Source: a virus (Duplodnaviria; Heunggongvirae; Uroviricota; Caudoviricetes). Taken from it: a DNA stretch of 64,000 nt. Numbering within the stretch: position 1 is the first letter of the stretch; each line of letters opens with the position of its first letter. The position numbers were made by a program, and so were the translations under genes. Where the stretch lies: the IMG/VR virus record IMGVR_UViG_3300029288_007068. One strand, 5' to 3'. Under the pieces are notes generated by a model. It worked only from the letters and a program-made list of their open reading frames with translations, was not told the DNA's origin and ran no database searches. Of this stretch, positions 1 through 64,000 are shown one piece after another.

Positions 1-254
1 AAAACGTGTTAGCGACAAACGATAACTTGAGTTTGAGCGTATAAAAGCATATTGCCATGACATATAAGCCAACCATAGTTAAAGATGAAGATAGTATGTT
101 TACTTTGTTCCCATTAAGACTATCCATAATCATTGGAATGAGTAGAAAGCCGAATAAGAAACTAACAAGCATGATTGCTTTATCTTGCCAAGTTTTCATT
201 CTCTCCACCACATTACTCAGGTATCCTTTATATAGTATGATTTATACCTTAGTA

Positions 255-1232
255 TTATTTTTTGAAACTGCATGATTCACATTTTGGATATCGTTCCCGC
301 AGATACGAACACTTTGGGAAGCGGGGTTTGATGGATGTAAGAATAGTCATCGTCTTTCCCACATTGAAGTTTTGCCATTTGCATTCACGAAAGAACGCTG
401 TGATAGCCATATCTCTGTAACCTTGTAGTTTTAGCCAAGACGCGAGTTCAAGCCTATCAGCATAACAGGGGTCTGATGACTTTGCCACTTCTTTAAGACA
501 AGGCAACCCTATTGATTCTAAAGTTGGAGTGAGGACGCCACCGGGATTGAGGTCTATGTTTAAGGAGCCATCTTTCTTATCTCGAAATTTATATTCAGGA
601 GTGAGTTGGACAATCTCATCAAGGGTTCTGGTAGTTGTAGAGTGTGGTGGCATCTCACCCGGTTCTTTTATGAGTTGTTCAATATGGTCAAGTCCTTTTT
701 CGAAGTCTTCTGGAGAAAGATATCGACAATAGTTTCCATTGTCTTCAAAGAGGTTGGTCTTCTTATTAAGGGCAACGTGTTTGGTTGTTGGGATGCGAAT
801 GAGCAAACCTTTTTTGGCGAATAGAGGCTCATCGGTTGATTGGAGATTGAAGTATTTTTTTAGGGAATGTTGGACGCTATAGACTTTGCTGTTAGAAAGG
901 TCAGTCATCGGTTCTTCTTTGAACATGATGTAGAAATGGAATCCTTTTCCACCACTACAAACCACTCTATAATCGATTTCTTTTTCCTTACAGAAATCTT
1001 GGAGTTTCTTCACTTCTTTGTAAGGAATCCGCCATCCAAGGTCCGAATCAAAGTCAAAGACAATTCTATCCATCAATGGCGTATTTCTGTCGACAAATCG
1101 GTGAACCGATTTAAAGCACGGTCGCTTCCCATTGTAATACGATATCAAGCTCTGGAGGGTAAATTCACTTTCGCAATATATTCTTTCCGGGAATCCCAAC
1201 CAGGCATTTAGGGAAGCGAACATTGGTGCCAC
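255..1232 (-). CDS. Archaeo-eukaryotic primase (AEP) / primase-polymerase small-subunit-like protein
   Basis: Catalytic DxD motif in VFDFDSD and the PriS/PrimPol signature VVCSGGKGFHFYIMF (SGxxGxHxH-type). Confidence 0.6.
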   Translation of the reverse strand: MAPMFASLNAWLGFPERIYCESEFTLQSLISYYNGKRPCFKSVHRFVDRNTPLMDRIVFDFDSDLGWRIPYKEVKKLQDFCKEKEIDYRVVCSGGKGFHFYIMFKEEPMTDLSNSKVYSVQHSLKKYFNLQSTDEPLFAKKGLLIRIPTTKHVALNKKTNLFEDNGNYCRYLSPEDFEKGLDHIEQLIKEPGEMPPHSTTTRTLDEIVQLTPEYKFRDKKDGSLNIDLNPGGVLTPTLESIGLPCLKEVAKSSDPCYADRLELASWLKLQGYRDMAITAFFRECKWQNFNVGKTMTILTSIKPRFPKCSYLRERYPKCESCSFKK

Positions 1233-1234
1233 AA

Positions 1235-2017
1235 CTACTCATCCTTCTTAAGATACGGTGATAGCATCACTCCAAATCGGTGACTCTGACTGACTTCACT
1301 GAACCACGCTGGCATATTTGAACGCATACAAATATCTACATCATGACTAAAGACTTTTGTTATCTGTTTGATTCCTTTAGTGAATGTAACATCGAGCTCT
1401 TCATTGACTGCGAGAACCTGACAAGTTGGCTCAAGAAGCGAACTATCTTCAACTTCATGGATGTCACCAACAAGGACTTTGAGTTTCCTTTCTTTCCCTA
1501 TTTGATATCTATAAAACTCTGTTCCATGTTTGGACGCCCAAGCATCGATGTCTCGGAACGACTTAAGACCAATGACCACATGAGTATCAAGGGCGACTTC
1601 ACCTTTTTGGATGTATGGGACTTTATCTTTCATGACAAAGGGAACACCCATTTTGATTTCGTCTTGGCTTACTTTCGCCAGAGTGATATTGTCTTTTGCT
1701 CCACCACCACTGAGTTGCAGTTTGTTTTTGGCTGAGGGCGAAGGATATTCAAGTGTTATGATATCATCTGGTTTACGAAGGCTGGCAAAGCCTTTGACTT
1801 TTTCAACATCTATCTTTATGGATTCTTGCTCTGTAGAAATCTCTTTGAAGTTGTCGGGAAGAAACTGGACATATCTATAAGAGAAGTCATCTTTATCTGA
1901 CTGGGCGGAAATGAGTTTCCCTTCTTTGGTTGTTATAATGGAAAAGGGAAAGAGACCATCGACGTAGAGGTAGTTGAGGATTTCAAGGAGTTTGGATTGC
2001 TGGACAACTATCTTCAT
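1235..2017 (-). CDS. Hypothetical protein; possibly a PCNA-like sliding clamp
   Basis: About 260 aa, the size of a PCNA monomer. Sits between the primase and the recombinase ATPase. Loose resemblance to PCNA in the LQLSGGGAKDNITLAKV region. No strict motif. Confidence 0.25.
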   Translation of the reverse strand: MKIVVQQSKLLEILNYLYVDGLFPFSIITTKEGKLISAQSDKDDFSYRYVQFLPDNFKEISTEQESIKIDVEKVKGFASLRKPDDIITLEYPSPSAKNKLQLSGGGAKDNITLAKVSQDEIKMGVPFVMKDKVPYIQKGEVALDTHVVIGLKSFRDIDAWASKHGTEFYRYQIGKERKLKVLVGDIHEVEDSSLLEPTCQVLAVNEELDVTFTKGIKQITKVFSHDVDICMRSNMPAWFSEVSQSHRFGVMLSPYLKKDE

Positions 2018-2150
2018 GGTGCCACGTTTTCCTTTATCTCTTGTAACAAAATTTCATAAGCATTGATTGCACAACTATCTTCGTACGTCTCTGACCACCA
2101 CTGGCATTTTTCTCTTATACATTCTTCTTTCATTATTGGACAAAACATTT

Positions 2151-3299
2151 CTACACACTCCAGTTAAAATCTTCTTCTGTTTTCTTTTCTACTTTCTTTG
2201 GAGGAGCAACTACTTCTTCTTTTGATATCTTTGTTTCTCCTTCTTTATTGACAACTGTTACTGTCTTCTCTTCCTTCTTTGGTTCCGGTTTCGGCTCTTC
2301 TTTTTTCACTTGAGGTGTGGGTGTTTCCGCTTTCGGAGTTGGCTTTGGAGGACTTGGAATTCCCGCTTCCAATTCGAGTTCTTCTATGGCTGACGACCGG
2401 TATCCTTTGTCTTCGAATTGCTTTAAGATTTTCTTGTGCACCGCATAACTATTTTTATCCGTGATATCTACTTCTGAATAAAGGCGACTATACCCTGTTA
2501 GCTTAAAGCATTGTTGATAGAACTTGTCACCACGATGTGCCTTGTATATAACTGTGTCAAATCTGTGAACGTTATCTTTTTCTCCGGCGGGGCGCACTTT
2601 AATGGAATAAAAAATTGAATCTTTGTTTGACTCTTCTTTTATCTCAGAGGTTGCACCGACGTTGAAAGGCATCTTTTTAATTCTGTCAATCCAATTGAAA
2701 TTGTGGAAGAACTTAATAACTGTCCAATCCTTCCAGCCTTCAAGAGCTTGATATGCTGTATCTTTTGCATCCTTCGCTTCCATGAGTTCCTGAACTTGTT
2801 GTCTTTTTGCCGCCATGAGGTCTGCGAGGGTTTCACCAAATGCCTTTCGAGAGTAATAGTCTTGTGACATCCGCCATGCTTCCTCAAGTAATTCCACTAT
2901 AAGCCATCCATGCGTTCCTGTTTGCTTATGATGTTCAAGGAGTTTCTTTTCTGCATCAGCTGTCGCGGAAACCATATCTTCGTAGCAATTCACCGTATAA
3001 ATAAACACTCTATCTACATATTCTTTGGGAATTAGATTATAGAGTTTCGTAATGCCTGTCGCCCGGTCGGAAAAAATGATACACATTAACACTTTTTCTT
3101 TTGGAACTTTGTTAGCCTTCAAAAAACCCAAGATGTCGAGATACCCTTTTGTCTTCCCGGAATTCGACTCACCATACCAAAGAATCTTTTCTGTCTCTGC
3201 TGTTTCTTTAGCAAACTGAGTCATAGGAATTGCAATCGCTGGGACATTCCACAAATCTTTGGGTTGTTCTTGTCCTATCACTTGCTTTTTTACTACCAT
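2151..3299 (-). CDS. RecA-family P-loop ATPase (Sak4 / AAA_24-like) with low-complexity Lys/Pro/Glu-rich C-terminal tail
   Basis: Walker A in WYGESNSGKTKGYLDILGF near the N-terminus, as in phage Sak4-type annealing ATPases. C-terminal PKPTPKAETPTPQVKKEEPKPEPKKEEK repeat region. Confidence 0.5.
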   Translation of the reverse strand: MVVKKQVIGQEQPKDLWNVPAIAIPMTQFAKETAETEKILWYGESNSGKTKGYLDILGFLKANKVPKEKVLMCIIFSDRATGITKLYNLIPKEYVDRVFIYTVNCYEDMVSATADAEKKLLEHHKQTGTHGWLIVELLEEAWRMSQDYYSRKAFGETLADLMAAKRQQVQELMEAKDAKDTAYQALEGWKDWTVIKFFHNFNWIDRIKKMPFNVGATSEIKEESNKDSIFYSIKVRPAGEKDNVHRFDTVIYKAHRGDKFYQQCFKLTGYSRLYSEVDITDKNSYAVHKKILKQFEDKGYRSSAIEELELEAGIPSPPKPTPKAETPTPQVKKEEPKPEPKKEEKTVTVVNKEGETKISKEEVVAPPKKVEKKTEEDFNWSV

Positions 3300-3307
3300 T
3301 TAATCAC

Positions 3308-4336
3308 CTATATTGCAAAGTCTTCATCGGACTTCGGTTTTGTTATATCATCTTCTGAATCTTCCAACTCATCGGGATTTATGGTTTCAGTTTTCTTTTC
3401 CGGTTGTTTGGACTCTATTTTTCTCTTTACTCCAACGCCTACCGGAATACTAAAGAAGTAATCCCATCGAGCAATGTTTTTATTTTTATCGTAGTTGACC
3501 GCACCGACGCATTTGAGAGTTACGCCCTTTTCATGGATAACATCTTCCGGGTGAATCCAAAACGTATATGAGCCGGGTTTTCCACCTTCACCGCCACCCA
3601 ACATTGAATCATCTGTAACCACATACTGTCCATATTCAGTTTTATCAGCCCTTTCGCCAGTCCTGTAATCAATAATCATTGCCTTAATTACTCTTATATC
3701 TATTCGGTTAGCTCTATTGTGCAAGTCCATCTCATCGAGTTGTATGAGAAGGTTCTTCTCTTTCGGCTCCAAATACTCTTTATAGAATTCTTCATTGGTC
3801 GGCATAGCAACTTCTGTTGTTTCTATAAAGGTTGCATCGTTACCACCCAACTCAATTCCTTCTATAGTTGTTGCACCACCATCCGGCGTTGCTTTTACTT
3901 CTTTTGTTGACAATGAAACTTTGTAAACTTTGCCAGTTGATATCTTTGTTGCCGCCTCTCCAGCCTTTTCCCAAAGTGTTCCAGCCGCGAGTTCTGGTTT
4001 TCCTGGAATTGGGTTTCCCTCATCGTCATTTGTTATTCTTTTAATAACAGCAAACACATCAGCCCGCATTTTCCCAGCTTTGGTTTTCCCACCTCTGGGT
4101 TTCGAAAATGGACGCAAGAACATTTGACTGGTTTGTCCTGTCATCGTATGACGCCGACATAACAATGCCCAAGCATATCTTATTTTGAATTCAGCTTGTT
4201 CAGCTGGCATGGCTTTGATTGTGTCGTCATTTGCCATTATCTGCTTTAATTCTTCCACCAAAACTTTTGGTTCAACCTTTGAGGAAGTTGCTAAATTTTT
4301 TAGACCACTTTTTATGTCTTCCGGTATTTCTGCCAT
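3308..4336 (-). CDS. Putative single-stranded DNA-binding protein
   Basis: Strongly acidic C-terminal tail ending in an aromatic residue (DELEDSEDDITKPKSDEDFAI), as in SSB, T7 gp2.5 and T4 gp32 tails. Lies next to the recombinase ATPase. The fold cannot be verified from sequence. Confidence 0.3.
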   Translation of the reverse strand: MAEIPEDIKSGLKNLATSSKVEPKVLVEELKQIMANDDTIKAMPAEQAEFKIRYAWALLCRRHTMTGQTSQMFLRPFSKPRGGKTKAGKMRADVFAVIKRITNDDEGNPIPGKPELAAGTLWEKAGEAATKISTGKVYKVSLSTKEVKATPDGGATTIEGIELGGNDATFIETTEVAMPTNEEFYKEYLEPKEKNLLIQLDEMDLHNRANRIDIRVIKAMIIDYRTGERADKTEYGQYVVTDDSMLGGGEGGKPGSYTFWIHPEDVIHEKGVTLKCVGAVNYDKNKNIARWDYFFSIPVGVGVKRKIESKQPEKKTETINPDELEDSEDDITKPKSDEDFAI

Positions 4337-4417
4337 AAATTATTTCTCCTTCATATTATGTAAATCTCATGTAATAAATATTATTGGATATTATTATCAG
4401 TCATAATATGTTAGCAT

Positions 4418-4438
4418 AGGGAGAACGCATCTCCCTAC
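4418..4438 (-). terminator. 8-bp perfect hairpin (TAGGGAGA-ACGCA-TCTCCCTA) downstream of gene 4458..4811
   Basis: The inverted repeat is visible in the sequence. It is followed by A/U-rich sequence but not a clean U-run. Confidence 0.25.
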
Positions 4439-4457
4439 CCAACATACTCTCTTGTCA

Positions 4458-4811
4458 TTAGACCACTGAAACTACTGAGTCGCCTTCTTCGAGGTTCACT
4501 AATCGAACACCTGATTTTCCCCGACCCATGAGTTTGATTTCGTCGACGCCTACGATAGCACCTTGTCCAAATTTGGTTAAGACAAAGACGACTCCACCAT
4601 CTTGGACTTTTACAACCGCAATGGTATTGCCCTTCTCTTTATCTTCCGCCAAAAACATTGCGCGGGTGCCTTTTGTTCCACGGTGTGATACGCGGAATTC
4701 GGCAAGAGTTGTTCGTGTCGCATACCCTTTGTCAGTCACAATGAGAACTTGCTCATCGGGACCGCGTTGGGTAGTTTCCTCTCCAGCTTCGATATTTTCT
4801 TCTTCTGCCAT
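4458..4811 (-). CDS. Hypothetical protein (acidic N-terminus)
   Basis: ORF with an upstream SD. No recognisable motif. Confidence 0.4.
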   Translation of the reverse strand: MAEEENIEAGEETTQRGPDEQVLIVTDKGYATRTTLAEFRVSHRGTKGTRAMFLAEDKEKGNTIAVVKVQDGGVVFVLTKFGQGAIVGVDEIKLMGRGKSGVRLVNLEEGDSVVSVV

Positions 4812-4850
4812 ATTTACGTTCTCCTATAGATTTTTGTTTTTTTCTTAAGA

Positions 4851-6380
4851 CTAAAGTATATCCTGAATTAGTTTTACATAAACAGTATTCCCAAACTTCT
4901 TCTTTAAGAACCACTTGTTTTTATTCGTATCATCTTCTTCTTCTGTTTCCAATTTCAGCGCCCGATTGTTTGCTGTAACTCTGGAACAATTATCCCAAGC
5001 AAACTGTAAATCCCTAATCCATTTTGACCTTCTAACCCAAACTTTATCTTTGACATTTCCTTTTGCGTTCTCTTTCAACAAACGCTTATAAGTATCTATC
5101 GACCTGTGAATCATATAAGTCATTTTTACTTTTTGTTCACTTGTTGGAATTAATAAATCTTCTATGTTATAAATTAGATTTCGCCACATTGGCTCAAAAA
5201 CTCTTTTAGCATAAAGAATATCTTCCGACTCAACGCTATTCCTCAAACATATAATGGCATGGTGAATCGCAAATCTAACCAATATCTCATAAATTCTATG
5301 GACAAATTCCGCCAACTTCTCTTGCGCAATTGAAGTAGTATCTTTAATCATCTCAACCAATTCATGGACAACATGCTTCAATTCTCCTTTTGATGTTTCG
5401 CTTATGTTAAAACAATATCCCTTCCAAATCGGCTTATCCAATCTATTGACTTCTGATTTAATCCAATTACAAAGCATATCTATCTGGGATTGATTGAACG
5501 TTGGCATAATCCTTTTTGCTATTCTCACAAGTTTCTCATCATCAATTCTAAACTTCTTTTCAGTTTCTATACCACCCAACTTTTGATACTTATCAATTAT
5601 AGTTTTAAGTCTATCTAATATCTCTTTATACTCTTTATCATAACTCTCTTCTGTCAGAGCATTCAACTTTTCAATAGCTTTATCTACCACTTTCATTCTT
5701 TCTTCGAGAGTTGGATTCTTCATGTTTGTAGTAAACCTTTGTATCACACCACGCTTCACCAGAGCCTCGATGAACTTGTCGGGAATATAAGTAGTAAAGA
5801 GGAATGAACAATGGGGCTTAAATCGAATTGCATCGGGTATAGAGCCAAGCTTCTTTGTTATCTCACAAGACGCATCATCCAAAGGATTCATGGCAACTTG
5901 AGCATAAGTTAAATTCTTTTTACTGAACTCAGTTTGATAATCAAACATTGGCGACGCCTCTTCCATTGATATCATATCTGCGTCTTCCATTAGTCCATGT
6001 ATAATTTCAAAACTCCCATCTGGCAACCGTTGTCCAGTCCCAACCAATCCCGCATCTGTTGCCTCTGTCAATTGCTCATCATGGAGTCCAACATCTTTTG
6101 CCAATCTCCGATAAAATCCATAACCGGAACCCTTACCTGTACCGGCGGGCATGATTAACAATAGGTGCATCCTAATATCTATCTTTCTTGCGCCGGCTCT
6201 GAAATAAATGTTTTTCAGGGCTTGTCCAAGAATAACATGGAGAATCATAACTCCATATTCTTTATTACTAATGGAGTATTCGTTAAAATGCTTTAAGAAG
6301 TCATGAATGAAATTATCGCCATATTTAGAGGAATCAAACTCTTCTTTAGTTGGTTTTTTAGTCATTTTAGTTCCACTCAT
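4851..6380 (-). CDS. Hypothetical 509-aa protein with glycine-rich loop (IMPAGTGKGSGYG); overlaps the start of the transglycosylase gene
   Basis: Long uninterrupted ORF whose start overlaps the downstream TGT-family gene by 14 nt. The glycine-rich motif resembles a nucleotide-binding loop but is not a canonical Walker A. Confidence 0.45.
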   Translation of the reverse strand: MSGTKMTKKPTKEEFDSSKYGDNFIHDFLKHFNEYSISNKEYGVMILHVILGQALKNIYFRAGARKIDIRMHLLLIMPAGTGKGSGYGFYRRLAKDVGLHDEQLTEATDAGLVGTGQRLPDGSFEIIHGLMEDADMISMEEASPMFDYQTEFSKKNLTYAQVAMNPLDDASCEITKKLGSIPDAIRFKPHCSFLFTTYIPDKFIEALVKRGVIQRFTTNMKNPTLEERMKVVDKAIEKLNALTEESYDKEYKEILDRLKTIIDKYQKLGGIETEKKFRIDDEKLVRIAKRIMPTFNQSQIDMLCNWIKSEVNRLDKPIWKGYCFNISETSKGELKHVVHELVEMIKDTTSIAQEKLAEFVHRIYEILVRFAIHHAIICLRNSVESEDILYAKRVFEPMWRNLIYNIEDLLIPTSEQKVKMTYMIHRSIDTYKRLLKENAKGNVKDKVWVRRSKWIRDLQFAWDNCSRVTANNRALKLETEEEDDTNKNKWFLKKKFGNTVYVKLIQDIL

Positions 6381-7497
6381 TATCTGTATCTATATCGCCG
6401 AGCCCATCTTGCCTCTTTGGCTCTCCATAGATAAGGTGATTGATTCCATCTTTGTATGTTTCTTTGTTCTTTCGATAAACCGGCTGTAATCTCAAAATCT
6501 TGTTAATGATGTCATCGAAACACTCATCATCTTGAACCATGACATTGACATAATCATTCCATCTCTTTCTGACATAGACGTTATGTAAAAGCATGGGATA
6601 ATAATTATTAATCATTTCATTAACTGTGTGCTTTGAACAAACCGGACAATCACATGGATTTGGACCATCCATATCAAACTTAACTTGTGCTTCTAAATTC
6701 TTTTTGGTATAAGAAAGCGAACTCAAGTAATATGGGTCGTGATACTTACCCATCATCAAACCCATGGCGGCACTTGATGTATCATATGTGTAAAATCTTT
6801 TAAACTTGTGAGCCATCTTTGCAAATATTACAACAAGCAATGGCTCACACTTACCAAGAAAATGGAAATTAGTCCCAATCTCTTTCGCAAATTGCAATTG
6901 AGAAAGCCAGTTTTGTTGATACGCGGGATTAAATGAAGACCACATTGGAAACGTATAACCGGGAAACTCACCATAAGTTTTCGTTAGGTGCTCGTGCCAC
7001 TTCATCATATCGTTATAATTTCCACCTTGAATGACCGCCCATATTTGAGTATCTTTATAACCTTCTGACTTATATTCTTCTAACTTAGATGCGGCAGTCC
7101 AAGCATTAGCATTTGATATCTCCATGTATTTTTTAAAGTCATCTTCTGGGTAATATTTTAAGTTATCTACTTCTGAACGATAAGCGTATGCTGGAACATC
7201 TACAGTAAAAGCAACGTTGGCTTTGATTTTCTTTACTTGCCATTCCAAGACATCTAAACAAGAAACCTTTTTACCCAACTTACTAATTTGAAACCCACCT
7301 GAATCAGCAACTATATAATCAGCTTCTGGGAAATCTGCGTCTCGAGTTTTATTCATTCCCGTAACGAAAGGTGACGCAAAGACATATGGATAATAAAAAT
7401 AGGGATTATCTTTATACCAATGCATTGCCCGCCGCCATTCTTCACGCTTGAATGTAATGCTGACAGGCATATAAATTGTGCCTTTTCTCTCTGCCAC
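6367..7497 (-). CDS. tRNA-guanine transglycosylase family protein (phage DpdA-like DNA 7-deazaguanine transglycosylase)
   Basis: Catalytic-aspartate motif ADSGGFQ and C-terminal zinc site CDCPVCSKH (CxCxxC...H), both typical of the TGT superfamily. Adjacent to folE and queE. Confidence 0.6.
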   Translation of the reverse strand: MAERKGTIYMPVSITFKREEWRRAMHWYKDNPYFYYPYVFASPFVTGMNKTRDADFPEADYIVADSGGFQISKLGKKVSCLDVLEWQVKKIKANVAFTVDVPAYAYRSEVDNLKYYPEDDFKKYMEISNANAWTAASKLEEYKSEGYKDTQIWAVIQGGNYNDMMKWHEHLTKTYGEFPGYTFPMWSSFNPAYQQNWLSQLQFAKEIGTNFHFLGKCEPLLVVIFAKMAHKFKRFYTYDTSSAAMGLMMGKYHDPYYLSSLSYTKKNLEAQVKFDMDGPNPCDCPVCSKHTVNEMINNYYPMLLHNVYVRKRWNDYVNVMVQDDECFDDIINKILRLQPVYRKNKETYKDGINHLIYGEPKRQDGLGDIDTDNEWN

Positions 7498-7499
7498 TT

Positions 7500-7883
7500 T
7501 TATTCCTCTTCTTCAACTAATTGTGTAGAGTCTATTTCATGTTGGTCGCGGAGATAATCGCCCACACAAGCTTCGCACACATGTGCCGACCCATTATCTA
7601 TACAACATATATCATCATCAACAGTCAGTGACGACCGACATTGGTCGCATTTTTCCACATATTCTTTACATAAGGGACATATCACGTGTTCTTCCATTGA
7701 TATCCACTCCTCTATTATTTTATCCATTCTCTCGGCTTTTGTATTTTTCATTTTTTGTTGGTAATTTTTTATTCTTCGTTTAAATGGCGCGGGATTCTGC
7801 GCATACTTCTTATTGTTATACTTATTTTGTGACTTTCTTATCTGTGGTTTATGAGTTAAATAATATTCTCTCGAATACGGCAC
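7500..7883 (-). CDS. Cys-rich basic zinc-binding protein
   Basis: Several CxxC pairs (CPLCKEY, CDQC, CEAC) and a basic N-terminus. Confidence 0.4.
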   Translation of the reverse strand: MPYSREYYLTHKPQIRKSQNKYNNKKYAQNPAPFKRRIKNYQQKMKNTKAERMDKIIEEWISMEEHVICPLCKEYVEKCDQCRSSLTVDDDICCIDNGSAHVCEACVGDYLRDQHEIDSTQLVEEEE

Positions 7884-8495
7884 TCACTCACGCTCACATA
7901 TTGATATCAAGTTCAATACTTCTTGACGAGCACCATTGTTTGTTTTAAATGCACCCCGAACTTCTGATGTAATGGTTCTTGTTGTATCATTTTTGGTTTC
8001 CCTTGATGACACACAAAGATGTTTTGCATCCACCACAACCATAACTCCTCTACATTCTAATGTTTTATATAAGCCGTCGGCTATCTGTTGTGTCATGCGT
8101 TCTTGAATTTGGAGTCTTCTGGCATAAATCTCAACAAGCTTAACTAATTTATCAAGACCAGTTACATATTTTGATGGGATATAAGCAATATACGCTTTTC
8201 CAAAGAAAGGCGCCATATGATGTTCACAAAATGAATAAAAAGAAATTGGTCCTTCTACCACTATTCCACAAGTTTCAGTAAACTGACGATTTAAAACATC
8301 TGCTGGTTTAAAATCATATCCACCAAACCACTCTTCGTATGCTTTAGCGACACGATATGGAGTTGCTTTAAGTCCTTCCCTATCTGGGTTTTCTCCTATT
8401 TCTCTTAAAAGAGTTTTGACAGCAGAATGAATATATTTGTTATTACGTAAATTTTGACGACACTCTTTGATTTCCATTAAACAACCTCTCGCCAC
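7884..8495 (-). CDS. folE: GTP cyclohydrolase I
   Basis: FolE signatures CEHHMAPF and QERMTQQIA. Length 203 aa. Confidence 0.8.
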   Translation of the reverse strand: MARGCLMEIKECRQNLRNNKYIHSAVKTLLREIGENPDREGLKATPYRVAKAYEEWFGGYDFKPADVLNRQFTETCGIVVEGPISFYSFCEHHMAPFFGKAYIAYIPSKYVTGLDKLVKLVEIYARRLQIQERMTQQIADGLYKTLECRGVMVVVDAKHLCVSSRETKNDTTRTITSEVRGAFKTNNGARQEVLNLISICERE

Positions 8496-8579
8496 CGATG
8501 GATAGATACCCCTATCTGAATAACTTCTCTAAACCAATAATGATAATATAAGATATGTCTTTATAAAATTTTTGGTAAG

Positions 8580-8729
8580 TTAATCATCACTTGTTTTCTT
8601 TATCTGTCGAAGCACGAAAACATATTTGCCTTTTGTTGCGCTCATTCTCTCCGACCACCGATATTGTTTAAGGTCAACTTCATTTGCTTCCTCTACATTG
8701 TCCTTTTCTATAAAATTTACTTGTGCCAT
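8580..8729 (-). CDS. Small hypothetical protein (49 aa), absent from the ORF track
   Basis: Hand-translated: MAQVNFIEKDNVEEANEVDLKQYRWSERMSATKGKYVFVLRQIKKTSDD. SD AAGAGGAAT upstream and a class-1 promoter motif at 8762..8794. Confidence 0.3.
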   Translation of the reverse strand: MAQVNFIEKDNVEEANEVDLKQYRWSERMSATKGKYVFVLRQIKKTSDD

Positions 8730-8791
8730 ATTTATTCCTCTTAATTTCCAAATATGTTGGTAATATATAAATTTTTAGATTGTCTTAATAG

Positions 8792-8923
8792 TTTAAAATT
8801 CTTCTGAATACATCTTTCTATACTTCTTATAGTGTTCTCGACAACAGAAGTTATGCTTTGTATGATAAACCGATTCCCGGCTTTTCTCAAATTTCTTTAG
8901 ACAATAATCACAATTGACTTTCA
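8792..8923 (-). CDS. Small zinc-finger protein (43 aa), absent from the ORF track
   Basis: Hand-translated: MKVNCDYCLKKFEKSRESVYHTKHNFCCREHYKKYRKMYSEEF. SD GGAGAAAA upstream. Confidence 0.3.
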
Positions 8924-9189
8924 TTTTTCTCCTTCTTCCTTTTACGCCACCGGGTAACTCTCTCAACATTTTTCTTTCTATTCATCTCATTGGCGCATTC
9001 TTCCGAACAATACCTTGTAACTTTTGTTCCATAATAATAGAAATCACAATCGGGATTAAGACACTTTTTGAGTTTTACCCTCTTCATCCTTCCTACTCGA
9101 TACTTTTTCTTTTTTATACACTCAGAACATTGCTTGTTATGACATGACTTCCCACAAGTCAAACATCTAATTACTTTTTTATACACCAC
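8908..9189 (-). CDS. Cys-rich basic zinc-ribbon protein
   Basis: CLTCGKSCHNKQCSECIKKKK and CLNPDCDF...CSEECANE motifs. Confidence 0.4.
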   Translation of the reverse strand: MVYKKVIRCLTCGKSCHNKQCSECIKKKKYRVGRMKRVKLKKCLNPDCDFYYYGTKVTRYCSEECANEMNRKKNVERVTRWRKRKKEKNESQL

Positions 9190-9841
9190 GTTTATTCCCC
9201 CACAATGTAATTTGCAGGCGCGGCGTTATTCTTCCATATCCAATTTCTTTAACCCACTCGACAATTTGAAGCATCTTAGAATTGATATCTTGTTCGTTTG
9301 TTCCTTCCGGCATAAAGTAGATGTTATCTTTGACATTTATGAGTGCACATATTCGTAGCACTTCATCGAAATCCTTCCGGTCACGAATGACGAATTTAAA
9401 TGCGTCAGCTTGCAGTGACCATTTACGAAGGACATCCAAATAGCGAGGATTGAGAAAGTCCGGTTTTGGGCTGACGATAAAGGTACAAAAGCCTATGATG
9501 AGAGGGCGGTAGATAGTACCGTTAGTTTCAATGTAAATGGTTTTACCGGTCTTGAAGAGTTCTTTAACAAGGTCTTCAATTTGAGGTTGAAGGAGAGGCT
9601 CACCACCGGTGATAACTATGTTCTGACATCTATCATCGATAAGGTCTATGATTTCACTTATCTGGAGGTCTTGTCCATCTTTCGCATATTTGCTGTCACA
9701 GAAATCACAAGTAAGGTTACAACCAGACAAACGAATGAACCAAGCTGGCATTCCTATTTGTGAACCTTCGCCCTGGATAGAATAAAAAGTTTCTGAAATT
9801 TTCATATCAACCCTTCCTATCTGGTGCCCAACCCTCAACAA
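9179..9841 (-). CDS. queE: 7-carboxy-7-deazaguanine synthase (radical SAM)
   Basis: Radical-SAM cluster motif in FIRLSGCNLTCDFCDSKY (CxxxCxxC in a QueE-like context). Length 220 aa. Confidence 0.7.
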   Translation of the reverse strand: MLRVGHQIGRVDMKISETFYSIQGEGSQIGMPAWFIRLSGCNLTCDFCDSKYAKDGQDLQISEIIDLIDDRCQNIVITGGEPLLQPQIEDLVKELFKTGKTIYIETNGTIYRPLIIGFCTFIVSPKPDFLNPRYLDVLRKWSLQADAFKFVIRDRKDFDEVLRICALINVKDNIYFMPEGTNEQDINSKMLQIVEWVKEIGYGRITPRLQITLWGNKRGV

Positions 9842-10400
9842 AAGATTTAATCTCTACCCTATCAGCTTCAGTAAATGGTATATTAAGGTAGTGTTGTAAA
9901 GATATAATTTGAGTGTGACCCTGAGACAAAGTTATCATAGCAATATACTCAGGATAGAAAAAGAGCAACCACGATTCCCATGTCTTCCTGGTAGTCTTTA
10001 CTGATAACCCCTCTGGAGATAGTCCAACCTTTTCTGCCCAAGATTTAAGATTCATCCCCCAACTTTGTGTTGTTGGGACGTGGGTATTGATATTTTGAAA
10101 AAACTGAACTATCATTTTCCCTTGGTTATTCAATCTCACCCAACGTTCTTGTTGTGTTCTTGCTTTTTTAAGACACGCCTCTTTTGGAAGATGAACGAAA
10201 TCCCCATCAAACCACTCTCTATGCACTTGAAATCGTTGCATCTCTACATATCTCATACCGGTGTAAAGCATGGTTTGTAAAATTATTTTATAGTCCATTT
10301 TTTGACAACCATTCAATAAAGCTCGAAACTCTTTTGGCCGTAAAATGCGGGTTCCATTCTTTATGATGGGTCTCCTAAACTCTTCTTCTGTTGGAAACAT
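9807..10400 (-). CDS. Small tyrosine recombinase / integrase (catalytic domain only)
   Basis: Box I-like LQTMLYTGMRYVEMQRF with a conserved Arg. C-terminal LSQGHTQIISLQHYLN fits the LGH-x-x-x-T-x-x-Y tyrosine-recombinase box II pattern. Confidence 0.45.
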   Translation of the reverse strand: MFPTEEEFRRPIIKNGTRILRPKEFRALLNGCQKMDYKIILQTMLYTGMRYVEMQRFQVHREWFDGDFVHLPKEACLKKARTQQERWVRLNNQGKMIVQFFQNINTHVPTTQSWGMNLKSWAEKVGLSPEGLSVKTTRKTWESWLLFFYPEYIAMITLSQGHTQIISLQHYLNIPFTEADRVEIKSFVEGWAPDRKG

Positions 10401-10531
10401 ACTACCTCCAAGAAACTATAAAAGTCAAAGGAATTTGACCATTTTATTTATAAACAACATATGCTAACCCAAAGGTAAAGAGGTTTTGATATCTTTATGA
10501 TTACTTATCTTTTAATTTACAACGACAACAT

Positions 10532-10738
10532 TTACCATTGTTTTTTCCTTCGTTTTACAAAGGAACGTGACTCTATGTAAATACCTGCTTTAGTATCTGC
10601 GTAAGAACCAGGGCTGAATCTTTTTAATTTCAATTCATAATCCATGTGTTCTGCTTGTTTTCTTGCTTTTGCATAGGTGTCGAAATATTTGTTATCGAAA
10701 TCACCTGTTGCGGATAATCTCCATTTTTTATTTTTCAT
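10532..10738 (-). CDS. Small basic hypothetical protein
   Basis: ORF preceded by the class-2 leader cassette. Confidence 0.35.
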   Translation of the reverse strand: MKNKKWRLSATGDFDNKYFDTYAKARKQAEHMDYELKLKRFSPGSYADTKAGIYIESRSFVKRRKKQW

Positions 10739-11169
10739 AGTTTTCCTCCTAATTATAATTGAAAGGCATCTTCAAGAAGTATCATCACTCCTGAATAAAG
10801 CATAGCAAGTGCAAATGCACCAATTCCGATAAAGACCCAATAGATTTTATCGACTGTTGATGATTTCATTTCTTCTCCTGAACTAATTCTTTATAACAAT
10901 CATCGCAAACAAAACAAGCATAATCACCAACAATCGAATGGATTATTACCTTGTTTGTTCTTTTTGCTCCCTGTTTCCAGCACTCATGACACTTCATTAG
11001 TCATCCTCCATAAGTAAAAAATTACCCTTTCCATATTTTTTCACCCCATTTTCATCAACCATAGTACCGCATAAGTTACAGTAATAAGCATGAAATTGGT
11101 CATTCCATCCTAGCACGTTATTGCATTTAGGACATACTTTCATGGTTTTGCTCCTAATTAAAAGTGTAA

Positions 11170-11361
11170 TTAATCTTCATTATACTCAACCCATCGGACA
11201 ACATCTATCCATAGTTTTCCACAAGTCGAACATTTCATTGGATGATAATAGATTGATTGCAAAAGCATACCATCGCATTTCTGGTCTGGGCAATGTATTA
11301 CTTCACTTTGATGCCAATCTGGTTGTATATCGTTTCCTTCATGGTCTTTAGAGAGTTTCAT
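11170..11361 (-). CDS. Small zinc-ribbon protein
   Basis: CPDQKCDG ... CSTCGK motif pairs. Confidence 0.4.
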   Translation of the reverse strand: MKLSKDHEGNDIQPDWHQSEVIHCPDQKCDGMLLQSIYYHPMKCSTCGKLWIDVVRWVEYNED

Positions 11362-11555
11362 CGTTTCTCTCCTGTTAATTTAGAACAACAACTTTTTCCA
11401 TGCTTGTAACCATGTTTCATTGCTTGAATATAATGAAATTTTATCTTCCCGATAATCTTCAGTTCTTCACCATGAACAGTTAATAACTTTTCAATATATT
11501 CCCAATGTCGCTCAGCCAGTTTCATTCCTTCTTCTGATATCTCATTATCGGACAT
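11358..11555 (-). CDS. Small hypothetical protein
   Basis: ORF with the leader cassette and an SD. Confidence 0.35.
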   Translation of the reverse strand: MSDNEISEEGMKLAERHWEYIEKLLTVHGEELKIIGKIKFHYIQAMKHGYKHGKSCCSKLTGEKR

Positions 11556-12064
11556 ATTTTCTCACCCACACATTCCTTATAAAACTTCGTTAAGACATTA
11601 TATTGTATTTGGCAATGCCGACCATCCTCTTTAAAAAAACATTTTTTCATTACGTTCTATCTCCACATCTTTTACAATAAAAGTCCCCTTCATTACAATC
11701 ATAAACAATAGAATCTACTGCTCCACAATTTTTACAAATATTTTTAGATTTCATTTCTTCTCCTTTGATTGAACTCATTTAAAACCGCAAATTCGACATA
11801 CCCACCCTTTATCTATTTTCCATAATGGAACAGCACCACACTTTGGACAAATATCTCTTTTATCAACCATTTTAATCACCTATAATTTATAAGTTCAACT
11901 TTTTATTCAATTCTTTCTCCCTTCGTTCTAGTTCTTTCTTCGTTGGAACTAAATCATACTTTTTAAGCCAATGATTCAACCAAAGAAATCCTATCACAAT
12001 TGTTCCACCTATTCCAATTACAATTCCGTAAAGTATCCAATACCCTGTTCCATATAATTCCATT

Positions 12065-12868
12065 CTATTTCACCTCTGATAATTTAGAATCTAAAGGTTT
12101 TACCTCTGCTTTTTCTTCTTTTTCAGTATATTGTTCTTTCATCTCATCTGGGCAATACGGACATTCAAGCCAATGAAAACTCTGTTCACCTCTTGCCATA
12201 TCAAAAAGATACCAACGATGGTCTTTTCCATAAGCGAAATCAACAGACCAATATCCATCAAAAATCTTTCCAACAATCTCCGATAATTTTGTAAGTTTCT
12301 TTATCTCTGCTTCTCGTTCATAATTAAGATAGGAAAGCAAACCCTGAAAATCATCGGTGCTTGGCTGCATTATCGCAGGAGGATACCAATATGGATGATG
12401 ACATTGAAGCATCCCGTTCTTTATAAAATATCTTCGTTCTTTATTCACAGGGAATTTCCCATAGAACGCAGTAAACTTTGTCACCAATGGAATAAACTCT
12501 CTTACAAAAATCCCATTGTCATTATAAGACATCCATCCTTGCATAGCAGAATTAGATAACAATTCCATTACATGACTACTTAATTCATTTACTGACGGGA
12601 CATAACAAGTCTTATTCCAGAAATGCTTACAGCTTGAATTATCTGTCCTCATAAACAATGGATATCCTATTTCATCGGCAAGAGGTCGTATTTTTTCAGC
12701 GATTGAACTTGGATATTGATCGTTCGCAAGAAACTCCTTTTCATCATCAGTAAATCTATAAGATAATGTTTTTGGCTGTGGAATCGGTAAATCCTTTATT
12801 TTTGGATACCAATAGAACATCGTGCTTTGTTCATTAAGATTTATTTGTTCCATCAAGTCTCTTATCAT
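12065..12868 (-). CDS. Hypothetical protein, possibly ATP-grasp-like enzyme
   Basis: C-terminal WSVDFAYGKDHRWYLFDMARGEQSFHW resembles ATP-grasp C-domain signatures. Weak. Confidence 0.3.
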   Translation of the reverse strand: MIRDLMEQINLNEQSTMFYWYPKIKDLPIPQPKTLSYRFTDDEKEFLANDQYPSSIAEKIRPLADEIGYPLFMRTDNSSCKHFWNKTCYVPSVNELSSHVMELLSNSAMQGWMSYNDNGIFVREFIPLVTKFTAFYGKFPVNKERRYFIKNGMLQCHHPYWYPPAIMQPSTDDFQGLLSYLNYEREAEIKKLTKLSEIVGKIFDGYWSVDFAYGKDHRWYLFDMARGEQSFHWLECPYCPDEMKEQYTEKEEKAEVKPLDSKLSEVK

Positions 12869-13038
12869 TTCTTCTCCTTTACTCCTGTTTCCTGAACTAA
12901 TTTACAATAGGAAGGTTTATGGGGTGAAACGCAAAGAGAAGTATCTGCTTCACGCCCGATAGCAGCATTCAGCGACTTATACTGGTCCTCTGCCTTCATG
13001 CCAATATCCATGTGGTTCACCTGTCCACCCTTCCTAAT

Positions 13039-13467
13039 TTATAATGACAACTTTTTTGTGTCATAAGATTTAAACGGATACTCCAATCTATTCAATAATC
13101 CTTCAATGGTAGAAAATCGAGAAATAGGATAATACATCGCACTTCGTTCCAGAACACCATAGCACAAAACCGTCTTGCCTTTTGCTATCGCATACCCCAA
13201 CTCGATATTAGCACCATTAAACTTTTTTGGATTCTTTTCAGGTGCAACAATGACAACAACCTCTGAATTGTCGATACCGTTGAAATTACGTTCACATACC
13301 ATTTTTACTTGTGGTAAGTGATACCATTCCGAATCGGGACAGTTTATCATTTTATAGTCATGTTCCCACCATTTAATAGGGATACTGATTCCTTTTTCTT
13401 CGATTGCTTTCTCCACAACTTTAATTCTATCAAGCAAATCGAAACTACTCGCTATATAGATATTCAT
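13039..13467 (-). CDS. Nucleoside 2-deoxyribosyltransferase-like protein
   Basis: N-terminal MNIYIASSF and the VVVIVAPEKN...NIELGYAIAKGKTV pattern characteristic of the NDT / Rcl family. Confidence 0.45.
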   Translation of the reverse strand: MNIYIASSFDLLDRIKVVEKAIEEKGISIPIKWWEHDYKMINCPDSEWYHLPQVKMVCERNFNGIDNSEVVVIVAPEKNPKKFNGANIELGYAIAKGKTVLCYGVLERSAMYYPISRFSTIEGLLNRLEYPFKSYDTKKLSL

Positions 13468-13501
13468 CGTCTTTCTCCTTGTAATTTAAAAGTGCAATGT
13501 T

Positions 13502-13699
13502 TCATCGTTTTCCCTTGTAAGTTTTCTTTCCGATAAATCCTGCAATATAATCGTTTTCCCATTTTTTGAGCTTACCTGCTTTATCGAGTTTGTTTATCTC
13601 ATCAAGCATTGTTGTATTATTTTTCATCGCTTTTGTTCTCATCTCGTAGAATACTGCATCTGACATTTTTGGTAGTTTTTTATAGACCATTTTTTTCAT
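13502..13699 (-). CDS. Small basic hypothetical protein
   Basis: ORF preceded by the leader cassette. Confidence 0.35.
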   Translation of the reverse strand: MKKMVYKKLPKMSDAVFYEMRTKAMKNNTTMLDEINKLDKAGKLKKWENDYIAGFIGKKTYKGKR

Positions 13700-13916
13700 C
13701 TCCTTGTAATTTATTATCGAAAGGTTTTTCTTCTAAACCAACTACTTTATCAAATTTATAATAAACCTTGTATAATTTGTCACAATTTCCACATTCAATA
13801 AGAACCTCACGATTGTGTCGCATTGTATAATCATTCACTACTAAACCTTCTTTATGACCACAGAAAGGACATTCTGTTTCATCTACATCCATATCACTAA
13901 ATTTTATCATTTTCAA
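13680..13916 (-). CDS. Small zinc-ribbon protein
   Basis: CPFCGH ... CGNCD motif pairs. Confidence 0.4.
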   Translation of the reverse strand: MKMIKFSDMDVDETECPFCGHKEGLVVNDYTMRHNREVLIECGNCDKLYKVYYKFDKVVGLEEKPFDNKLQGDEKNGL

Positions 13917-14270
13917 TCACTTCTCCGATGATAATTTAGAATCGCAATGTTTTCTTATCAATCCATAGATTAATACACCATAACAAATCGAAAGATAAAC
14001 AAGTGGAATCACCCATTCAAACATCTCATAACCTCATTTGCTATGATTCCTGTTATCGTAAAGAATCCAATTACACCCCATGCAATCAAAATCGCTTTTA
14101 TGGTTTCGTTTAATCGTTTTTCCATATTTAATTCTTCAATCATTCTTTTTTCTCCTCTTTTGTTCTCCATGAACAATATTAAGAATAGAATCAAGTTCGT
14201 AATCAGAATATTCAGGAAGATGACCTCCAATACTAAGCAATGATGGTCTTATATTTGGTTTAAACAAACT

Positions 14271-14312
14271 CATTCTTTCTTCTCCTTACATGATGATAAT
14301 TTAAAATCGAAA
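14271..14312 (-). repeat. 42-bp perfect direct repeat, copy 1 (second copy at 14666..14707)
   Basis: The string cattctttcttctccttacatgatgataatttaaaatcgaaa occurs identically at both positions, spanning the start codon, SD and leader of two neighbouring tiny genes. Confidence 0.8.
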
Positions 14313-14665
14313 GGTTTGTGGGATGAAATAGGCAACCGACTTCTTTGTCTATACTCGTCAGTATAAACTCCATCGAAATGACCACTAGCCATTCTTCTAT
14401 TCCTATTCATCTGTCCACCCTTCCTGATTTACATCAACTAATTTATGATAGTATTTCCCTATCAATATCGGAGGGATACCAAATATCAAACCTAGAATCA
14501 ACAGTTCTAACATCAATAATTCAAATCCAGTCATTCTTTCTTCTCCTGAGATAACAACGATAAAAACCAATCCAAAGATTTAGAAACACCCAACCTAAAA
14601 TCTTCTGGTGTGTCTCTCTCAGTATCATTCATTGCTTTTTCCCATTTTATTTGTTCTTTTTGGTT

Positions 14666-14707
14666 CATTCTTTCTTCTCCTTACATGATGATAATTTAAA
14701 ATCGAAA
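14666..14707 (-). repeat. 42-bp perfect direct repeat, copy 2
   Basis: Identical to 14271..14312. Confidence 0.8.
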
Positions 14708-14811
14708 TTAAAACGCATCGGAAATCAACCCTATTCCACCACAAACACCACAAACCATTTCGTGTCCTGTTTCATATGTATATCCGCTTCCATTACATGT
14801 ATGACATATTT

Positions 14812-15045
14812 TCATGGTCTTACCTCTGATAATTTAAAAGTGGGAGGTTCCCCCATCCTTTTCACCTTTTTACTACCAATTTTACTAATCATAATCCTAT
14901 CTCCCAATTTTAACTTTTTCAACATATTAAAAAGATGTTCAGCATCATCATTAGGACAAATAAAAGCACCATAAAAACTGCCCCAAGCATGAAATGAAAT
15001 ATAAAATCCTCCGAAATTAGATTTTTCTAATTCAATACCTTTCAT
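14812..15045 (-). CDS. Small hypothetical protein
   Basis: ORF with leader cassette. Confidence 0.35.
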   Translation of the reverse strand: MKGIELEKSNFGGFYISFHAWGSFYGAFICPNDDAEHLFNMLKKLKLGDRIMISKIGSKKVKRMGEPPTFKLSEVRP

Positions 15046-15353
15046 TCTTTCTTCTCCTTTACACCTGATAATTTATAATAGATACAACTATAACAATATT
15101 CACTATGTTCAATACTTCCACTAAGACACATTCCTAATGGCTGTTCTTCATCGTGATATGTACATCGTTTCATTTCCGATTCATTGAATCTTTTAATCCA
15201 ATCCGATACAAATCTTAGTAAATCTCGACCATCGAATCCTGACCAATCCATACGAATATCTTCCGCATAACTATAAAGTTCATTAAGCAGTTTAATCTGA
15301 AATTCGTTCATTCCTTCTCCTTCATAGGATAAGCATAACCACAATCTGGACAT
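15042..15353 (-). CDS. Small Cys-containing hypothetical protein
   Basis: ORF with leader cassette. Start overlaps the next gene by 4 nt (ATGA). Confidence 0.4.
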   Translation of the reverse strand: MSRLWLCLSYEGEGMNEFQIKLLNELYSYAEDIRMDWSGFDGRDLLRFVSDWIKRFNESEMKRCTYHDEEQPLGMCLSGSIEHSEYCYSCIYYKLSGVKEKKE

Positions 15354-15997
15354 CTAAAGTTATTCATGGTTTCTCTCCTTGTAATTTAAAAATGTAATTT
15401 TCACACCAACCTCGTTCATCAATCAATTCCTGATTACCATTATTTTCAATCAAATCATAGATGCATGTTTTAGTATGCCCCTCAAAACGGAAATATCTAC
15501 AATCTTCACATTTGTTCATTCTTTCTTCTCCTTTGATTGAAGTAATTTAAAACTGTAAAATTGCATTTATTATGCTCCATTCCATAAAGAACTCAAATAC
15601 ACCAACAACACCAAGCATCAGCATAAACTCACCTTTGTCTATCGCTTTGTTTTTAAGAAGATAAGAACCGCATATCATGGATACAAACATCATTTGACTC
15701 CTTGTAATTTAGAATCACAAGTTTTTATATGAATTGTATCAACCATCTTGTACCACACTCAACACATAAATATTGGTAATCTTGAAATAATTTATTCATC
15801 TTTGATTTGCATTTCGGACAATACATCGTTTTCATCGTTTTTCTCCTTGTAATTTAAATCATCAAGGTCTATGGGCATGATGGTAGCCAGTTTTACTTCA
15901 CCCGAGTTTCGACAACCATAGATTGTTTTGTCCTTCACCCTCGTCAGAGTCCGAGTTACTTCCTGGCTATCCATCTACGCTATCCATCCTTTGTAAT

Positions 15998-16423
15998 TTA
16001 TTTATGAAAGGTTTCATTCATTAAATCTATAAAGAACTCCGGCGTTTTATATTCTCCATAATACCGATACCACATTGGTCGCTCATTGATTCTTTGTGTT
16101 ATCCTTTCTTTTATTTGGTGGACTTGTTCCTTATTTGGCTCAAAGTCCTGAAGGCGACCATTGTGCATCGTGTGCCGGCAATATATGATATCTTTAGTTG
16201 GCTTAAAGCCCCGATAAATCATTTCCTGTTTTAAGTCAAAGAAGCGCTTTATGAGATATTTAATTTTATCTTGGTAAAATCGCATTGGTTGGAGATGGTT
16301 TTCACTCGGGCGAATGTTTGGACATTTTCGGTAATAGCCAAAAAGGAGCAAGATTTCCCTATACTCAGCAATGAGATGCTGGTCGGAGAGCTGCCTCGGT
16401 TCTATCAAATTTATTCTCACCAT
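15998..16423 (-). CDS. Hypothetical protein
   Basis: ORF with a class-1 promoter at 16444..16476. Confidence 0.4.
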   Translation of the reverse strand: MVRINLIEPRQLSDQHLIAEYREILLLFGYYRKCPNIRPSENHLQPMRFYQDKIKYLIKRFFDLKQEMIYRGFKPTKDIIYCRHTMHNGRLQDFEPNKEQVHQIKERITQRINERPMWYRYYGEYKTPEFFIDLMNETFHK

Positions 16424-16443
16424 ACTATCCCTATTGAATTCTA

Positions 16444-16476
16444 ATTATATAAAGTTTGTTAAAGAGTTAATAGTAT
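16444..16476 (-). promoter_or_regulatory. Class-1 bipartite promoter motif (minus strand ACTATTAAC, 14 nt, TTATATAAT)
   Basis: Motif seen directly in the sequence, 20 nt upstream of the ATG at 16423. Confidence 0.5.
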
Positions 16477-16699
16477 CATCCTTTGGATTTTTCTTTCTCA
16501 AGTCCTTTCCACAGGTGATACAAAAGTTTTGGTCTTCCCAAGTTGGTTCGCCACATTCTGGGCAGGTAGTAACCATCTATACACCTTTGAATTTAAATGA
16601 GATTTGCTCAATCCCTTTTATCTTCCTAATCTCCTGCGCCTTTTCCAACAAATCCACTTCGTCGGAAAACCATATGATTACTTTCTTTTTTCCTTTCAT

Positions 16700-17065
16700 T
16701 TACTTACACTCTCCACATAATCCATCTCTAAACAGAAACCCCCACTTGTTACACTTTTTACAATGCCCAGCAACCATAAAGGCGTCACCATAATCCGGGT
16801 GGTCTTTATCAAACTCCTTTTCCTCATGCTTCAATGGGATTTGTACGGGCGCCTTACTCATTGGAGTAAGATAATGCACATTATATCCCTTGCTGGTCAG
16901 CTCATCGTACAAGTCCGTCCTTTTGGCTTCCGGAAATACCCATGACTTATCTGCCCGAAAGAAATACCCTTTATGGGAACGCATTATATCCACAAGGTCT
17001 GTATTATACATAAAATGAAGTTTTATTTTATTTCCATCTTTCCTAAAATTAACGGTCTGTGTCAT
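16700..17065 (-). CDS. Zinc-ribbon protein
   Basis: C-terminal CKKCNKWGFLFRDGLCGEC. Confidence 0.4.
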   Translation of the reverse strand: MTQTVNFRKDGNKIKLHFMYNTDLVDIMRSHKGYFFRADKSWVFPEAKRTDLYDELTSKGYNVHYLTPMSKAPVQIPLKHEEKEFDKDHPDYGDAFMVAGHCKKCNKWGFLFRDGLCGECK

Positions 17066-17094
17066 ATCAACCCAAAAACAATATTATTTGATAG

Positions 17095-17126
17095 ATATAT
17101 AAGGATTTTGGTTAGTTTAATAGTTA
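17095..17126 (-). promoter_or_regulatory. Class-1 bipartite promoter motif
   Basis: Minus strand AACTATTAA, 14 nt, CCTTATATA, upstream of 17065. Confidence 0.5.
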
Positions 17127-17543
17127 AGTCAAAACTCTTGGATTGACGCTTATTTTATCATAGCTCCATTCCGCTATAAAAGGTTTTAACAACTGCGGCT
17201 CTATATGAATGAGATGTCCAAAAAAGTATACTCCAACCCAGCTGTGATATCTGTTGGTCTTAATATCACGACCAACTACTTGATGGGATGCTATTCCCAA
17301 TTTATAAAAAACACTACCCATCTCAGCCGTGAAATCAACACAATTAAAGTCTTTGATGTCATACCTCAAGCCCTGACAAGACGCTAAATAAGTATGAATA
17401 ATTACCCATATCGCTATGATGTGTAATAACTTTATTACGCTTTGCTCTATTTTCTTTTTATGTTTTATTTTCCATAGCGAAAAACCGGATATGGTTTTTG
17501 GGGCAACTTCCATCTTTTCCATCTTGGCTTCCTTCCTTTCCAT
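17124..17543 (-). CDS. Transglutaminase-like cysteine peptidase domain protein with N-terminal hydrophobic segment (possible cell-wall-degrading lysis enzyme)
   Basis: FNCVDFTAEMGSVFYKLGIASHQV...YHSWVGVYF fits the transglutaminase-like core pattern (C-x-x-FA...LGI...H-x-W-x-x-V-Y). The true start is probably an internal Met, because the N-terminus overlaps the Hjc gene. Confidence 0.4.
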   Translation of the reverse strand: MERKEAKMEKMEVAPKTISGFSLWKIKHKKKIEQSVIKLLHIIAIWVIIHTYLASCQGLRYDIKDFNCVDFTAEMGSVFYKLGIASHQVVGRDIKTNRYHSWVGVYFFGHLIHIEPQLLKPFIAEWSYDKISVNPRVLT

Positions 17544-17782
17544 CTAACATAATAATAAACGTTAAATCCCTGTTGAGCGTATGCGTTCATTAAATCGTAT
17601 TGTTCTTTGTCAGATGAAGTATAGAACTTGTCGGCTTTCGTTGACTTAACTTCTATAATCTGGTGGTCATCCGGCTTAAGCGCAATTAAGTCGGCATTAT
17701 GACTTCCCGCGCTACGAAAGATAACCCAGCCACTACGTCGAAGGACGTCTCTTAATTCGCGTTCGTAATCTGCCCCAGCCAT
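17465..17782 (-). CDS. hjc: Hjc-type Holliday junction resolvase (PD-(D/E)xK)
   Basis: YERELRDVLRRSGWVIFRSAGSHNADLIALKPDDHQIIEVKSTKADKFY matches the Hjc catalytic motifs E ... RSAGS ... DLIA ... EVK. Confidence 0.55.
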   Translation of the reverse strand: MAGADYERELRDVLRRSGWVIFRSAGSHNADLIALKPDDHQIIEVKSTKADKFYTSSDKEQYDLMNAYAQQGFNVYYYVRWKGRKPRWKRWKLPQKPYPVFRYGK

Positions 17783-18465
17783 GCTTTTGCTTCTCCATTG
17801 TTTTTTGTTCTAAAAAAGTTATACCCGCTTGAATCTGCAACCGCTTTTGCTATATCAACGAAGTCCTCGCCATCACTAAATATTGATACATCTTTACCTT
17901 TTACTCTTACAGTTGTCTCTATGATACTTCCAACAAATCTACCTATATCGTTATCTAATGAAAGTAATTCGGCTTCGAGTTTTTTACACTTTGCTTCCAA
18001 CCGAGTTTTCTTTGCTCCATTTTCTTCTTCATCTATTAACTTCTTTTGTGCTTTTATACTTCTAATCTTTTCTTCCCTCTGCCCTTTAATGCTCTTTTCA
18101 AAGCTTGAAATGGTTTTTAGAAAACCGGCTAATATCTTAACGTAAGCATCACACTCATCAAAGTCCGGTAAGTGATTGCTTCTCATTGATTCCGGCGCAA
18201 GCAATTCTATTCCAGCAAACGACTTACGCTGGATTATTATGTTCTTTGATAACTCAATAGAACGCCCTATTTGGAAAAGCAACCAGTTGGCGTTTTTTGG
18301 TGTAATCTCCTGATTCTTGTAAGTGAACTGAATATCCCCACAAGCATCCATTCGTGGATTCTTTTTAAACTTATGCCAGTAGCATGAATTTAAACGCTTA
18401 CATTCTTCACATCTATGTGTTACTCGCGAATTACTGAACGAGTCATGGAACTTGTATATTAACAT
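17752..18465 (-). CDS. Hypothetical coiled-coil protein
   Basis: Charged heptad-like segment (AQKKLIDEEENGAKKTRLEAKCKKLEAELLSL). Promoter motif upstream. Confidence 0.4.
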   Translation of the reverse strand: MLIYKFHDSFSNSRVTHRCEECKRLNSCYWHKFKKNPRMDACGDIQFTYKNQEITPKNANWLLFQIGRSIELSKNIIIQRKSFAGIELLAPESMRSNHLPDFDECDAYVKILAGFLKTISSFEKSIKGQREEKIRSIKAQKKLIDEEENGAKKTRLEAKCKKLEAELLSLDNDIGRFVGSIIETTVRVKGKDVSIFSDGEDFVDIAKAVADSSGYNFFRTKNNGEAKAWLGQITNAN

Positions 18466-18514
18466 TTGCCTACCCCATATTCTATCTTATATATAAATAT
18501 TTATGTATTCCTCA

Positions 18515-18546
18515 TATATAAAGGTTTATGACGCCTTAATAGTTTC
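18515..18546 (-). promoter_or_regulatory. Class-1 bipartite promoter motif
   Basis: Minus strand AACTATTAAG, 14 nt, TTATATATG. A second TTTATATATAAG lies closer to the ATG at 18465. Confidence 0.5.
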
Positions 18547-18548
18547 CC

Positions 18549-19250
18549 TTATATACGTATACCCTTTATTAAGACATAACCACAGAAAGGCTTAAAAGTC
18601 TTATATTTTAATAAGACGTTATCCAATCTAACTATGAGTTTCAATACCTTCCTTACAATTGGTTTTATGGCGTTTGGAAGGCGGGATATTACATGAGGCA
18701 TCGAATAAGATATTAGCCAATAGTATTTAAGCTCTGTTATGGTAAAATATTCCTTTATTTTACCTTCAAGGACAGAGGGCTTAAACGGGCGTTCACTTTC
18801 CTCATGACTCATAGTCGGGAATGCCTTTCTTATTATGTAAGCGATGGGGTTTAGGCTCCCAGGTTCTTCTACTAATATTTGTCCACCAGGCTTTAAGATA
18901 CGATGTATCTCCTTTAACGCCAAATCCAAATTGTCAGGCACATGATGTAATATCGCCCTCGCCAAGACAACATCAAAGGTTTCATCTTTAAAAGGCATAT
19001 TGAGTATGTTGCCTTGTATTGGCGTTATTCCTGGTAAGTGCATCCCATCCGCTCCTACCATTATACTCCGGTCTATGTCGATTGATACAATTGTTGTGGT
19101 TTCGCTTTTTAATTGCTTAGCGAACTTTCCATTATTTCCTCCTAAATCAATTATATAACTTTTGGCTGGTAGTTGTAACTCTAATGGTTTAGTCCAAAGT
19201 TCATTTCCCAAAATCCGGACTGATTCTTTATCAACCTTATACTGTAACAT
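18549..19250 (-). CDS. Class I SAM-dependent methyltransferase
   Basis: Motif I IIDLGGNNGKF, VLARAILHHVPD, and post-I LKPGGQILVEE. Overlaps the OST gene end by 14 nt, so same operon. Confidence 0.55.
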   Translation of the reverse strand: MLQYKVDKESVRILGNELWTKPLELQLPAKSYIIDLGGNNGKFAKQLKSETTTIVSIDIDRSIMVGADGMHLPGITPIQGNILNMPFKDETFDVVLARAILHHVPDNLDLALKEIHRILKPGGQILVEEPGSLNPIAYIIRKAFPTMSHEESERPFKPSVLEGKIKEYFTITELKYYWLISYSMPHVISRLPNAIKPIVRKVLKLIVRLDNVLLKYKTFKPFCGYVLIKGIRI

Positions 19251-22200
19251 TGTGGGTATTCAACCCCGGCTTTGTAAAGATGGTTGTATCATATATTGAT
19301 GTTTCATTAACACCAAGTATTGATATCTTATAGTTTTGGGGTATCAGTTCAGTAAATTGGAAAGTATTGTTTCCCATAATCGGATATGTTTGTGATTGGT
19401 AATACTCTTTGCCCTCTATCATTAACGTTAATCCAGTTTGGTTTGTGTTAATGTTTACATCTAACGTCGACCAGTTAACGTCAAACGATACTGATTTATT
19501 ACAGGGAATATCTCTTCTTCCTTCTTCTTCTGTAACAATAATTGGTTGACTCATATCTAAAGTATTATCGGTAGTAAAGAGTCTTATCGTCAAGTTGCCA
19601 GCCGGCGCTATAAGACTAAACGTTCCATTTTCGTCAGTCATCCCATATCCATGTGGAATCCCAAAGTCATCAAAGACGTAAGCAAAGACGTATGGAAATG
19701 GTTGGTCACCAACTTTTACTGTTCCTGTGATTGTTGCGCCTTCATAGTATTTTGAGATAACAACAACCGGCGAATAGTATACTAATCTAAAATGTGTAAG
19801 CAGATACGTTGGCATCCTATTATCTGGGAACTCACCATAGCCCCAGTAAGTCTTATACCACAGAGTTTCGTAGAGAAGAGATTTAATTTTTACGTCTTGT
19901 TGCAAATCCATTTTATCTAACTCTTCTTGGGAAAGTTTTTGTAATTGTTGTAAAGTATAAAACTCATTCGTCTTGGCATCTCGCCACCACAAATAGTAAT
20001 AATCATCTTCTATGTAGTCCTGCGCAAAGCCCTGATATCCCCTGTCTGTAAGAAAAGTAAACACACCGAATATTTGAGTATCATATTGTTCTGTCCCATA
20101 ATAGCGGATAGAGTAACCGGTTGCATTTTGGATTGCCTTGTAAAACAACGTCATTTGTTCATCGGTCATATTTTGCATGAGTTTCCAAGAATCGTGATAC
20201 ATTGCGTTATCAGCCCGCTTTCTAAAGATAGTATTTCCATACTCCGGTGAATCCAGCGTATTGTAAGATGGACAGGTTGTCGGGTCTTCAATATACTGGA
20301 CTAAGATATCAGCGGATTGGATAGTTGACAAATTATAAAACGTAGCATTAGTTGGAAGATATGAACTTCGATAGATGGTTGGGTCTGATTGGTTAATTCT
20401 ATATTCATAGATTGGTGGTATATAAGTATTGAAAACTTCTTTTACTGTGTTTGAGAGTTTTCCGCCATTGTGGGATTTGGCGCCTTCACAACATCTAACT
20501 ATAAGAACTGACACTGCTTCTGTCTCAGTAGTAGAAAGTTTGAAGTTCCCTGATGCATACATTCCCACTTGATAGTTATCTGCCACGGTTGGATGCTTTC
20601 CCATAGCGGCTTCATAGAACCCGTAATCCCACCAGGATATAAATGCGGGTTTATCTTCATCTAAAGGTATTTCGGTATCTTGTAGTGATAACCAATAAAA
20701 AGCATCCGCCCAATAGATTTCTTTAGAAAGGGACGCACCGAAAGCGCCTTGCCATCCAGCACCAAAGTAATCTTCTTTCGACTCTGCTGGGATTGAAGCA
20801 TCTAACGCCAAAAGCGAGTTTGGTAAAATGAGTCCAACTATGATAAACAAAATCCCAAGAACTTGATATATCTTTATCGCCTTTCTCTTTCTCCAACCAC
20901 TCATTGACTTAAAGTTTTTAATTGTTTGTTTTAAGTTTAACTTATCAACTATAAGCATTATAAAGAAACCAGCTGCCACAGTAAACGCGGGAATGAGGTC
21001 ATTTAAGAATCGACCGGAAGTTGTTGTCAGGTAAAAAGTCAGGACAAATATATATAAGAAAAATATGCTCTCCGCTTTGAATTTCTCTTTATAAGACTTT
21101 ACAGCGTAAAGAACAAATCCACCAAGACCAATCCAATATAAAGCCGGACCGAAAGACATAATATTCTGACTCATTCCAAACGTATGCGCCTCTGCCACCG
21201 TCATTGATACTTTGCTCCCATAAATTCCTTCGCCAAACATCGTAATGGCAAGCTGAAGGAGAAACCCTTGTAACTTTATGATTCCTTGTGTGCCCAAGTA
21301 AAGGATTAACATCCCAACTGAACCTATTGATATCATAGATGGTATTGATATAATCCATGGAATATTTAGTTTGTTTATAACAAGGTATATTCCCAAGATG
21401 GCTATTGATATCAACATTGTTATAAAAGGCAAGTCAAATATTTGTCCTTGAATTAAAGCGTATGGGAAAGCAATTAAGTAAGCAACCAGGAAGAGCGCAA
21501 CAAAAGAATACATATTTTTGGTTGGAGTTTTCGACTTGAGAATATCAAAAATCATTATCACAAACATGGCAACCAAAGGCATCATAAAGGCAAGCTGGGA
21601 AGCCGCCCAAGTTAGATAAAGAGCACCAACGAATACGCCTGAAAGGGTGCCGTATAAAAGTGATGTAATCTGCTTCGGCTCTTTAAGCATTTTTATTATG
21701 AAGAAATAAAGACAGGCAAAGAGCAATAACACAAAGGAATCGTGGTCAAACAAGGCGAGGGAAGCGCCATGAGAACCTCCTATGTGTATGGGAATAAGGG
21801 CAACAAGGAAGGCAGCTATGAGACCAACCTTTCGGTTGAAAAGGTTTTTGGCTATTCCGTAAATTGGGAATATAAGTAGAGCCCCGTAGATGGCAGGAAG
21901 GAAAAGCATTGCCCATCCCATCGCATCTGTTGTAGTAGTGAAGGCACTAAGAGCTTGTGCAGTTGCAACTGCGACTAATGTAAACAGAGGCGGTCTGGAA
22001 CCTCTCTCACCTACGGGGTAGTTTAACAATGGGTCTGCGTCTCCGGAATGTGGTTGTGTAAAAGGATATGCTCCGGTTTGCATTGTAAGTTCAACTTGAC
22101 GCATATTCAGATATGGGTCGGGTCCTCCCAAGAAGAATCGTGTTCCCAGCGTCTCACCACTTGGATTAAAAGCGGCTCCCGACGTAAAGTTGAAGTAAGT

Positions 22201-22353
22201 TGTTAGAAACAATACCAAAGCAAATATACCTAAAAGCGTTATGGCGGTTATAATTGGTTTTCGGCTCTTTGATGTCTTTGGTTGTTCTTTTTTTGGTTGA
22301 ATAGATGTCTTAAATTTACCAGCTCTCTTTCTGCGCATGTTGTCTCTCCGCAT
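19237..22353 (-). CDS. aglB: Oligosaccharyltransferase of the AglB/STT3 family (1038 aa) with basic N-terminal extension and sequon-rich C-terminal domain
   Basis: First external loop GGPDPYLNMRQ (the DPYxNxR form typical of archaeal and eukaryotic STT3, coding around 22095..22125). About 13 hydrophobic helices. Universal catalytic motif SWWDYGFYEAAMG (coding 20617..20634). DK-like motif ADNYQVGMYASGNFK downstream. Confidence 0.7.
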   Translation of the reverse strand: MRRDNMRRKRAGKFKTSIQPKKEQPKTSKSRKPIITAITLLGIFALVLFLTTYFNFTSGAAFNPSGETLGTRFFLGGPDPYLNMRQVELTMQTGAYPFTQPHSGDADPLLNYPVGERGSRPPLFTLVAVATAQALSAFTTTTDAMGWAMLFLPAIYGALLIFPIYGIAKNLFNRKVGLIAAFLVALIPIHIGGSHGASLALFDHDSFVLLLFACLYFFIIKMLKEPKQITSLLYGTLSGVFVGALYLTWAASQLAFMMPLVAMFVIMIFDILKSKTPTKNMYSFVALFLVAYLIAFPYALIQGQIFDLPFITMLISIAILGIYLVINKLNIPWIISIPSMISIGSVGMLILYLGTQGIIKLQGFLLQLAITMFGEGIYGSKVSMTVAEAHTFGMSQNIMSFGPALYWIGLGGFVLYAVKSYKEKFKAESIFFLYIFVLTFYLTTTSGRFLNDLIPAFTVAAGFFIMLIVDKLNLKQTIKNFKSMSGWRKRKAIKIYQVLGILFIIVGLILPNSLLALDASIPAESKEDYFGAGWQGAFGASLSKEIYWADAFYWLSLQDTEIPLDEDKPAFISWWDYGFYEAAMGKHPTVADNYQVGMYASGNFKLSTTETEAVSVLIVRCCEGAKSHNGGKLSNTVKEVFNTYIPPIYEYRINQSDPTIYRSSYLPTNATFYNLSTIQSADILVQYIEDPTTCPSYNTLDSPEYGNTIFRKRADNAMYHDSWKLMQNMTDEQMTLFYKAIQNATGYSIRYYGTEQYDTQIFGVFTFLTDRGYQGFAQDYIEDDYYYLWWRDAKTNEFYTLQQLQKLSQEELDKMDLQQDVKIKSLLYETLWYKTYWGYGEFPDNRMPTYLLTHFRLVYYSPVVVISKYYEGATITGTVKVGDQPFPYVFAYVFDDFGIPHGYGMTDENGTFSLIAPAGNLTIRLFTTDNTLDMSQPIIVTEEEGRRDIPCNKSVSFDVNWSTLDVNINTNQTGLTLMIEGKEYYQSQTYPIMGNNTFQFTELIPQNYKISILGVNETSIYDTTIFTKPGLNTHNVTV

Positions 22354-22564
22354 ACTTCTTCCAATAATACTTCATTGTTGATTTTAAAAGGACTGGAGTT
22401 GCGTAGGCGGCAAACACTCCCCCCAAGAACATGCCACCAAGCAAACTCAGCAGTAATGCTTCTTTGTTTAGCGTAAACAAACCAACAATACATGGTGTTC
22501 CTAAAAGTATAGCTGTTGATATCAATATTATTAAGATAAGTTTCAATATTGTTACTATCCGCAT
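22316..22564 (-). CDS. Small two-helix membrane protein, first gene of the OST operon
   Basis: 82 aa, two hydrophobic helices. Its end overlaps the OST start. Promoter motif at 22598..22630. Confidence 0.4.
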   Translation of the reverse strand: MRIVTILKLILIILISTAILLGTPCIVGLFTLNKEALLLSLLGGMFLGGVFAAYATPVLLKSTMKYYWKKYAERQHAQKESW

Positions 22565-22597
22565 TCTTTAAAACCCTAATTACCTTTATGGCGCAAC

Positions 22598-22630
22598 TTA
22601 TATTAATAATTTTAGTTTGATTTAATAGTT
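22598..22630 (-). promoter_or_regulatory. Class-1 bipartite promoter motif driving the OST operon
   Basis: Minus strand AACTATTAAA, 14 nt, TTAATATAAG, about 33 nt before the ATG at 22564. Confidence 0.5.
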
Positions 22631-22634
22631 ATTG

Positions 22635-22714
22635 TTAAAAAGTAAAAATAGATTCGGGGGCGAAGTCAAAAAGTTGGTGATATGTGATGGAATGAGGAAA
22701 CGATTGACTTCGCC
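22635..22714 (-). terminator. Candidate intrinsic terminator after the exonuclease gene (11-bp stem GGCGAAGTCAA / TTGACTTCGCC, 34-nt loop, then U-run)
   Basis: Perfect inverted repeat at 22659..22669 and 22704..22714, followed on the transcribed strand by UCUAUUUUUACUUUUU. The long loop lowers confidence. Confidence 0.35.
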
Positions 22715-22724
22715 TATCCCTCTA

Positions 22725-23570
22725 TTACAGGAAGTCACTCAGAGAAGAGTTCCTTCCCATCTTCCCATACTCTTTGATATCTACTTTCATCTTTTTTAAT
22801 TCGTATTTATCCAAAATTGCTTCGATGGTTGTTGTTGCCTCTGGAACGATGGGCTTGAGTTCACATTGTTTGTTTAGTAGTGTTAACTTCTTGTTTTTAA
22901 GGACTATGTATTGGCTCAAGTTAATTTTTGTGTAAGAGCAAATTGGAAAAGGAATGTTTTCAACACAACCATATTCCTTAACTATCTGAGCGGCCTTCTT
23001 AAGTCCAATGCCTTCGATGCCTTCGATGTTATCAGCTTTATCGCCAGCAAGGGCAAGGATGTCTGGAATCTTATCAGGTAATACATCAAACTTCGCCATG
23101 ACAGCGGCTTCATCATAAATGGTATGACCATCGTAGACATGAGTAGTTCCGTTAACAAGCTGCATGATATCTTTGTCTACCGTGAAGATGAGAATGTTTT
23201 TAGATGGATTGGTAGCCACATAAGTAGCAATAACATCGTCAGCCTCATTGTTATTGGCTGTATATTGCGTGATTCCGAGCAAGTGCAGGAGTATTTGGAG
23301 GTCTTTGATTTCTTGTATGAAGGCTCCATCTAGGGGCTTCCCAGGCTTGTAGGTTGTAAGCATCTCACGACGCCAACTGGGTGTTCCATGCGATTCCCAT
23401 GCGATGATGACTTCCTTGGTTGGGAACTTCTTTCTGATGGCGTTCAGTGAACGCATAAAGGAATGAATCATGGTGGAATCTAAACCAGCTTTGGTTGTCA
23501 GATGGTAGGGTGCGGAATAGGACCGATGGGCAAGATACGGGCCATCGACTATAAGAGTGTCATAATTCAT
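22725..23570 (-). CDS. 5'-3' exonuclease / flap endonuclease (bacterial and phage T5 D15 / T4 RNase H type)
   Basis: N-terminal LIVDGPYLAHRSY (Pol I 5'-nuclease motif). Acidic metal-binding residues. Helix-3-turn-helix motif GIEGIGLKKAAQIVKEYG. Confidence 0.6.
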   Translation of the reverse strand: MNYDTLIVDGPYLAHRSYSAPYHLTTKAGLDSTMIHSFMRSLNAIRKKFPTKEVIIAWESHGTPSWRREMLTTYKPGKPLDGAFIQEIKDLQILLHLLGITQYTANNNEADDVIATYVATNPSKNILIFTVDKDIMQLVNGTTHVYDGHTIYDEAAVMAKFDVLPDKIPDILALAGDKADNIEGIEGIGLKKAAQIVKEYGCVENIPFPICSYTKINLSQYIVLKNKKLTLLNKQCELKPIVPEATTTIEAILDKYELKKMKVDIKEYGKMGRNSSLSDFL

Positions 23571-23727
23571 GTTTTAACCCCAACATTCCTCTTTTGCTTT
23601 TTGCAGTTTTGATATAAACTCATCTACTTCTTCTAGTGTTCTAAAATATTGAACATAGAAATCATCAGCGTTGTTATACATCATTACTACACCATCTTGA
23701 ACTACTACTTCATGAGAAACCATCTTA

Positions 23728-23970
23728 TCACTCCAAAAAATTCTTTTTCCCTAACTCTTTTACTTTGTCAATCATGTTGACATCATTCTCCAAATCGAAG
23801 TCAATAAAAGGTTCTACTTGTATTTTCTTTCGTCTCCGGTAAGGACTATGACGTTCAATCCATTCTTTCTCCTCTTTTGATACCATAATGGTTTCGTAAT
23901 TTGGAAAGAACTCCTCTTGAATCTCACTCATGTTGTGATAAACTTTTTCTTTCTTTTTCATTTTAATCAC
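23728..23970 (-). CDS. Small hypothetical protein
   Basis: ORF only. Confidence 0.3.
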   Translation of the reverse strand: MIKMKKKEKVYHNMSEIQEEFFPNYETIMVSKEEKEWIERHSPYRRRKKIQVEPFIDFDLENDVNMIDKVKELGKKNFLE

Positions 23971-24618
23971 TCACCCATAACTTCTTACAATCTTCACAGA
24001 GCATAAAGTTAAATCCGGTCTCAACAACCAACTCCGTTTCTTGTTTGTAATTCTTTGAACCACAATAAGGACATTCAGCTTTCTCACCACATAGTAAATC
24101 ATAACCAAGAGTTTCTTTAAAAGTTTTCATTTTTTACACCACACTATAAGTTGTTTTCGGTCACCATCTACATAACCCTGATTGTGTTTTAAGATGTTTT
24201 CCATTTCGGCTATTGATATCATATCAAGTTCAATAGTCAATGCTTTCGGGACTACGCTGATTATAGGCATCATATTTTAGCCTCACATTTATCTGAATGT
24301 CTACACCACAAACTATGAACGTGCCTTCCTTCTGGGTCTTCACATGCAAAACAACCAAAACCATCTGCTTTTCTTTCTTTTCCGCAAACTGGACATTTTT
24401 TCATTTTAAAATACCATCCTCTATGAGATTATAAAAATTATATTTGATTATCAATTGTCTACAAAAGTTTGGACTCTGTTTATAGTAATTTGTTTGTTTA
24501 ATTTTCTCTATAACGATTCTTGCTTCTTTATCAATCTTTTTATCGCTATCTCCAAACTTAGCGTCACCAAGAGTTTTCAACCTCTCAAATAACTTATACT
24601 CTTTCTGATTCATTTCCA

Positions 24619-25062
24619 TTACCTCAATTCACTCAAATTCAATAAATATTTTTTATCAATTCCCATCATTATCATATCTTCTGGAGATAAAGCATCTCTG
24701 CACTCATCTTTAAATTCAGGGTCTAATATTGTATACACTTCTCCATAAACTTTATCATAAGCCAATATATCAACAAGTTGCTTTGGAGTATAAATGAGTC
24801 TAACTGCAAACAGTCCTCCCGTTTTTGCGCTTACACCAACTTCCACACCAAAAAGAGAAAAACCAAAAGGAGAACTCCCAAATAGCTGTTTTCTAGCAAA
24901 TGCTAAACCAAGATTCCTTTGTGCTAATTTGTATACTTCTGATATAACACCTTCCCATAAGATTCTTTCCCCTTTTGGAAATGGTTCATTTCTTCCTATA
25001 TATTGGGGACACCAAGAGTAGTGTTCACATTCATTTCCCTTTCCACAGAATTTACATTCCAT
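24619..25062 (-). CDS. Hypothetical Cys-containing protein
   Basis: N-terminal CKFCGKGNECEHYSWC. Promoter motif at 25097..25128. Confidence 0.4.
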   Translation of the reverse strand: MECKFCGKGNECEHYSWCPQYIGRNEPFPKGERILWEGVISEVYKLAQRNLGLAFARKQLFGSSPFGFSLFGVEVGVSAKTGGLFAVRLIYTPKQLVDILAYDKVYGEVYTILDPEFKDECRDALSPEDMIMMGIDKKYLLNLSELR

Positions 25063-25096
25063 AACTTCATATCACCAATTCCCTATTACTTTAGCC

Positions 25097-25128
25097 ATAT
25101 ATAAAGACTTTGTTTACTTTAATAGTAA
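25097..25128 (-). promoter_or_regulatory. Class-1 bipartite promoter motif
   Basis: Minus strand ACTATTAA, 14 nt, TTATATATG. Confidence 0.5.
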
Positions 25129-25130
25129 TC

Positions 25131-25451
25131 CTAAAAGAGCCCTATAAAGGATTCCCAGATTTCCACGAGCCGCACGAGTAGCCCCGCAGGATTGGTAATT
25201 AGTATATATCCTATACCGGCAACGCAACCAAGAATAAAGACATAGATGACAAGCTTAATTGCTTCGATGTTTCCAAGCTGGCGGTCTTTGATGACTAATG
25301 GGATTTCTTCTTTCGGAGCTTTAGAGGCAAGCCCTTTGATATCTATGAATAGTTGGTGCAAGCCTTCGCTAGATTGTTTTGGTAGTTCTAACATTCTAAC
25401 CTCCAAAGATTGTATCACTTTGATATAAATTATCCGACCCATCATAGCCAC
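25131..25451 (-). CDS. Small membrane protein
   Basis: C-terminal hydrophobic helix (LVIYVFILGCVAGIGYILI). Confidence 0.35.
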   Translation of the reverse strand: MAMMGRIIYIKVIQSLEVRMLELPKQSSEGLHQLFIDIKGLASKAPKEEIPLVIKDRQLGNIEAIKLVIYVFILGCVAGIGYILITNPAGLLVRLVEIWESFIGLF

Positions 25452-26206
25452 AGATTGTACAGAAGAGTGGTTCTCCCAGGTTATGGTGATTTAGTAACGT
25501 GCCACATTGGGGACACTTGACTTGTTCCATTCTACTCACTTCCTCGTTCAATTATCATAAAAACTTCGTAGGTTCCACAATTCAACTCAAGACCATGCAT
25601 TTTAAACTCTTTCTCGAGAAATGTAAATGCTTCACTTACCGAATCAGCCTTGATGACTTCAATATCGTTTCCACCATTTATTCTTATTCCAAATTTCATG
25701 TTACTCACTCCAACTGAAATCAAAGAGTTGTTGTTTTCCACTTCGAAGTTTTATTGCTTCTAACTTGACAGGACCATCACTTCCAGTTTCAAAACTCGAA
25801 GTTGATTCTACTAACTCTCTAGCCATCCTTCTGGACTTAGCAATTACTATACCTTGTCCTCTTCCATACGACATCCTAAATGAATACACATATATTGGCA
25901 TTCTCAATCACCCCTGTTATCCCTATCCGTAACGCAGTTTGAGTATGGGATAATACCGGAGGAATTAAGGAACTTTCGAATCTGTTCCAGTTGGTCGTAA
26001 TTGAGCTTATCGAGGTTTATAATACAAAGGTTATATCCCAAATCGTGTTGAGTCATTATTCATCAACTCTCCTAATTTCTTTTACTCTTTTTCCCCAGTT
26101 TGGCGAATCGGCATCAATACCCGATTCCAATGTTTCTTCATCGGGTTCATCATCATCCTCTATGTAGTCTATCGAACCATCACTCCATTCTACTTCCCAC
26201 ATCATT

Positions 26207-26647
26207 TTAATCACCTCTCGTATCCGGACCTACATGAACTTTTGGGTCATAACATTTGTTGCAAACAAATCCCGCCCATGAGTAGTGATGTCCATCTTCT
26301 TCCTTGACCCAAGCATCACATTCATTGCACTTCACAAGGTCGTCTTCTATCTTTCGAATCCACTCTCGAATGCGGTCGTAATCTTCTTGGGAGAACGTTC
26401 CAACAAACGAGCCCATGGTCGAACCTGTCTTCTCATTCCAAAAACTAATTTCGTTTTCCGTGAACAAGACCGTAAGCGCAACGTGACCACAGCCATCATC
26501 AATAAAGAACTGCGAATTATCCCAAGTGTAACCGGAAGCCTTCTTGACCGCAATGCGGAGTTTTTCCATTTCTTCATAGAGTTGCTTGGTTGACTTTCCA
26601 ATCCATTCACGCGGGTCGGAATCACTAAAATGGATTTGTGGTTCCAT
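26207..26647 (-). CDS. Hypothetical protein with C-terminal zinc ribbon
   Basis: CNECDAW ... CNKC motif pairs. Confidence 0.4.
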   Translation of the reverse strand: MEPQIHFSDSDPREWIGKSTKQLYEEMEKLRIAVKKASGYTWDNSQFFIDDGCGHVALTVLFTENEISFWNEKTGSTMGSFVGTFSQEDYDRIREWIRKIEDDLVKCNECDAWVKEEDGHHYSWAGFVCNKCYDPKVHVGPDTRGD

Positions 26648-26850
26648 CTTTAAGCCTCCTCATCGTAAACAGGTTTTTCATCAACGTTACATCCAATAGA
26701 CGCTGGTCTATCATCTAGTAATTGCTTTAAGTTGTGTGCTAAGTCTTCTGGTTCTGTATAATTATGAACATTGCATATCTTTTTCAGTTTACTTAAAGGT
26801 TCATCTGAAAGAACTTCTATTGATATCAAATAATGTCTTTCTCTTGGCAT

Positions 26851-27171
26851 TTACTCATCATCTCCCATCTTTCTCGTGTCTTCTCTTTCCTTTTTGTACC
26901 ATCCACTCACAGTATCACCCGATTTGTAAATAGCATCATACTCAGAGCCTTCTCGGACCCAAACTTTGACTTCCTGTGGATACACAATTGTTCGACGGTT
27001 GTAATTCTTTTTACAATCCCAACAAACTTCAATGGTAGTAAAGGGAGACACTTGAGTTACTTCCAAGTTTTCAACTTCACATTCTTTTTTACAATCGTGA
27101 CAAAGTCGGGTGGTCATCTTAAACGACCTCCTTTTCTTTTCCAACTGCTTTTGCAACTCGAATCCTTGCAC
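26851..27171 (-). CDS. Small zinc-ribbon protein
   Basis: CHDCKKECE ... CWDCKK motif pairs. Confidence 0.4.
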   Translation of the reverse strand: MQGFELQKQLEKKRRSFKMTTRLCHDCKKECEVENLEVTQVSPFTTIEVCWDCKKNYNRRTIVYPQEVKVWVREGSEYDAIYKSGDTVSGWYKKEREDTRKMGDDE

Positions 27172-27400
27172 CCATTGATATCATTGGTAACTCATCCCTC
27201 CATTCACCTGATAACATTTCACTATCTATAATCTCATCGGTCTCATCGAGCCCCAGAGCCTCTCTGTACTTGGCGTCCGTATAACCGAATACTAGGATAC
27301 ACCCAGCGGCGCCCATATGAACACGGGCCAGTCTACGGGCTTCTTCAAGGGAATCCACAGCCTTTTCATAACCACATTGCCAACAGCGACAGATAGGCAT
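27119..27400 (-). CDS. Small hypothetical protein
   Basis: ORF. N-terminal CRCWQCGYE motif. Confidence 0.35.
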   Translation of the reverse strand: MPICRCWQCGYEKAVDSLEEARRLARVHMGAAGCILVFGYTDAKYREALGLDETDEIIDSEMLSGEWRDELPMISMGARIRVAKAVGKEKEVV

Positions 27401-27564
27401 TACTTTTCACTCTCCTTGTATTTCTCCAATTCAACCAAATCGCCAACTACGGTTCTCAATATCCATTTAGTGTAGTCTTTACTTTGAACCAGCTCAACTT
27501 TGAAACTCTCAAAGGGTTTCACGGGCATGAGATTTGTTACATCGACTTCGTGGATTCGCATCTT

Positions 27565-28317
27565 CTACTCCTCCTTCTGCAATGGTCTTGGCAAATGATA
27601 CTTGCTTAGGTAGATTTCGAGGTCATGCGCTTCTTTCTCCGATTCCATTCTAACCTTTTCCTGCGCATACTCAAGTTCCAACTTCTTGGGTTTGTTGGCG
27701 AAGTAACAATTCTTCATTGGAAAGACTTGCTTTGACAACGTGTGTATATTAGTCCCATGAAGCAACTCACATTGTTTGACTGGGTCGCCAATATAGGATT
27801 TCCGGACTGGACAATGGTAGCGGAAGAAACTAACAACCAACTTTCCTTTCTTACAGGCTTTGCACTTTCCGCCCAGTGATTCTTTGTTCTCCGTTTTCAC
27901 ATAAGTATAAGTATCACACTTTGGACAATGAACTTCATATTCGGACTCGAGTGCCTTACAAACCACAGGGTGATACTTCCCAGAGTTTTTATCTATTGTC
28001 CAATGACCGCGTTTCCGCTGGCGGATGAGACCTTTCTTTTTGAGCTGATACAGCGCTTGGTCGACCTTTCGAACTATTTGGGAATTCTTATCATTGGTAT
28101 GGTGTTTATCGACGAACGTAGTCAATGATGTTTTCTTGGCTTCTTCTACTATGCCAGTTTTGGTTATATATGGAAGCCGATTTTTGTGTGACGTCTTTAT
28201 AATATCCAATACTAATTTCTGAACGCCTTGCATTTTAATCCAGCCTCCCTGTTCTGACTTCTCTACAAACAGGACATAGTTCTTCTCCACTTCCGCCTTC
28301 ATCAATATATCGCCCAC
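27565..28317 (-). CDS. Cys-rich putative DNA-binding protein (winged-helix-like segment)
   Basis: LKKKGLIRQRKRGHWTIDK segment. Several CxxC pairs (CPKCDT, CKACKK, CPVRK). Confidence 0.35.
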   Translation of the reverse strand: MGDILMKAEVEKNYVLFVEKSEQGGWIKMQGVQKLVLDIIKTSHKNRLPYITKTGIVEEAKKTSLTTFVDKHHTNDKNSQIVRKVDQALYQLKKKGLIRQRKRGHWTIDKNSGKYHPVVCKALESEYEVHCPKCDTYTYVKTENKESLGGKCKACKKGKLVVSFFRYHCPVRKSYIGDPVKQCELLHGTNIHTLSKQVFPMKNCYFANKPKKLELEYAQEKVRMESEKEAHDLEIYLSKYHLPRPLQKEE

Positions 28318-28486
28318 ATAAAATACAGTTTGTTTTCATTTTTAGTCCTCCATCACTTCTTTTATCTTTACGATTGGTTCCTGTTCTTGGATTATCCTAT
28401 ACGATTTGTCCTCCGCATCAGCCTCATCTCTGGCATAAACTCTTGCCTCATAGATATAGGTCACATCATATAACTTTTTTGGCATC

Positions 28487-28801
28487 TTAATCCTTCTCCT
28501 GCAGTATTTGATATGCCTCTTTCAGAGCTTCTAACTTCCGCTTTGCTCCATGAAGATACCAAAGACTAATCATGTTAACCGATTCATTAACTTGCCATTT
28601 CCTATCTTCTGGGTCAGCGTCATAATCAAAACTAACGCCTTCACAACCACCACCACGAATCAGGTAAGCCATATCTCGGAATTCTCGACTCTTATTCATA
28701 CTCACTTCGAGACCACCGAACTTAACAACAACATGGTCTTCCCTGTCATACTGAGTAATGGTTAACTGCCTTTCCTTATCTTCAAATAATACTTTACTCA
28801 T
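28487..28801 (-). CDS. Hypothetical protein
   Basis: ORF. Confidence 0.35.
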   Translation of the reverse strand: MSKVLFEDKERQLTITQYDREDHVVVKFGGLEVSMNKSREFRDMAYLIRGGGCEGVSFDYDADPEDRKWQVNESVNMISLWYLHGAKRKLEALKEAYQILQEKD

Positions 28802-28804
28802 TCT

Positions 28805-29017
28805 TCACTCCTCCAAAAACTCTTCAATTTCCCAACCGGGATAATTCTCAGCGCCACATTTTGGACAAGTATAAAACTTATATTCTATCTTCCCAATTCC
28901 AACTGGGATTTTGTGACCACAGGAGCCACAGTCCATTGCATAACTGATTGTCGGTTTCTTAAAGACAGGCATTCCAGCTTCTGATTCCTCATATCCAAAA
29001 TTGTCTCGAACGTTCAT
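28805..29017 (-). CDS. Small zinc-ribbon protein
   Basis: CGSCGHK ... CPKCGAEN motif pairs. Confidence 0.4.
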   Translation of the reverse strand: MNVRDNFGYEESEAGMPVFKKPTISYAMDCGSCGHKIPVGIGKIEYKFYTCPKCGAENYPGWEIEEFLEE

Positions 29018-29020
29018 CCT

Positions 29021-29266
29021 TTAGACCTCCTGTGGGTACGGGTCTGAACAACCACATGGCATCTCATTCCCACAAAAGCCACAAAAGTGGTGACCGACTT
29101 CTTTTAAAGCCATTCCTTTGGCGAGCATTCCACCAGCCTTCCCAAAGTTATCGGCTCCATGAACCATGACCGCTGGGTGGCGTTCCAACTTCTCAACTGA
29201 CCACTCACTGGCATCAGTAATGGTACGACCGACGAGCGTAATATAATAGACGTTCATTTTTTTCAC
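29021..29266 (-). CDS. Small Cys-rich protein
   Basis: CGFCGNEMPCGC motif. Confidence 0.35.
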   Translation of the reverse strand: MKKMNVYYITLVGRTITDASEWSVEKLERHPAVMVHGADNFGKAGGMLAKGMALKEVGHHFCGFCGNEMPCGCSDPYPQEV

Positions 29267-29267
29267 C

Positions 29268-29507
29268 TCACATCATTAAGTCGTAAGCCGGATTTCCTTT
29301 CAAGCCCCGCATTGGTTGCCAAGACTGACTACCATCCGAATGGGTTTTTGCTTCTGGACTAAACTTCCCATAGCAAAGAGCGAACTCAGCATTCGTGTCT
29401 TTATATCGAACAAAGTGGTCATAGCCATATCGCTTTAAGAGCCGAATTGCGCGCTCTCGGTCAACGGGCGTTTTATAGCCACGAGTTATGGACGTTATTT
29501 GAATCAT
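29268..29507 (-). CDS. Small hypothetical protein
   Basis: ORF. Confidence 0.3.
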   Translation of the reverse strand: MIQITSITRGYKTPVDRERAIRLLKRYGYDHFVRYKDTNAEFALCYGKFSPEAKTHSDGSQSWQPMRGLKGNPAYDLMM

Positions 29508-29790
29508 TCTTCACACCTTCCCTGTCAATAAAGCATCCATCTCTTCAAAGGACATTCCTGCTGACTTCTCAATAGCGGTTTTTAATCGAGCCAGTACTTC
29601 ATCCCAATCGGTCACATCATTGAGCATATCATAATAAATCCCAACGACCGTATTATGGAGATTTAAATAATCTTCGTGCTCACTCATTTAGCACCCCTCC
29701 ATCATTACGATTGGTATGGTCTTCGGGACTTGCCTTCCTTCAACTTTACTTCCTTTCAACATATCACCAATAACTAAAATAGAGTTAGAG

Positions 29791-29821
29791 TATATAAAGG
29801 TTTGGTTGAAGTTAATAGTTC
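29791..29821 (-). promoter_or_regulatory. Class-1 bipartite promoter motif
   Basis: Minus strand AACTATTAAC, 14 nt, TTTATATAC, upstream of a 58-aa ORF (about 29526..29688) that is absent from the track. Confidence 0.45.
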
Positions 29822-29900
29822 ATAAAATAAGGGTTGTAACCCACTGTATGGGACGTCCTTTAAAACCAATATAAAAGGAAGAGTAGAATACCTAATTCGG

Positions 29901-30167
29901 CTACGGCTCTTCTTTTTGGGTCTTACGCTCTTTCTCCTTTATCTCCCTTATGGCTATCCTATTGTTCACAAAGGTAAACCATATTATAATTAGAAATATA
30001 ACTAATAAGGGCAGAATAAGGAGTTTATAGCTATCCCATAAAATATACATGACTCCACCCAACATGAGCAAAGCCATCCAAAAAAAGAAGTCCCACGATT
30101 GGCGGGTTTCAAGCGGTGTGGGTTTTTTGAGCCATCCCATTAAGGATACCATAAGCCTCCAATACAA
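29901..30167 (-). CDS. Small membrane protein (2 TM)
   Basis: Two hydrophobic helices. Confidence 0.35.
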   Translation of the reverse strand: MYWRLMVSLMGWLKKPTPLETRQSWDFFFWMALLMLGGVMYILWDSYKLLILPLLVIFLIIIWFTFVNNRIAIREIKEKERKTQKEEP

Positions 30168-30366
30168 TGGTTATAGCAATAAAGGGAATTGCTATTATGA
30201 AAAACACTAATTCAAATAAACCTTCACCCCAAAAATCGAAATAGACATAGACAAAAAACTTGGAATTAGTGGCGGCGGTTATGAGATGATTATAAAAGAG
30301 AATAGTAGAAATAACCATAAAAATGAATCCTGGATACTTCAGAAGATTAATGGTTGTTTGTTTCAT
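30109..30366 (-). CDS. Small membrane protein (2-3 TM)
   Basis: Hydrophobic helices throughout. Confidence 0.35.
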   Translation of the reverse strand: MKQTTINLLKYPGFIFMVISTILFYNHLITAATNSKFFVYVYFDFWGEGLFELVFFIIAIPFIAITIVLEAYGILNGMAQKTHTA

Positions 30367-30551
30367 TTCCTTATCCCAATTTCGTATACCTTTCGCATAT
30401 TGATTATCCTCTCAGCACCATCTTCCTGATGAACCGTTAAAAGAGAATCACTTCTAATTCCTTTTCTTATCTGTTGTACAAGTTCATCGGCTTGCTTACC
30501 TTCAAACTTATCTGAACCGTAACTACCATAACCAATAGATACTCTCATTTT

Positions 30552-31220
30552 CTAACCTCCACTATTATTCGTTCCATAGTGTCTTTTCCTTGCTATACAA
30601 TCATTACATATTTTGAATCCATCTGGGTGAGTAAATACTTCTTCTCTTTCCTTTTCCAATCCACAAACATCGCATATGATATCTTCATCATAAGATAAGG
30701 ACTTGGGTGAAGATTGCCGGGAAGACTGAGTTCTCATAATAGGTTGTGTCTTCCAATAGTTTGGCATATCCAATTCAAACTTCGCTTTCTTACCCTTTGG
30801 CTTTTCCGGCGGAATAAACTCTATTCTCTTGTTGACTATTCCATGCGCTATGTATAAGAATAATCCACCGACAATTATAATCAATCCACCACCGGTTAGA
30901 AATCGAGACCAATTAGTGATTCCCATTTCCAAGAAAGACCAAACACCATAGAGGGCAAGAATGAGCGCTCCAATCATTATGATTTTATTCCATAGCTTGA
31001 CGTTTGTCTCTCTGTGTGTTGGCGGATGTTCCTTTCGCCAAGTAACAAAACACTCATTGCAGATACGCCGGCGTTGCTTTGTGCCATCTAACGATACATC
31101 CCGCCATCCAATTCCACTGAATGGACTAAAGGGAAGTGGTCGCTGACAGAGTGCACATTGGTGTTTCGAAGCAAATTTCGCCTCCTGCGATTGACTTGGT
31201 GGATATTCTACATCTTGCAT
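30552..31220 (-). CDS. Double zinc-ribbon membrane protein
   Basis: N-terminal CALCQRP...CNECF and C-terminal CDVCGLE...CNDC ribbons flank two hydrophobic helices. Sits directly downstream of the SPFH gene. Confidence 0.4.
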   Translation of the reverse strand: MQDVEYPPSQSQEAKFASKHQCALCQRPLPFSPFSGIGWRDVSLDGTKQRRRICNECFVTWRKEHPPTHRETNVKLWNKIIMIGALILALYGVWSFLEMGITNWSRFLTGGGLIIIVGGLFLYIAHGIVNKRIEFIPPEKPKGKKAKFELDMPNYWKTQPIMRTQSSRQSSPKSLSYDEDIICDVCGLEKEREEVFTHPDGFKICNDCIARKRHYGTNNSGG

Positions 31221-31432
31221 GGTTTTTTCTCTTCCTATGATTCTATCTAATCACTCCGGTTTGTTGTAAATCACTTCCAACACGTTATTTGCTTCTGGCA
31301 TAAAGATAAAAGTTCCATCATCGTCCTCTATAAAATAACCCCCATCTCCAACAGATAATAAAGTTCCTTCTATATCATGAACATCTTTCGAGACTATAGT
31401 AACTCGCTTTCCAAGAAGGTCTAAAAGTTGCT

Positions 31433-32551
31433 TCACTCTCTCACCCGCAATTTTCTTGACCGAGAAGTTGTTGGAGGAATAGCTGAATTTAGTATATCCG
31501 CAAAGGGAGGCTCAGAAACGGTCTCCCGCTTTGGTGGTATTGGAACTACTCCAGCCATTTTCTCGGTAATAATGTTTGTGATGTTTGTGTTTGGGTCTAT
31601 GACGTATTTGGTATTATTTTCTAAGGATGCTTGTATGGTCTCTAATTTTTTCAAAACCTGGGCATTATCTATAAACGATTTATTAATTAGATTAAATGCC
31701 TCTGCTTGACCTTGTGCTATTAAGATTTGTGATTGTTTCTTCCCTTCAGCTTCAAGAATCCATGCCTGTTTTGTTCCCTCAGCGTTTTTAATTGATGCTC
31801 TTCTTTCTCCATCCGCCTGTGTTTCTGCCGCTGTCGCAAAATCAACCGCTGACCTTTTTTCATTTTCAGCCTTCAAAACCTTGTTCATCGTATCCTGAAC
31901 ATCTTGAGGCGGAGTAATTTCTTTCATTTCAACTCGAACAATCTTAACTCCCCAAGCATCTGATTCCTTATCTAATACTTCAGCAAGCGCAACATTTAAC
32001 TTGTTCCTTTGACTATTAACATCTTTAAAGGGCATAGTACCAATAACATTACGAGCTGTTGTTTGTGCTAACTTAATTATCTGAGCCTCAAAGTCCTGAA
32101 CATTATATAAAGATTTTTTGACGCTTTCATCTTCGCTTCTCACTTGGTAGTAAACCACTAAATCTACTTTCGCATTAAGGTTATCTTCAGTAATAATCTC
32201 TTGTGGCTCGACATCCATCATCTTCTCTGTCAAATTAACTTTATACATTTTATCGACCACCGGAATAATAAGGTGAAAACCCTGACTGGCAACATTTCTG
32301 AACTTTCCAAAACGTTCAATTACACCCTTTTCCATAGGTCTTATTATTCTTATTCCCATTGATATTATCCATAAAGGGATAACTATCGCAAAAAACCAGC
32401 CTACATATACCAATACTTGTCCTAACATATTTCCTACTCCTTCTATATTTATATTTGGGAATTTTACTCCCATTATAGATAAACCTGTAACTAACATTCC
32501 TCCAAGAATTAAATAAATTATCATGCCTCCCCAAAATCCATTTTTAGTCAT
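31433..32551 (-). CDS. SPFH / band-7 (stomatin-prohibitin-like) membrane protein
   Basis: N-terminal TM helices followed by the PHB-domain consensus HLIIPVVDKMYKVNLTEKMMDVEPQEIITEDNLNAKVDLVVYYQV, then a long coiled-coil. Confidence 0.7.
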   Translation of the reverse strand: MTKNGFWGGMIIYLILGGMLVTGLSIMGVKFPNINIEGVGNMLGQVLVYVGWFFAIVIPLWIISMGIRIIRPMEKGVIERFGKFRNVASQGFHLIIPVVDKMYKVNLTEKMMDVEPQEIITEDNLNAKVDLVVYYQVRSEDESVKKSLYNVQDFEAQIIKLAQTTARNVIGTMPFKDVNSQRNKLNVALAEVLDKESDAWGVKIVRVEMKEITPPQDVQDTMNKVLKAENEKRSAVDFATAAETQADGERRASIKNAEGTKQAWILEAEGKKQSQILIAQGQAEAFNLINKSFIDNAQVLKKLETIQASLENNTKYVIDPNTNITNIITEKMAGVVPIPPKRETVSEPPFADILNSAIPPTTSRSRKLRVRE

Positions 32552-32573
32552 AAGGTTACATCTCCTTCATTTT

Positions 32574-32924
32574 TCATGCTATCTCTTGTATATGCGTTGC
32601 CCGCACTCTACTCATTCCATTGATTTCATATGTGATTTTTACTTGATTGGTTGGGTCTATAGTGTGTAACTGGGAGTATGTCCAGAAATAGTTTACATTG
32701 ACAAAGAGGAAGTCGCCATCCATGAACATAATGTAAACTCCTTCATTGGGAAACGTAGTAATGAGTTGGACGTCGCGAAGATACCCTATAATCTCTTTTT
32801 CCTTCCACGTAGTTTCTTTTGAAATGACATCAACAGCAACCCACAACGCCAATCCAATAAAGATTAAAGAAAACAATACCGCCGCTATCCATTTTACGTG
32901 CACTTTAGTTAATTTTATTTCCAT
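32574..32924 (-). CDS. NfeD-like small membrane protein (N-terminal TM + beta-rich C-terminal domain), upstream partner of the SPFH protein
   Basis: 116 aa, single N-terminal TM. Position immediately 5' of the SPFH gene, as in canonical nfeD-stomatin operons. Confidence 0.35.
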   Translation of the reverse strand: MEIKLTKVHVKWIAAVLFSLIFIGLALWVAVDVISKETTWKEKEIIGYLRDVQLITTFPNEGVYIMFMDGDFLFVNVNYFWTYSQLHTIDPTNQVKITYEINGMSRVRATHIQEIA

Positions 32925-33147
32925 TCTTTTTCACCTTCCTAATCGCTTCTTTCATAGCTTTACTACAACAACCATCGCAACCATGAACATTGAATCCAAA
33001 TTTGTTATCTGGGTCGTTTCTGGCAAGCCACTCGGCGTTTGGATGACCGATGCCATGCTTACATATATCTTCTACTAAGCCAGTCTCGCGTATGAATTGC
33101 TGAACAGCCCATCGTGGTTTTTTGTATTCTACCATAAATTGTAACAC
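32905..33147 (-). CDS. Small Cys/His-rich protein
   Basis: CKHGIGHPN ... HGCDGCC motif. Confidence 0.3.
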   Translation of the reverse strand: MLQFMVEYKKPRWAVQQFIRETGLVEDICKHGIGHPNAEWLARNDPDNKFGFNVHGCDGCCSKAMKEAIRKVKKNGNKIN

Positions 33148-34133
33148 CTCAATACTCCTTCTGTTTCCTGTGTCCTTTTGATATCATATTCGCCATCTTT
33201 AAATCGCTTGACGTAGTTGGGAATCTCTTTCCATTCGCGCGGGTCGTTTTCAAACCAACCATAAGACACTATTCCACATGATTCCAAAGCAACCCATTTG
33301 CGGAAGCAAGCCGGACAATGACCACAACTTCCAAGAGTGTTTTCATCATAACAACTGACTGACGCTTCGAGAACTCTTAAAACATAATTCATAGGATAGT
33401 TATCAATAAACCACTGAATGATGTCTGTCTTCGTCATCTCCCAAAAAGGCGACTCTATTGATATCTTTGGTTCATCTTTCTTTTTTATGAAGTTCATGGC
33501 ATGTGACATAACATCAAAGGCTTCTGGAGTCTTGTCTTCTACGTGGTCGCCTTTGACGCCACACATATAAATCTTATTACCATAGTAAGATGCGAGCGTA
33601 GCCAAGAGCAAATTCCGGTTGGGTATATATGCTTTATCTCCAACTTCAAACTCATGTAGGCTTGGTCCTTCAATGAATTTGAGCTTCATGTTTGGGATTA
33701 CTCTACATAACTCGTAGAGGCAATGAATTTCTTTATAGGCATACTTATGACTCAAATCAATGTAAATCGCTTGTGGGAAGTTTAGGTAGTGAAGTCCTAT
33801 AATGCTATCAACCCCACCAGAAAGCAATAGGACTTCCCTATCTAATTGGTGACATGCTTTATCGTCTACGTACAATTCTGCTTGTGGTTTCCCAAGAATG
33901 AGTTCATCATAGGGAACATTGTTTTTCTTAAGCCATGCTTCGGTCACTTCTCTATCCTCTTCGTATCTGGCTGAATGGAGAACTATAGTATACCCGCGTT
34001 GTTTTAAGTCAAAGAGCGTATCTATATTATAGGAATTTGGCGTCCTACTTGAGTAATAGGAATCGCCAAAGCCCTGAGTCTCTTTCGTAATGATTCCATC
34101 TATGTCTACGACTTTTATCTTCATGCGTAACAC
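33129..34133 (-). CDS. queC: HAD-like phosphatase domain fused to 7-cyano-7-deazaguanine synthase
   Basis: N-terminal roughly 95 aa carry HAD motif I VVDIDGIIT and LGKPQAELYVDDKA. The remainder has the QueC PP-loop LLLSGGVDS, IPNRNLLLATLASYY, and the zinc site CGHCPAC. Confidence 0.7.
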   Translation of the reverse strand: MLRMKIKVVDIDGIITKETQGFGDSYYSSRTPNSYNIDTLFDLKQRGYTIVLHSARYEEDREVTEAWLKKNNVPYDELILGKPQAELYVDDKACHQLDREVLLLSGGVDSIIGLHYLNFPQAIYIDLSHKYAYKEIHCLYELCRVIPNMKLKFIEGPSLHEFEVGDKAYIPNRNLLLATLASYYGNKIYMCGVKGDHVEDKTPEAFDVMSHAMNFIKKKDEPKISIESPFWEMTKTDIIQWFIDNYPMNYVLRVLEASVSCYDENTLGSCGHCPACFRKWVALESCGIVSYGWFENDPREWKEIPNYVKRFKDGEYDIKRTQETEGVLRCYNLW

Positions 34134-34696
34134 ATTACTGTATACTCGTATTGCTCAAACGAGATATCACTACCATCCCACACTTCAACAAGCCAATACA
34201 TAGTTTTATGACCACTGTATTGAGAAACTGTATAATTCCCATCACCACCGTAGACTATGCTATGTTGAATCCAACTTCCATTGAAGAAAGCATAATAAAA
34301 AGTAATTTTTAAATCACTATCATCAACGTCTTCCACAAGGACACTCAAATTATGTTTGTAACCATAATATTTATGATATCCTGTCACGTTTATTAGAGTT
34401 ATCGTCGGTGGAACGTTTATCGGAGCATCTTGTCCATCTTCACCATCTACGCCAGCGGGTCCTTGTGGTCCGGTTTCTCCTTGTCTTCCTTTTGAGCCTG
34501 TTTCTCCTTTTATTCCTGGGTCACCCGGTCTTCCCTGTAGTCCTTGAATTCCCTGTTCGCCTTGAATTCCTCTCTGACCTTGAGGACCGACAAATGCGTC
34601 TGTTTGTTGCCAATAATATAGCACACCAGCATCAAGCAATAAGGCGGCGATTGCCACTACAATTATTGCTACAGCCCCTTTTCTACTTCCTACCAT
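34121..34696 (-). CDS. Collagen-like (Gly-X-Y repeat) protein with N-terminal membrane / signal segment; probable fibre component
   Basis: About 20 uninterrupted GXY triplets (GPQGQRGIQGEQGIQGLQGRPGDPGIKGETGSKGRQGETGPQGPAGVDGEDG). The C-terminal globular domain has NxS/T sequons. Confidence 0.65.
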   Translation of the reverse strand: MVGSRKGAVAIIVVAIAALLLDAGVLYYWQQTDAFVGPQGQRGIQGEQGIQGLQGRPGDPGIKGETGSKGRQGETGPQGPAGVDGEDGQDAPINVPPTITLINVTGYHKYYGYKHNLSVLVEDVDDSDLKITFYYAFFNGSWIQHSIVYGGDGNYTVSQYSGHKTMYWLVEVWDGSDISFEQYEYTVMCYA

Positions 34697-34727
34697 TTAA
34701 TTACCTATACAATAATATAATGTGATA

Positions 34728-34759
34728 CTATATAAGGTTTTAGTATACTTTAATAGTTC
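34728..34759 (-). promoter_or_regulatory. Class-1 bipartite promoter motif
   Basis: Minus strand AACTATTAAA, 14 nt, CCTTATATAG, upstream of the collagen-like gene. Confidence 0.5.
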
Positions 34760-35954
34760 ACCTTTTATGGTTGTTGCCATTCTTTAATGGCTTTTTATAG
34801 AAGCCTTGCCGGTCTACTTCATCCATGAGGTCTACGTTAAATTGCCAAGTTATTGGGCGCTTGCGGGAAACACCAAATATGATTTGCTCTGGGTAAGTCA
34901 AGTCGCCATAGTTCTCCCACGCATAATTCGACTTTGGAATCCAACATCCATTGACGAGAGTTCGCTTTACTGAACCGATTGGGATTTCCATTCGACGATG
35001 GAAGTGCCCCATGATTTCTATATTGAAGGGAACTTCCAATCGACGTTCTCTTGACTGGCGGACTACGCCATAATAAGGCAATCCCATCCAGCTCTTAATC
35101 GAGCTCCCATGATGAAGGTAGTATTTCCATCCCCGAATTTCTTGCAACCAATAATAACTATCTGGGCAAGTAAAATCAATTCTATCGTTATTTTGAAACG
35201 CCAACTCAAGCATCTTTCCAAACAGATAATCGAAGTTCCTGGTTGCGGGTGACGCCTCTCGTGCGCGCTGTGTTCTTCCGTGGTTGCCAGGAATGTTGAC
35301 AACATGGACTTTCTTAAATATCTTTAAGAAATGTTTCATCATATCAGAGAAGACCCGCATTCCAGTAATGATTTGCTTTCCCACATCCATATCGATAAAA
35401 AAGCGTTGACCCGCATAGATGACATCATTCTCTACTATGTCACCAAGCAGAAAGACCCACAAGTTATCTATCTTATAAGCCGGCGCGAGATTAGTCTTGA
35501 TTAGCTCATTGATGTTTCTTGTGTAGTTATTCGCAAACTTGACGAAGGTTGGTGAATCATATGTTGTCTCTTTGTTTCCTGTGTCGAAGTCTATGAACGT
35601 GTTTTTGTTGCCTATGTGAACATCTGAAATGACGGCGATTGCGTCTTCTGATTGTGGACCTTTAAAGACGTTGTTATATGGGACGTTAACAATGGGCTTG
35701 GTTGACTGCATTGTATCTGTCAGTTGGTCACAAAGTTCTTTAAAAAGGTCTTGCATGACAACGTCTTTGATGCCTTTAGTCACCGCTTGCCTCATTATAT
35801 CAGATGGATTGCATCCATAGTATTCTCGCCATCTCCGACGAAATGTGTCTCGATTGATGTTGAGCATGTCAGCCGCCTTCTGCATGTTGTAGCCTGACCT
35901 CTCAAATGATGTCTTCAGTTGCTCTTTAGATAGTTGGATTTTATTCCATACCAT
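34758..35954 (-). CDS. Calcineurin-like metallophosphoesterase with N-terminal helix-turn-helix
   Basis: MPP motifs ISDVHIGNK, LLGDIVEND, IPGNHGR, GHFHRR. N-terminal MQKAADMLNINRDTFRRRWREY is HTH-like. Confidence 0.55.
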   Translation of the reverse strand: MVWNKIQLSKEQLKTSFERSGYNMQKAADMLNINRDTFRRRWREYYGCNPSDIMRQAVTKGIKDVVMQDLFKELCDQLTDTMQSTKPIVNVPYNNVFKGPQSEDAIAVISDVHIGNKNTFIDFDTGNKETTYDSPTFVKFANNYTRNINELIKTNLAPAYKIDNLWVFLLGDIVENDVIYAGQRFFIDMDVGKQIITGMRVFSDMMKHFLKIFKKVHVVNIPGNHGRTQRAREASPATRNFDYLFGKMLELAFQNNDRIDFTCPDSYYWLQEIRGWKYYLHHGSSIKSWMGLPYYGVVRQSRERRLEVPFNIEIMGHFHRRMEIPIGSVKRTLVNGCWIPKSNYAWENYGDLTYPEQIIFGVSRKRPITWQFNVDLMDEVDRQGFYKKPLKNGNNHKR

Positions 35955-36754
35955 TTATTTTGTCTCCTTTCATAAAAGTCTTGGACTATTCTATGACATT
36001 TGATGTAGATAAGTATTTTGTGAAGCTCATATCGTTTTTCAATTGGTGCATGAACTCCGGTTTGCCGAGAGAACCACCGAAACCCCAGAATTTAGTGTCG
36101 CATTCCGGGCAATAAAGAAGTTGTGTCATCGGGCGTTCATACTCGGGTTCAGAATGCCACAGAATCTTGAATTGATGTTTGTGTGTTACCATTTTATTCG
36201 CCTACAAAGTTTTCTCATAATGTTTTGCGCAAGTAAACGCTGTTTTGGACGTTCTTGTTGCCACATATCTAAATCTACTTGTGCAAAGTCTTCTATACAA
36301 GTTGCCTCTGCGAGAGTAAGGGTTTGTTTTCTGGGTTTAAACTTAATGAAGCGTCGACAGTGAAAACAATCGCGGGCTTTGCAAGTGTCTTCATAACCAC
36401 ATTGGAGTTTCATAGTTCACCTCTAACTCTTTTTGATGTAATGATTCCTTTGCCTTGCCATGAGTAATGGTATCAATTATCCTAAACTCTACATCGCGTC
36501 TCTTTTTAAGTTTTCGTATCATAGTTCGATAGTAGCGATATTTGTAGATATGTCGTTCAAGTTGATGTTGTGTTCGAAGTTTCATTCTCTAAACCTCTTG
36601 TTGATAACTTTTGTAATCTCGCTCATAAGAAGACCTTCGCCACAAAGGTGTGTGATATCATTAAGTATTGTTTCTTTTAGTTCTTCAAGGTAGTTATCCA
36701 TTTCGTCTTGGTCATAATACTCGAGATGGATTTCGTCGAATTGTGGTTTGGGTT

Positions 36755-37159
36755 TCATTTCAACTTCTCCACTATAAAATCAAAAACATCTGAGTTATAA
36801 TAACGATAGTGATATGCGATATTAACATAACTATTATCTCCCAACATATAGGAAATCGCCATAGCAACTGCTGGTGAGCGTGATATCCCAGCATCACAAC
36901 CAACTATGACAAGACTGGCGTTTTGTACATCAAGAAGAATGGACTTAATTTTCTGAACGTCGGTTTCCTGTATGAACATAGGATGCTTTTTATCAACATC
37001 AAAAAATCGAAGTTGAAGTGTTGGTTTGAAAGGAAAATGATATTTCCTAAAACCATCGGTAATGATTACTGTAACAATTTTTGTGTGTATTTTAGAAAAC
37101 TCTTTATAAGAAGCTATGATGTCTTCTATGGGAAGAATCTTATACTTACCTAAATTCAT
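36755..37159 (-). CDS. Dual-specificity / protein-tyrosine phosphatase
   Basis: C(X)5R(S/T) active-site loop VIVGCDAGISRSPAVAMA. Confidence 0.6.
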   Translation of the reverse strand: MNLGKYKILPIEDIIASYKEFSKIHTKIVTVIITDGFRKYHFPFKPTLQLRFFDVDKKHPMFIQETDVQKIKSILLDVQNASLVIVGCDAGISRSPAVAMAISYMLGDNSYVNIAYHYRYYNSDVFDFIVEKLK

Positions 37160-37161
37160 GT

Positions 37162-37701
37162 CTACTTCTCCAGATATTGAGTTGATATGTCATCGGCAAA
37201 GTAAACTAACTTGCACTCGGGATAATATTTTATAATATATTTTTCACCACGATTATATGATTCATCATATGGACCCATGTGCCATCGAATCATTGCTATC
37301 TCTTGGTCAGTTAGGTTAATGAACTTTTGTATAACCATTACACTCTTGTCACCATGACCGATTGGGAATGAGTCTTCGTGAATATATTTTTGTTGTGATT
37401 CACTCCATATATAAATACCAACTTTACAAACGTCGTGAAGTAATCCAACTATAGCCTGCGTTTCATATGTTATTGGTTTTCCATTCCAAAAGTATGCAAC
37501 TAACTTTTGTAGTGTCTTAAAAACGCTAAGACTATGTTGTGCAAGACCGCCATGGCACGCTAAGTGAAATTTGGATGATGCTGGAGCGGTGAAGAAGTCA
37601 GTTAACTTTAACCATTCTATCAAAGCGCTCATTCCTTTTCGGTCGACACCTTCGAGGAGAGTGATTATCATTTCTTTATTTTTTTCAATATCTATATTCA
37701 T
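37162..37701 (-). CDS. HD-domain phosphohydrolase
   Basis: H...H in HLACHGGLAQH, HD in GLLHDVCK, and a downstream HGD motif. Confidence 0.5.
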   Translation of the reverse strand: MNIDIEKNKEMIITLLEGVDRKGMSALIEWLKLTDFFTAPASSKFHLACHGGLAQHSLSVFKTLQKLVAYFWNGKPITYETQAIVGLLHDVCKVGIYIWSESQQKYIHEDSFPIGHGDKSVMVIQKFINLTDQEIAMIRWHMGPYDESYNRGEKYIIKYYPECKLVYFADDISTQYLEK

Positions 37702-37894
37702 TCTATAACCTCAATTTCACTAATACCTTTTTTGAGTATAATTATCTCTGATATCTTGCCAATCTCTTCAATTTTCGCTTCTAACTCTTTAAATGCTGTC
37801 TCTTTACGGAGATGAAGGGATTGTTTATAAGTAGCATATTCACCATCACTTCCACCCACATCAATCCAAGGTTGATATATTATCATACTTCCAC

Positions 37895-38314
37895 CTAATA
37901 AGAAAAACTCTCTTTCTCTAAAATTAGAATAGTCTCAACTCTTCTATCAGAACCTTCTCCAGTCCATGACAAATATTTAAACTTCCCTCTAATCCAATGG
38001 TCGCCCTCCGGACTATCTATGGTTTGAATGTTGAACTCGTAAGCCTTCTCATCGGGTAGATATTTTATACTATCACCATTAAGGTTGTCGTAATAGTATT
38101 GCTCTCTTTCTTTTTCATTATCTTTACTATTCCTGTAATAGGGTCTTTCTCCCTCTGCTTTCCACTGCCAATACTTATGGAGCAAAGTAAGAATATCATT
38201 TGTCAAACTATCTTTCTTTTCCAAATAAAACTCAATAGCATTTCCCGTATGTGAATTTATCTTCATTCTAATTTCCGCTTGACATAAAGGACATATTAAA
38301 TTTTCTTTCTTCAT
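37895..38314 (-). CDS. Hypothetical protein with N-terminal zinc-ribbon-like CPLCQAE motif
   Basis: ORF. Only a partial CxxC motif. Confidence 0.35.
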   Translation of the reverse strand: MKKENLICPLCQAEIRMKINSHTGNAIEFYLEKKDSLTNDILTLLHKYWQWKAEGERPYYRNSKDNEKEREQYYYDNLNGDSIKYLPDEKAYEFNIQTIDSPEGDHWIRGKFKYLSWTGEGSDRRVETILILEKESFSY

Positions 38315-38547
38315 TCTTTTTTCTCCTTATGTAGTTTTGTAGCAGTTTGGATGAACTCGGCGATATCACGAAGACAGTCCTGCTCGAAAACTGTATCTTC
38401 ATCTGGGAAGAAACAATATTTCCGCCAAGTGCCATACCATTTGATGAAACCGATAACGGTTTGAGTATCTTTTGAAACGACCTCCCAAGTAGCAGTCTTA
38501 CGATTCAGGTCTTGGGTCAATCGAACAAATTCAATCCATTTAGTCAT
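38311..38547 (-). CDS. Small hypothetical protein
   Basis: ORF. Confidence 0.3.
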   Translation of the reverse strand: MTKWIEFVRLTQDLNRKTATWEVVSKDTQTVIGFIKWYGTWRKYCFFPDEDTVFEQDCLRDIAEFIQTATKLHKEKKE

Positions 38548-38616
38548 CAGAGTTCACCATAACATTTGCTTCTTCAAAATATGTAATATCACAATCTTTA
38601 AGGAATTGTTTTTTCT

Positions 38617-39393
38617 TCATAGTTCACCTGTCTTTGATATTCTTGTTTGTAATTTGCGTGTGACGTTATACCAGTCACGTGGTTGGGCAGTTGAAGGGAA
38701 GTGATAACATAAAGCATTTGTTAGAAGATGCCCTTTAAGGCGCGAATCTGTAAGCCAATATTCTAACATTATATCTTCACATGGCATGCCGTGGAGATGG
38801 CGCAGTTTGTATATAACCTTTGTAAACTTGTCGGGACTAATTCGATTCATAGCAATCATATAATGGAAGCCACCAGTGACACATTTGATTTCTTTATGCT
38901 TCTCCATATTATAGTAGTAGTGAGGGATGCCCCATTCAGACAACCCCGCGAAGGAGTTTTTTGTGTCGAGCGAATAATCGGAGTGAGCAAGAGCGTTATT
39001 GACATCAATGGCTACGCCGGCGACATAGATGACTTTAGAATGGGAACGAATGTGGTCGTAAAGAGTTTTGACGAATCCGGGCGTAAGCATTACGTCATCG
39101 TCTAACATAAGGAGATATCGGTAATGACGCTCACGGGCGTAGCGAAGGAGAAAGACGCGCGCGAGGGCAAGACTTCTATCTTTCATTGAGCGAATGTGTT
39201 TGACGTCGACGCCTTTGTGGAGTTGGAGCAAGTCTATCATTTGACGGACTATGTAGTTATCGGTGACTGGGGCGTCAGAGGAATCATATATAACTAAATC
39301 GAAGTGGATGGCTTGTTGCGACAAGGAGTAAAGAGGGAGAGGCAGAATATCGGAACGGTTTTTGGTGGGGATTGCTATAAGGATTTCATTCAT
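38617..39393 (-). CDS. Family-2 glycosyltransferase (GT-A fold)
   Basis: N-terminal IAIPTKNRSDIL and a DxD-containing LLMLDDDVMLTPGF motif. Confidence 0.55.
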   Translation of the reverse strand: MNEILIAIPTKNRSDILPLPLYSLSQQAIHFDLVIYDSSDAPVTDNYIVRQMIDLLQLHKGVDVKHIRSMKDRSLALARVFLLRYARERHYRYLLMLDDDVMLTPGFVKTLYDHIRSHSKVIYVAGVAIDVNNALAHSDYSLDTKNSFAGLSEWGIPHYYYNMEKHKEIKCVTGGFHYMIAMNRISPDKFTKVIYKLRHLHGMPCEDIMLEYWLTDSRLKGHLLTNALCYHFPSTAQPRDWYNVTRKLQTRISKTGEL

Positions 39394-39745
39394 TAGAACA
39401 ACTTTCCTTATGAACTAAAATCTTTTTAATTTTACAAAGACATAACGCTACTTCTTGGTATTGCTCGTCGGTTACACAATTATTAATTCTTTCTACTTCA
39501 GCAATTCTTCTTAACCATTCCAAAGGAGTTTCAGTTCGTACACAAACATCAATAGAAACCTTTTTACATAAATCTTCTTTTTCCTGTTGTGTATATAGTT
39601 GTTTCTTTTGGAGTTTCGTAAGAGAAACGTTTGATGCTTTGGGATTTAAAACAACAATGAATTTCACTTTACCATTTTTGAATCTACCGGATGTATCGCA
39701 GTAAAAGTCAGCCTCACTTATTTTGTTAAGTGTTTGTTCGTTCAT
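39386..39745 (-). CDS. Hypothetical protein
   Basis: ORF. Promoter motif variant at 39781..39812. Confidence 0.35.
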   Translation of the reverse strand: MNEQTLNKISEADFYCDTSGRFKNGKVKFIVVLNPKASNVSLTKLQKKQLYTQQEKEDLCKKVSIDVCVRTETPLEWLRRIAEVERINNCVTDEQYQEVALCLCKIKKILVHKESCSNE

Positions 39746-39780
39746 CTCATTCTCTCCTTTAATGACTTTATATGTTCTAC

Positions 39781-39812
39781 CTTTATAAGGGTTTAGGAAG
39801 GGTTAATAGTTT
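39781..39812 (-). promoter_or_regulatory. Class-1 bipartite promoter motif (variant TTATAAAGG)
   Basis: Minus strand AACTATTAAC, 14 nt, CCTTATAAAGG. Confidence 0.4.
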
Positions 39813-40561
39813 TAAAGAAAAGAATCGAGTTTTTGTATTCCGTTATCAACTTCTTTTTTTATGCCAAAAGTTATCCCTGTAGCATAAGCCTTTTTAATTG
39901 CCGTCTTTACCAAATACCACTCTAAATTATACTTCTTAACGAACTCGAACCACGCATTGCTGGAACCAACATCGTGGCTTATAATAAGACCGCCTTGTTT
40001 AACTCTTCCAATAGCCCATCTATATTCATCCCACATATTCTTATAAGTATGTGCAGAATCGTGACAAAAGAAATCAATTAACTCCCAATTTAAGTTTGGC
40101 AAAATATCCATTGATTTTCCTATTTTCAATTCCCATCTGGTTGATATATCTTTTGTAACGTAACAACCACATTCTTCACTATCCCAATTGTCTATACTAA
40201 TAAGTTTTCCCTGTTGATTCAATTTCATAGCATATAAAAATACAGCTGTTGACAAACCGAAATGAACTCCTGTCTCAACTAAAAGTTTTGGTTTATACTT
40301 TCGAATAAGACTAAAGAGAATCTGTAAAGTAGCAGAATACATCCCAAGGTCTCTTCCATACTTTTTATATTTTTCCTTTCTCATCTCTTGAAGATTCTGC
40401 CAAAACTTTGAGTTAAAAAGTTCGTTAGTATAATCTATCAACTCAGCTGTAGTTAGATATTTATCCAAAAAAGAAATATAAAGATTCTTTCTTTCTTCTT
40501 CAGTCATTTGATAAAGAATACGGTCTTTTTTCCAGGATTGCATTACTTCCACCAATACCAT
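39812..40561 (-). CDS. SAM-dependent O-methyltransferase of the TylF / CmcI (macrocin-O-MT) type
   Basis: LVETGVHFGLSTAVF (glycine-rich SAM loop as in TylF) and the DFFCHDSAHTY motif. Confidence 0.45.
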   Translation of the reverse strand: MVLVEVMQSWKKDRILYQMTEEERKNLYISFLDKYLTTAELIDYTNELFNSKFWQNLQEMRKEKYKKYGRDLGMYSATLQILFSLIRKYKPKLLVETGVHFGLSTAVFLYAMKLNQQGKLISIDNWDSEECGCYVTKDISTRWELKIGKSMDILPNLNWELIDFFCHDSAHTYKNMWDEYRWAIGRVKQGGLIISHDVGSSNAWFEFVKKYNLEWYLVKTAIKKAYATGITFGIKKEVDNGIQKLDSFL

Positions 40562-41220
40562 TTCCCTTTTATCATTGCATTAATAACTTTTTGTCTATCA
40601 TCAATATTAAACATTGGCTTGTTAACGGCTCCTGGTGTTCCATATCTTCCAAATGTTGCAGTCAATATTCCTTTCGCTCCACTCCTTGTTGATATTCTGT
40701 AGATTTCACCATTTAACAACTGAACTCCCAACTTATCTTTACCAGGATGTTTTGGACAATCCTCCCATTTAACATAATCCTTAGTTCCTTCTATAATCTT
40801 CTTTGCATATTCAATTGAGGCTTTAGTTACACTATATGTTTTATTTCCTTCTGGGTTATCTCGCTTTGTAATCGTCTCTTCAATAGCTAATCTATCTATT
40901 GTTCTATTATTTGGAAGAAAAGAAATATATTTAAATTTTCCCAACTTAAATGTATCTTTTAAATGACCTTTATCTCTTTTGTATGCTGAAGCTCCACTTA
41001 TACCATCGTAAAAATACATTTCCGAATCTATTTCCGGCCATAAAAAATAATTACCTTGTGAAATAGGTTTAGTTAAAAAATTTTCAAGTTTAACTCCATC
41101 GGTAACTTTCCTCTTTGGTAGTTCTCTTATTTCATCTAATGTTGGTGGAGTAACTGTTATATACTTCGAAAGTTTTACAGCTTTTCTATCTCTATCCATT
41201 TTTTCCATATCTATCACCAA
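40543..41220 (-). CDS. Hypothetical protein (glycan cluster)
   Basis: ORF overlapping its neighbours. No motif. Confidence 0.4.
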   Translation of the reverse strand: MVIDMEKMDRDRKAVKLSKYITVTPPTLDEIRELPKRKVTDGVKLENFLTKPISQGNYFLWPEIDSEMYFYDGISGASAYKRDKGHLKDTFKLGKFKYISFLPNNRTIDRLAIEETITKRDNPEGNKTYSVTKASIEYAKKIIEGTKDYVKWEDCPKHPGKDKLGVQLLNGEIYRISTRSGAKGILTATFGRYGTPGAVNKPMFNIDDRQKVINAMIKGKWYWWK

Positions 41221-41371
41221 ATATACCTATAAAGTCAACAATTTATATACCTTTTGGTTATGGGTCCTCAATCTACTTCCAACCTTCACCGAATACTTCA
41301 CAACCTCCGGTAGGTTGAAGAATGTGACATACAATCCAATCCAAAGGATGACGTCTAACATGTTTTCACTT

Positions 41372-41638
41372 TTATCTATAACAATGATACGGTTCTCTCA
41401 TCTCTCTAATAAAATAATCCACTGCTTCTAAAGCAGTTTCAAAATACAAAGGTTCACATTTTTCAAAAGGATATTTTCTAACGTTTCCAAATCCCTTTGT
41501 TGGTGTATACCTAAATAAATATAAGTCTTTTATACCTTCAAGTTTTACACTAACTTTGTTCTGACCTTTGTATGAAGTTACTCTTTCCATTCCTAACAAA
41601 TTTTTAAGAATCTCTTTAAACAAATCAAATTCTTTCAT
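41372..41638 (-). CDS. Small hypothetical protein
   Basis: ORF. Confidence 0.35.
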   Translation of the reverse strand: MKEFDLFKEILKNLLGMERVTSYKGQNKVSVKLEGIKDLYLFRYTPTKGFGNVRKYPFEKCEPLYFETALEAVDYFIREMREPYHCYR

Positions 41639-41649
41639 GCTCTTCCTCC

Positions 41650-42567
41650 TTAATGAACTAACTTCTTATCTTCTCGCTTGGAATTCGCCAATTGCAACAT
41701 ATGGTTGTACGCGCAACCTGGGTTACATCCTTTGATATCCATCTCCCAGTCTTTCTGTAGCCGCTCCAAATTGATATCAAATATCCTATGCTCTTGGCAT
41801 TTTAAACCCCTTACATCTGGGCACGTCATTATGCTACCATCTTCGTCTATTGTCAAATACTCTATCGAGCCACCACAATGCCAATCCAAATTCAAACCAT
41901 ACTTCGGAAGCAGTTCGAAGTATTCGCGAACGTTATGAAGCATAATACTTGGGTCATCTTTCAACGCAAGAAGCTCCTGTGATATCCATTCCAACTCTTT
42001 TTGGTTGAGCAACATCTCAGGGCAATTCTCCCTGAAGCGCCATATCTGACTCTTTCCAGAGTGGACATATCCAACAATCGACCAAATCCCAAGAGATGAC
42101 AAATGCCTAATCAACTCGGGAATGTATTTGTAACTCTTTTTATGAATAATCATATTTCCGCACACATCGGGAACTCCCTGTTGCTTTGCCCTAAGAAGAG
42201 ATTCATACCCTTTGTGGGATTTAAGGTCTATACTCTTGAGTGACGTAAAGTGGTTGTTAGGCAAAATATCTATGCTACAAGTTACATTCTTAAACTCGGA
42301 GTAACCATAGTCGATTGTTCCATTAGTTATGACAGCGTATGGGATGTCGAGCTCATTGGCGCGACGAAGGAGAACCATGAAATCTTGGCGGACAAGTGGC
42401 TCACCGCCAAAGAAGATTAAGATTTCCGGGTTGATTTCTTTGACCTTATCAAGGACTTTCAGCGCCCATTCAGTATTCAGAGTAGGACGACGCTCTTTGT
42501 AAACACGGCAGTAACTGCAAGACAAATTACATTGTCGTGTCGTAAACCAACAGACTTGTCTAATCAT
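41650..42567 (-). CDS. Radical SAM enzyme with C-terminal SPASM-like cysteine cluster
   Basis: N-terminal TRQCNLSCSYCRV (CxxxCxxC). C-terminal cysteine clusters (CGGSIEY...CPD, CNPGCAYNH). Confidence 0.6.
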   Translation of the reverse strand: MIRQVCWFTTRQCNLSCSYCRVYKERRPTLNTEWALKVLDKVKEINPEILIFFGGEPLVRQDFMVLLRRANELDIPYAVITNGTIDYGYSEFKNVTCSIDILPNNHFTSLKSIDLKSHKGYESLLRAKQQGVPDVCGNMIIHKKSYKYIPELIRHLSSLGIWSIVGYVHSGKSQIWRFRENCPEMLLNQKELEWISQELLALKDDPSIMLHNVREYFELLPKYGLNLDWHCGGSIEYLTIDEDGSIMTCPDVRGLKCQEHRIFDINLERLQKDWEMDIKGCNPGCAYNHMLQLANSKREDKKLVH

Positions 42568-42815
42568 TTGGCGCTCTCGTTATAAGCATTTACATTTTCA
42601 GTTTTTTCTTCTTTCTTCGGCTTTAAGTAATACCCACCACGCTTTTTAAGCATAGCCACAAAGCGCTCATACTTACTCATTCGAGCCCGACGCTTTTTCT
42701 CATACCTGGATATTCGGTCAACCGGGATGCCCGCCTTGTTGAGTTCTTGGCAATGCTGTTCCCAAGATAGTTTTTCTTTAGCGTCCTGTATTGATATCCT
42801 ATGCGACATAATCAT
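42564..42815 (-). CDS. Small basic protein, first gene after the structured leader
   Basis: ORF with SD AAGGAGAGA. Confidence 0.35.
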   Translation of the reverse strand: MIMSHRISIQDAKEKLSWEQHCQELNKAGIPVDRISRYEKKRRARMSKYERFVAMLKKRGGYYLKPKKEEKTENVNAYNESAK

Positions 42816-42933
42816 TCTCTCCTTATTCGAGGTGAGTGGACAGGCGGAACTCTATGAGAGACTTTCTTTTAAGGGAGGGGAGGAAAGGATTTCATTCGCC
42901 ACCTGTCCACAATTTTACAATATAGTCAGTCTA
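42816..42933 (-). ncRNA. Structured 5' leader: 11-bp stem (GTGGACAGGTG / CGCCTGTCCAC) enclosing a pyrimidine-rich CCUCCCCUCCC loop, between promoter and SD
   Basis: Inverted repeat at about 42833..42844 and 42896..42909. The loop sequence is complementary to the nearby SD. Confidence 0.35.
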
Positions 42934-42966
42934 TTATATAAATTTTATTGTTGTCTTAATAGTTGT
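42934..42966 (-). promoter_or_regulatory. Class-1 bipartite promoter motif
   Basis: Minus strand AACTATTAAG, 14 nt, TTATATAAT. Confidence 0.5.
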
Positions 42967-43079
42967 TTTTAAGTATTTTTGGAATAAAAAATTCATACCA
43001 AGATTGTTTAGTTCCTTTGAGTTTCAATAACTCATAGTATTCGTTAGTTGGCACTTGAAAAAGAATTGAAGTTTTGCCA

Positions 43080-43415
43080 TTATCCATATCCAAACATCCT
43101 ATCATATCTATGATGGTTCAAAACGTCTAAAATAGCTGTTAATATTTTTACTCTTCCTTGTGGCATAATAGTATAAATTAATCTCCAACCAGGACGTCTA
43201 TTTGAAAGTTCATATCTCCATAAGTTACTTATACCATAATGTTTATACTTGCTGGGCCACCGCGCTGGTGGAATTTTATTACCACACTGTGGATTTCTTT
43301 TTAAGTTATCGGTAGCAATATCAAATTCTCTTCCCAAGTTAAATTGCCTAACAATGTTCTTAACATCTCTTTTTACAGTATCACTATAAAAACCTATATA
43401 GTATTCCTTATTCAT
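43080..43415 (-). CDS. RelE/ParE-family type II toxin
   Basis: C-terminal NLWRYELSNRRPGWRLIYTIMPQGRVKILTAILDVLNHHRYDRMF matches the RelE/ParE core pattern (R-x-G-x-YR-x-I-Y ... HR-x-D). Confidence 0.5.
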   Translation of the reverse strand: MNKEYYIGFYSDTVKRDVKNIVRQFNLGREFDIATDNLKRNPQCGNKIPPARWPSKYKHYGISNLWRYELSNRRPGWRLIYTIMPQGRVKILTAILDVLNHHRYDRMFGYG

Positions 43416-43666
43416 AAAATCAAAAGACTCCTGTTAAACCATATTCTATTTGATGCTCTGGGATTTGAAATCCAAACAATTTGACCTTCATCAAACACAA
43501 TCATATTCTCATTTCTGAGATATTCTAAAATCGTTCCTAATTCAGCTTTTGTTTTAAACCTACCTTTCAATGTTTTCCACAGTTCATTTGGAGTAAGATA
43601 GTTCTTGGCTGATTTAATTTTATCTTTAACAACCAAAACATCCTTTGCCGTTACATACTGAGTCAA
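43412..43666 (-). CDS. Putative cognate antitoxin (overlaps toxin start by 4 nt; TTG start)
   Basis: 84-aa ORF immediately 5' of the toxin, overlapping it. Promoter motif variant at 43704..43738. Confidence 0.35.
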   Translation of the reverse strand: MTQYVTAKDVLVVKDKIKSAKNYLTPNELWKTLKGRFKTKAELGTILEYLRNENMIVFDEGQIVWISNPRASNRIWFNRSLLIL

Positions 43667-43703
43667 TTATATCAACCTTCCCATTATACCTATATACCAT
43701 TTG

Positions 43704-43738
43704 ATATTTAAATATTTTATGGTAAAGTTTAATAGTTT
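43704..43738 (-). promoter_or_regulatory. Class-1 bipartite promoter motif (variant ATTTAAATA)
   Basis: Minus strand AACTATTAAA, 14 nt, ATTTAAATATC. Confidence 0.4.
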
Positions 43739-44094
43739 AACTTACTCTGAGAAACAGATTCACTTGCCCAACTTGTAGCGCTTTCCCACACCTTTACCGA
43801 CACTGTTGTCTCCGGGTATCTCAACGAAATGGCATTCGCCAGATGATGTGCGATATTCTCAGCTGTTGGATTCTCAAAGTAATCATTGAGGTCGGTGTGG
43901 TCAAACTTATTTATGATATCTTTGACTTCTTTAAAATCAACCAGCATTCCTATCTCTTTATTTATGAGACCTATGATTTCCACTTCTATTTTAAAAGAAT
44001 GTCCATGAACATTTTTACAGAGACCATTGTAGCCAGGAAGGTGGTGTGCGGCTGATATTGTTGTTTCAGTATGAATCTTCATAACAACCACCAA
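43729..44094 (-). CDS. queD: 6-carboxy-5,6,7,8-tetrahydropterin synthase
   Basis: 121 aa. Zinc-binding CKNVHGHSF (Cx3HGH) and the HTETTIS N-terminal His typical of QueD/PTPS. Confidence 0.7.
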   Translation of the reverse strand: MVVVMKIHTETTISAAHHLPGYNGLCKNVHGHSFKIEVEIIGLINKEIGMLVDFKEVKDIINKFDHTDLNDYFENPTAENIAHHLANAISLRYPETTVSVKVWESATSWASESVSQSKLNY

Positions 44095-44195
44095 AGCGTT
44101 TCATAAACATTTCCGGTTTAAGGTTTTTTGTTTTTCCTGTTCGCATAATATAAACATTTAGCTTTTCTTTTTTCTTTCCAAACATATTCTGTCTC

Positions 44196-44717
44196 CTACA
44201 ACAAATTCCATCTTTCATCATATTCGTTATTCCAAAGTTCTTCCAACATACTATCAAAAGAATAAGACTGACAATAAACTTCTTTTTTCAACCTCTCCAA
44301 CCAATCGGGATACGACTTTTGGATAACATCTACCCAAGAAATCCAGTGGGCTGATATGTTCTTTATTTGTAAATCTTTTGCTTTAACTCCGAAAGTAATT
44401 GAATTGTCTATCATAAAGACATACCATCCGTTACCAGCAAGAAGTTGTTCTTGTTGATATCCGCTGAACTTAAATCGCCCGAGTTTGTATTTTGAATAGA
44501 GAATTGGATGATTTGGGATTCGGATGATGTTGTTTTTGACAATACGCCTACAGGTTTTGATTTCAATGGGAATGGTTTTGTTGTCGTGAGTGACGAAACA
44601 GTCGATGCCTTGGACGCCGTCGTATGTAACTTTGCAACCAGGGAATTGAGAAACAAGGAAACGGTATACCTTTTTATGTTTCATTTCGGATTGAATCTTT
44701 TGTTGTTTGCTCATCAA
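44196..44717 (-). CDS. Hypothetical protein, possibly PD-(D/E)xK nuclease-like
   Basis: GIDCFVTHDNKTIPIEIKT resembles a D...E-x-K triad. Weak. Confidence 0.3.
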   Translation of the reverse strand: MMSKQQKIQSEMKHKKVYRFLVSQFPGCKVTYDGVQGIDCFVTHDNKTIPIEIKTCRRIVKNNIIRIPNHPILYSKYKLGRFKFSGYQQEQLLAGNGWYVFMIDNSITFGVKAKDLQIKNISAHWISWVDVIQKSYPDWLERLKKEVYCQSYSFDSMLEELWNNEYDERWNLL

Positions 44718-45064
44718 CAGCCAACCATGCCCAATTTTGTTTCAATTAACTTTTCCCTTTCTTCTTTTGATAAATCTTTAACTTTATATTTTGGATAATC
44801 GTTTTTATCCAATTCGGTTATTTCAAAGATAACATGACCATCACCTTTCTTAAAAAGTGACCAACCAACTATTCCATGAATGTTTGTTTTTATCCATTCT
44901 AAATCAGAAGATTTATCGGTCCCAGGATAAACACCAATGGGCAACTCTCCCTTATCGAAATCTTCCAGTAGGATTCTTTTAACTTGTTCTATATCTTTTG
45001 CTTTAAAAGTTCTATTACCAAAACAGCCTACAATTCCCAAATGGGTTCCACCTTGAATTCTCAT
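44714..45064 (-). CDS. Hypothetical protein
   Basis: ORF. Confidence 0.35.
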   Translation of the reverse strand: MRIQGGTHLGIVGCFGNRTFKAKDIEQVKRILLEDFDKGELPIGVYPGTDKSSDLEWIKTNIHGIVGWSLFKKGDGHVIFEITELDKNDYPKYKVKDLSKEEREKLIETKLGMVGC

Positions 45065-45194
45065 AACTTCACCAATTCATTTTTCCATTCTCTTTGGTAT
45101 ATATTCTTCATGATATTCAGAACCGCAATTACATGGTTCACCTAATATTGATGGTTGTCCAACCGAACAGAACATCCAAGTTCTGTTACATTTC

Positions 45195-45407
45195 TTACAT
45201 CTTATATGAAACAGACCCATGACTCAACTTCTCCTTTACATATTCTTCTACTTCATCTCGTGTTGGTGGATTATAAGGATAATCATGAACAAAATCATAT
45301 GCCTCCTCTACAATTTCATCAACTGACCGTGCTAAATTATTAGTTTCACAACAAAATGTATAACCGCATATGAAACCATTCAATAATAACTTCATTAAAT
45401 CGTTCAT
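45195..45407 (-). CDS. Small hypothetical protein
   Basis: ORF. Confidence 0.3.
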   Translation of the reverse strand: MNDLMKLLLNGFICGYTFCCETNNLARSVDEIVEEAYDFVHDYPYNPPTRDEVEEYVKEKLSHGSVSYKM

Positions 45408-45408
45408 A

Positions 45409-45618
45409 CTAATCTTCCTCTTCAGTAATCGTTTCCAAATCTGGAAAATGATACATTAATCCGCAATGGGGACAATACCAATGGTCTATTCTGTAATTCG
45501 TATACATCTTATCACCATCTTTGAAACCACTCACTACACTAACTTTAGGAATAAGTTGTATACCATCTTTGCAATATCCTACTTGACAATACTTAACGGG
45601 AATCTTTTTAGGCATCAT
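45409..45618 (-). CDS. Small zinc-ribbon protein
   Basis: CQVGYC ... CPHCG motif pairs. Confidence 0.35.
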   Translation of the reverse strand: MMPKKIPVKYCQVGYCKDGIQLIPKVSVVSGFKDGDKMYTNYRIDHWYCPHCGLMYHFPDLETITEEED

Positions 45619-45878
45619 AATTCTACCAACTCATATTTTGGCATCTCACTTTCGTTTACTTCTCCAGAAAGAACTTTGTTAAACTCTTCGTATAGTTCGG
45701 GATACCATTCCGACAACCAAGCAAGAAATTGTGATTCCGGACTGCCTTTCTCTGCCCACATTTGATTTTCTTGTTTCCAATTACTTGCCAATAACTCTAT
45801 GAAAGCGGATATTAGATTCTTATCCAAACGTATAACTTTTGGCCATTCAGGATTATCCAAATAACTCATTACTTTCAC
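45615..45878 (-). CDS. Small hypothetical protein
   Basis: ORF. Confidence 0.3.
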   Translation of the reverse strand: MKVMSYLDNPEWPKVIRLDKNLISAFIELLASNWKQENQMWAEKGSPESQFLAWLSEWYPELYEEFNKVLSGEVNESEMPKYELVEL

Positions 45879-46093
45879 AACTCTCGTATAACGATTTCGT
45901 ATTCTTTATTTTCATCTAATTTCCATCTTAAATGTTTTGGATTTTTAATTCCATAATCATCTGAACCATCTCCAATGGCAACTATCTGTCCACCTATCCA
46001 CAACGCAGGAACATCATGGTCGTCGGAATAAAAACTTTTATCGAAGTCACACATAATAGGTTTTCCAACTACTTTCAATATTTCTTTGCTCAT
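45875..46093 (-). CDS. Small hypothetical protein
   Basis: ORF. Confidence 0.3.
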   Translation of the reverse strand: MSKEILKVVGKPIMCDFDKSFYSDDHDVPALWIGGQIVAIGDGSDDYGIKNPKHLRWKLDENKEYEIVIREL

Positions 46094-46235
46094 TCATCAC
46101 CAATCCTCTTCATGTATTCCTCTTCGGTCATCTTCATGGGTCGTTTTGTAAGTTCCATTAATTTTTCAAAAGCCTTTGGGTCTTTCTTTGGTTGTAATTC
46201 AAATGTTATTTGAAGTCTTCCTATGCTAACAATCC

Positions 46236-46673
46236 TCACGGCCTCACCAACTCGGGATGCGTCTTGATGTGACCAACAATTTCACACCTGAAGTAAACGT
46301 CTTCCAATGGGAATTCCTCATATGTTTCTGCAAAGATTTCTTTGCCATCGTTACCAATAGTCCAACACTTGTAATCTAACATATGATGTAAACATATGAA
46401 CTTACTTCCTGTGTTCACCACTTCGAAGAACCATTCCGCTTGGCCGTCAGCCTCTCGCAAGATGTGCCCATCAAATATATCATTGCCTTTGTTGTCTTTG
46501 AGTGTAGAAGAGAGAAATAGGTCGTAGGCGTCTTTGTTCCGGAAATTGGCGAAGGATAAATATTCTCCTTTAATTGAACCAAACATATCTTCTTGACGTA
46601 TATAATCATCGCTACTATCAAGAATGAACTCCTTTCTAATGTTTGACCACATGAGCCATTTGATTTGTTTCAT
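46236..46673 (-). CDS. YopX-family protein (paralogue 1)
   Basis: C-terminal CEIVGHIKTHPELV matches the YopX C-terminal signature (IGNIYENPELL). Confidence 0.45.
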   Translation of the reverse strand: MKQIKWLMWSNIRKEFILDSSDDYIRQEDMFGSIKGEYLSFANFRNKDAYDLFLSSTLKDNKGNDIFDGHILREADGQAEWFFEVVNTGSKFICLHHMLDYKCWTIGNDGKEIFAETYEEFPLEDVYFRCEIVGHIKTHPELVRP

Positions 46674-46852
46674 AACTGTTCCACCAACTCTTTTAACTTA
46701 TTATAATCTTCCCATGATATCTGAACATAGTCACAATGGGGAACACCTTTGTAAGTTTTACCATCAACTTTAATGGTTTGAGGTGAACACATAAAGATTG
46801 GTTTCTTACTCATCATATCAAAGAAGTGTTTCAATCTTTGTCTTTTATCCAT
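46670..46852 (-). CDS. Small hypothetical protein
   Basis: ORF. Confidence 0.3.
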   Translation of the reverse strand: MDKRQRLKHFFDMMSKKPIFMCSPQTIKVDGKTYKGVPHCDYVQISWEDYNKLKELVEQL

Positions 46853-46862
46853 ACTTCCCTCA

Positions 46863-46925
46863 AGCCACCCGCAGGATTTGAACCTGGAGTTTGAAACTCA
46901 CTCGGACTGAACCAAGCTCGGGTAG
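46863..46925 (-). other. tRNA-like element: 7-bp acceptor-stem pairing (GCTACCC / GGGTGGC) plus canonical T-arm (GGTTCAAATCC), but too short (about 64 nt) for a complete cloverleaf; possible tRNA 3'-fragment / attachment-site remnant
   Basis: The plus strand shows GGATTTGAACC, the reverse complement of the T-loop consensus GGTTCRAATCC. The flanking 7-mers pair with one G-U. D and anticodon arms could not be folded by eye. Confidence 0.35.
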
Positions 46926-46927
46926 CG

Positions 46928-47209
46928 TTACTGAATGTAGTTCTCGACTTTAAATTCTCCCTTTATTTTGTTGATGTCTTCAAGCGCTTCCGCGAAGTTG
47001 ATATCGTTATCTACAAGCATCGCTGACAGGTAGAAAGCCACCGATAAGATGCAAACATTTAACTTCTCACCTTTAAGCATAACAGCAAGCTTGTTCACAG
47101 TCTTCAGCATCTTCTTTCTTTCTTTGTTGTTTTTTGGAATTGTCTCCAAAAAGATTAGAAAGTCTTCGGAGAAAATCTTCCCCGAGACTTGCTGATATCT
47201 ATTGGACAA
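46928..47209 (-). CDS. Hypothetical protein
   Basis: ORF. Confidence 0.35.
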   Translation of the reverse strand: MSNRYQQVSGKIFSEDFLIFLETIPKNNKERKKMLKTVNKLAVMLKGEKLNVCILSVAFYLSAMLVDNDINFAEALEDINKIKGEFKVENYIQ

Positions 47210-47975
47210 CTTTCACCAGCTCAAGAATTTTATTTGCTTTCTTCTGAAGTGATATCAATCCCGCTGTTTGGACTTTCGGACCAATTTCGTGGGTGATGAC
47301 TTGTGTGTAAGCATTAAAGATGTTAAAGATTGTGTCCTGTTCTTCCAACTTATCCAAGACAAGCTCCATGTATTTTCTGGGCAAATGTGGAAGGCGCGGT
47401 TCTATATCTTTAATACTGACTTTGAATTCATTCGCCTTTTCGAACTTCTCAAGCAATATCGGGTCTTGCCATGCTTTGAAACTCGCGTTAATTTTTGTTT
47501 CCAACTCTGTATGAAATTCGCTGGTACCATAAGCAAGGACTTCTAATGGTTTCATCTTCTCCGGCGACGTCATCCCATTAGTGCAAACCAATCGGGTGGC
47601 AAACGCTTGGACTGACATACCACGAGACTTCCCATAATCATTATAGACGCGTGCGCCGACTTCTATGAAATCATCTGGGAGTAGAGCAACCTTCTTCGGT
47701 TCTCTTTCCACAAGCTCAATCATAATTTTGCGCCCACTGTTTGAAAGGATTGTCTTTTTGACTAAATAATCGGTGAGCTTATTTACTTCAGCGATGACGT
47801 GGTTGTGCTGAATTAATTGATAATCAATTGGAACAACACAAATAGTCTCCATAGTTGATTTATCTACAACAGCCTTTACTCCGGTCTCTCTGTCATGGGC
47901 TTGAAGGTTTACTTCTTCAACCTCCGGGACGAGGACTTCTGGAGTTACCAAAACTTCTTTTGATTTCATATCCAC
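47199..47975 (-). CDS. Hypothetical protein (true start probably the ATG at 47969, after SD AGGAGTGG)
   Basis: ORF. Promoter motif at 48003..48036. Confidence 0.4.
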   Translation of the reverse strand: MDMKSKEVLVTPEVLVPEVEEVNLQAHDRETGVKAVVDKSTMETICVVPIDYQLIQHNHVIAEVNKLTDYLVKKTILSNSGRKIMIELVEREPKKVALLPDDFIEVGARVYNDYGKSRGMSVQAFATRLVCTNGMTSPEKMKPLEVLAYGTSEFHTELETKINASFKAWQDPILLEKFEKANEFKVSIKDIEPRLPHLPRKYMELVLDKLEEQDTIFNIFNAYTQVITHEIGPKVQTAGLISLQKKANKILELVKVVQ

Positions 47976-48002
47976 TCCTCTTTTGTCCTAAATACATTTA
48001 TC

Positions 48003-48036
48003 TATATATAAAGTTTTTTAAGTTGTTAATAGATAT
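48003..48036 (-). promoter_or_regulatory. Class-1 bipartite promoter motif
   Basis: Minus strand ATCTATTAAC, 14 nt, TTATATATAG. Confidence 0.45.
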
Positions 48037-48184
48037 TCAAAATCGTAATCGTCTATCTCCCAAATTTCACCTTAGTTATTTGAAAATCTTTTTTCTCTGA
48101 AGCATATTCAATACATTGTTTCCCAGTTTTAAACCACCTTTTCTCGTTGTTATCTTCATCCACCATAACTCCAATATATTAGAA

Positions 48185-48217
48185 CTATATAAGGATTGTG
48201 TTCAATTTAATAGTTAC
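48185..48217 (-). promoter_or_regulatory. Class-1 bipartite promoter motif upstream of a 38-aa ORF (about 48041..48157)
   Basis: Minus strand AACTATTAAA, 14 nt, CCTTATATAG. Only 19 nt separate the motif from the ATG, with SD GGAG inside that gap. Confidence 0.45.
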
Positions 48218-49548
48218 TCCCTTAGTAATTCATCTAAATCAATCTTCTCTACAATGGGTTTGTCTATCGGGTTAAGAGTTATGAATCCCGGGTAGACTTG
48301 ATGAATCTTGCCATCTATCTTTGTATACACACCTTTATCGCTCACAGTAAATGAGCCGCCTTGTGGTTTTAACTTTCGCAGTGATTCTAATATCTTATGG
48401 TGCTTTACGTAGATGCGCCCATCCTTCGTTCCTTTCCAAATCTTATCACCACAGAAGCTATACTTGTCGCCGGAGTAATATGCCTCACGCAATTCGGGTG
48501 GGTCAGTGAGTGTAAGATTTCTAACTTCGAAGTCATAGTTGCCAGAGTAATCAAGGACTTTGAGGTCTGTGGTTTCATTGGCAAGCAAAATATAGATTTC
48601 GGCTTCCTTTCCTTCTTTGGCTCTGATTATACGACCTATGGCTTGGACGTTAAAAGACTTGGAGAGAGTTGTTGAAACTATAATGCCAACATCAGTATCC
48701 GGGTCATCGAATCCTTCTTTGAGCATACCGACTGAGATGCAGAGTTTGACTTTATTTTCTTTATATGCTTTGAGATTACCTTTGTGTCCCGAATGGTAAA
48801 CTATGTGAGGGATGCCACAGGACTTATACCAACTTGATATCATATTTGCTTGGTCTATTCGTTGGCATATAACGAGGACTTTATGTCCTTCTCCATGCTT
48901 GGTTGTAATGAGTCGAAGCGCTTGAGGTATCCTATTTTGAGCATTGTAAACTAATCGTCTGCGCTTTAAGATAAGGGCTTCTAATCGATGCTGGTCATCT
49001 GGCGTCTTGTAATCCAATTCAATGAGTTTTCCTATTGAATAACTGAGCGACTTATATTGTTGATATTCAAAGGGTGTAAGGTCAATACCACAGAAGATAA
49101 CTTTAAAATCTGCAACGTTAGCTTCATCGAAGTTGACCTTACAGAAGACCGGACCGCATTTGGCGATGCAAGCGTCGTTGGGAGTTGCGGTGAGCCCGAG
49201 AATGTATTTGTATTTGACGTTATCGTAGAGCTTGATGAACTCGGGACTGACTGAACGATGAGCCTCATCGACGATAAGAAGTTTACAGGTAGCGGGATGC
49301 TTACAAAGAGTTTGGAATGTAAAGTATTGGACGTTTGGGTCGTTGCGAAGGATGACTTTCCACTGTTCGAGAATGGGAAGAGATGGAGCGGCGACTATCT
49401 TTGAGCCACCGAGTTTGTTGGCGATTTCTTTACCAACAAGGGATTTCCCGGAACCGGTGACGGCTTCGATGGTGCCACGACCTTTGTATGTTGCAAGTGC
49501 TTTCTTTTGCCAATCGTAAAGTTCTAAGATATCACATCCTCCAACCAA
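48214..49548 (-). CDS. Superfamily-2 DEAH-box helicase
   Basis: Motif I VTGSGKS, motif II LLIVDEAH, motif III LGLTATP, motif VI QAIGRIIR. Confidence 0.65.
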   Translation of the reverse strand: MVGGCDILELYDWQKKALATYKGRGTIEAVTGSGKSLVGKEIANKLGGSKIVAAPSLPILEQWKVILRNDPNVQYFTFQTLCKHPATCKLLIVDEAHRSVSPEFIKLYDNVKYKYILGLTATPNDACIAKCGPVFCKVNFDEANVADFKVIFCGIDLTPFEYQQYKSLSYSIGKLIELDYKTPDDQHRLEALILKRRRLVYNAQNRIPQALRLITTKHGEGHKVLVICQRIDQANMISSWYKSCGIPHIVYHSGHKGNLKAYKENKVKLCISVGMLKEGFDDPDTDVGIIVSTTLSKSFNVQAIGRIIRAKEGKEAEIYILLANETTDLKVLDYSGNYDFEVRNLTLTDPPELREAYYSGDKYSFCGDKIWKGTKDGRIYVKHHKILESLRKLKPQGGSFTVSDKGVYTKIDGKIHQVYPGFITLNPIDKPIVEKIDLDELLRE

Positions 49549-49790
49549 TGTTCGATTGCCATGATGGATTCGAAATGAAAATTAATTTCCGACCACATTT
49601 CATCTGATTGACCCCAAGTTAATTGATTGTCTTTAATACCAATCTTTATAGTTTCTAATTTGTATATCAACTCTTCAATCCTGTCCTCGTGGAACTTGAT
49701 GAGACCTTCTACTGCGGATTTGATTTGTTCTTTTGTATAAGAGTTTGGTTCAAATCCTGGTAATTTCCCTTTCAATGGTTCTGGAATCAT
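49524..49790 (-). CDS. Small hypothetical protein
   Basis: ORF. Confidence 0.3.
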   Translation of the reverse strand: MIPEPLKGKLPGFEPNSYTKEQIKSAVEGLIKFHEDRIEELIYKLETIKIGIKDNQLTWGQSDEMWSEINFHFESIMAIEHWLEDVIS

Positions 49791-50410
49791 TCCTTTTCAC
49801 CTTCTAATCCAGTTTCTTTTCTGAATCTTTCTATTTTCTTTCTACCAGAAATAACATGAAGTTTATGTTGGGTTTCCCAGATACCAAATATTCTACCAAG
49901 ATATAATCCAATGACTATTCCTACACCAAATCCTGCAATTACAAACCACATTTACTTCACCTGTTCTTGCAAAACATCACCCAATGTTTTATCATATCCG
50001 CATTTTCCACAAATAAAGTGTGCCCTTCCCTTCCTGATACTGTAAGTCATACAATGACAACCATTACAGTAAGAGATTTCTTGTTTCATTTACTCCATCC
50101 CATCAAAACAGAAGTTCTGTATTATATCTACCAATTCTCATTTTGAATCACCTAACTTTCAGAACCATAATTAAGACTGTCAAGCATCCTATCCAATTCT
50201 TCGAGACAATCATAGCAAATCTCCTTTTTTCCAAGTTTGTGTGGATAACCATCGACAAATTTGTTTTTGCCACAAAACATACATTCTTTCGTTTTAATCG
50301 ATTTTTCTGCTTTTAACATTTTAAATCACCATTACCTTATGATGAGACATATGAGTTTGATATTCAGAAATGCTTACAGTTTTAAATCCACAATATTTAC
50401 ATTCTAACAT

Positions 50411-50809
50411 TCACTTCTCACCTTCCAATAACTCTGGGTTCTCATAGATGTTGCCGATTACTTCACATTGAAACACTAATAAGTTTGTCCATCCTATCTT
50501 ATCCCATTTAACTTCAAATACATGATATTTTTGATTTGGTCTAAATCTTGTTTCTTGTGGATATTCAATTCTACATATATCTCCCTCGTAAATCTCCTTG
50601 CCGTTCTTGTCGTGAAGACCTGTGAATTGCATAAGTTCTACACGTTCTGGTATGTCTCTAAATATTGGGTAAGGCGGATATTCTTCAAGTTCTTTGAAAT
50701 CGAATTCAATGAACACTAATTCCCAAGTATCATTTCTCCATATTAATCTATGTGGTCTTAACATCTTCTTATAATGCTTTTCCCATGCTCTGAATTTGAT
50801 TTCTCTCAT
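50411..50809 (-). CDS. YopX-family protein (paralogue 2)
   Basis: C-terminal CEVIGNIYENPELLE is an exact YopX signature. Confidence 0.5.
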   Translation of the reverse strand: MREIKFRAWEKHYKKMLRPHRLIWRNDTWELVFIEFDFKELEEYPPYPIFRDIPERVELMQFTGLHDKNGKEIYEGDICRIEYPQETRFRPNQKYHVFEVKWDKIGWTNLLVFQCEVIGNIYENPELLEGEK

Positions 50810-51353
50810 AGAATCACCATTAAGAATATTAATAACAACACTACAATATCTAAGATTATTACTTGATATACCATTATTGGAGAATTCACATTATATAAAT
50901 CTACACTCTTCATTTACTTCACCTATGTCTCTGGGTCGTATTGCCCTGGTTCTTTAATCTTACCCGATTTCACAAACCTATCATAGTGATAGGAACAATA
51001 TAACTTATAATCGTATTCCATAAGCGTTGGTCATTTACATCCCTTTACACAGCATCTACCAGGAGTATGTTCTCTTCTATACTCATCTCTACCTATTAAT
51101 GAATCAAACATTCCATCTGTCATAAAATCACTCTTCTAAATTCATTTCATAACAAGAATATCCTTTAGTCCATCTCCACCAACAAATTACTTTATCCAAC
51201 TTAATCTTGGAAAAGAACCACCAAATTGAAATTTTAATCCATAGTTGATGTATCTTCACACAATCACCTCTTGGATGTTAAAGAAGTGAAAGAACGCAAT
51301 CCAAGAGTGGGTTTCGGTGTTTCCATAGCCATCTCTCACTTCTGTAACTCGAA

Positions 51354-51632
51354 TCATATGATAACTTCCTGTATATGTTTCCAACCTTCTTGGAGTGGAG
51401 ATTCATCAAGCCAACCAAATTGAGTATGACTACATCCATCATCTGTTCTAAACCATATCTTACCTTCATTATCTTTTGATTTATAAAAATATCCAAGATT
51501 AATAGTATCGTTGTATACAATAACGTAATAATGTGTCTTCCCCCGTTTCAAATCAGGATGTGTCCAGTGGTCTTTGTCGTAGAAGCATTTGGAGAGGTCT
51601 AAGGTCTTGCCGAGTTTCATTAAAACCACCAT
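51354..51632 (-). CDS. Small hypothetical protein
   Basis: ORF. Preferred over the overlapping 51278..51520 ORF. Confidence 0.3.
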   Translation of the reverse strand: MVVLMKLGKTLDLSKCFYDKDHWTHPDLKRGKTHYYVIVYNDTINLGYFYKSKDNEGKIWFRTDDGCSHTQFGWLDESPLQEGWKHIQEVII

Positions 51633-51934
51633 TCTGGGATATTGGATTTTGTCGGAGGATGTGATTTCTTTTTATATTCTTTAGCAACCAAAAGCATGTC
51701 TTTCTTCGCTTGTTCTAAACCAGATTTATTAGTCTCTTTGGTAAATAAATAAGATTTTCGTGTATACGGGACTTCACCGTTCCTGCTAATGTCCCAACAT
51801 TGACATACAATTTTCTTTTTCTTTGCAATATAGTATGCAAGTTTTTTATTGTTTACATCATCTGGCTCTGGAATTATTGATATGCAAAGAAAATATCTAT
51901 CTTTGTCTATTTTGCTAACTGCTAAATCTTCCAC
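51620..51934 (-). CDS. Small hypothetical protein
   Basis: ORF. Confidence 0.3.
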   Translation of the reverse strand: MEDLAVSKIDKDRYFLCISIIPEPDDVNNKKLAYYIAKKKKIVCQCWDISRNGEVPYTRKSYLFTKETNKSGLEQAKKDMLLVAKEYKKKSHPPTKSNIPEWWF

Positions 51935-52031
51935 TTACTTCACCCTTTCCATTTAAAAATTTTGGTACCACCCCAACTCAATATTTCCATGTGTTTTATC
52001 AATTTTATTAACTTCTTCTTCTCTTTTCGAT

Positions 52032-52340
52032 TCATTTCAATCCATCCTTGAAGCAGTAGTTGAAGAGCCAATAGTGCCAATCATTTACTAAACTTGTTTC
52101 TCCTCTTTCGAATAATGATTGACTTTTTCTATATTTAAGAAATTTCTTCCAAACCTCATGATTAGTCTTTTTTAATTCCCAATGATTATCACAATAGATA
52201 TCATAGAACTCCATGACTTGCTGGAATTTGGAGTAATCAAGTTTCTTAATATCTTTCGGTCTTGTCTTATCTTGTGCTTGTAACTTAAATATTTCATATT
52301 CAGTTATCACATCATCTTTTGTGAGTTGCATTTTAATCAA
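52032..52340 (-). CDS. Small hypothetical protein
   Basis: ORF with promoter motif at 52368..52399. Confidence 0.35.
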   Translation of the reverse strand: MIKMQLTKDDVITEYEIFKLQAQDKTRPKDIKKLDYSKFQQVMEFYDIYCDNHWELKKTNHEVWKKFLKYRKSQSLFERGETSLVNDWHYWLFNYCFKDGLK

Positions 52341-52367
52341 CCTCTACAAACTCCTATTTATTACGAA

Positions 52368-52399
52368 CTATATAAGGGTTGTTAAGACTTTAATAGTTT
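52368..52399 (-). promoter_or_regulatory. Class-1 bipartite promoter motif
   Basis: Minus strand AACTATTAAA, 14 nt, CCTTATATAG. Confidence 0.5.
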
Positions 52400-52906
52400 C
52401 TACCTTTTCCCATGTAGAATGTTATTTGCCCTTTTTCTCACTTCTTCAAATGTTAGCGGTGTATAGTTAGTAACATCCACACAGACGTTTAAGTATTTGC
52501 CATACGATGGTTTATCATGGATGTGCCCATGAACGTTAACCATCGAACCGGGAACATTAAGAAGCGGGCGATGGGAGAATATCATATTCTCTTTAATGAT
52601 GTTTACGCCTTCGGAGTAAAGTGAATCCAAGACGAAGATATTAAAGTTTTGTAAGCGACTCGGGTGGTCGTGGTTGCCGGGAATGAGAATAATATCGCCT
52701 TTGAGTTGGTCTCGAATACTTCGTAGATGCTGGCGACTGGTAAGCGCAAAGTCACCCAAATGAAGAACAACATCGTTTTCAGAAACAACGGAATTCCACA
52801 TTGATATCATGTGCTCATTCATTTCGTTTACAGTCTTGAACGGGCGGTGGCAGTATTGAATAATGTTTTTGTGACCGAAATGGGAATCTGAAGTTACATA
52901 TAACAT
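52400..52906 (-). CDS. Calcineurin-like metallophosphoesterase (Ser/Thr phosphatase type)
   Basis: DSHFGH, HLGDFA, IPGNHDH, HGHIH motif set. Confidence 0.6.
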   Translation of the reverse strand: MLYVTSDSHFGHKNIIQYCHRPFKTVNEMNEHMISMWNSVVSENDVVLHLGDFALTSRQHLRSIRDQLKGDIILIPGNHDHPSRLQNFNIFVLDSLYSEGVNIIKENMIFSHRPLLNVPGSMVNVHGHIHDKPSYGKYLNVCVDVTNYTPLTFEEVRKRANNILHGKR

Positions 52907-53355
52907 TAAGGATTCTCCTGCATGAAGCGGTCTACTACGGATTTCGCTTCTTCGAAGGTAGCGCGGGAAGTCTTTGTATTATTATTCAAATCTATATCCC
53001 ATTGGTTGCGACGAAAGATAGTTAGTTGTTGTCCTTTGTCGTTAGCCCAACACCAGCCACCCATGATGAAGTATTCTTGCCACATTCTAATACCAATTCT
53101 GACTGAGTTGTGTAATTTCTTCACTCAGTGGTATGTAAACGTAGTAACCACCACACTCATCGAAACACTCACATTCAGATTGGATTCGTCTGATGTCTTC
53201 ATTTGCTTTGGTTGTGTGAGTGAACTTTATAGCGAGTTGCCACTTCTTCTCACCATCTATGAGTTGATATTGTTTTTGGATGTCTTCGATGGTTGTTGGG
53301 TTTTTACAACAAGGACAGATGTGTATGTTTTCAATTTCTTGTATCCAATTTCCGC

Positions 53356-53730
53356 TCATTTCTTTTTTACCTCTTCATCTTTACTTTCTCTATTCCAAAG
53401 CCAATGGTATTTTGTAAATATTTCTTTTTGTTTATCTATTCTTGCACACTCTCTTTCCTGGTCATCTGGATTATAAAATATCTTACATAATCCTTCCGGT
53501 TTCGTAACAATAATTACATCATGGGGTGTAACGTCTTCTGGATTCTCCAACTCTGGATTAGCTGTATATATTACCCAATAATCTACGTCTGGTAGTTTGC
53601 GTTCATATAGAGCCCAATCTGTAGCAGGCTCATTTGACACAAGGACTATTGCTCCTTCTTTCAGATAGAGCTCTGTCAGGTCGATTGTATGGGCTTTGAC
53701 TTGGAAAATATGGCTAATGTATGTGGTCAT
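53356..53730 (-). CDS. Hypothetical protein
   Basis: ORF. Confidence 0.3.
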   Translation of the reverse strand: MTTYISHIFQVKAHTIDLTELYLKEGAIVLVSNEPATDWALYERKLPDVDYWVIYTANPELENPEDVTPHDVIIVTKPEGLCKIFYNPDDQERECARIDKQKEIFTKYHWLWNRESKDEEVKKK

Positions 53731-54005
53731 GGTTCAACCTTTACTAAATCCCTATAAAACTCCTGTGCTCTTTCCCATAACTCTGCTAAACCAAAAATGA
53801 ATATTGATTTACATTTAGGACATTGCCATATGTCACAATCTAAACTTTTAAAAGCCGCTTTAACAAAACCCTTGTTATCCATCTTGTTAAGTGTTATACA
53901 TTGTCTACATTCCGGACAGTATTGGTTGGGTAAAGCATACTGAGAGTACGAACTTGGTAATTTTATCCCATATTGCGTAATTAAAATTTTATTTTTCTTT
54001 TGCAT
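53727..54005 (-). CDS. Small zinc-ribbon protein
   Basis: CPECRQC ... CPKCKS motif pairs. Confidence 0.35.
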   Translation of the reverse strand: MQKKNKILITQYGIKLPSSYSQYALPNQYCPECRQCITLNKMDNKGFVKAAFKSLDCDIWQCPKCKSIFIFGLAELWERAQEFYRDLVKVEP

Positions 54006-54243
54006 CTTGTTCAGCCCTCCTAACTAATCGTATTTCTTTTTGACCGATGCCCCAGAGATGATGACAGTTGACTTCATATTCAGTTTCAGATATCTTCTTG
54101 AAAGGTACTCCACATTCTGGACATTTTAAGATGGGATATTCATTTGACTTTCGTGCACAATCTTTACAAACATATCCACTGAGATAGACGAAATCGGATT
54201 CTTCATCCGACTCGTAATCACATCGGTCGCAACTATAACTCAT
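53989..54243 (-). CDS. Small zinc-ribbon protein
   Basis: CDRCDY...CKDC...CPECG motifs. Confidence 0.35.
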   Translation of the reverse strand: MSYSCDRCDYESDEESDFVYLSGYVCKDCARKSNEYPILKCPECGVPFKKISETEYEVNCHHLWGIGQKEIRLVRRAEQDAKEK

Positions 54244-54393
54244 TTGTTCACCTCACAACATAAACCGCGTGTGGTCTTTCGCAATCGGGGTTCTTACAAC
54301 GAACTCTGATAACTTTGTCCATATCCTGTTTTATGTCTTCTTCCATTTCTTGCTTACAATTGGCGCAAAGGAGTTTGATTCTGAATTCAAATT

Positions 54394-54831
54394 TCATTTT
54401 TTTATCTCCGGTAATATTTTTATTGAAGCCAAATCAGGTACAAAGGTATGAAACACCTTACCCTCCGCTTTATGATGTCGTAATTGTACAGATACAGCCC
54501 ATCCAAACTCTGTCAACTTAAATGCACGATTCAATCCCGTTCCTACATCGAAAAGCAATCCTTCTCTAACTGCATCATCAAGACAATCCCAATCATCGTG
54601 TCCTTCAACCTGTCCTTCTTTTAATCTTGTTGGGTATCCACTTCCATTAAATGCATCTGTCGTATAACCGATACTACCGATTAAATGGGGATGCGTCTTT
54701 TCGTTCGTTCGCATTTTACATTTATTTGGAATTGCAATACCTTCTTTCCCATCATCTACGGCTAATGTTTCTATATAGGCAAACGTAGACCAGTGGTCTT
54801 TGCCCCACTTATCCATAGGTATATGTTTCAT
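54394..54831 (-). CDS. Hypothetical protein
   Basis: ORF preceded by a class-2 leader (54835..54865). Confidence 0.35.
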   Translation of the reverse strand: MKHIPMDKWGKDHWSTFAYIETLAVDDGKEGIAIPNKCKMRTNEKTHPHLIGSIGYTTDAFNGSGYPTRLKEGQVEGHDDWDCLDDAVREGLLFDVGTGLNRAFKLTEFGWAVSVQLRHHKAEGKVFHTFVPDLASIKILPEIKK

Positions 54832-54985
54832 TTTTCCTCTCCTTGTAATTTATGGTATAAAGGACATTTATCTTTTCCAATACACAAACGATACCCAACA
54901 ACATCCCATCTATTGGTTTGATATTCAATTAAATTTACTTGAAGATGACAATACTGGATTCCTTCATCTGGACAGAACGGACAAG

Positions 54986-55240
54986 TCATTTTTTCTTCTC
55001 CTGAGATAATAACTCTAAAACGTCATCTATAACTCCAATCCTGTGGCTCATGATTTCGTAATCTCTTGGACTACCGAATTGTTGATTTCTTATTCTAACA
55101 AAAGAATCGTGCATCTTAGTGATTTCTTTGTGCAATTGCTTCTTGTAATCCTTAACAGCTTTCTTCTTTGAAAATGAACAAGCCCATTTTACATCTTCAA
55201 ATGTATATGATTTCTTTTTAGTCATGGTCTTTCCCTCCAT
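54986..55240 (-). CDS. Small basic hypothetical protein
   Basis: ORF. A 34-aa coiled-coil ORF lies just upstream (about 55245..55349). Confidence 0.3.
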   Translation of the reverse strand: MEGKTMTKKKSYTFEDVKWACSFSKKKAVKDYKKQLHKEITKMHDSFVRIRNQQFGSPRDYEIMSHRIGVIDDVLELLSQEKKK

Positions 55241-55366
55241 TCCAATCCTCGTATTCTTTTCTCGTGTTCCAGAATTATTTGCTTTAATCCATCTAATTCT
55301 ATTTTGAGTTCGCTTATCTTATCCATTCATTTCACCTCTTACGCCATACTATCTATGGTCTTCGTA

Positions 55367-55399
55367 GTATATAAGGTTTTTTATAACTTTAATAGTTTT
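55367..55399 (-). promoter_or_regulatory. Class-1 bipartite promoter motif
   Basis: Minus strand AACTATTAAA, 14 nt, CCTTATATAC. Confidence 0.5.
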
Positions 55400-55401
55400 A
55401 C

Positions 55402-55431
55402 TAAAAAATAAGAAGAGGTTTATGCCTCTTC
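55402..55431 (-). terminator. Rho-independent-type terminator (7-bp stem GAAGAGG / CCTCTTC, 6-nt loop, then UUAUUUUUU) overlapping the stop codon of 55420..55878
   Basis: Inverted repeat 55412..55418 and 55425..55431. The A-run 55403..55411 on the plus strand gives a U-run on the transcript. Confidence 0.5.
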
Positions 55432-55878
55432 CGTGGAGTTGCTTTTAACAAACTCTTGGACAAACGCGTAATGGGAGTCCTCGTCTTCTTGACTGGCTAC
55501 TCGGAATGCCTTTGCTTTATCTCCATCGGCACGCCATACTCCATACCAGCCTTTTCGGGGAAGCAACTTAATGACGTTTTTGTTTTTCAGTTTCAACTGA
55601 ACGCATCCATGACTATCAGTCTTTTCTACAAGACCAAAATCATTAGTGAGCTTTGTCTTAAAAGCGTCCAGATGCGCAGTATCGCGAATGGGGGCGTCTT
55701 TTTGTGGTTTCCCTTCTGGGACTGACTTATCTGCCTTAAAAGCCTTTACGGTTTCCTTTGCGGCTTCTTTTCTTTCTTGGAATTCTGCCATTTCTTCTAC
55801 CACCGATTTATTTGCTTCTTTAGCCATTTCGGCTTCACCTTCAACAATCTCCTCTTCTGTTTCTTCATGTCTTGACAT
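55420..55878 (-). CDS. Hypothetical protein with acidic N-terminus
   Basis: ORF with SD TTGGAGGA. Promoter variant at 55921..55950. Confidence 0.4.
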   Translation of the reverse strand: MSRHEETEEEIVEGEAEMAKEANKSVVEEMAEFQERKEAAKETVKAFKADKSVPEGKPQKDAPIRDTAHLDAFKTKLTNDFGLVEKTDSHGCVQLKLKNKNVIKLLPRKGWYGVWRADGDKAKAFRVASQEDEDSHYAFVQEFVKSNSTEEA

Positions 55879-55949
55879 ATTCTGTCCTCCAATTATCTTA
55901 ACTCAAAATTACTTTGGTCATTTATATAAGTTATGGTTGCTTTAATAGT

Positions 55950-56621
55950 TTACTCTGTCTTAAAGATTCCAAACTTCTTTTTAGGCGGTTGTGGAGTCGG
56001 ACGTGACTGGGGTATTGCCGCCATTCGTCTGATTTCTTCTGCTTCTGCTTTTGCCCGCGCTTCTTCCCGGAGTATCTCCTGTTCTTGTGACGTTGGTTGT
56101 CTCTTCTGAGGGAAGTTAGTTGGCTTTAGTGTTGGTGAGTGGATTGTTGGCTTTTGGACTACTGGTGGCGCGGGTTCTTCGACTGGCGCTGGTTCTGGTT
56201 GGCTCATCGTAACTTCTTCATTTGATTCTATCTCAGCGTATTCCGGGACTGAAAAGGGAATCATCTTAAAGGCGTTAAGTATGTTCATCATAGACTCAAG
56301 CATATCTTTACGATACGACCACTCTATATGATTTCTATAATATTCTTGAGTAATGCGCTGGGCGATTTCGTCTCCTTCAAGCATACCAACCTTTTGGGCG
56401 GCAAGCCGGAATGATTGTTCTGCTATCGATTGGTGATACTTCTTCCATTCAAGCAACTGAGCAAACATCTCGGGTTTGAGCTTGAAGAGCATTTCCAATT
56501 CATCTACTATCTCATCAAAGAAGTCTTGATTGGTATTGTCCATTGCCTCGAAGGCTTTGGCAATACGACCGATGAGTAGTTCTTCGTATGTTTTTGTTTT
56601 GATATCTTCCATTATTGGCAT
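55950..56621 (-). CDS. Hypothetical protein with Pro-rich C-terminal region
   Basis: ORF. PEPAPVEEPAPPVVQKPTIHSPTLKPT segment. Confidence 0.4.
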   Translation of the reverse strand: MPIMEDIKTKTYEELLIGRIAKAFEAMDNTNQDFFDEIVDELEMLFKLKPEMFAQLLEWKKYHQSIAEQSFRLAAQKVGMLEGDEIAQRITQEYYRNHIEWSYRKDMLESMMNILNAFKMIPFSVPEYAEIESNEEVTMSQPEPAPVEEPAPPVVQKPTIHSPTLKPTNFPQKRQPTSQEQEILREEARAKAEAEEIRRMAAIPQSRPTPQPPKKKFGIFKTE

Positions 56622-56622
56622 T

Positions 56623-56985
56623 TTAGTTCACCTTTTTCATTTTAGTTTCTGTTACTTTTTTAACTTTTAATACATCTGACTGGGTTATCCCAAACACTTC
56701 TTTAAAGTTATTGGTGTAACCAAATACTAAAAAGAGTTTCTTTTCAATTCGCAGGAGCTGTCCCAGAGCAACCATCATTAGAATAAGCCCGTAAACGAAA
56801 CACATAACGCCAGACAACATAACCCATATGTATGGCGTTAGTAAAAACAGAGGTATTCCAATTGCTATGAAGACAAATGCACCGGCGATAACAGTGACTC
56901 CATAGTTTTTTTCTATTGCAACATATTGTAAGAAAAGCGATAACTTTTCTCTTTCGGCTTTACTTAAGTTTTCGTATGTTTTCAT
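56623..56985 (-). CDS. Small membrane protein (2 TM), holin-like
   Basis: Two hydrophobic helices and a charged C-terminus. The function is a guess. Confidence 0.3.
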   Translation of the reverse strand: MKTYENLSKAEREKLSLFLQYVAIEKNYGVTVIAGAFVFIAIGIPLFLLTPYIWVMLSGVMCFVYGLILMMVALGQLLRIEKKLFLVFGYTNNFKEVFGITQSDVLKVKKVTETKMKKVN

Positions 56986-57232
56986 CTTTTACCATCTCCT
57001 TCTGGACAAAACACTCCTTACAAAGCTCGTGGTATTTCCATAGCCTACAAAAGATTGCGGCTAAGAGAGCATATGCCACGAGCATCACAACTCCTATTGA
57101 TAGGAACACATAATCATAATCTATATCTTTAAATTCCACCAGTTGGAAAAAATAAGAAAGGAAAAAGCTCAACCCAAGTAAAAACAGCGTTGCGCCAATT
57201 CCTATCTTTAATTTTCTAATGGGAGATATCAA
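56960..57232 (-). CDS. Small membrane protein (2 TM)
   Basis: Two hydrophobic helices. Confidence 0.3.
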   Translation of the reverse strand: MISPIRKLKIGIGATLFLLGLSFFLSYFFQLVEFKDIDYDYVFLSIGVVMLVAYALLAAIFCRLWKYHELCKECFVQKEMVKDENIRKLK

Positions 57233-57862
57233 TTACGCCATTCCTCCAAACATCCCAGTCATCCCTTGTATGATTTGAGGACCATACATAAGAAAGACTA
57301 CTCCAACGACAATCATAATGACTATAATGATAATCATCATAAGCAAGAATCCATATCCACCCTTCCGCTTTTTGACTATCGCATTCTTTCCATATCCCTG
57401 AACGTCTTCCATAGTTTTAACTTCATTGTACCGCATAAGTGTCGTATTAGTCTTTGGACTTATAGTGAAAACCAAGTAGTTCTCGAGTTTAAAGAGGTCA
57501 ATGGGTCGACCAACGAGCGTCATTGCAAACTTGCCTTTGGGAGAGCGATTGGCAACTACGTCTACATACTTTTCGTGTGGGTTGATTTCTTGGATTGCTT
57601 TCATCTCATTCTCTTCTTGAATTCGAGCTTGCCTTTGAGCTTCATTGTATTCTTGAACTAATTCCGAACGCATTTCCTCCATTTCCGGATTCGATTCCGG
57701 CGACGCTGGAGGCGCTTCAATGGGAATGTAGTTGTTTCGTTTTTGAGGCTCTTTCAAGTAAAGCTCTTTTTTCAATCTCTGTAATGTCTCTTCCAGTCGC
57801 GACATTTTCTTCACTCTCCACTTCTTTATAACGACCAATTCCAAACTTGCGCAAGACATCAT
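57233..57862 (-). CDS. Membrane-anchored protein (C-terminal TM; true start probably an internal Met)
   Basis: C-terminal LLMMIIIIVIMIVVGVVFLMY helix. The N-terminus overlaps the upstream ORF. Confidence 0.35.
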   Translation of the reverse strand: MMSCASLELVVIKKWRVKKMSRLEETLQRLKKELYLKEPQKRNNYIPIEAPPASPESNPEMEEMRSELVQEYNEAQRQARIQEENEMKAIQEINPHEKYVDVVANRSPKGKFAMTLVGRPIDLFKLENYLVFTISPKTNTTLMRYNEVKTMEDVQGYGKNAIVKKRKGGYGFLLMMIIIIVIMIVVGVVFLMYGPQIIQGMTGMFGGMA

Positions 57863-58340
57863 CTGCTGTTGAGTGTCTTGCCTCTTTTAAACTCTCAAGT
57901 CCATAGACTGACTCAAGAAGGTTAACATAAAGAACATAATCTACATCTACTCCATGACCTATGACTTCTGGGACGATGCAAAGATTATGGTCTGCGATTC
58001 TGTAAGTGCGGGCTGTGATGACTTGTGAGTCCATATCTTTATTGTAGAGTTGACTTTCACCAACTCGGATTGAAGGAGTAAATTGCGCTACACCATCCCG
58101 GTGGATGTAAAGCCACAAGTGGTGGTTGGGCTTACCGGGTTTAATGAGGTGAATTGCGCCGGTCTTTACGGCGCGGGTTCTCAACAATACCATTCCAATG
58201 AAACCTACTATTATTCCAACGAATAAAAGCATGAGTTTGATTTCTGCTGGCATCTGGAGATAGATGGTTTGTGGCAGAACACTACATATTCCAGCTAACA
58301 GGAATCCCACAATCATAAACAATATTGCTATACCAAACAT
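57717..58340 (-). CDS. Membrane protein (2 N-terminal TM)
   Basis: Hydrophobic N-terminal helices. Confidence 0.35.
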   Translation of the reverse strand: MFGIAILFMIVGFLLAGICSVLPQTIYLQMPAEIKLMLLFVGIIVGFIGMVLLRTRAVKTGAIHLIKPGKPNHHLWLYIHRDGVAQFTPSIRVGESQLYNKDMDSQVITARTYRIADHNLCIVPEVIGHGVDVDYVLYVNLLESVYGLESLKEARHSTADDVLRKFGIGRYKEVESEENVATGRDITEIEKRALLERASKTKQLHSH

Positions 58341-58344
58341 TTGA

Positions 58345-58794
58345 TTACATCTCCGGTTCTGTTACTGGCGCAGGTGCTTCTTGTTTTCCCCGTCCAAATA
58401 GGGCGCCACCTATTTTCGAACGTAATGAACCTTTGTTAGTCCGCGCAAGAATGCGTTGGACTTCTTCAGTGCGTTGAACTCCATGTTGACCATACAAAGT
58501 CCAAAATCCACCGACTGAACGTGTAAGCTGAAGCGTCATAAGAAACTCACCCATGAGCTCATGTGCATAATCATATATACCATTTTCAAGGAGAATGGCA
58601 ACCATCTTATATGTAACCTTAAATGCAAGGATGTCATCCCGGCGAATGTATCCAAGGGCAGATATCTTAGAGAACATAACGTAGAAGCGCATGAAGTATG
58701 CTTTCTCTTTAAGCGGGATATCTGGCTTCAGGACGAATTGAGCTACTGTAACTGAGACTTCTTTATCAATGTCGTCCTCATACGAACTTGGCAT
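58345..58794 (-). CDS. Hypothetical protein
   Basis: ORF. Confidence 0.35.
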   Translation of the reverse strand: MPSSYEDDIDKEVSVTVAQFVLKPDIPLKEKAYFMRFYVMFSKISALGYIRRDDILAFKVTYKMVAILLENGIYDYAHELMGEFLMTLQLTRSVGGFWTLYGQHGVQRTEEVQRILARTNKGSLRSKIGGALFGRGKQEAPAPVTEPEM

Positions 58795-58797
58795 TCT

Positions 58798-59184
58798 CTA
58801 TTCCTTTTGCTTTATCTTTGCAATCTTCCTTGCTCTCATAATCGTAAGGAATGAGCCGAGTGATAGTGCTAATCCCATGAAGATGAGACCAAAGAGAAAT
58901 ATAATATCTATCTTGCCTCCTGTCAGTCCTTGAAGGACAATCGCAAGAAGGGTTATTACAATTCCACCCACAACACCCATAAAGCAAAGAAGGGTGGTTG
59001 ATGGTGATAGTTTCTTTGCTTGAGGGTATTGTAAGGAGTTTACGGCGTCTTGAAATAGTTTCGACCGGTTGACTTTTGGATGGTTGTCCAACCATACTTT
59101 CATTTCGGCTGGAACGCTGACTGATACGATTTTTGATTGCTCATCGATTTGTGGTGTCATAACCTTTGATTCTCTCCTAACCAA
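58798..59184 (-). CDS. Membrane protein (2 C-terminal TM)
   Basis: Hydrophobic helices in the C-terminal half. Confidence 0.35.
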   Translation of the reverse strand: MVRRESKVMTPQIDEQSKIVSVSVPAEMKVWLDNHPKVNRSKLFQDAVNSLQYPQAKKLSPSTTLLCFMGVVGGIVITLLAIVLQGLTGGKIDIIFLFGLIFMGLALSLGSFLTIMRARKIAKIKQKE

Positions 59185-59229
59185 TAGTTATAAAATACGG
59201 GTATCCCTTTATATACTTTTGTATAGTTT

Positions 59230-59450
59230 GGGATAACGATTAATAATGATTAAAAAAGTTTATTTAATGGAATGATGCCGTGAGGATTTGGAGGGTGGCG
59301 GAGAGAATCCTAACAAAAAAAGAATCCCCACGGCTGTTGTTTAAATCCTAAGAAACCATCTTAACCAATTCCTTTTCTTAACGTAAAGTTGCGTCCCATC
59401 CACTCGCATGAATATCATTTCCCATCCCTCCTTATGCGAGTTTACCAATT
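59230..59450 (-). other. ORF-poor structured intergenic region with nested inverted repeats (CCGTGAGGATT ... AATCCCCACGG; ACTCGCAT ... ATGCGAGT) and a possible 26-aa ORF with strong SD
   Basis: Inverted repeats at 59278..59288 / 59323..59333 and 59400..59407 / 59432..59439. AAGGAGGG precedes a short ORF, MIFMRVDGTQLYVKKRNWLRWFLRI, on the minus strand. Confidence 0.3.
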
Positions 59451-59739
59451 ACTTTAATATATGAAAGGTGTGTATCTTTTTTCCTGTACCCAAATTTAGT
59501 TCACTAAATGTTGAAACACAAATGTGAGCCTGACCAGGTCTCATACTTTTACTCTGGGGAATAAATTTATAAGGTATTGTTTTCACATGGGTATTGATGA
59601 ATATTGTTCCATCTGGAAAACCTACTATTCCTATTTTTCCTTTTTCATAAAGTCGTTTCATTTTAATCATATCTCCTTTCTTGTAAACAATACTTTTATA
59701 CGAACTACTTCTGTCACTAAATTTGACATTTCTTACCAC
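59449..59739 (-). CDS. Hypothetical protein
   Basis: ORF. Confidence 0.35.
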   Translation of the reverse strand: MVRNVKFSDRSSSYKSIVYKKGDMIKMKRLYEKGKIGIVGFPDGTIFINTHVKTIPYKFIPQSKSMRPGQAHICVSTFSELNLGTGKKIHTFHILK

Positions 59740-59927
59740 CCACTAAACTTCGGTAATGTCTTTTCGTAATAGGGAAGATGTTGCTTCCAGAGTTTGCTAC
59801 CTTCTCGGTGACGTTTATGGCAAATCGGACAATCATATGAGAAGCCGAAGCCGAAGCCACCTTTAGTGTTTTTGTAGCCGCGCATCTTAGTCCTCCGTAT
59901 AGTAAATATCCACATATGGTTGAACAT
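59733..59927 (-). CDS. Small zinc-binding protein
   Basis: CPICHKRHREG motif. Confidence 0.3.
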   Translation of the reverse strand: MFNHMWIFTIRRTKMRGYKNTKGGFGFGFSYDCPICHKRHREGSKLWKQHLPYYEKTLPKFSGW

Positions 59928-60123
59928 AATCTGGCTCTGGCATAATTGAATGATATATTTTAGTTCTCATTTTACACTTTTTGCAATAGTATTCAGTATA
60001 TGTTAATGCACTAATATCTTTACCATAGCGATGGATGAGATTCTCAGTTCCACATCGATTGTGAACTAAATGAGCTGTATAACATTTATATGGGTTCAGT
60101 TGGGAAAATGTTAGTTTTTTCAT
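59887..60123 (-). CDS. Small zinc-ribbon protein
   Basis: CYTAHLVHNRCG ... CKKCKMR motif pairs. Confidence 0.35.
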   Translation of the reverse strand: MKKLTFSQLNPYKCYTAHLVHNRCGTENLIHRYGKDISALTYTEYYCKKCKMRTKIYHSIMPEPDYVQPYVDIYYTED

Positions 60124-60549
60124 TTACTTTCCTTCCCTGAAAAACACATACCATACATCTATATTCTTTCTTGGGTCTCTCCATTTAGAAACTGAGAAGC
60201 CTGATTGTTTCATTTCTTCCTTCTTTTCTCTCCACTCTCGCCAGAAGTCTTGAGAGGCAATTCCCATAAAAAAGGCTTTTCCTCCTTTCCTCTTCTCAGT
60301 GAAGTGCATTCCATACATATCAAATGAAGTTGAGCGCTTAAAGCGTGGTGCTTGGTCTATTCCTTCAAATGTTCCTCCATGTTCACGTGTGTATTCTTGG
60401 GCGGCTTTAACGGCTTTAGCTTCAGTCATCGCCAAAATCTTTACGAAACTGTAGTGTGAGATTCCCATAAAACCAGCAAAGGTCTCTCGCCACAATGTAT
60501 ACATGACTTGCTTTTTACCGGTTGAGAGGTAATATCTCACATCTGACAT
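60124..60549 (-). CDS. Hypothetical protein
   Basis: ORF. Confidence 0.35.
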   Translation of the reverse strand: MSDVRYYLSTGKKQVMYTLWRETFAGFMGISHYSFVKILAMTEAKAVKAAQEYTREHGGTFEGIDQAPRFKRSTSFDMYGMHFTEKRKGGKAFFMGIASQDFWREWREKKEEMKQSGFSVSKWRDPRKNIDVWYVFFREGK

Positions 60550-60646
60550 TCTTTACCATCCATGACCATTTTCTACCTTCCGTGACGAGCCATCTATTTG
60601 AGCATATATTTTTGTATTAAGACTGCGGGTTAACTTTTGTAGTTGG

Positions 60647-60898
60647 TTACAATCTAAATGTCACCCACCAATGTGGTGACTGCTTTACACTTGCTCCACC
60701 ACGAAATGGTTTTGCGTAATTCTTAACTCCAGAATCTATAATCTGAGCATTAGGATAAAGACTTTTCACTTTGTTCTCAAGGTCAACTTCTGACTGACCA
60801 AAAGTATAAAAGAAAGCTCTTCGCACAGTAACGGTGTTTCCCTTTATTGATACATCGTCAAAATTATCTTTTAACTCTTGAATTATTTCCTTTTTCAT
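60647..60898 (-). CDS. Small hypothetical protein
   Basis: ORF with SD AGGTGAAGTAA. Confidence 0.3.
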   Translation of the reverse strand: MKKEIIQELKDNFDDVSIKGNTVTVRRAFFYTFGQSEVDLENKVKSLYPNAQIIDSGVKNYAKPFRGGASVKQSPHWWVTFRL

Positions 60899-61110
60899 TT
60901 ACTTCACCTACTTATAGGAATACATACTTGTCTTCGGACTTGATATCTTTCTGAACTCAACCCAAATGTAGCGGGATTTTGGATAAGTTCTCATAAGGTT
61001 GGCAACCAGCTTTTTATTGAGCATGTTGACAATTCCAACATACATGGCTTGCTTCCCATCGCTCTTTCTTATGATTTTGTATCCGAGTAGTTCTAAGCCC
61101 ATTTTCTCAC

Positions 61111-61392
61111 CTACAACTTATTCATAGTTCTTAAATCTACGTTCTGACTAAATATAATGTCACCAGGTGATGTTTCGTCGTGTCTTCGCATAAAGTCCAA
61201 AGCATGTGCCATAGCTTTGGCTCTACTATCAAAGTAAGTTGCATTTATGTAATATAGAGGATGATTACTATCTACTACCCAAACTTTTTCTCCTCTCGTG
61301 TTTGTAGTAGATGATACATACACAAATCTGCCTGAGTCGTTTTCCCATTGTGAAAGACCGCGTCTGGTTTTCTTTTTCTTCCATATATTCAT
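61111..61392 (-). CDS. Small hypothetical protein
   Basis: ORF. Promoter variant at 61423..61456. Confidence 0.35.
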   Translation of the reverse strand: MNIWKKKKTRRGLSQWENDSGRFVYVSSTTNTRGEKVWVVDSNHPLYYINATYFDSRAKAMAHALDFMRRHDETSPGDIIFSQNVDLRTMNKL

Positions 61393-61422
61393 TTTCTCAC
61401 CATGATATCATATATTAATCCT

Positions 61423-61456
61423 AATATTTAAGGTTTTAGTTAACGTTAATAGTTTA
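61423..61456 (-). promoter_or_regulatory. Class-1 bipartite promoter motif (variant TTAAATATT)
   Basis: Minus strand AACTATTAAC, 14 nt, CTTAAATATT. Confidence 0.4.
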
Positions 61457-61505
61457 TATGGAGTAACCGGCTTACCCACTAAGGAGTAAGCCAGTCAGCC
61501 ATACA

Positions 61506-61595
61506 CTACTTTTTTCGTAAGTAGCCTTTGACTTTGTGTTTCTTGTAGCTACCGGGTTTCTTCTTCATGTGTGCCTTCACACGGATTTTTGCCAT
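61506..61595 (-). CDS. Tiny highly basic protein (29 aa), absent from the track
   Basis: Hand-translated: MAKIRVKAHMKKKPGSYKKHKVKGYLRKK. Extended SD GGAGGTGAACT upstream. A hairpin (GGCTTAC / GTAAGCC) follows. Confidence 0.35.
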   Translation of the reverse strand: MAKIRVKAHMKKKPGSYKKHKVKGYLRKK

Positions 61596-61633
61596 AGTTC
61601 ACCTCCTTCATTTTGCTTATGGTTGTTTTCTTT

Positions 61634-61768
61634 CTACTTTCTTTTAACACTAATCGCGTAACCCTTGTTTTTTATTTTGTATGGAGAAGAAACTTTATAA
61701 CCTTTCTTTCTCCAACGTTTCGCAATTGTCTTTGCCTTTACTTTATTTGGTGCCCATTTTCTTGTCAT
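61634..61768 (-). CDS. Tiny highly basic protein (44 aa), absent from the track
   Basis: Hand-translated: MTRKWAPNKVKAKTIAKRWRKKGYKVSSPYKIKNKGYAISVKRK. SD AGGAGGAATAGAA upstream. Confidence 0.35.
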   Translation of the reverse strand: MTRKWAPNKVKAKTIAKRWRKKGYKVSSPYKIKNKGYAISVKRK

Positions 61769-61784
61769 TTCTATTCCTCCTATT

Positions 61785-61982
61785 CTAACGCGCGCGACTC
61801 CAGATGATTACATCTGTGTCTGAAATGCGCTGAATCTTGAGATAGAATCCATGCTTAAACATCGTGTGCTTCAGGTCAGTGATGAGCTTCTTGCGCTTTG
61901 GATACTGACCACAGTATGTATAGCGCTTCCCATCGAATTCCCGAAACAGGGTTGGGATGACGAAATTGAATGTTGGTTGCAT
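61785..61982 (-). CDS. Small basic hypothetical protein
   Basis: ORF. Confidence 0.3.
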   Translation of the reverse strand: MQPTFNFVIPTLFREFDGKRYTYCGQYPKRKKLITDLKHTMFKHGFYLKIQRISDTDVIIWSRAR

Positions 61983-62007
61983 GTATTTCTCCCTAACTTA
62001 CTATGCT

Positions 62008-64000
62008 TTACCCACCTAATCCTTCAAACCAAACCCAACGAGCAAGTGTGGTTGAATAAATTCCAAGGTCACCCGTGGTGTCATTGAAATAGGAATACCC
62101 AGCGTTTGTTCCTCCACGGTCAACTGTATCGAAGAAGGTATAATATCCATAGTTATTATGGATGGATGTATTGGTATACATTGCTGTAATGGTATTTGCC
62201 GTGTTCCCATCAACCATATTGTTAGAAATAAAATTACTACCACAATTATCATCCTCTCGTATTGGTTGTACGGAACAACTGGTAACTGTATTTGAAGATA
62301 TCGTACTACTATACAAGTTTTGAAAGAACATTCCCGTGGTTGCTCGCATAATTGTGTTACCAACAAATGTGTTATACCTAAGAGGAGAAATGGCAGTTGT
62401 CACTATTCCATATGCATTAGTTCCTTGAATATGGTTATTATTAACTGAACAGTAACTTGCATCTATCAGTATACCATAATCGACTCCCATGATGTTGTTG
62501 CCCGAAATAGTCATGTTATTGTAATGATTATGAATACCGTAAACATCATCACCATTTGATGCATTACCGATGATGTTATTAGAAACTATACCACCACGGT
62601 TTCCTCTTTTCAATGCGGAACCAGCTTGTCTTAAGTAAATGGCGGTATTTCCCATTCCATAAATCTTGTTTCCAACTATAATTGGACTTTGGTCTACAGT
62701 AGCCGCATCAGAAGAATATACATAAATTCCATAATCTCTTGTATTAGTTATCTTATTATTTAAAATTGAAGCGTTAGCAGTATCTACTCGGATTCCAATG
62801 TATGCTGACTTATTGACAACACAATTTCTAACTATGTTTTCCCCAGCAATTCTAAATCCATATCCACCGTATGCGCCGCTTTCGTTGCCACATCTAAAGA
62901 CTGAACAAGAATCGAAAATGATGTTTTTCGCTTTTGCGGTTGCACCAAACCCTGTACATCCAGTTACAGCTGTATCGTTATATACTCTCCATCTGGTGGC
63001 ACTGATGACATGACAATCAACCACAAGAGTATTGTATGCGGCTTCTGTCCATATTCCACCACCACAATCTTCTATAATGCAGTGGCTGATGATGCCATCG
63101 CGTGGTATATAATTGTTAATCCCATGGAATTCAAATACTATTCCCCAACTGTGTATGTTCTTCATGTGACAATTATCCACAGTGAAATTAGTTGTGGAAC
63201 CAAGCCATATTCCCATAATCTCCCAAGTCTCATGGGTAAGTTGGTTGGACGTTTTGAACGCCATGAAGTTTGGACCAATATCTTCAAAATGACAATTTGT
63301 GATTCTTATGTGGTGGCTATTTCGCCAATAGATACCAGCTCCATTCGAGTTTTTGATTGTTACATGGTCTATTTCAGAATTGTTTACATAGACGAAGTTG
63401 ATGACGTGTCTGATTAGAGGACCATTCGCAGTTGTGTGATACATGGTTTGATGCATTGCATTGCCATTCAGAGTTAAATCAGAAATTCTTATGTTGTGTG
63501 CTTCATCGTAAACAAGTGGTGCAACGGTTCCAGAAACACCCCATCCATAGTTTCTAATCATTTGGATGTCAGCGCTGTCAGCAAGATATAAGACTGAGGC
63601 GTTGCCAGCTCCACGGAGCCACACACCGCTTGGGATACGTATAATTGTTGTGATGCTTATGTTACATTGTGGTAATTGAACCCATCCGCCGGCAGTAGCG
63701 TTCAAATCCCAGATTGCGGATTGAAGACCAGCGTTGGTAACAGGATAGTTGTATCCAAGGCTGTTATAGATGACGGTTGCGTTATTACCACCACCACCAC
63801 CAGCACCGGCTGGACCAGCGATGCCGCGACCAGACGAAATGTTCCAGACCATTTGATGTAGTTCCTGGGAATAAATTCCAAGCTTACCGGTTGTTTCGTT
63901 AAACCAAGCATATCCACCAACTGGATACATTGTCTCCGTTGTATCGAAGAAAGAATAGTTTCCAACATTGTCTTTGATTGAACAGTTGATTGGACTGAGG
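62008..64000 (-). CDS. Right-handed parallel beta-helix (pectate-lyase-fold-like) fibre / spike protein, 5'-truncated by the window edge
   Basis: Asn/Gly-rich repeats (NNxI, GNxI) typical of beta-helix tailspikes. The reading frame stays open upstream of the annotated Met at 63930 to the window end. Repeated terminal module FFDT...FNETTGKLGIYS at both ends. Many NxS/T sequons. Confidence 0.55.
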   Translation of the reverse strand, partial: LSPINCSIKDNVGNYSFFDTTETMYPVGGYAWFNETTGKLGIYSQELHQMVWNISSGRGIAGPAGAGGGGGNNATVIYNSLGYNYPVTNAGLQSAIWDLNATAGGWVQLPQCNISITTIIRIPSGVWLRGAGNASVLYLADSADIQMIRNYGWGVSGTVAPLVYDEAHNIRISDLTLNGNAMHQTMYHTTANGPLIRHVINFVYVNNSEIDHVTIKNSNGAGIYWRNSHHIRITNCHFEDIGPNFMAFKTSNQLTHETWEIMGIWLGSTTNFTVDNCHMKNIHSWGIVFEFHGINNYIPRDGIISHCIIEDCGGGIWTEAAYNTLVVDCHVISATRWRVYNDTAVTGCTGFGATAKAKNIIFDSCSVFRCGNESGAYGGYGFRIAGENIVRNCVVNKSAYIGIRVDTANASILNNKITNTRDYGIYVYSSDAATVDQSPIIVGNKIYGMGNTAIYLRQAGSALKRGNRGGIVSNNIIGNASNGDDVYGIHNHYNNMTISGNNIMGVDYGILIDASYCSVNNNHIQGTNAYGIVTTAISPLRYNTFVGNTIMRATTGMFFQNLYSSTISSNTVTSCSVQPIREDDNCGSNFISNNMVDGNTANTITAMYTNTSIHNNYGYYTFFDTVDRGGTNAGYSYFNDTTGDLGIYSTTLARWVWFEGLGG

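What the first reader, a model, noticed from the sequence alone, without database searches (positions are those of the whole stretch)
38617..42966. Glycan-tailoring gene cluster (GT2, TylF-like O-methyltransferase, radical SAM/SPASM, three unknowns) under one promoter with a structured leader
Downstream of the promoter at 42934..42966 lies a run of overlapping genes: a small basic protein, a radical SAM enzyme with a SPASM-like cysteine cluster, two unknowns, a TylF/CmcI-type sugar O-methyltransferase, another unknown, and a family-2 glycosyltransferase. Taken with the OST operon, this looks like a virus-borne pathway to build or decorate the lipid-linked glycan that the OST transfers. In archaea, N-glycan biosynthesis uses exactly this enzyme mix (Agl glycosyltransferases, AglP-like methyltransferases). 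A radical SAM enzyme in the pathway suggests an unusual sugar modification such as epimerisation, C-methylation or deoxygenation.
Basis: partly seen in the sequence, partly recalled or inferred. Interest (0 to 1): 0.75.

Follow-up and report, generated by a model that had tools for sequence, protein, structure and literature searches.

The report
Sugar-adding branch of deazaguanine pathway
The gene cluster is real, but its radical SAM enzyme, methyltransferase and glycosyltransferase travel with the genes that make 7-deazaguanine (a guanine substitute some viruses put in their DNA), not with the protein-glycosylation enzyme, so it probably builds a new sugar-decorated DNA base.

Summary
A conserved TATA-like element and a leader hairpin lie upstream.

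The link to the OST is not supported. Relatives of the radical SAM enzyme were recovered in 10 or more independent lineages of archaeal-virus-like, phage-like and cellular contigs. Wherever a few kb of flank are present, they lie beside or within a few kb of 7-deazaguanine genes (FolE, QueD, QueE, a divergent QueC, a DpdA-like transglycosylase).

- The radical SAM enzyme repeatedly abuts QueC.
- A HAD phosphatase is fused to QueC at either end, or to a second radical SAM enzyme.
- A glycosyltransferase (GT2 or GT4) is operon-linked in four distant loci, and a methyltransferase (two different families) in several.
- A collinear relative keeps the radical SAM enzyme, GT2 and HAD::QueC but lacks the STT3 cassette.
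- All cluster proteins are predicted soluble.

The "unknowns" are lineage-specific ORFans. None of the core enzymes has a match in 50,697 deposited phage genomes, and I found no paper describing them.

Best reading: an undescribed tailoring branch that makes a glycosylated, methylated 7-deazaguanine, probably placed in viral DNA. The chemistry is inferred, not shown.

The parts
42933..42946 (-). TATA-box-like promoter element AAAATTTATATAAT, about 25 nt upstream of the leader hairpin
   Evidence: Read directly from the sequence. It is the only exact match to the pattern in the window. The core TTTATATAATA and its flanks are conserved in relative L024 even though the coding sequence has diverged. 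The sigma-70 scan does not call it.
42836..42910 (-). Leader hairpin: a 12-bp stem (GUGGACAGGUGG / CCGCCUGUCCAC) closing a C/U-rich loop (CCUCCCCUCCC) that could pair with the GGAGAG ribosome-binding site of g1
   Evidence: MFE -28.5 kcal/mol, z -2.43. Both arms were found by the pattern search. L024 forms the same stem with four base pairs changed on both sides, GUGGGUGAG/CUCACCCAC. No Rfam family matches.
42564..42815 (-). g1: small basic protein (83 aa, pI 9.9), function unknown
   Evidence: ORF. No family match. Homologues at 64-74% identity occur only in close relatives L009, L018 and L024. It is absent from more distant radical SAM loci, so it is not part of the conserved core.
41650..42567 (-). 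g2: twitch-type radical SAM enzyme, the anchor of the conserved module
41372..41638 (-). g3: 88-aa ORFan
   Evidence: No family match. No homologue in any fetched locus.
41227..41361 (-). 44-aa ORF, doubtful as a gene
   Evidence: ORF only. No family and no homologue.
40543..41220 (-). g4: 225-aa (or 221-aa) ORFan
   Evidence: An exhaustive HMMER search of 1.84 billion representative proteins finds only itself. No family match.
39812..40561 (-). g5: class-I SAM-dependent methyltransferase of the Methyltransf_24 family
   Evidence: PF13578 at 2e-18. Only weak COMT/OMT-3 matches in the PDB. Homologues at 40-43% identity lie directly after the radical SAM gene in L014 and L015 and 3.4 kb after it in L008. 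A Methyltransf_24 gene follows radical SAM and GT2 in L006.
39386..39745 (-). g6: 119-aa ORFan with 7 Cys
   Evidence: No family match. No homologue in the loci.
38617..39393 (-). g7: soluble GT-A (family 2) glycosyltransferase
43729..44094 (-). QueD (6-carboxytetrahydropterin synthase), 1.2 kb upstream of the radical SAM gene
   Evidence: TIGR03367 at 1e-24. A QueD homologue is the conserved upstream neighbour of the radical SAM gene in L001, L005, L008, L012, L015 and L024.
33129..34133 (-). HAD phosphatase fused to a divergent QueC-like PP-loop ATPase
   Evidence: QueC PF06508 at 1e-14, and the HAD domain matches TIGR01689 at 9e-10. SGGVDS motif and C-terminal Cys cluster are visible in the sequence. 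PDB matches 1xpj and 2pg3. It abuts radical SAM homologues in L016, L017, L022, L003, L027-29, L031 and L032.
9179..9841 (-). QueE (7-carboxy-7-deazaguanine synthase)
   Evidence: QueE NCBIfam models at 1e-30, covering the full length. PF04055.
7884..8495 (-). FolE (GTP cyclohydrolase I)
   Evidence: PF01227 at 8e-67.
6367..7497 (-). DpdA-like guanine transglycosylase: catalytic domain only, no PUA domain
   Evidence: Weak TGT hits. A three-sequence profile hits ArcTGT 1iq8 at 1.4e-9. Invariant DSGGxQ and CxCxxC...H motifs. Homologues next to the radical SAM gene in L016 and near it in L006.

Best explanation
The conserved core of this cluster is the twitch-type radical SAM enzyme g2, the Methyltransf_24 methyltransferase g5 and the soluble GT2 glycosyltransferase g7. 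It is a tailoring branch of the virus's own 7-deazaguanine pathway, not an N-glycan pathway.

**Proposed route**
1. FolE, QueD and QueE turn GTP into 7-carboxy-7-deazaguanine.
2. A divergent QueC fused to a HAD phosphatase, working with the radical SAM enzyme, converts this into a derivative other than plain preQ0.
3. The glycosyltransferase adds a sugar from a nucleotide sugar, and the methyltransferase methylates the sugar or the base.
4. The DpdA-like transglycosylase exchanges guanine in viral DNA for the modified base. Alternatively, the decoration happens after insertion.
5. The result is bulky, sugar-bearing guanine analogues that block host nucleases.

The four small or unknown ORFs (g1, g3, g4, g6) are lineage-specific passengers.

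**Shown here:** the enzyme families, and their repeated operon-level linkage and domain fusions across distant lineages.

**Inferred:** the order of steps, the radical SAM enzyme's reaction, the attachment point and identity of the sugar, and DNA as the final destination. By fold analogy with BlsE, the radical SAM enzyme may edit the sugar of a base-sugar conjugate.
For: **1. Linkage of the radical SAM enzyme to deazaguanine genes.** The family is small and known only from metagenomes. In every locus with usable flank it lies beside deazaguanine genes:
- L006: FolE, radical SAM, GT2 and Methyltransf_24 with overlapping genes. QueD and QueE lie upstream; HAD, QueC and TGT lie downstream.
- L016: PRTase, GT4, TGT/DpdA, radical SAM and HAD::QueC, all overlapping.
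- L003: QueE, FolE2, radical SAM::HAD, QueC, radical SAM, GT4, PHP.
- L031 (contig of a Lokiarchaeota MAG): radical SAM::HAD, QueC, radical SAM, methyltransferase, GT4.
- L017 and L022: the radical SAM gene is adjacent to QueC.
- L001, L005, L008, L012, L015, L024: QueD lies just upstream of the radical SAM gene.
- L027, L028, L029, L032: a full-length distant radical SAM homologue (23-26% identity, E 1e-15 to 1e-27). In L027, L029 and L032 it lies directly upstream of the QueC-HAD fusion; in L028 it lies about 1.5 kb upstream.

**2. Domain fusions.** The HAD domain is fused to the N-terminus of QueC (window, L016, L032), to its C-terminus (L027, L028), or to a second radical SAM enzyme (L003, L031). 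The top BFVD fold match for the radical SAM model is a 571-aa viral protein named 7-cyano-7-deazaguanine synthase.

**3. Non-orthologous replacement.** The glycosyltransferase is GT2 or GT4. The methyltransferase is Methyltransf_24 or Methyltransf_11. The same enzyme roles recur with different folds.

**4. Pathway completeness.** The window itself encodes FolE, QueE, QueD, HAD::QueC and a DpdA-like TGT.

**5. Independence from the OST.** Collinear relative L030 lacks the STT3 cassette but keeps radical SAM, GT2 and QueC.

**6. Precedent.** The huimycin cluster combines the preQ0 genes with one methyltransferase and one glycosyltransferase. It yields a methylated, glycosylated preQ0 (PMC7439116).

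**7. Fold and solubility.** The radical SAM enzyme has no RRE domain. Its best structural match is BlsE, which edits the sugar of a base-hexose conjugate. All cluster proteins are predicted soluble.
Against: - No chemistry was tested, and none of the eight known DNA 7-deazaguanine derivatives needs these enzymes (PMC10516641).
- In the window's own clade, GT2 and the methyltransferase are separated from the radical SAM gene by ORFans or by several kb. The methyltransferase is absent from L001/L030 and was not found in L005.
- The phage-like loci L027-L029 show no recognisable glycosyltransferase within 10 kb. So the glycosyltransferase is not obligatory for the radical SAM-QueC-HAD triad.
- Cellular cassettes L003 and L031 show no DpdA in view. 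The product may therefore be a free base or nucleoside rather than a DNA base.
- The window and L006 methyltransferases share only a Pfam family, not significant sequence similarity (E 0.017).
- The GT2 fold gives no clue to its acceptor.
- The loci found through QueC (L027-L032) are biased towards showing QueC.
Confidence: 0.55

Rival explanations
1. The same enzymes make a free 7-deazapurine glycoside, a huimycin- or dapiramicin-like small molecule or nucleoside. It is not incorporated into DNA. It would act as a metabolite, for example an inhibitor or a tRNA-modification precursor.
For: - Cellular cassettes L003 and L031 carry QueC, radical SAM, (methyltransferase) and GT4 without a visible DpdA. 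In L003 they sit near B12-radical SAM, GT4 and APH genes typical of natural-product clusters.
- HAD/QueC/radical SAM fusions suggest small-molecule channelling.
- PRTase plus phosphatase recur (L006, L016, L029, L030), as in nucleoside antibiotic pathways.
- Huimycin is a precedent.
- The closest fold, BlsE, acts on a free nucleoside.
Against: - The viral loci encode a DpdA-like transglycosylase, which is adjacent to the radical SAM gene in L016.
- All viruses known to carry these pathways use them for DNA (PMC10516641).
- It is hard to see what a lytic virus gains from a free toxic nucleoside.
Confidence: 0.2
2. Only the radical SAM enzyme belongs to the deazaguanine pathway. GT2 and the methyltransferase are unrelated neighbours that glycosylate and methylate something else, such as virion proteins, host envelope polymers or another DNA base.
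For: - In the window's clade, GT2 lies 2-6 kb from the radical SAM gene with unrelated genes in between (Band_7, ORFans).
- The methyltransferase is missing in L001/L030.
- L027-L029 have the radical SAM-QueC-HAD triad without a detectable glycosyltransferase.
Against: Four distant loci place a glycosyltransferase in the same overlapping-gene operon as the radical SAM and deazaguanine genes, using two different GT folds (L006, L016, L003, L031). Chance juxtaposition repeated four times is unlikely.
Confidence: 0.13
3. One reading: the cluster builds or decorates the lipid-linked glycan that the virus-encoded STT3/AglB-like OST transfers to proteins.
For: - The same genome encodes an STT3-like protein of 1038 aa (PF02516 at 8e-14), with a Methyltransf_11 gene beside it.
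- GT2 and SAM methyltransferases are typical Agl-pathway enzyme classes.
- A PKD-domain protein, a possible glycoprotein, precedes the radical SAM gene in relatives.
Against: - STT3 is 16 kb away.
- The syntenic relative L030 lacks STT3 and Methyltransf_11 but keeps radical SAM, GT2 and QueC.
- No STT3 lies within 10 kb in any of about 30 loci.
- There is no membrane-bound GT, flippase or polyprenol enzyme in the run, and all its proteins are soluble.
- Distant homologues are operon-linked to deazaguanine genes instead.
Confidence: 0.08
4. The radical SAM enzyme is a RiPP maturase acting on an adjacent small peptide (g1 or g3).
For: - Sequence and fold similarity to SkfB, SuiB, PqqE and CteB.
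- Small ORFs flank the gene.
Against: - There is no N-terminal RRE domain. The Fe-S motif starts at residue 13.
- g1 has a single Cys and is conserved only in close relatives. g3 has no homologue.
- In other lineages the neighbours are FolE, QueC, DpdA or a PKD protein.
- Only four auxiliary Cys are present, and the SPASM HMM is not hit.
Confidence: 0.02

Closest known systems
Viral 7-deazaguanine DNA modification systems (FolE-QueD-QueE-QueC plus DpdA; Hutinet 2019 PMC6884629, Cui 2023 PMC10516641)
   Same: The window and its relatives carry the same base pathway and a TGT-superfamily transglycosylase. The presumed purpose, protection of viral DNA from host nucleases, is the same.
   Different: The known systems yield eight derivatives (preQ0, ADG, G+, preQ1, mdPreQ1, fdPreQ1, DG, CDG), using QueF, Gat-QueC, DpdL, DpdM and DpdN. 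None uses a twitch radical SAM enzyme, a HAD-fused QueC, a glycosyltransferase or a Methyltransf_24 enzyme. The g2, radical SAM 330 and GT2 proteins have no match in 50,697 deposited phage genomes.
Huimycin (and dapiramicin) biosynthesis in actinomycetes (PMC7439116)
   Same: preQ0 genes are clustered with one SAM methyltransferase and one glycosyltransferase. The product is a methylated, glycosylated 7-deazaguanine.
   Different: The hui cluster has no radical SAM enzyme beyond QueE and no HAD. Its product is a free small molecule. Sequence relatedness to HuiC and HuiG could not be tested here. The viral loci add a DpdA.
BlsE, cytosylglucuronate decarboxylase of blasticidin S biosynthesis (PDB 7vob)
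ArcS-RaSEA archaeosine synthesis (PMC11298593)
   Same: A radical SAM enzyme completes a modification of a 7-deazaguanine (preQ0-Lys to G+).
   Different: No ArcS-like partner was seen. Homology between g2 and RaSEA could not be tested because no sequence was available. The RaSEA substrate is tRNA.
Archaeal Agl N-glycosylation pathway with AglB
   Same: The enzyme classes match (GT2, SAM methyltransferase), and an STT3/AglB-like gene lies in the same genome.
   Different: There is no synteny or co-conservation with STT3, no membrane components, and a different conserved neighbourhood.
DNA base glycosylation in phages (T4 glucosyl-hmC)
   Same: The concept is the same: a soluble glycosyltransferase puts a sugar on a modified base to evade restriction.
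   Different: Those systems act on pyrimidines (5-hmC). PHROG and TAGT matches for g7 are insignificant (E 0.03-0.05). No sugar-bearing 7-deazaguanine in DNA turned up in the paper searches made here.

Membership tests
Radical SAM superfamily (PF04055) | CX3CX2C cluster motif, GGE SAM-binding motif, and an HMM score above the gathering threshold | tested here: met
SPASM subfamily of radical SAM enzymes | A C-terminal seven-Cys motif binding two auxiliary clusters, and a SPASM HMM (PF13186) hit | tested here: not met
   Only four invariant C-terminal Cys are present: C231, C249, C281, C285. No SPASM Pfam hit at E up to 0.1. This fits a single-cluster twitch-type domain. Cluster binding itself was not tested.
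RiPP radical SAM maturases | An RRE or leader-binding domain and a conserved adjacent precursor peptide | tested here: not met
   The protein starts 12 residues before the Fe-S motif. The neighbouring small ORFs are not conserved across lineages.
Glycosyltransferase family 2 (GT-A) | PF00535 above threshold, a DXD motif, and a GT-A Rossmann-like fold | tested here: met
TylF / CmcI sugar O-methyltransferases | Full-length match to PF05711 (TylF) or PF04989 (CmcI) | tested here: inconclusive
   TylF is not hit. CmcI scores 23.4 bits against 23.2 over residues 75-129 only. The real match is the generic Methyltransf_24 family at 67.6 bits. The PDB gives only weak COMT-like hits. The substrate class is not determined.
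Archaeal Agl N-glycosylation gene set | Co-occurrence and co-conservation with AglB/STT3, plus membrane-associated lipid-carrier steps | tested here: not met
   The STT3 cassette is absent from syntenic relative L030. No STT3 lies within 10 kb of any homologue. No TM segments occur in the cluster proteins. Co-occurrence beyond 10 kb in other contigs was not tested.
Viral 7-deazaguanine DNA modification system | FolE, QueD, QueE, a QueC-type enzyme and a DpdA/TGT-family transglycosylase in one genome | tested here: met
   FolE at 8e-67, QueE at 1e-30, QueD at 1e-24, and QueC domain at 1e-14 with a PP-loop. The TGT-like protein matches ArcTGT at 1.4e-9 by profile and has DSGGxQ and Zn motifs.
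Viral 7-deazaguanine DNA modification system | A modified 7-deazaguanine actually present in the virion DNA | not testable with these tools
   This needs LC-MS/MS of nucleosides, or raw-signal sequencing data.
Canonical QueC (preQ0 synthase) | Score above the equivalog cut-off | tested here: not met
   TIGR00364 scores 40.8 bits against a cut-off of 150.3, and only the C-terminal half aligns. This is a divergent QueC-like enzyme, so preQ0 may not be its product.
Huimycin-type 7-deazapurine glycoside cluster | preQ0 genes plus a dedicated methyltransferase and glycosyltransferase homologous to HuiC and HuiG | not tested
   The enzyme classes match.

The most novel reading that the evidence does not exclude
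Viruses of sediment archaea (possibly Asgard archaea), and some phages, make a previously unknown sugar-bearing, methylated 7-deazaguanine. They install it in their DNA through DpdA. As far as I know this would be the first glycosylated purine analogue in any genome. It would be built by an undescribed enzyme set: a twitch radical SAM enzyme, a HAD-fused QueC-like ligase, and an interchangeable GT2 or GT4 with a methyltransferase. The same cassette also circulates in cellular genomes.
Probability: 0.35. Interest if true: 0.85.

Novelty: new variant of a known kind. Interest (0 to 1): 0.7.

Why it matters
7-Deazaguanine replacement of guanine is a major viral strategy against restriction and CRISPR nucleases. 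Only eight derivatives are known, all with small substituents.

A conserved radical SAM, HAD::QueC and glycosyltransferase (plus or minus methyltransferase) module would add a new chemical class, glycosylated 7-deazaguanines, and new enzymology:
- a radical SAM reaction on a deazapurine or on its attached sugar;
- a QueC variant that may make something other than preQ0.

It would also supply new tools for DNA labelling and a marker for finding hypermodified viral genomes in metagenomes.

The result corrects a tempting mis-annotation. GT2, a methyltransferase and a radical SAM enzyme near an OST look like a glycan pathway, but here they are better explained as part of a DNA-base pathway. It also shows that the viral OST cassette is an independent, lineage-specific acquisition.

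Tried and rejected
- **DNA similarity.** The cluster has no match in deposited phages.
- **IMG/VR scans.** Scans for the radical SAM enzyme and for STT3 found no relatives. IMG/VR therefore could not test co-occurrence.
- **GTDB scan.** A species-genome scan with the radical SAM profile found nothing.
- **RNA families.** Rfam and tRNA scans of the window found nothing.
- **Promoters and terminators.** Counts from the sigma-70 and terminator scans are no better than shuffles.
- **PADLOC.** Only generic N-terminal viperin-like hits for the radical SAM enzyme, so it is not a known defence system.
- **RiPP reading.** Rejected: no RRE domain and no conserved peptide.
- **GT2 acceptor.** Structure comparison did not reveal an acceptor. 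Only generic GT-A matches appeared. The hints of TAGT or a T4 glucosyltransferase (E 0.03-0.05) are not significant.
- **g4.** An exhaustive search found only itself.
- **Methyltransferase orthology.** The window and L006 enzymes are not significantly similar (E 0.017). Only the Pfam family is shared.
- **L033.** A distant radical SAM hit in a human-gut phage fragment has no QueC nearby and is uninformative.
- **Conserved unknown in L027-29.** The 290-347 aa protein after QueC::HAD gave no Pfam or PDB hit.
- **Unavailable resources.** The AFDB fold library was not available. RaSEA homology could not be tested for lack of a sequence.

Full report
**1. Observation**

The window is AT-rich (33-42% GC) and almost every gene is on the minus strand.
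- g1, 42564-42815: 83 aa, pI 9.9.
- g2, 41650-42567: 305 aa.
- g3, 41372-41638: 88 aa.
- A further 44-aa ORF at 41227-41361.
- g4, 40543-41220: 225 aa.
- g5, 39812-40561: 249 aa.
- g6, 39386-39745: 119 aa.
- g7, 38617-39393: 258 aa.

Three domain calls pass Pfam's curated thresholds: Radical_SAM for g2 (E 3e-13), Methyltransf_24 for g5 (E 2e-18) and Glycos_transf_2 for g7 (E 9e-11).

Two labels were too specific.
- The CmcI match of g5 is marginal (23.4 bits against 23.2, over 55 residues) and TylF is not hit.
- g2 has four invariant C-terminal cysteines rather than a full SPASM motif.

g1, g3, g4 and g6 match no family in Pfam, PHROGs, NCBIfam or PADLOC.

**2. Transcription unit and leader**

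Within the cluster, gaps range from -19 to +66 nt. The same tight packing continues past the GT2 gene to about 35986. From 43415 down to 34758 the only large gap is the 140-nt region upstream of g1.

That region holds AAAATTTATATAAT at 42933-42946(-). It reads like an archaeal TATA box and is not a sigma-70-type site. It also holds a 12-bp hairpin at 42836-42910(-), with MFE -28.5 kcal/mol and z -2.4.

Relative L024 keeps the TATA-like core and an equivalent stem. Four of its base pairs are changed on both sides: GUGGACAGG/CCUGUCCAC becomes GUGGGUGAG/CUCACCCAC. The loop is again C/U-rich. So the 'structured leader' is real, on the evidence of two sequences. No Rfam family matches. One promoter serving the whole run is plausible but not shown, and the unit does not end at 38617.

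**3. Genomic setting**

The window comes from a contig of at least 141 kb (P0020) that looks like an archaeal virus.
- It has a weak match to an AEP-type primase domain, a 5'-3' (FEN-type) exonuclease and a TATA-like promoter.
- Its relatives encode Hjc and RFC-like proteins.

It encodes a complete 7-deazaguanine pathway, scattered along the window:
- FolE, 7884-8495.
- QueE, 9179-9841.
- QueD, 43729-44094.
- A HAD phosphatase fused to a divergent QueC, 33129-34133.
- A catalytic-domain-only TGT/DpdA-like protein, 6367-7497. It has the DSGGxQ and zinc motifs, and a small profile matches ArcTGT at 1.4e-9.

The STT3/AglB-like gene (19237-22353) lies 16 kb from the GT2 gene.

**4. Comparative evidence**

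This evidence decides the interpretation. The g2 family is small and known only from metagenomes: 14 close relatives. More turned up in the JGI metagenome scan. I fetched about 30 loci and mapped homologues by tblastn and by precomputed or fresh Pfam hits. The loci fall into five groups.

(a) *The window's own clade (60-88% identity to g2).* QueD lies just upstream of the radical SAM gene in L001, L005, L008, L012, L015 and L024. The Methyltransf_24 gene follows the radical SAM gene directly in L014 and L015. GT2 and HAD::QueC lie a few kb downstream in L001 and L008, and GT2 in L005.

(b) *L006 (46% identity).* The order is QueD ... QueE, PRTase ... FolE, radical SAM, GT2, Methyltransf_24 ... 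HAD ... QueC ... TGT. FolE, radical SAM, GT2 and the methyltransferase abut or overlap one another.

(c) *L016 (41% identity).* PRTase, GT4, TGT, radical SAM and HAD::QueC; the last four genes overlap.

(d) *L003 and L031.* L003 is a bacterial-looking contig (GC 51%) and L031 is a contig of a Lokiarchaeota MAG (GC 34%). They share an orthologous cassette (55-66% amino-acid identity): a second radical SAM enzyme fused to the HAD domain, then QueC, a g2-like radical SAM enzyme (35-36% identity), a Methyltransf_11-type methyltransferase (L031 only) and GT4.

(e) *Other QueC-adjacent loci.* L017 and L022 show the radical SAM gene next to QueC. Starting instead from the QueC domain recovered L027, L028 and L029 (phage-like, with PolA and a DnaB-like helicase) and L032. 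In L027, L029 and L032 a full-length distant g2 homologue (23-26% identity, E 1e-15 to 1e-27) lies directly upstream of QueC. In L028 it lies about 1.5 kb upstream. In L027 and L028 QueC carries the HAD domain at its C-terminus. In L029 the HAD domain follows QueC as a separate gene. In L032 it is at the N-terminus, as in the window.

Three kinds of independent evidence therefore converge:
- Conserved adjacency across very different genomes.
- Domain fusions that shuffle HAD among QueC and radical SAM partners.
- Non-orthologous replacement of the glycosyltransferase (GT2 or GT4) and the methyltransferase (family 24 or 11) in the same operon position.

The top BFVD structural match of the g2 model is a 571-aa viral protein named 7-cyano-7-deazaguanine synthase. 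It is probably a radical SAM::QueC fusion, though I could not verify this.

**5. The OST link**

Window and L001/L030 are collinear over about 45 kb. The shared order is QueD, radical SAM, GT2, HAD::QueC, the FEN-type exonuclease, the homologue of window 17752-18465, QueE and FolE.

In L030 the homologue of window 17752-18465 follows the exonuclease gene after about 285 nt. In the window the same interval holds the 82-aa membrane protein, STT3 and the Methyltransf_11 gene (18549-22564). The OST cassette is therefore a lineage-specific insertion or loss. The radical SAM, GT2 and QueC genes are retained without it.

No STT3 lies within 10 kb of any radical SAM homologue. None of the cluster proteins has a hydrophobic segment, whereas STT3 has 93 qualifying windows. 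I could not test co-occurrence over whole genomes for the other contigs.

**6. The proteins themselves**

*Glycosyltransferase g7.* The model (pLDDT 83.7) is a generic soluble GT-A with an invariant DDD motif. It gives no clue to the acceptor.

*QueC domain.* It keeps the PP-loop (SGGVDS) and the C-terminal Cys cluster, but it scores far below the QueC equivalog cut-off. Its product may not be preQ0.

*HAD domain.* It resembles capsule-biosynthesis phosphatases (TIGR01689) and phage polynucleotide kinase-phosphatase domains.

*PRTase.* A PRTase recurs near the pathway in L006, L016 and L030, and in L029 it is fused to FolE. This hints at a phosphoribosylated intermediate. No PRTase homologue was found in the window by tblastn with the L006 and L016 sequences.

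*Unknowns.* g4 has no homologue among 1.84 billion representative proteins. g3 and g6 have none in any locus. g1 is found only in close relatives. These look like passengers.

**7. Mechanism, marked by status**

*Shown:* the enzyme families, their conserved linkage and fusions with 7-deazaguanine genes, and their independence from STT3.

*Inferred:*
1. CDG is made by FolE, QueD and QueE.
2. CDG is processed by the QueC-like/HAD enzyme and the radical SAM enzyme into a new derivative.
3. The derivative is glycosylated by GT2 (GT4 elsewhere) and methylated by g5.
4. The base is placed in DNA by the DpdA-like enzyme, before or after decoration.

The huimycin cluster (preQ0 genes, one methyltransferase, one glycosyltransferase) shows that direct methylation and glycosylation of a 7-deazaguanine is biochemically real (PMC7439116).

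My probabilities for the separate claims are:
- About 0.85 that g2 belongs to 7-deazaguanine metabolism.
- About 0.65 that GT2 and the methyltransferase act in the same pathway.
- About 0.5 that the end product sits in DNA rather than being a free metabolite.

**8. Novelty**

The eight known DNA 7-deazaguanines and their enzymes (DpdA1-4, DpdL, DpdM, DpdN, QueF, Gat-QueC) include none of these proteins (PMC10516641). Full-text searches found no paper that links a second radical SAM enzyme, a HAD-QueC fusion or a glycosyltransferase to 7-deazaguanine DNA modification.

Neither g2, its phage-like relative from L029, nor the GT2 matches any of 50,697 deposited phage genomes. The nearest deposited QueC genes are 25-30% identical and lack the HAD fusion.

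I therefore rate this a new variant of a known kind of system, one that can be tested directly by heterologous expression and nucleoside mass spectrometry.

Noticed in passing
window 18549-22564 (-): An STT3/AglB-like oligosaccharyltransferase (1038 aa) sits with an upstream 82-aa membrane protein and a downstream Methyltransf_11 gene. The cassette is absent at the syntenic site of relative L030. A full-text search turned up no report of a virus-encoded AglB.
   Followed up: partly
L003 6634-13027 and L031 1-3805: An orthologous cassette (radical SAM::HAD, QueC, g2-like radical SAM, methyltransferase in L031 only, GT4, and PHP in L003) occurs in a 51% GC bacterial-looking contig and in a 34% GC Lokiarchaeota MAG contig. 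Amino-acid identity is 55-66%, which suggests horizontal transfer. L003 continues with B12-radical SAM, GT4 and APH genes, like a natural-product cluster.
   Followed up: partly
L027 10977-11849, L028 10984-11967, L029 11101-12144: A conserved 290-347 aa protein with no Pfam or PDB match follows the QueC and HAD genes. It carries invariant FLDSGA.S and HGFG motifs reminiscent of TGT/DpdA. It may be an unrecognised DpdA subfamily.
   Followed up: partly
L029 8062-9027; L027 7380-8939: In L029 FolE is fused to a PRTase-like N-terminal domain. In L027 FolE is interrupted by a LAGLIDADG element.
   Followed up: no
window 43080-43666 (-): Two small overlapping genes (84 and 111 aa) lie between QueD and the cluster promoter. 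By eye the second resembles a RelE/ParE-type toxin. Relative L005 has a HicA toxin gene just after its radical SAM gene. These could be toxin-antitoxin pairs inserted around the module. Not tested.
   Followed up: no
window 15998-16423 (-): A pyrimidine-dimer DNA glycosylase (T4 endonuclease V family). In relatives L001, L008 and L015 its homologue sits between QueD and the PKD protein that precedes the radical SAM gene. In the window it has moved 26 kb away, and no PKD protein was seen upstream of the radical SAM gene.
   Followed up: partly
window 34121-34696, 31433-32551, 62008-63930 (-): A collagen-repeat protein, an SPFH/Band-7 protein (Band_7 genes also occur in L001 and L008) and a 640-aa beta-helix protein (a possible fibre or depolymerase).
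   Followed up: no
window 36755-37701 (-): An HD-domain phosphohydrolase and a small protein with a weak match to dual-specificity phosphatases lie in the same tightly packed run downstream of GT2. Neither has a homologue in the related loci.
   Followed up: partly
BFVD hits: Campylobacter phages (CP21, CP220, CPt10, CP20, F379, IBB35) appear among the structural neighbours, several with more than one radical SAM protein. As I recall it, phages of this group replace guanine with dADG. Whether any of these proteins is a functional counterpart of g2 is unknown.
   Followed up: no
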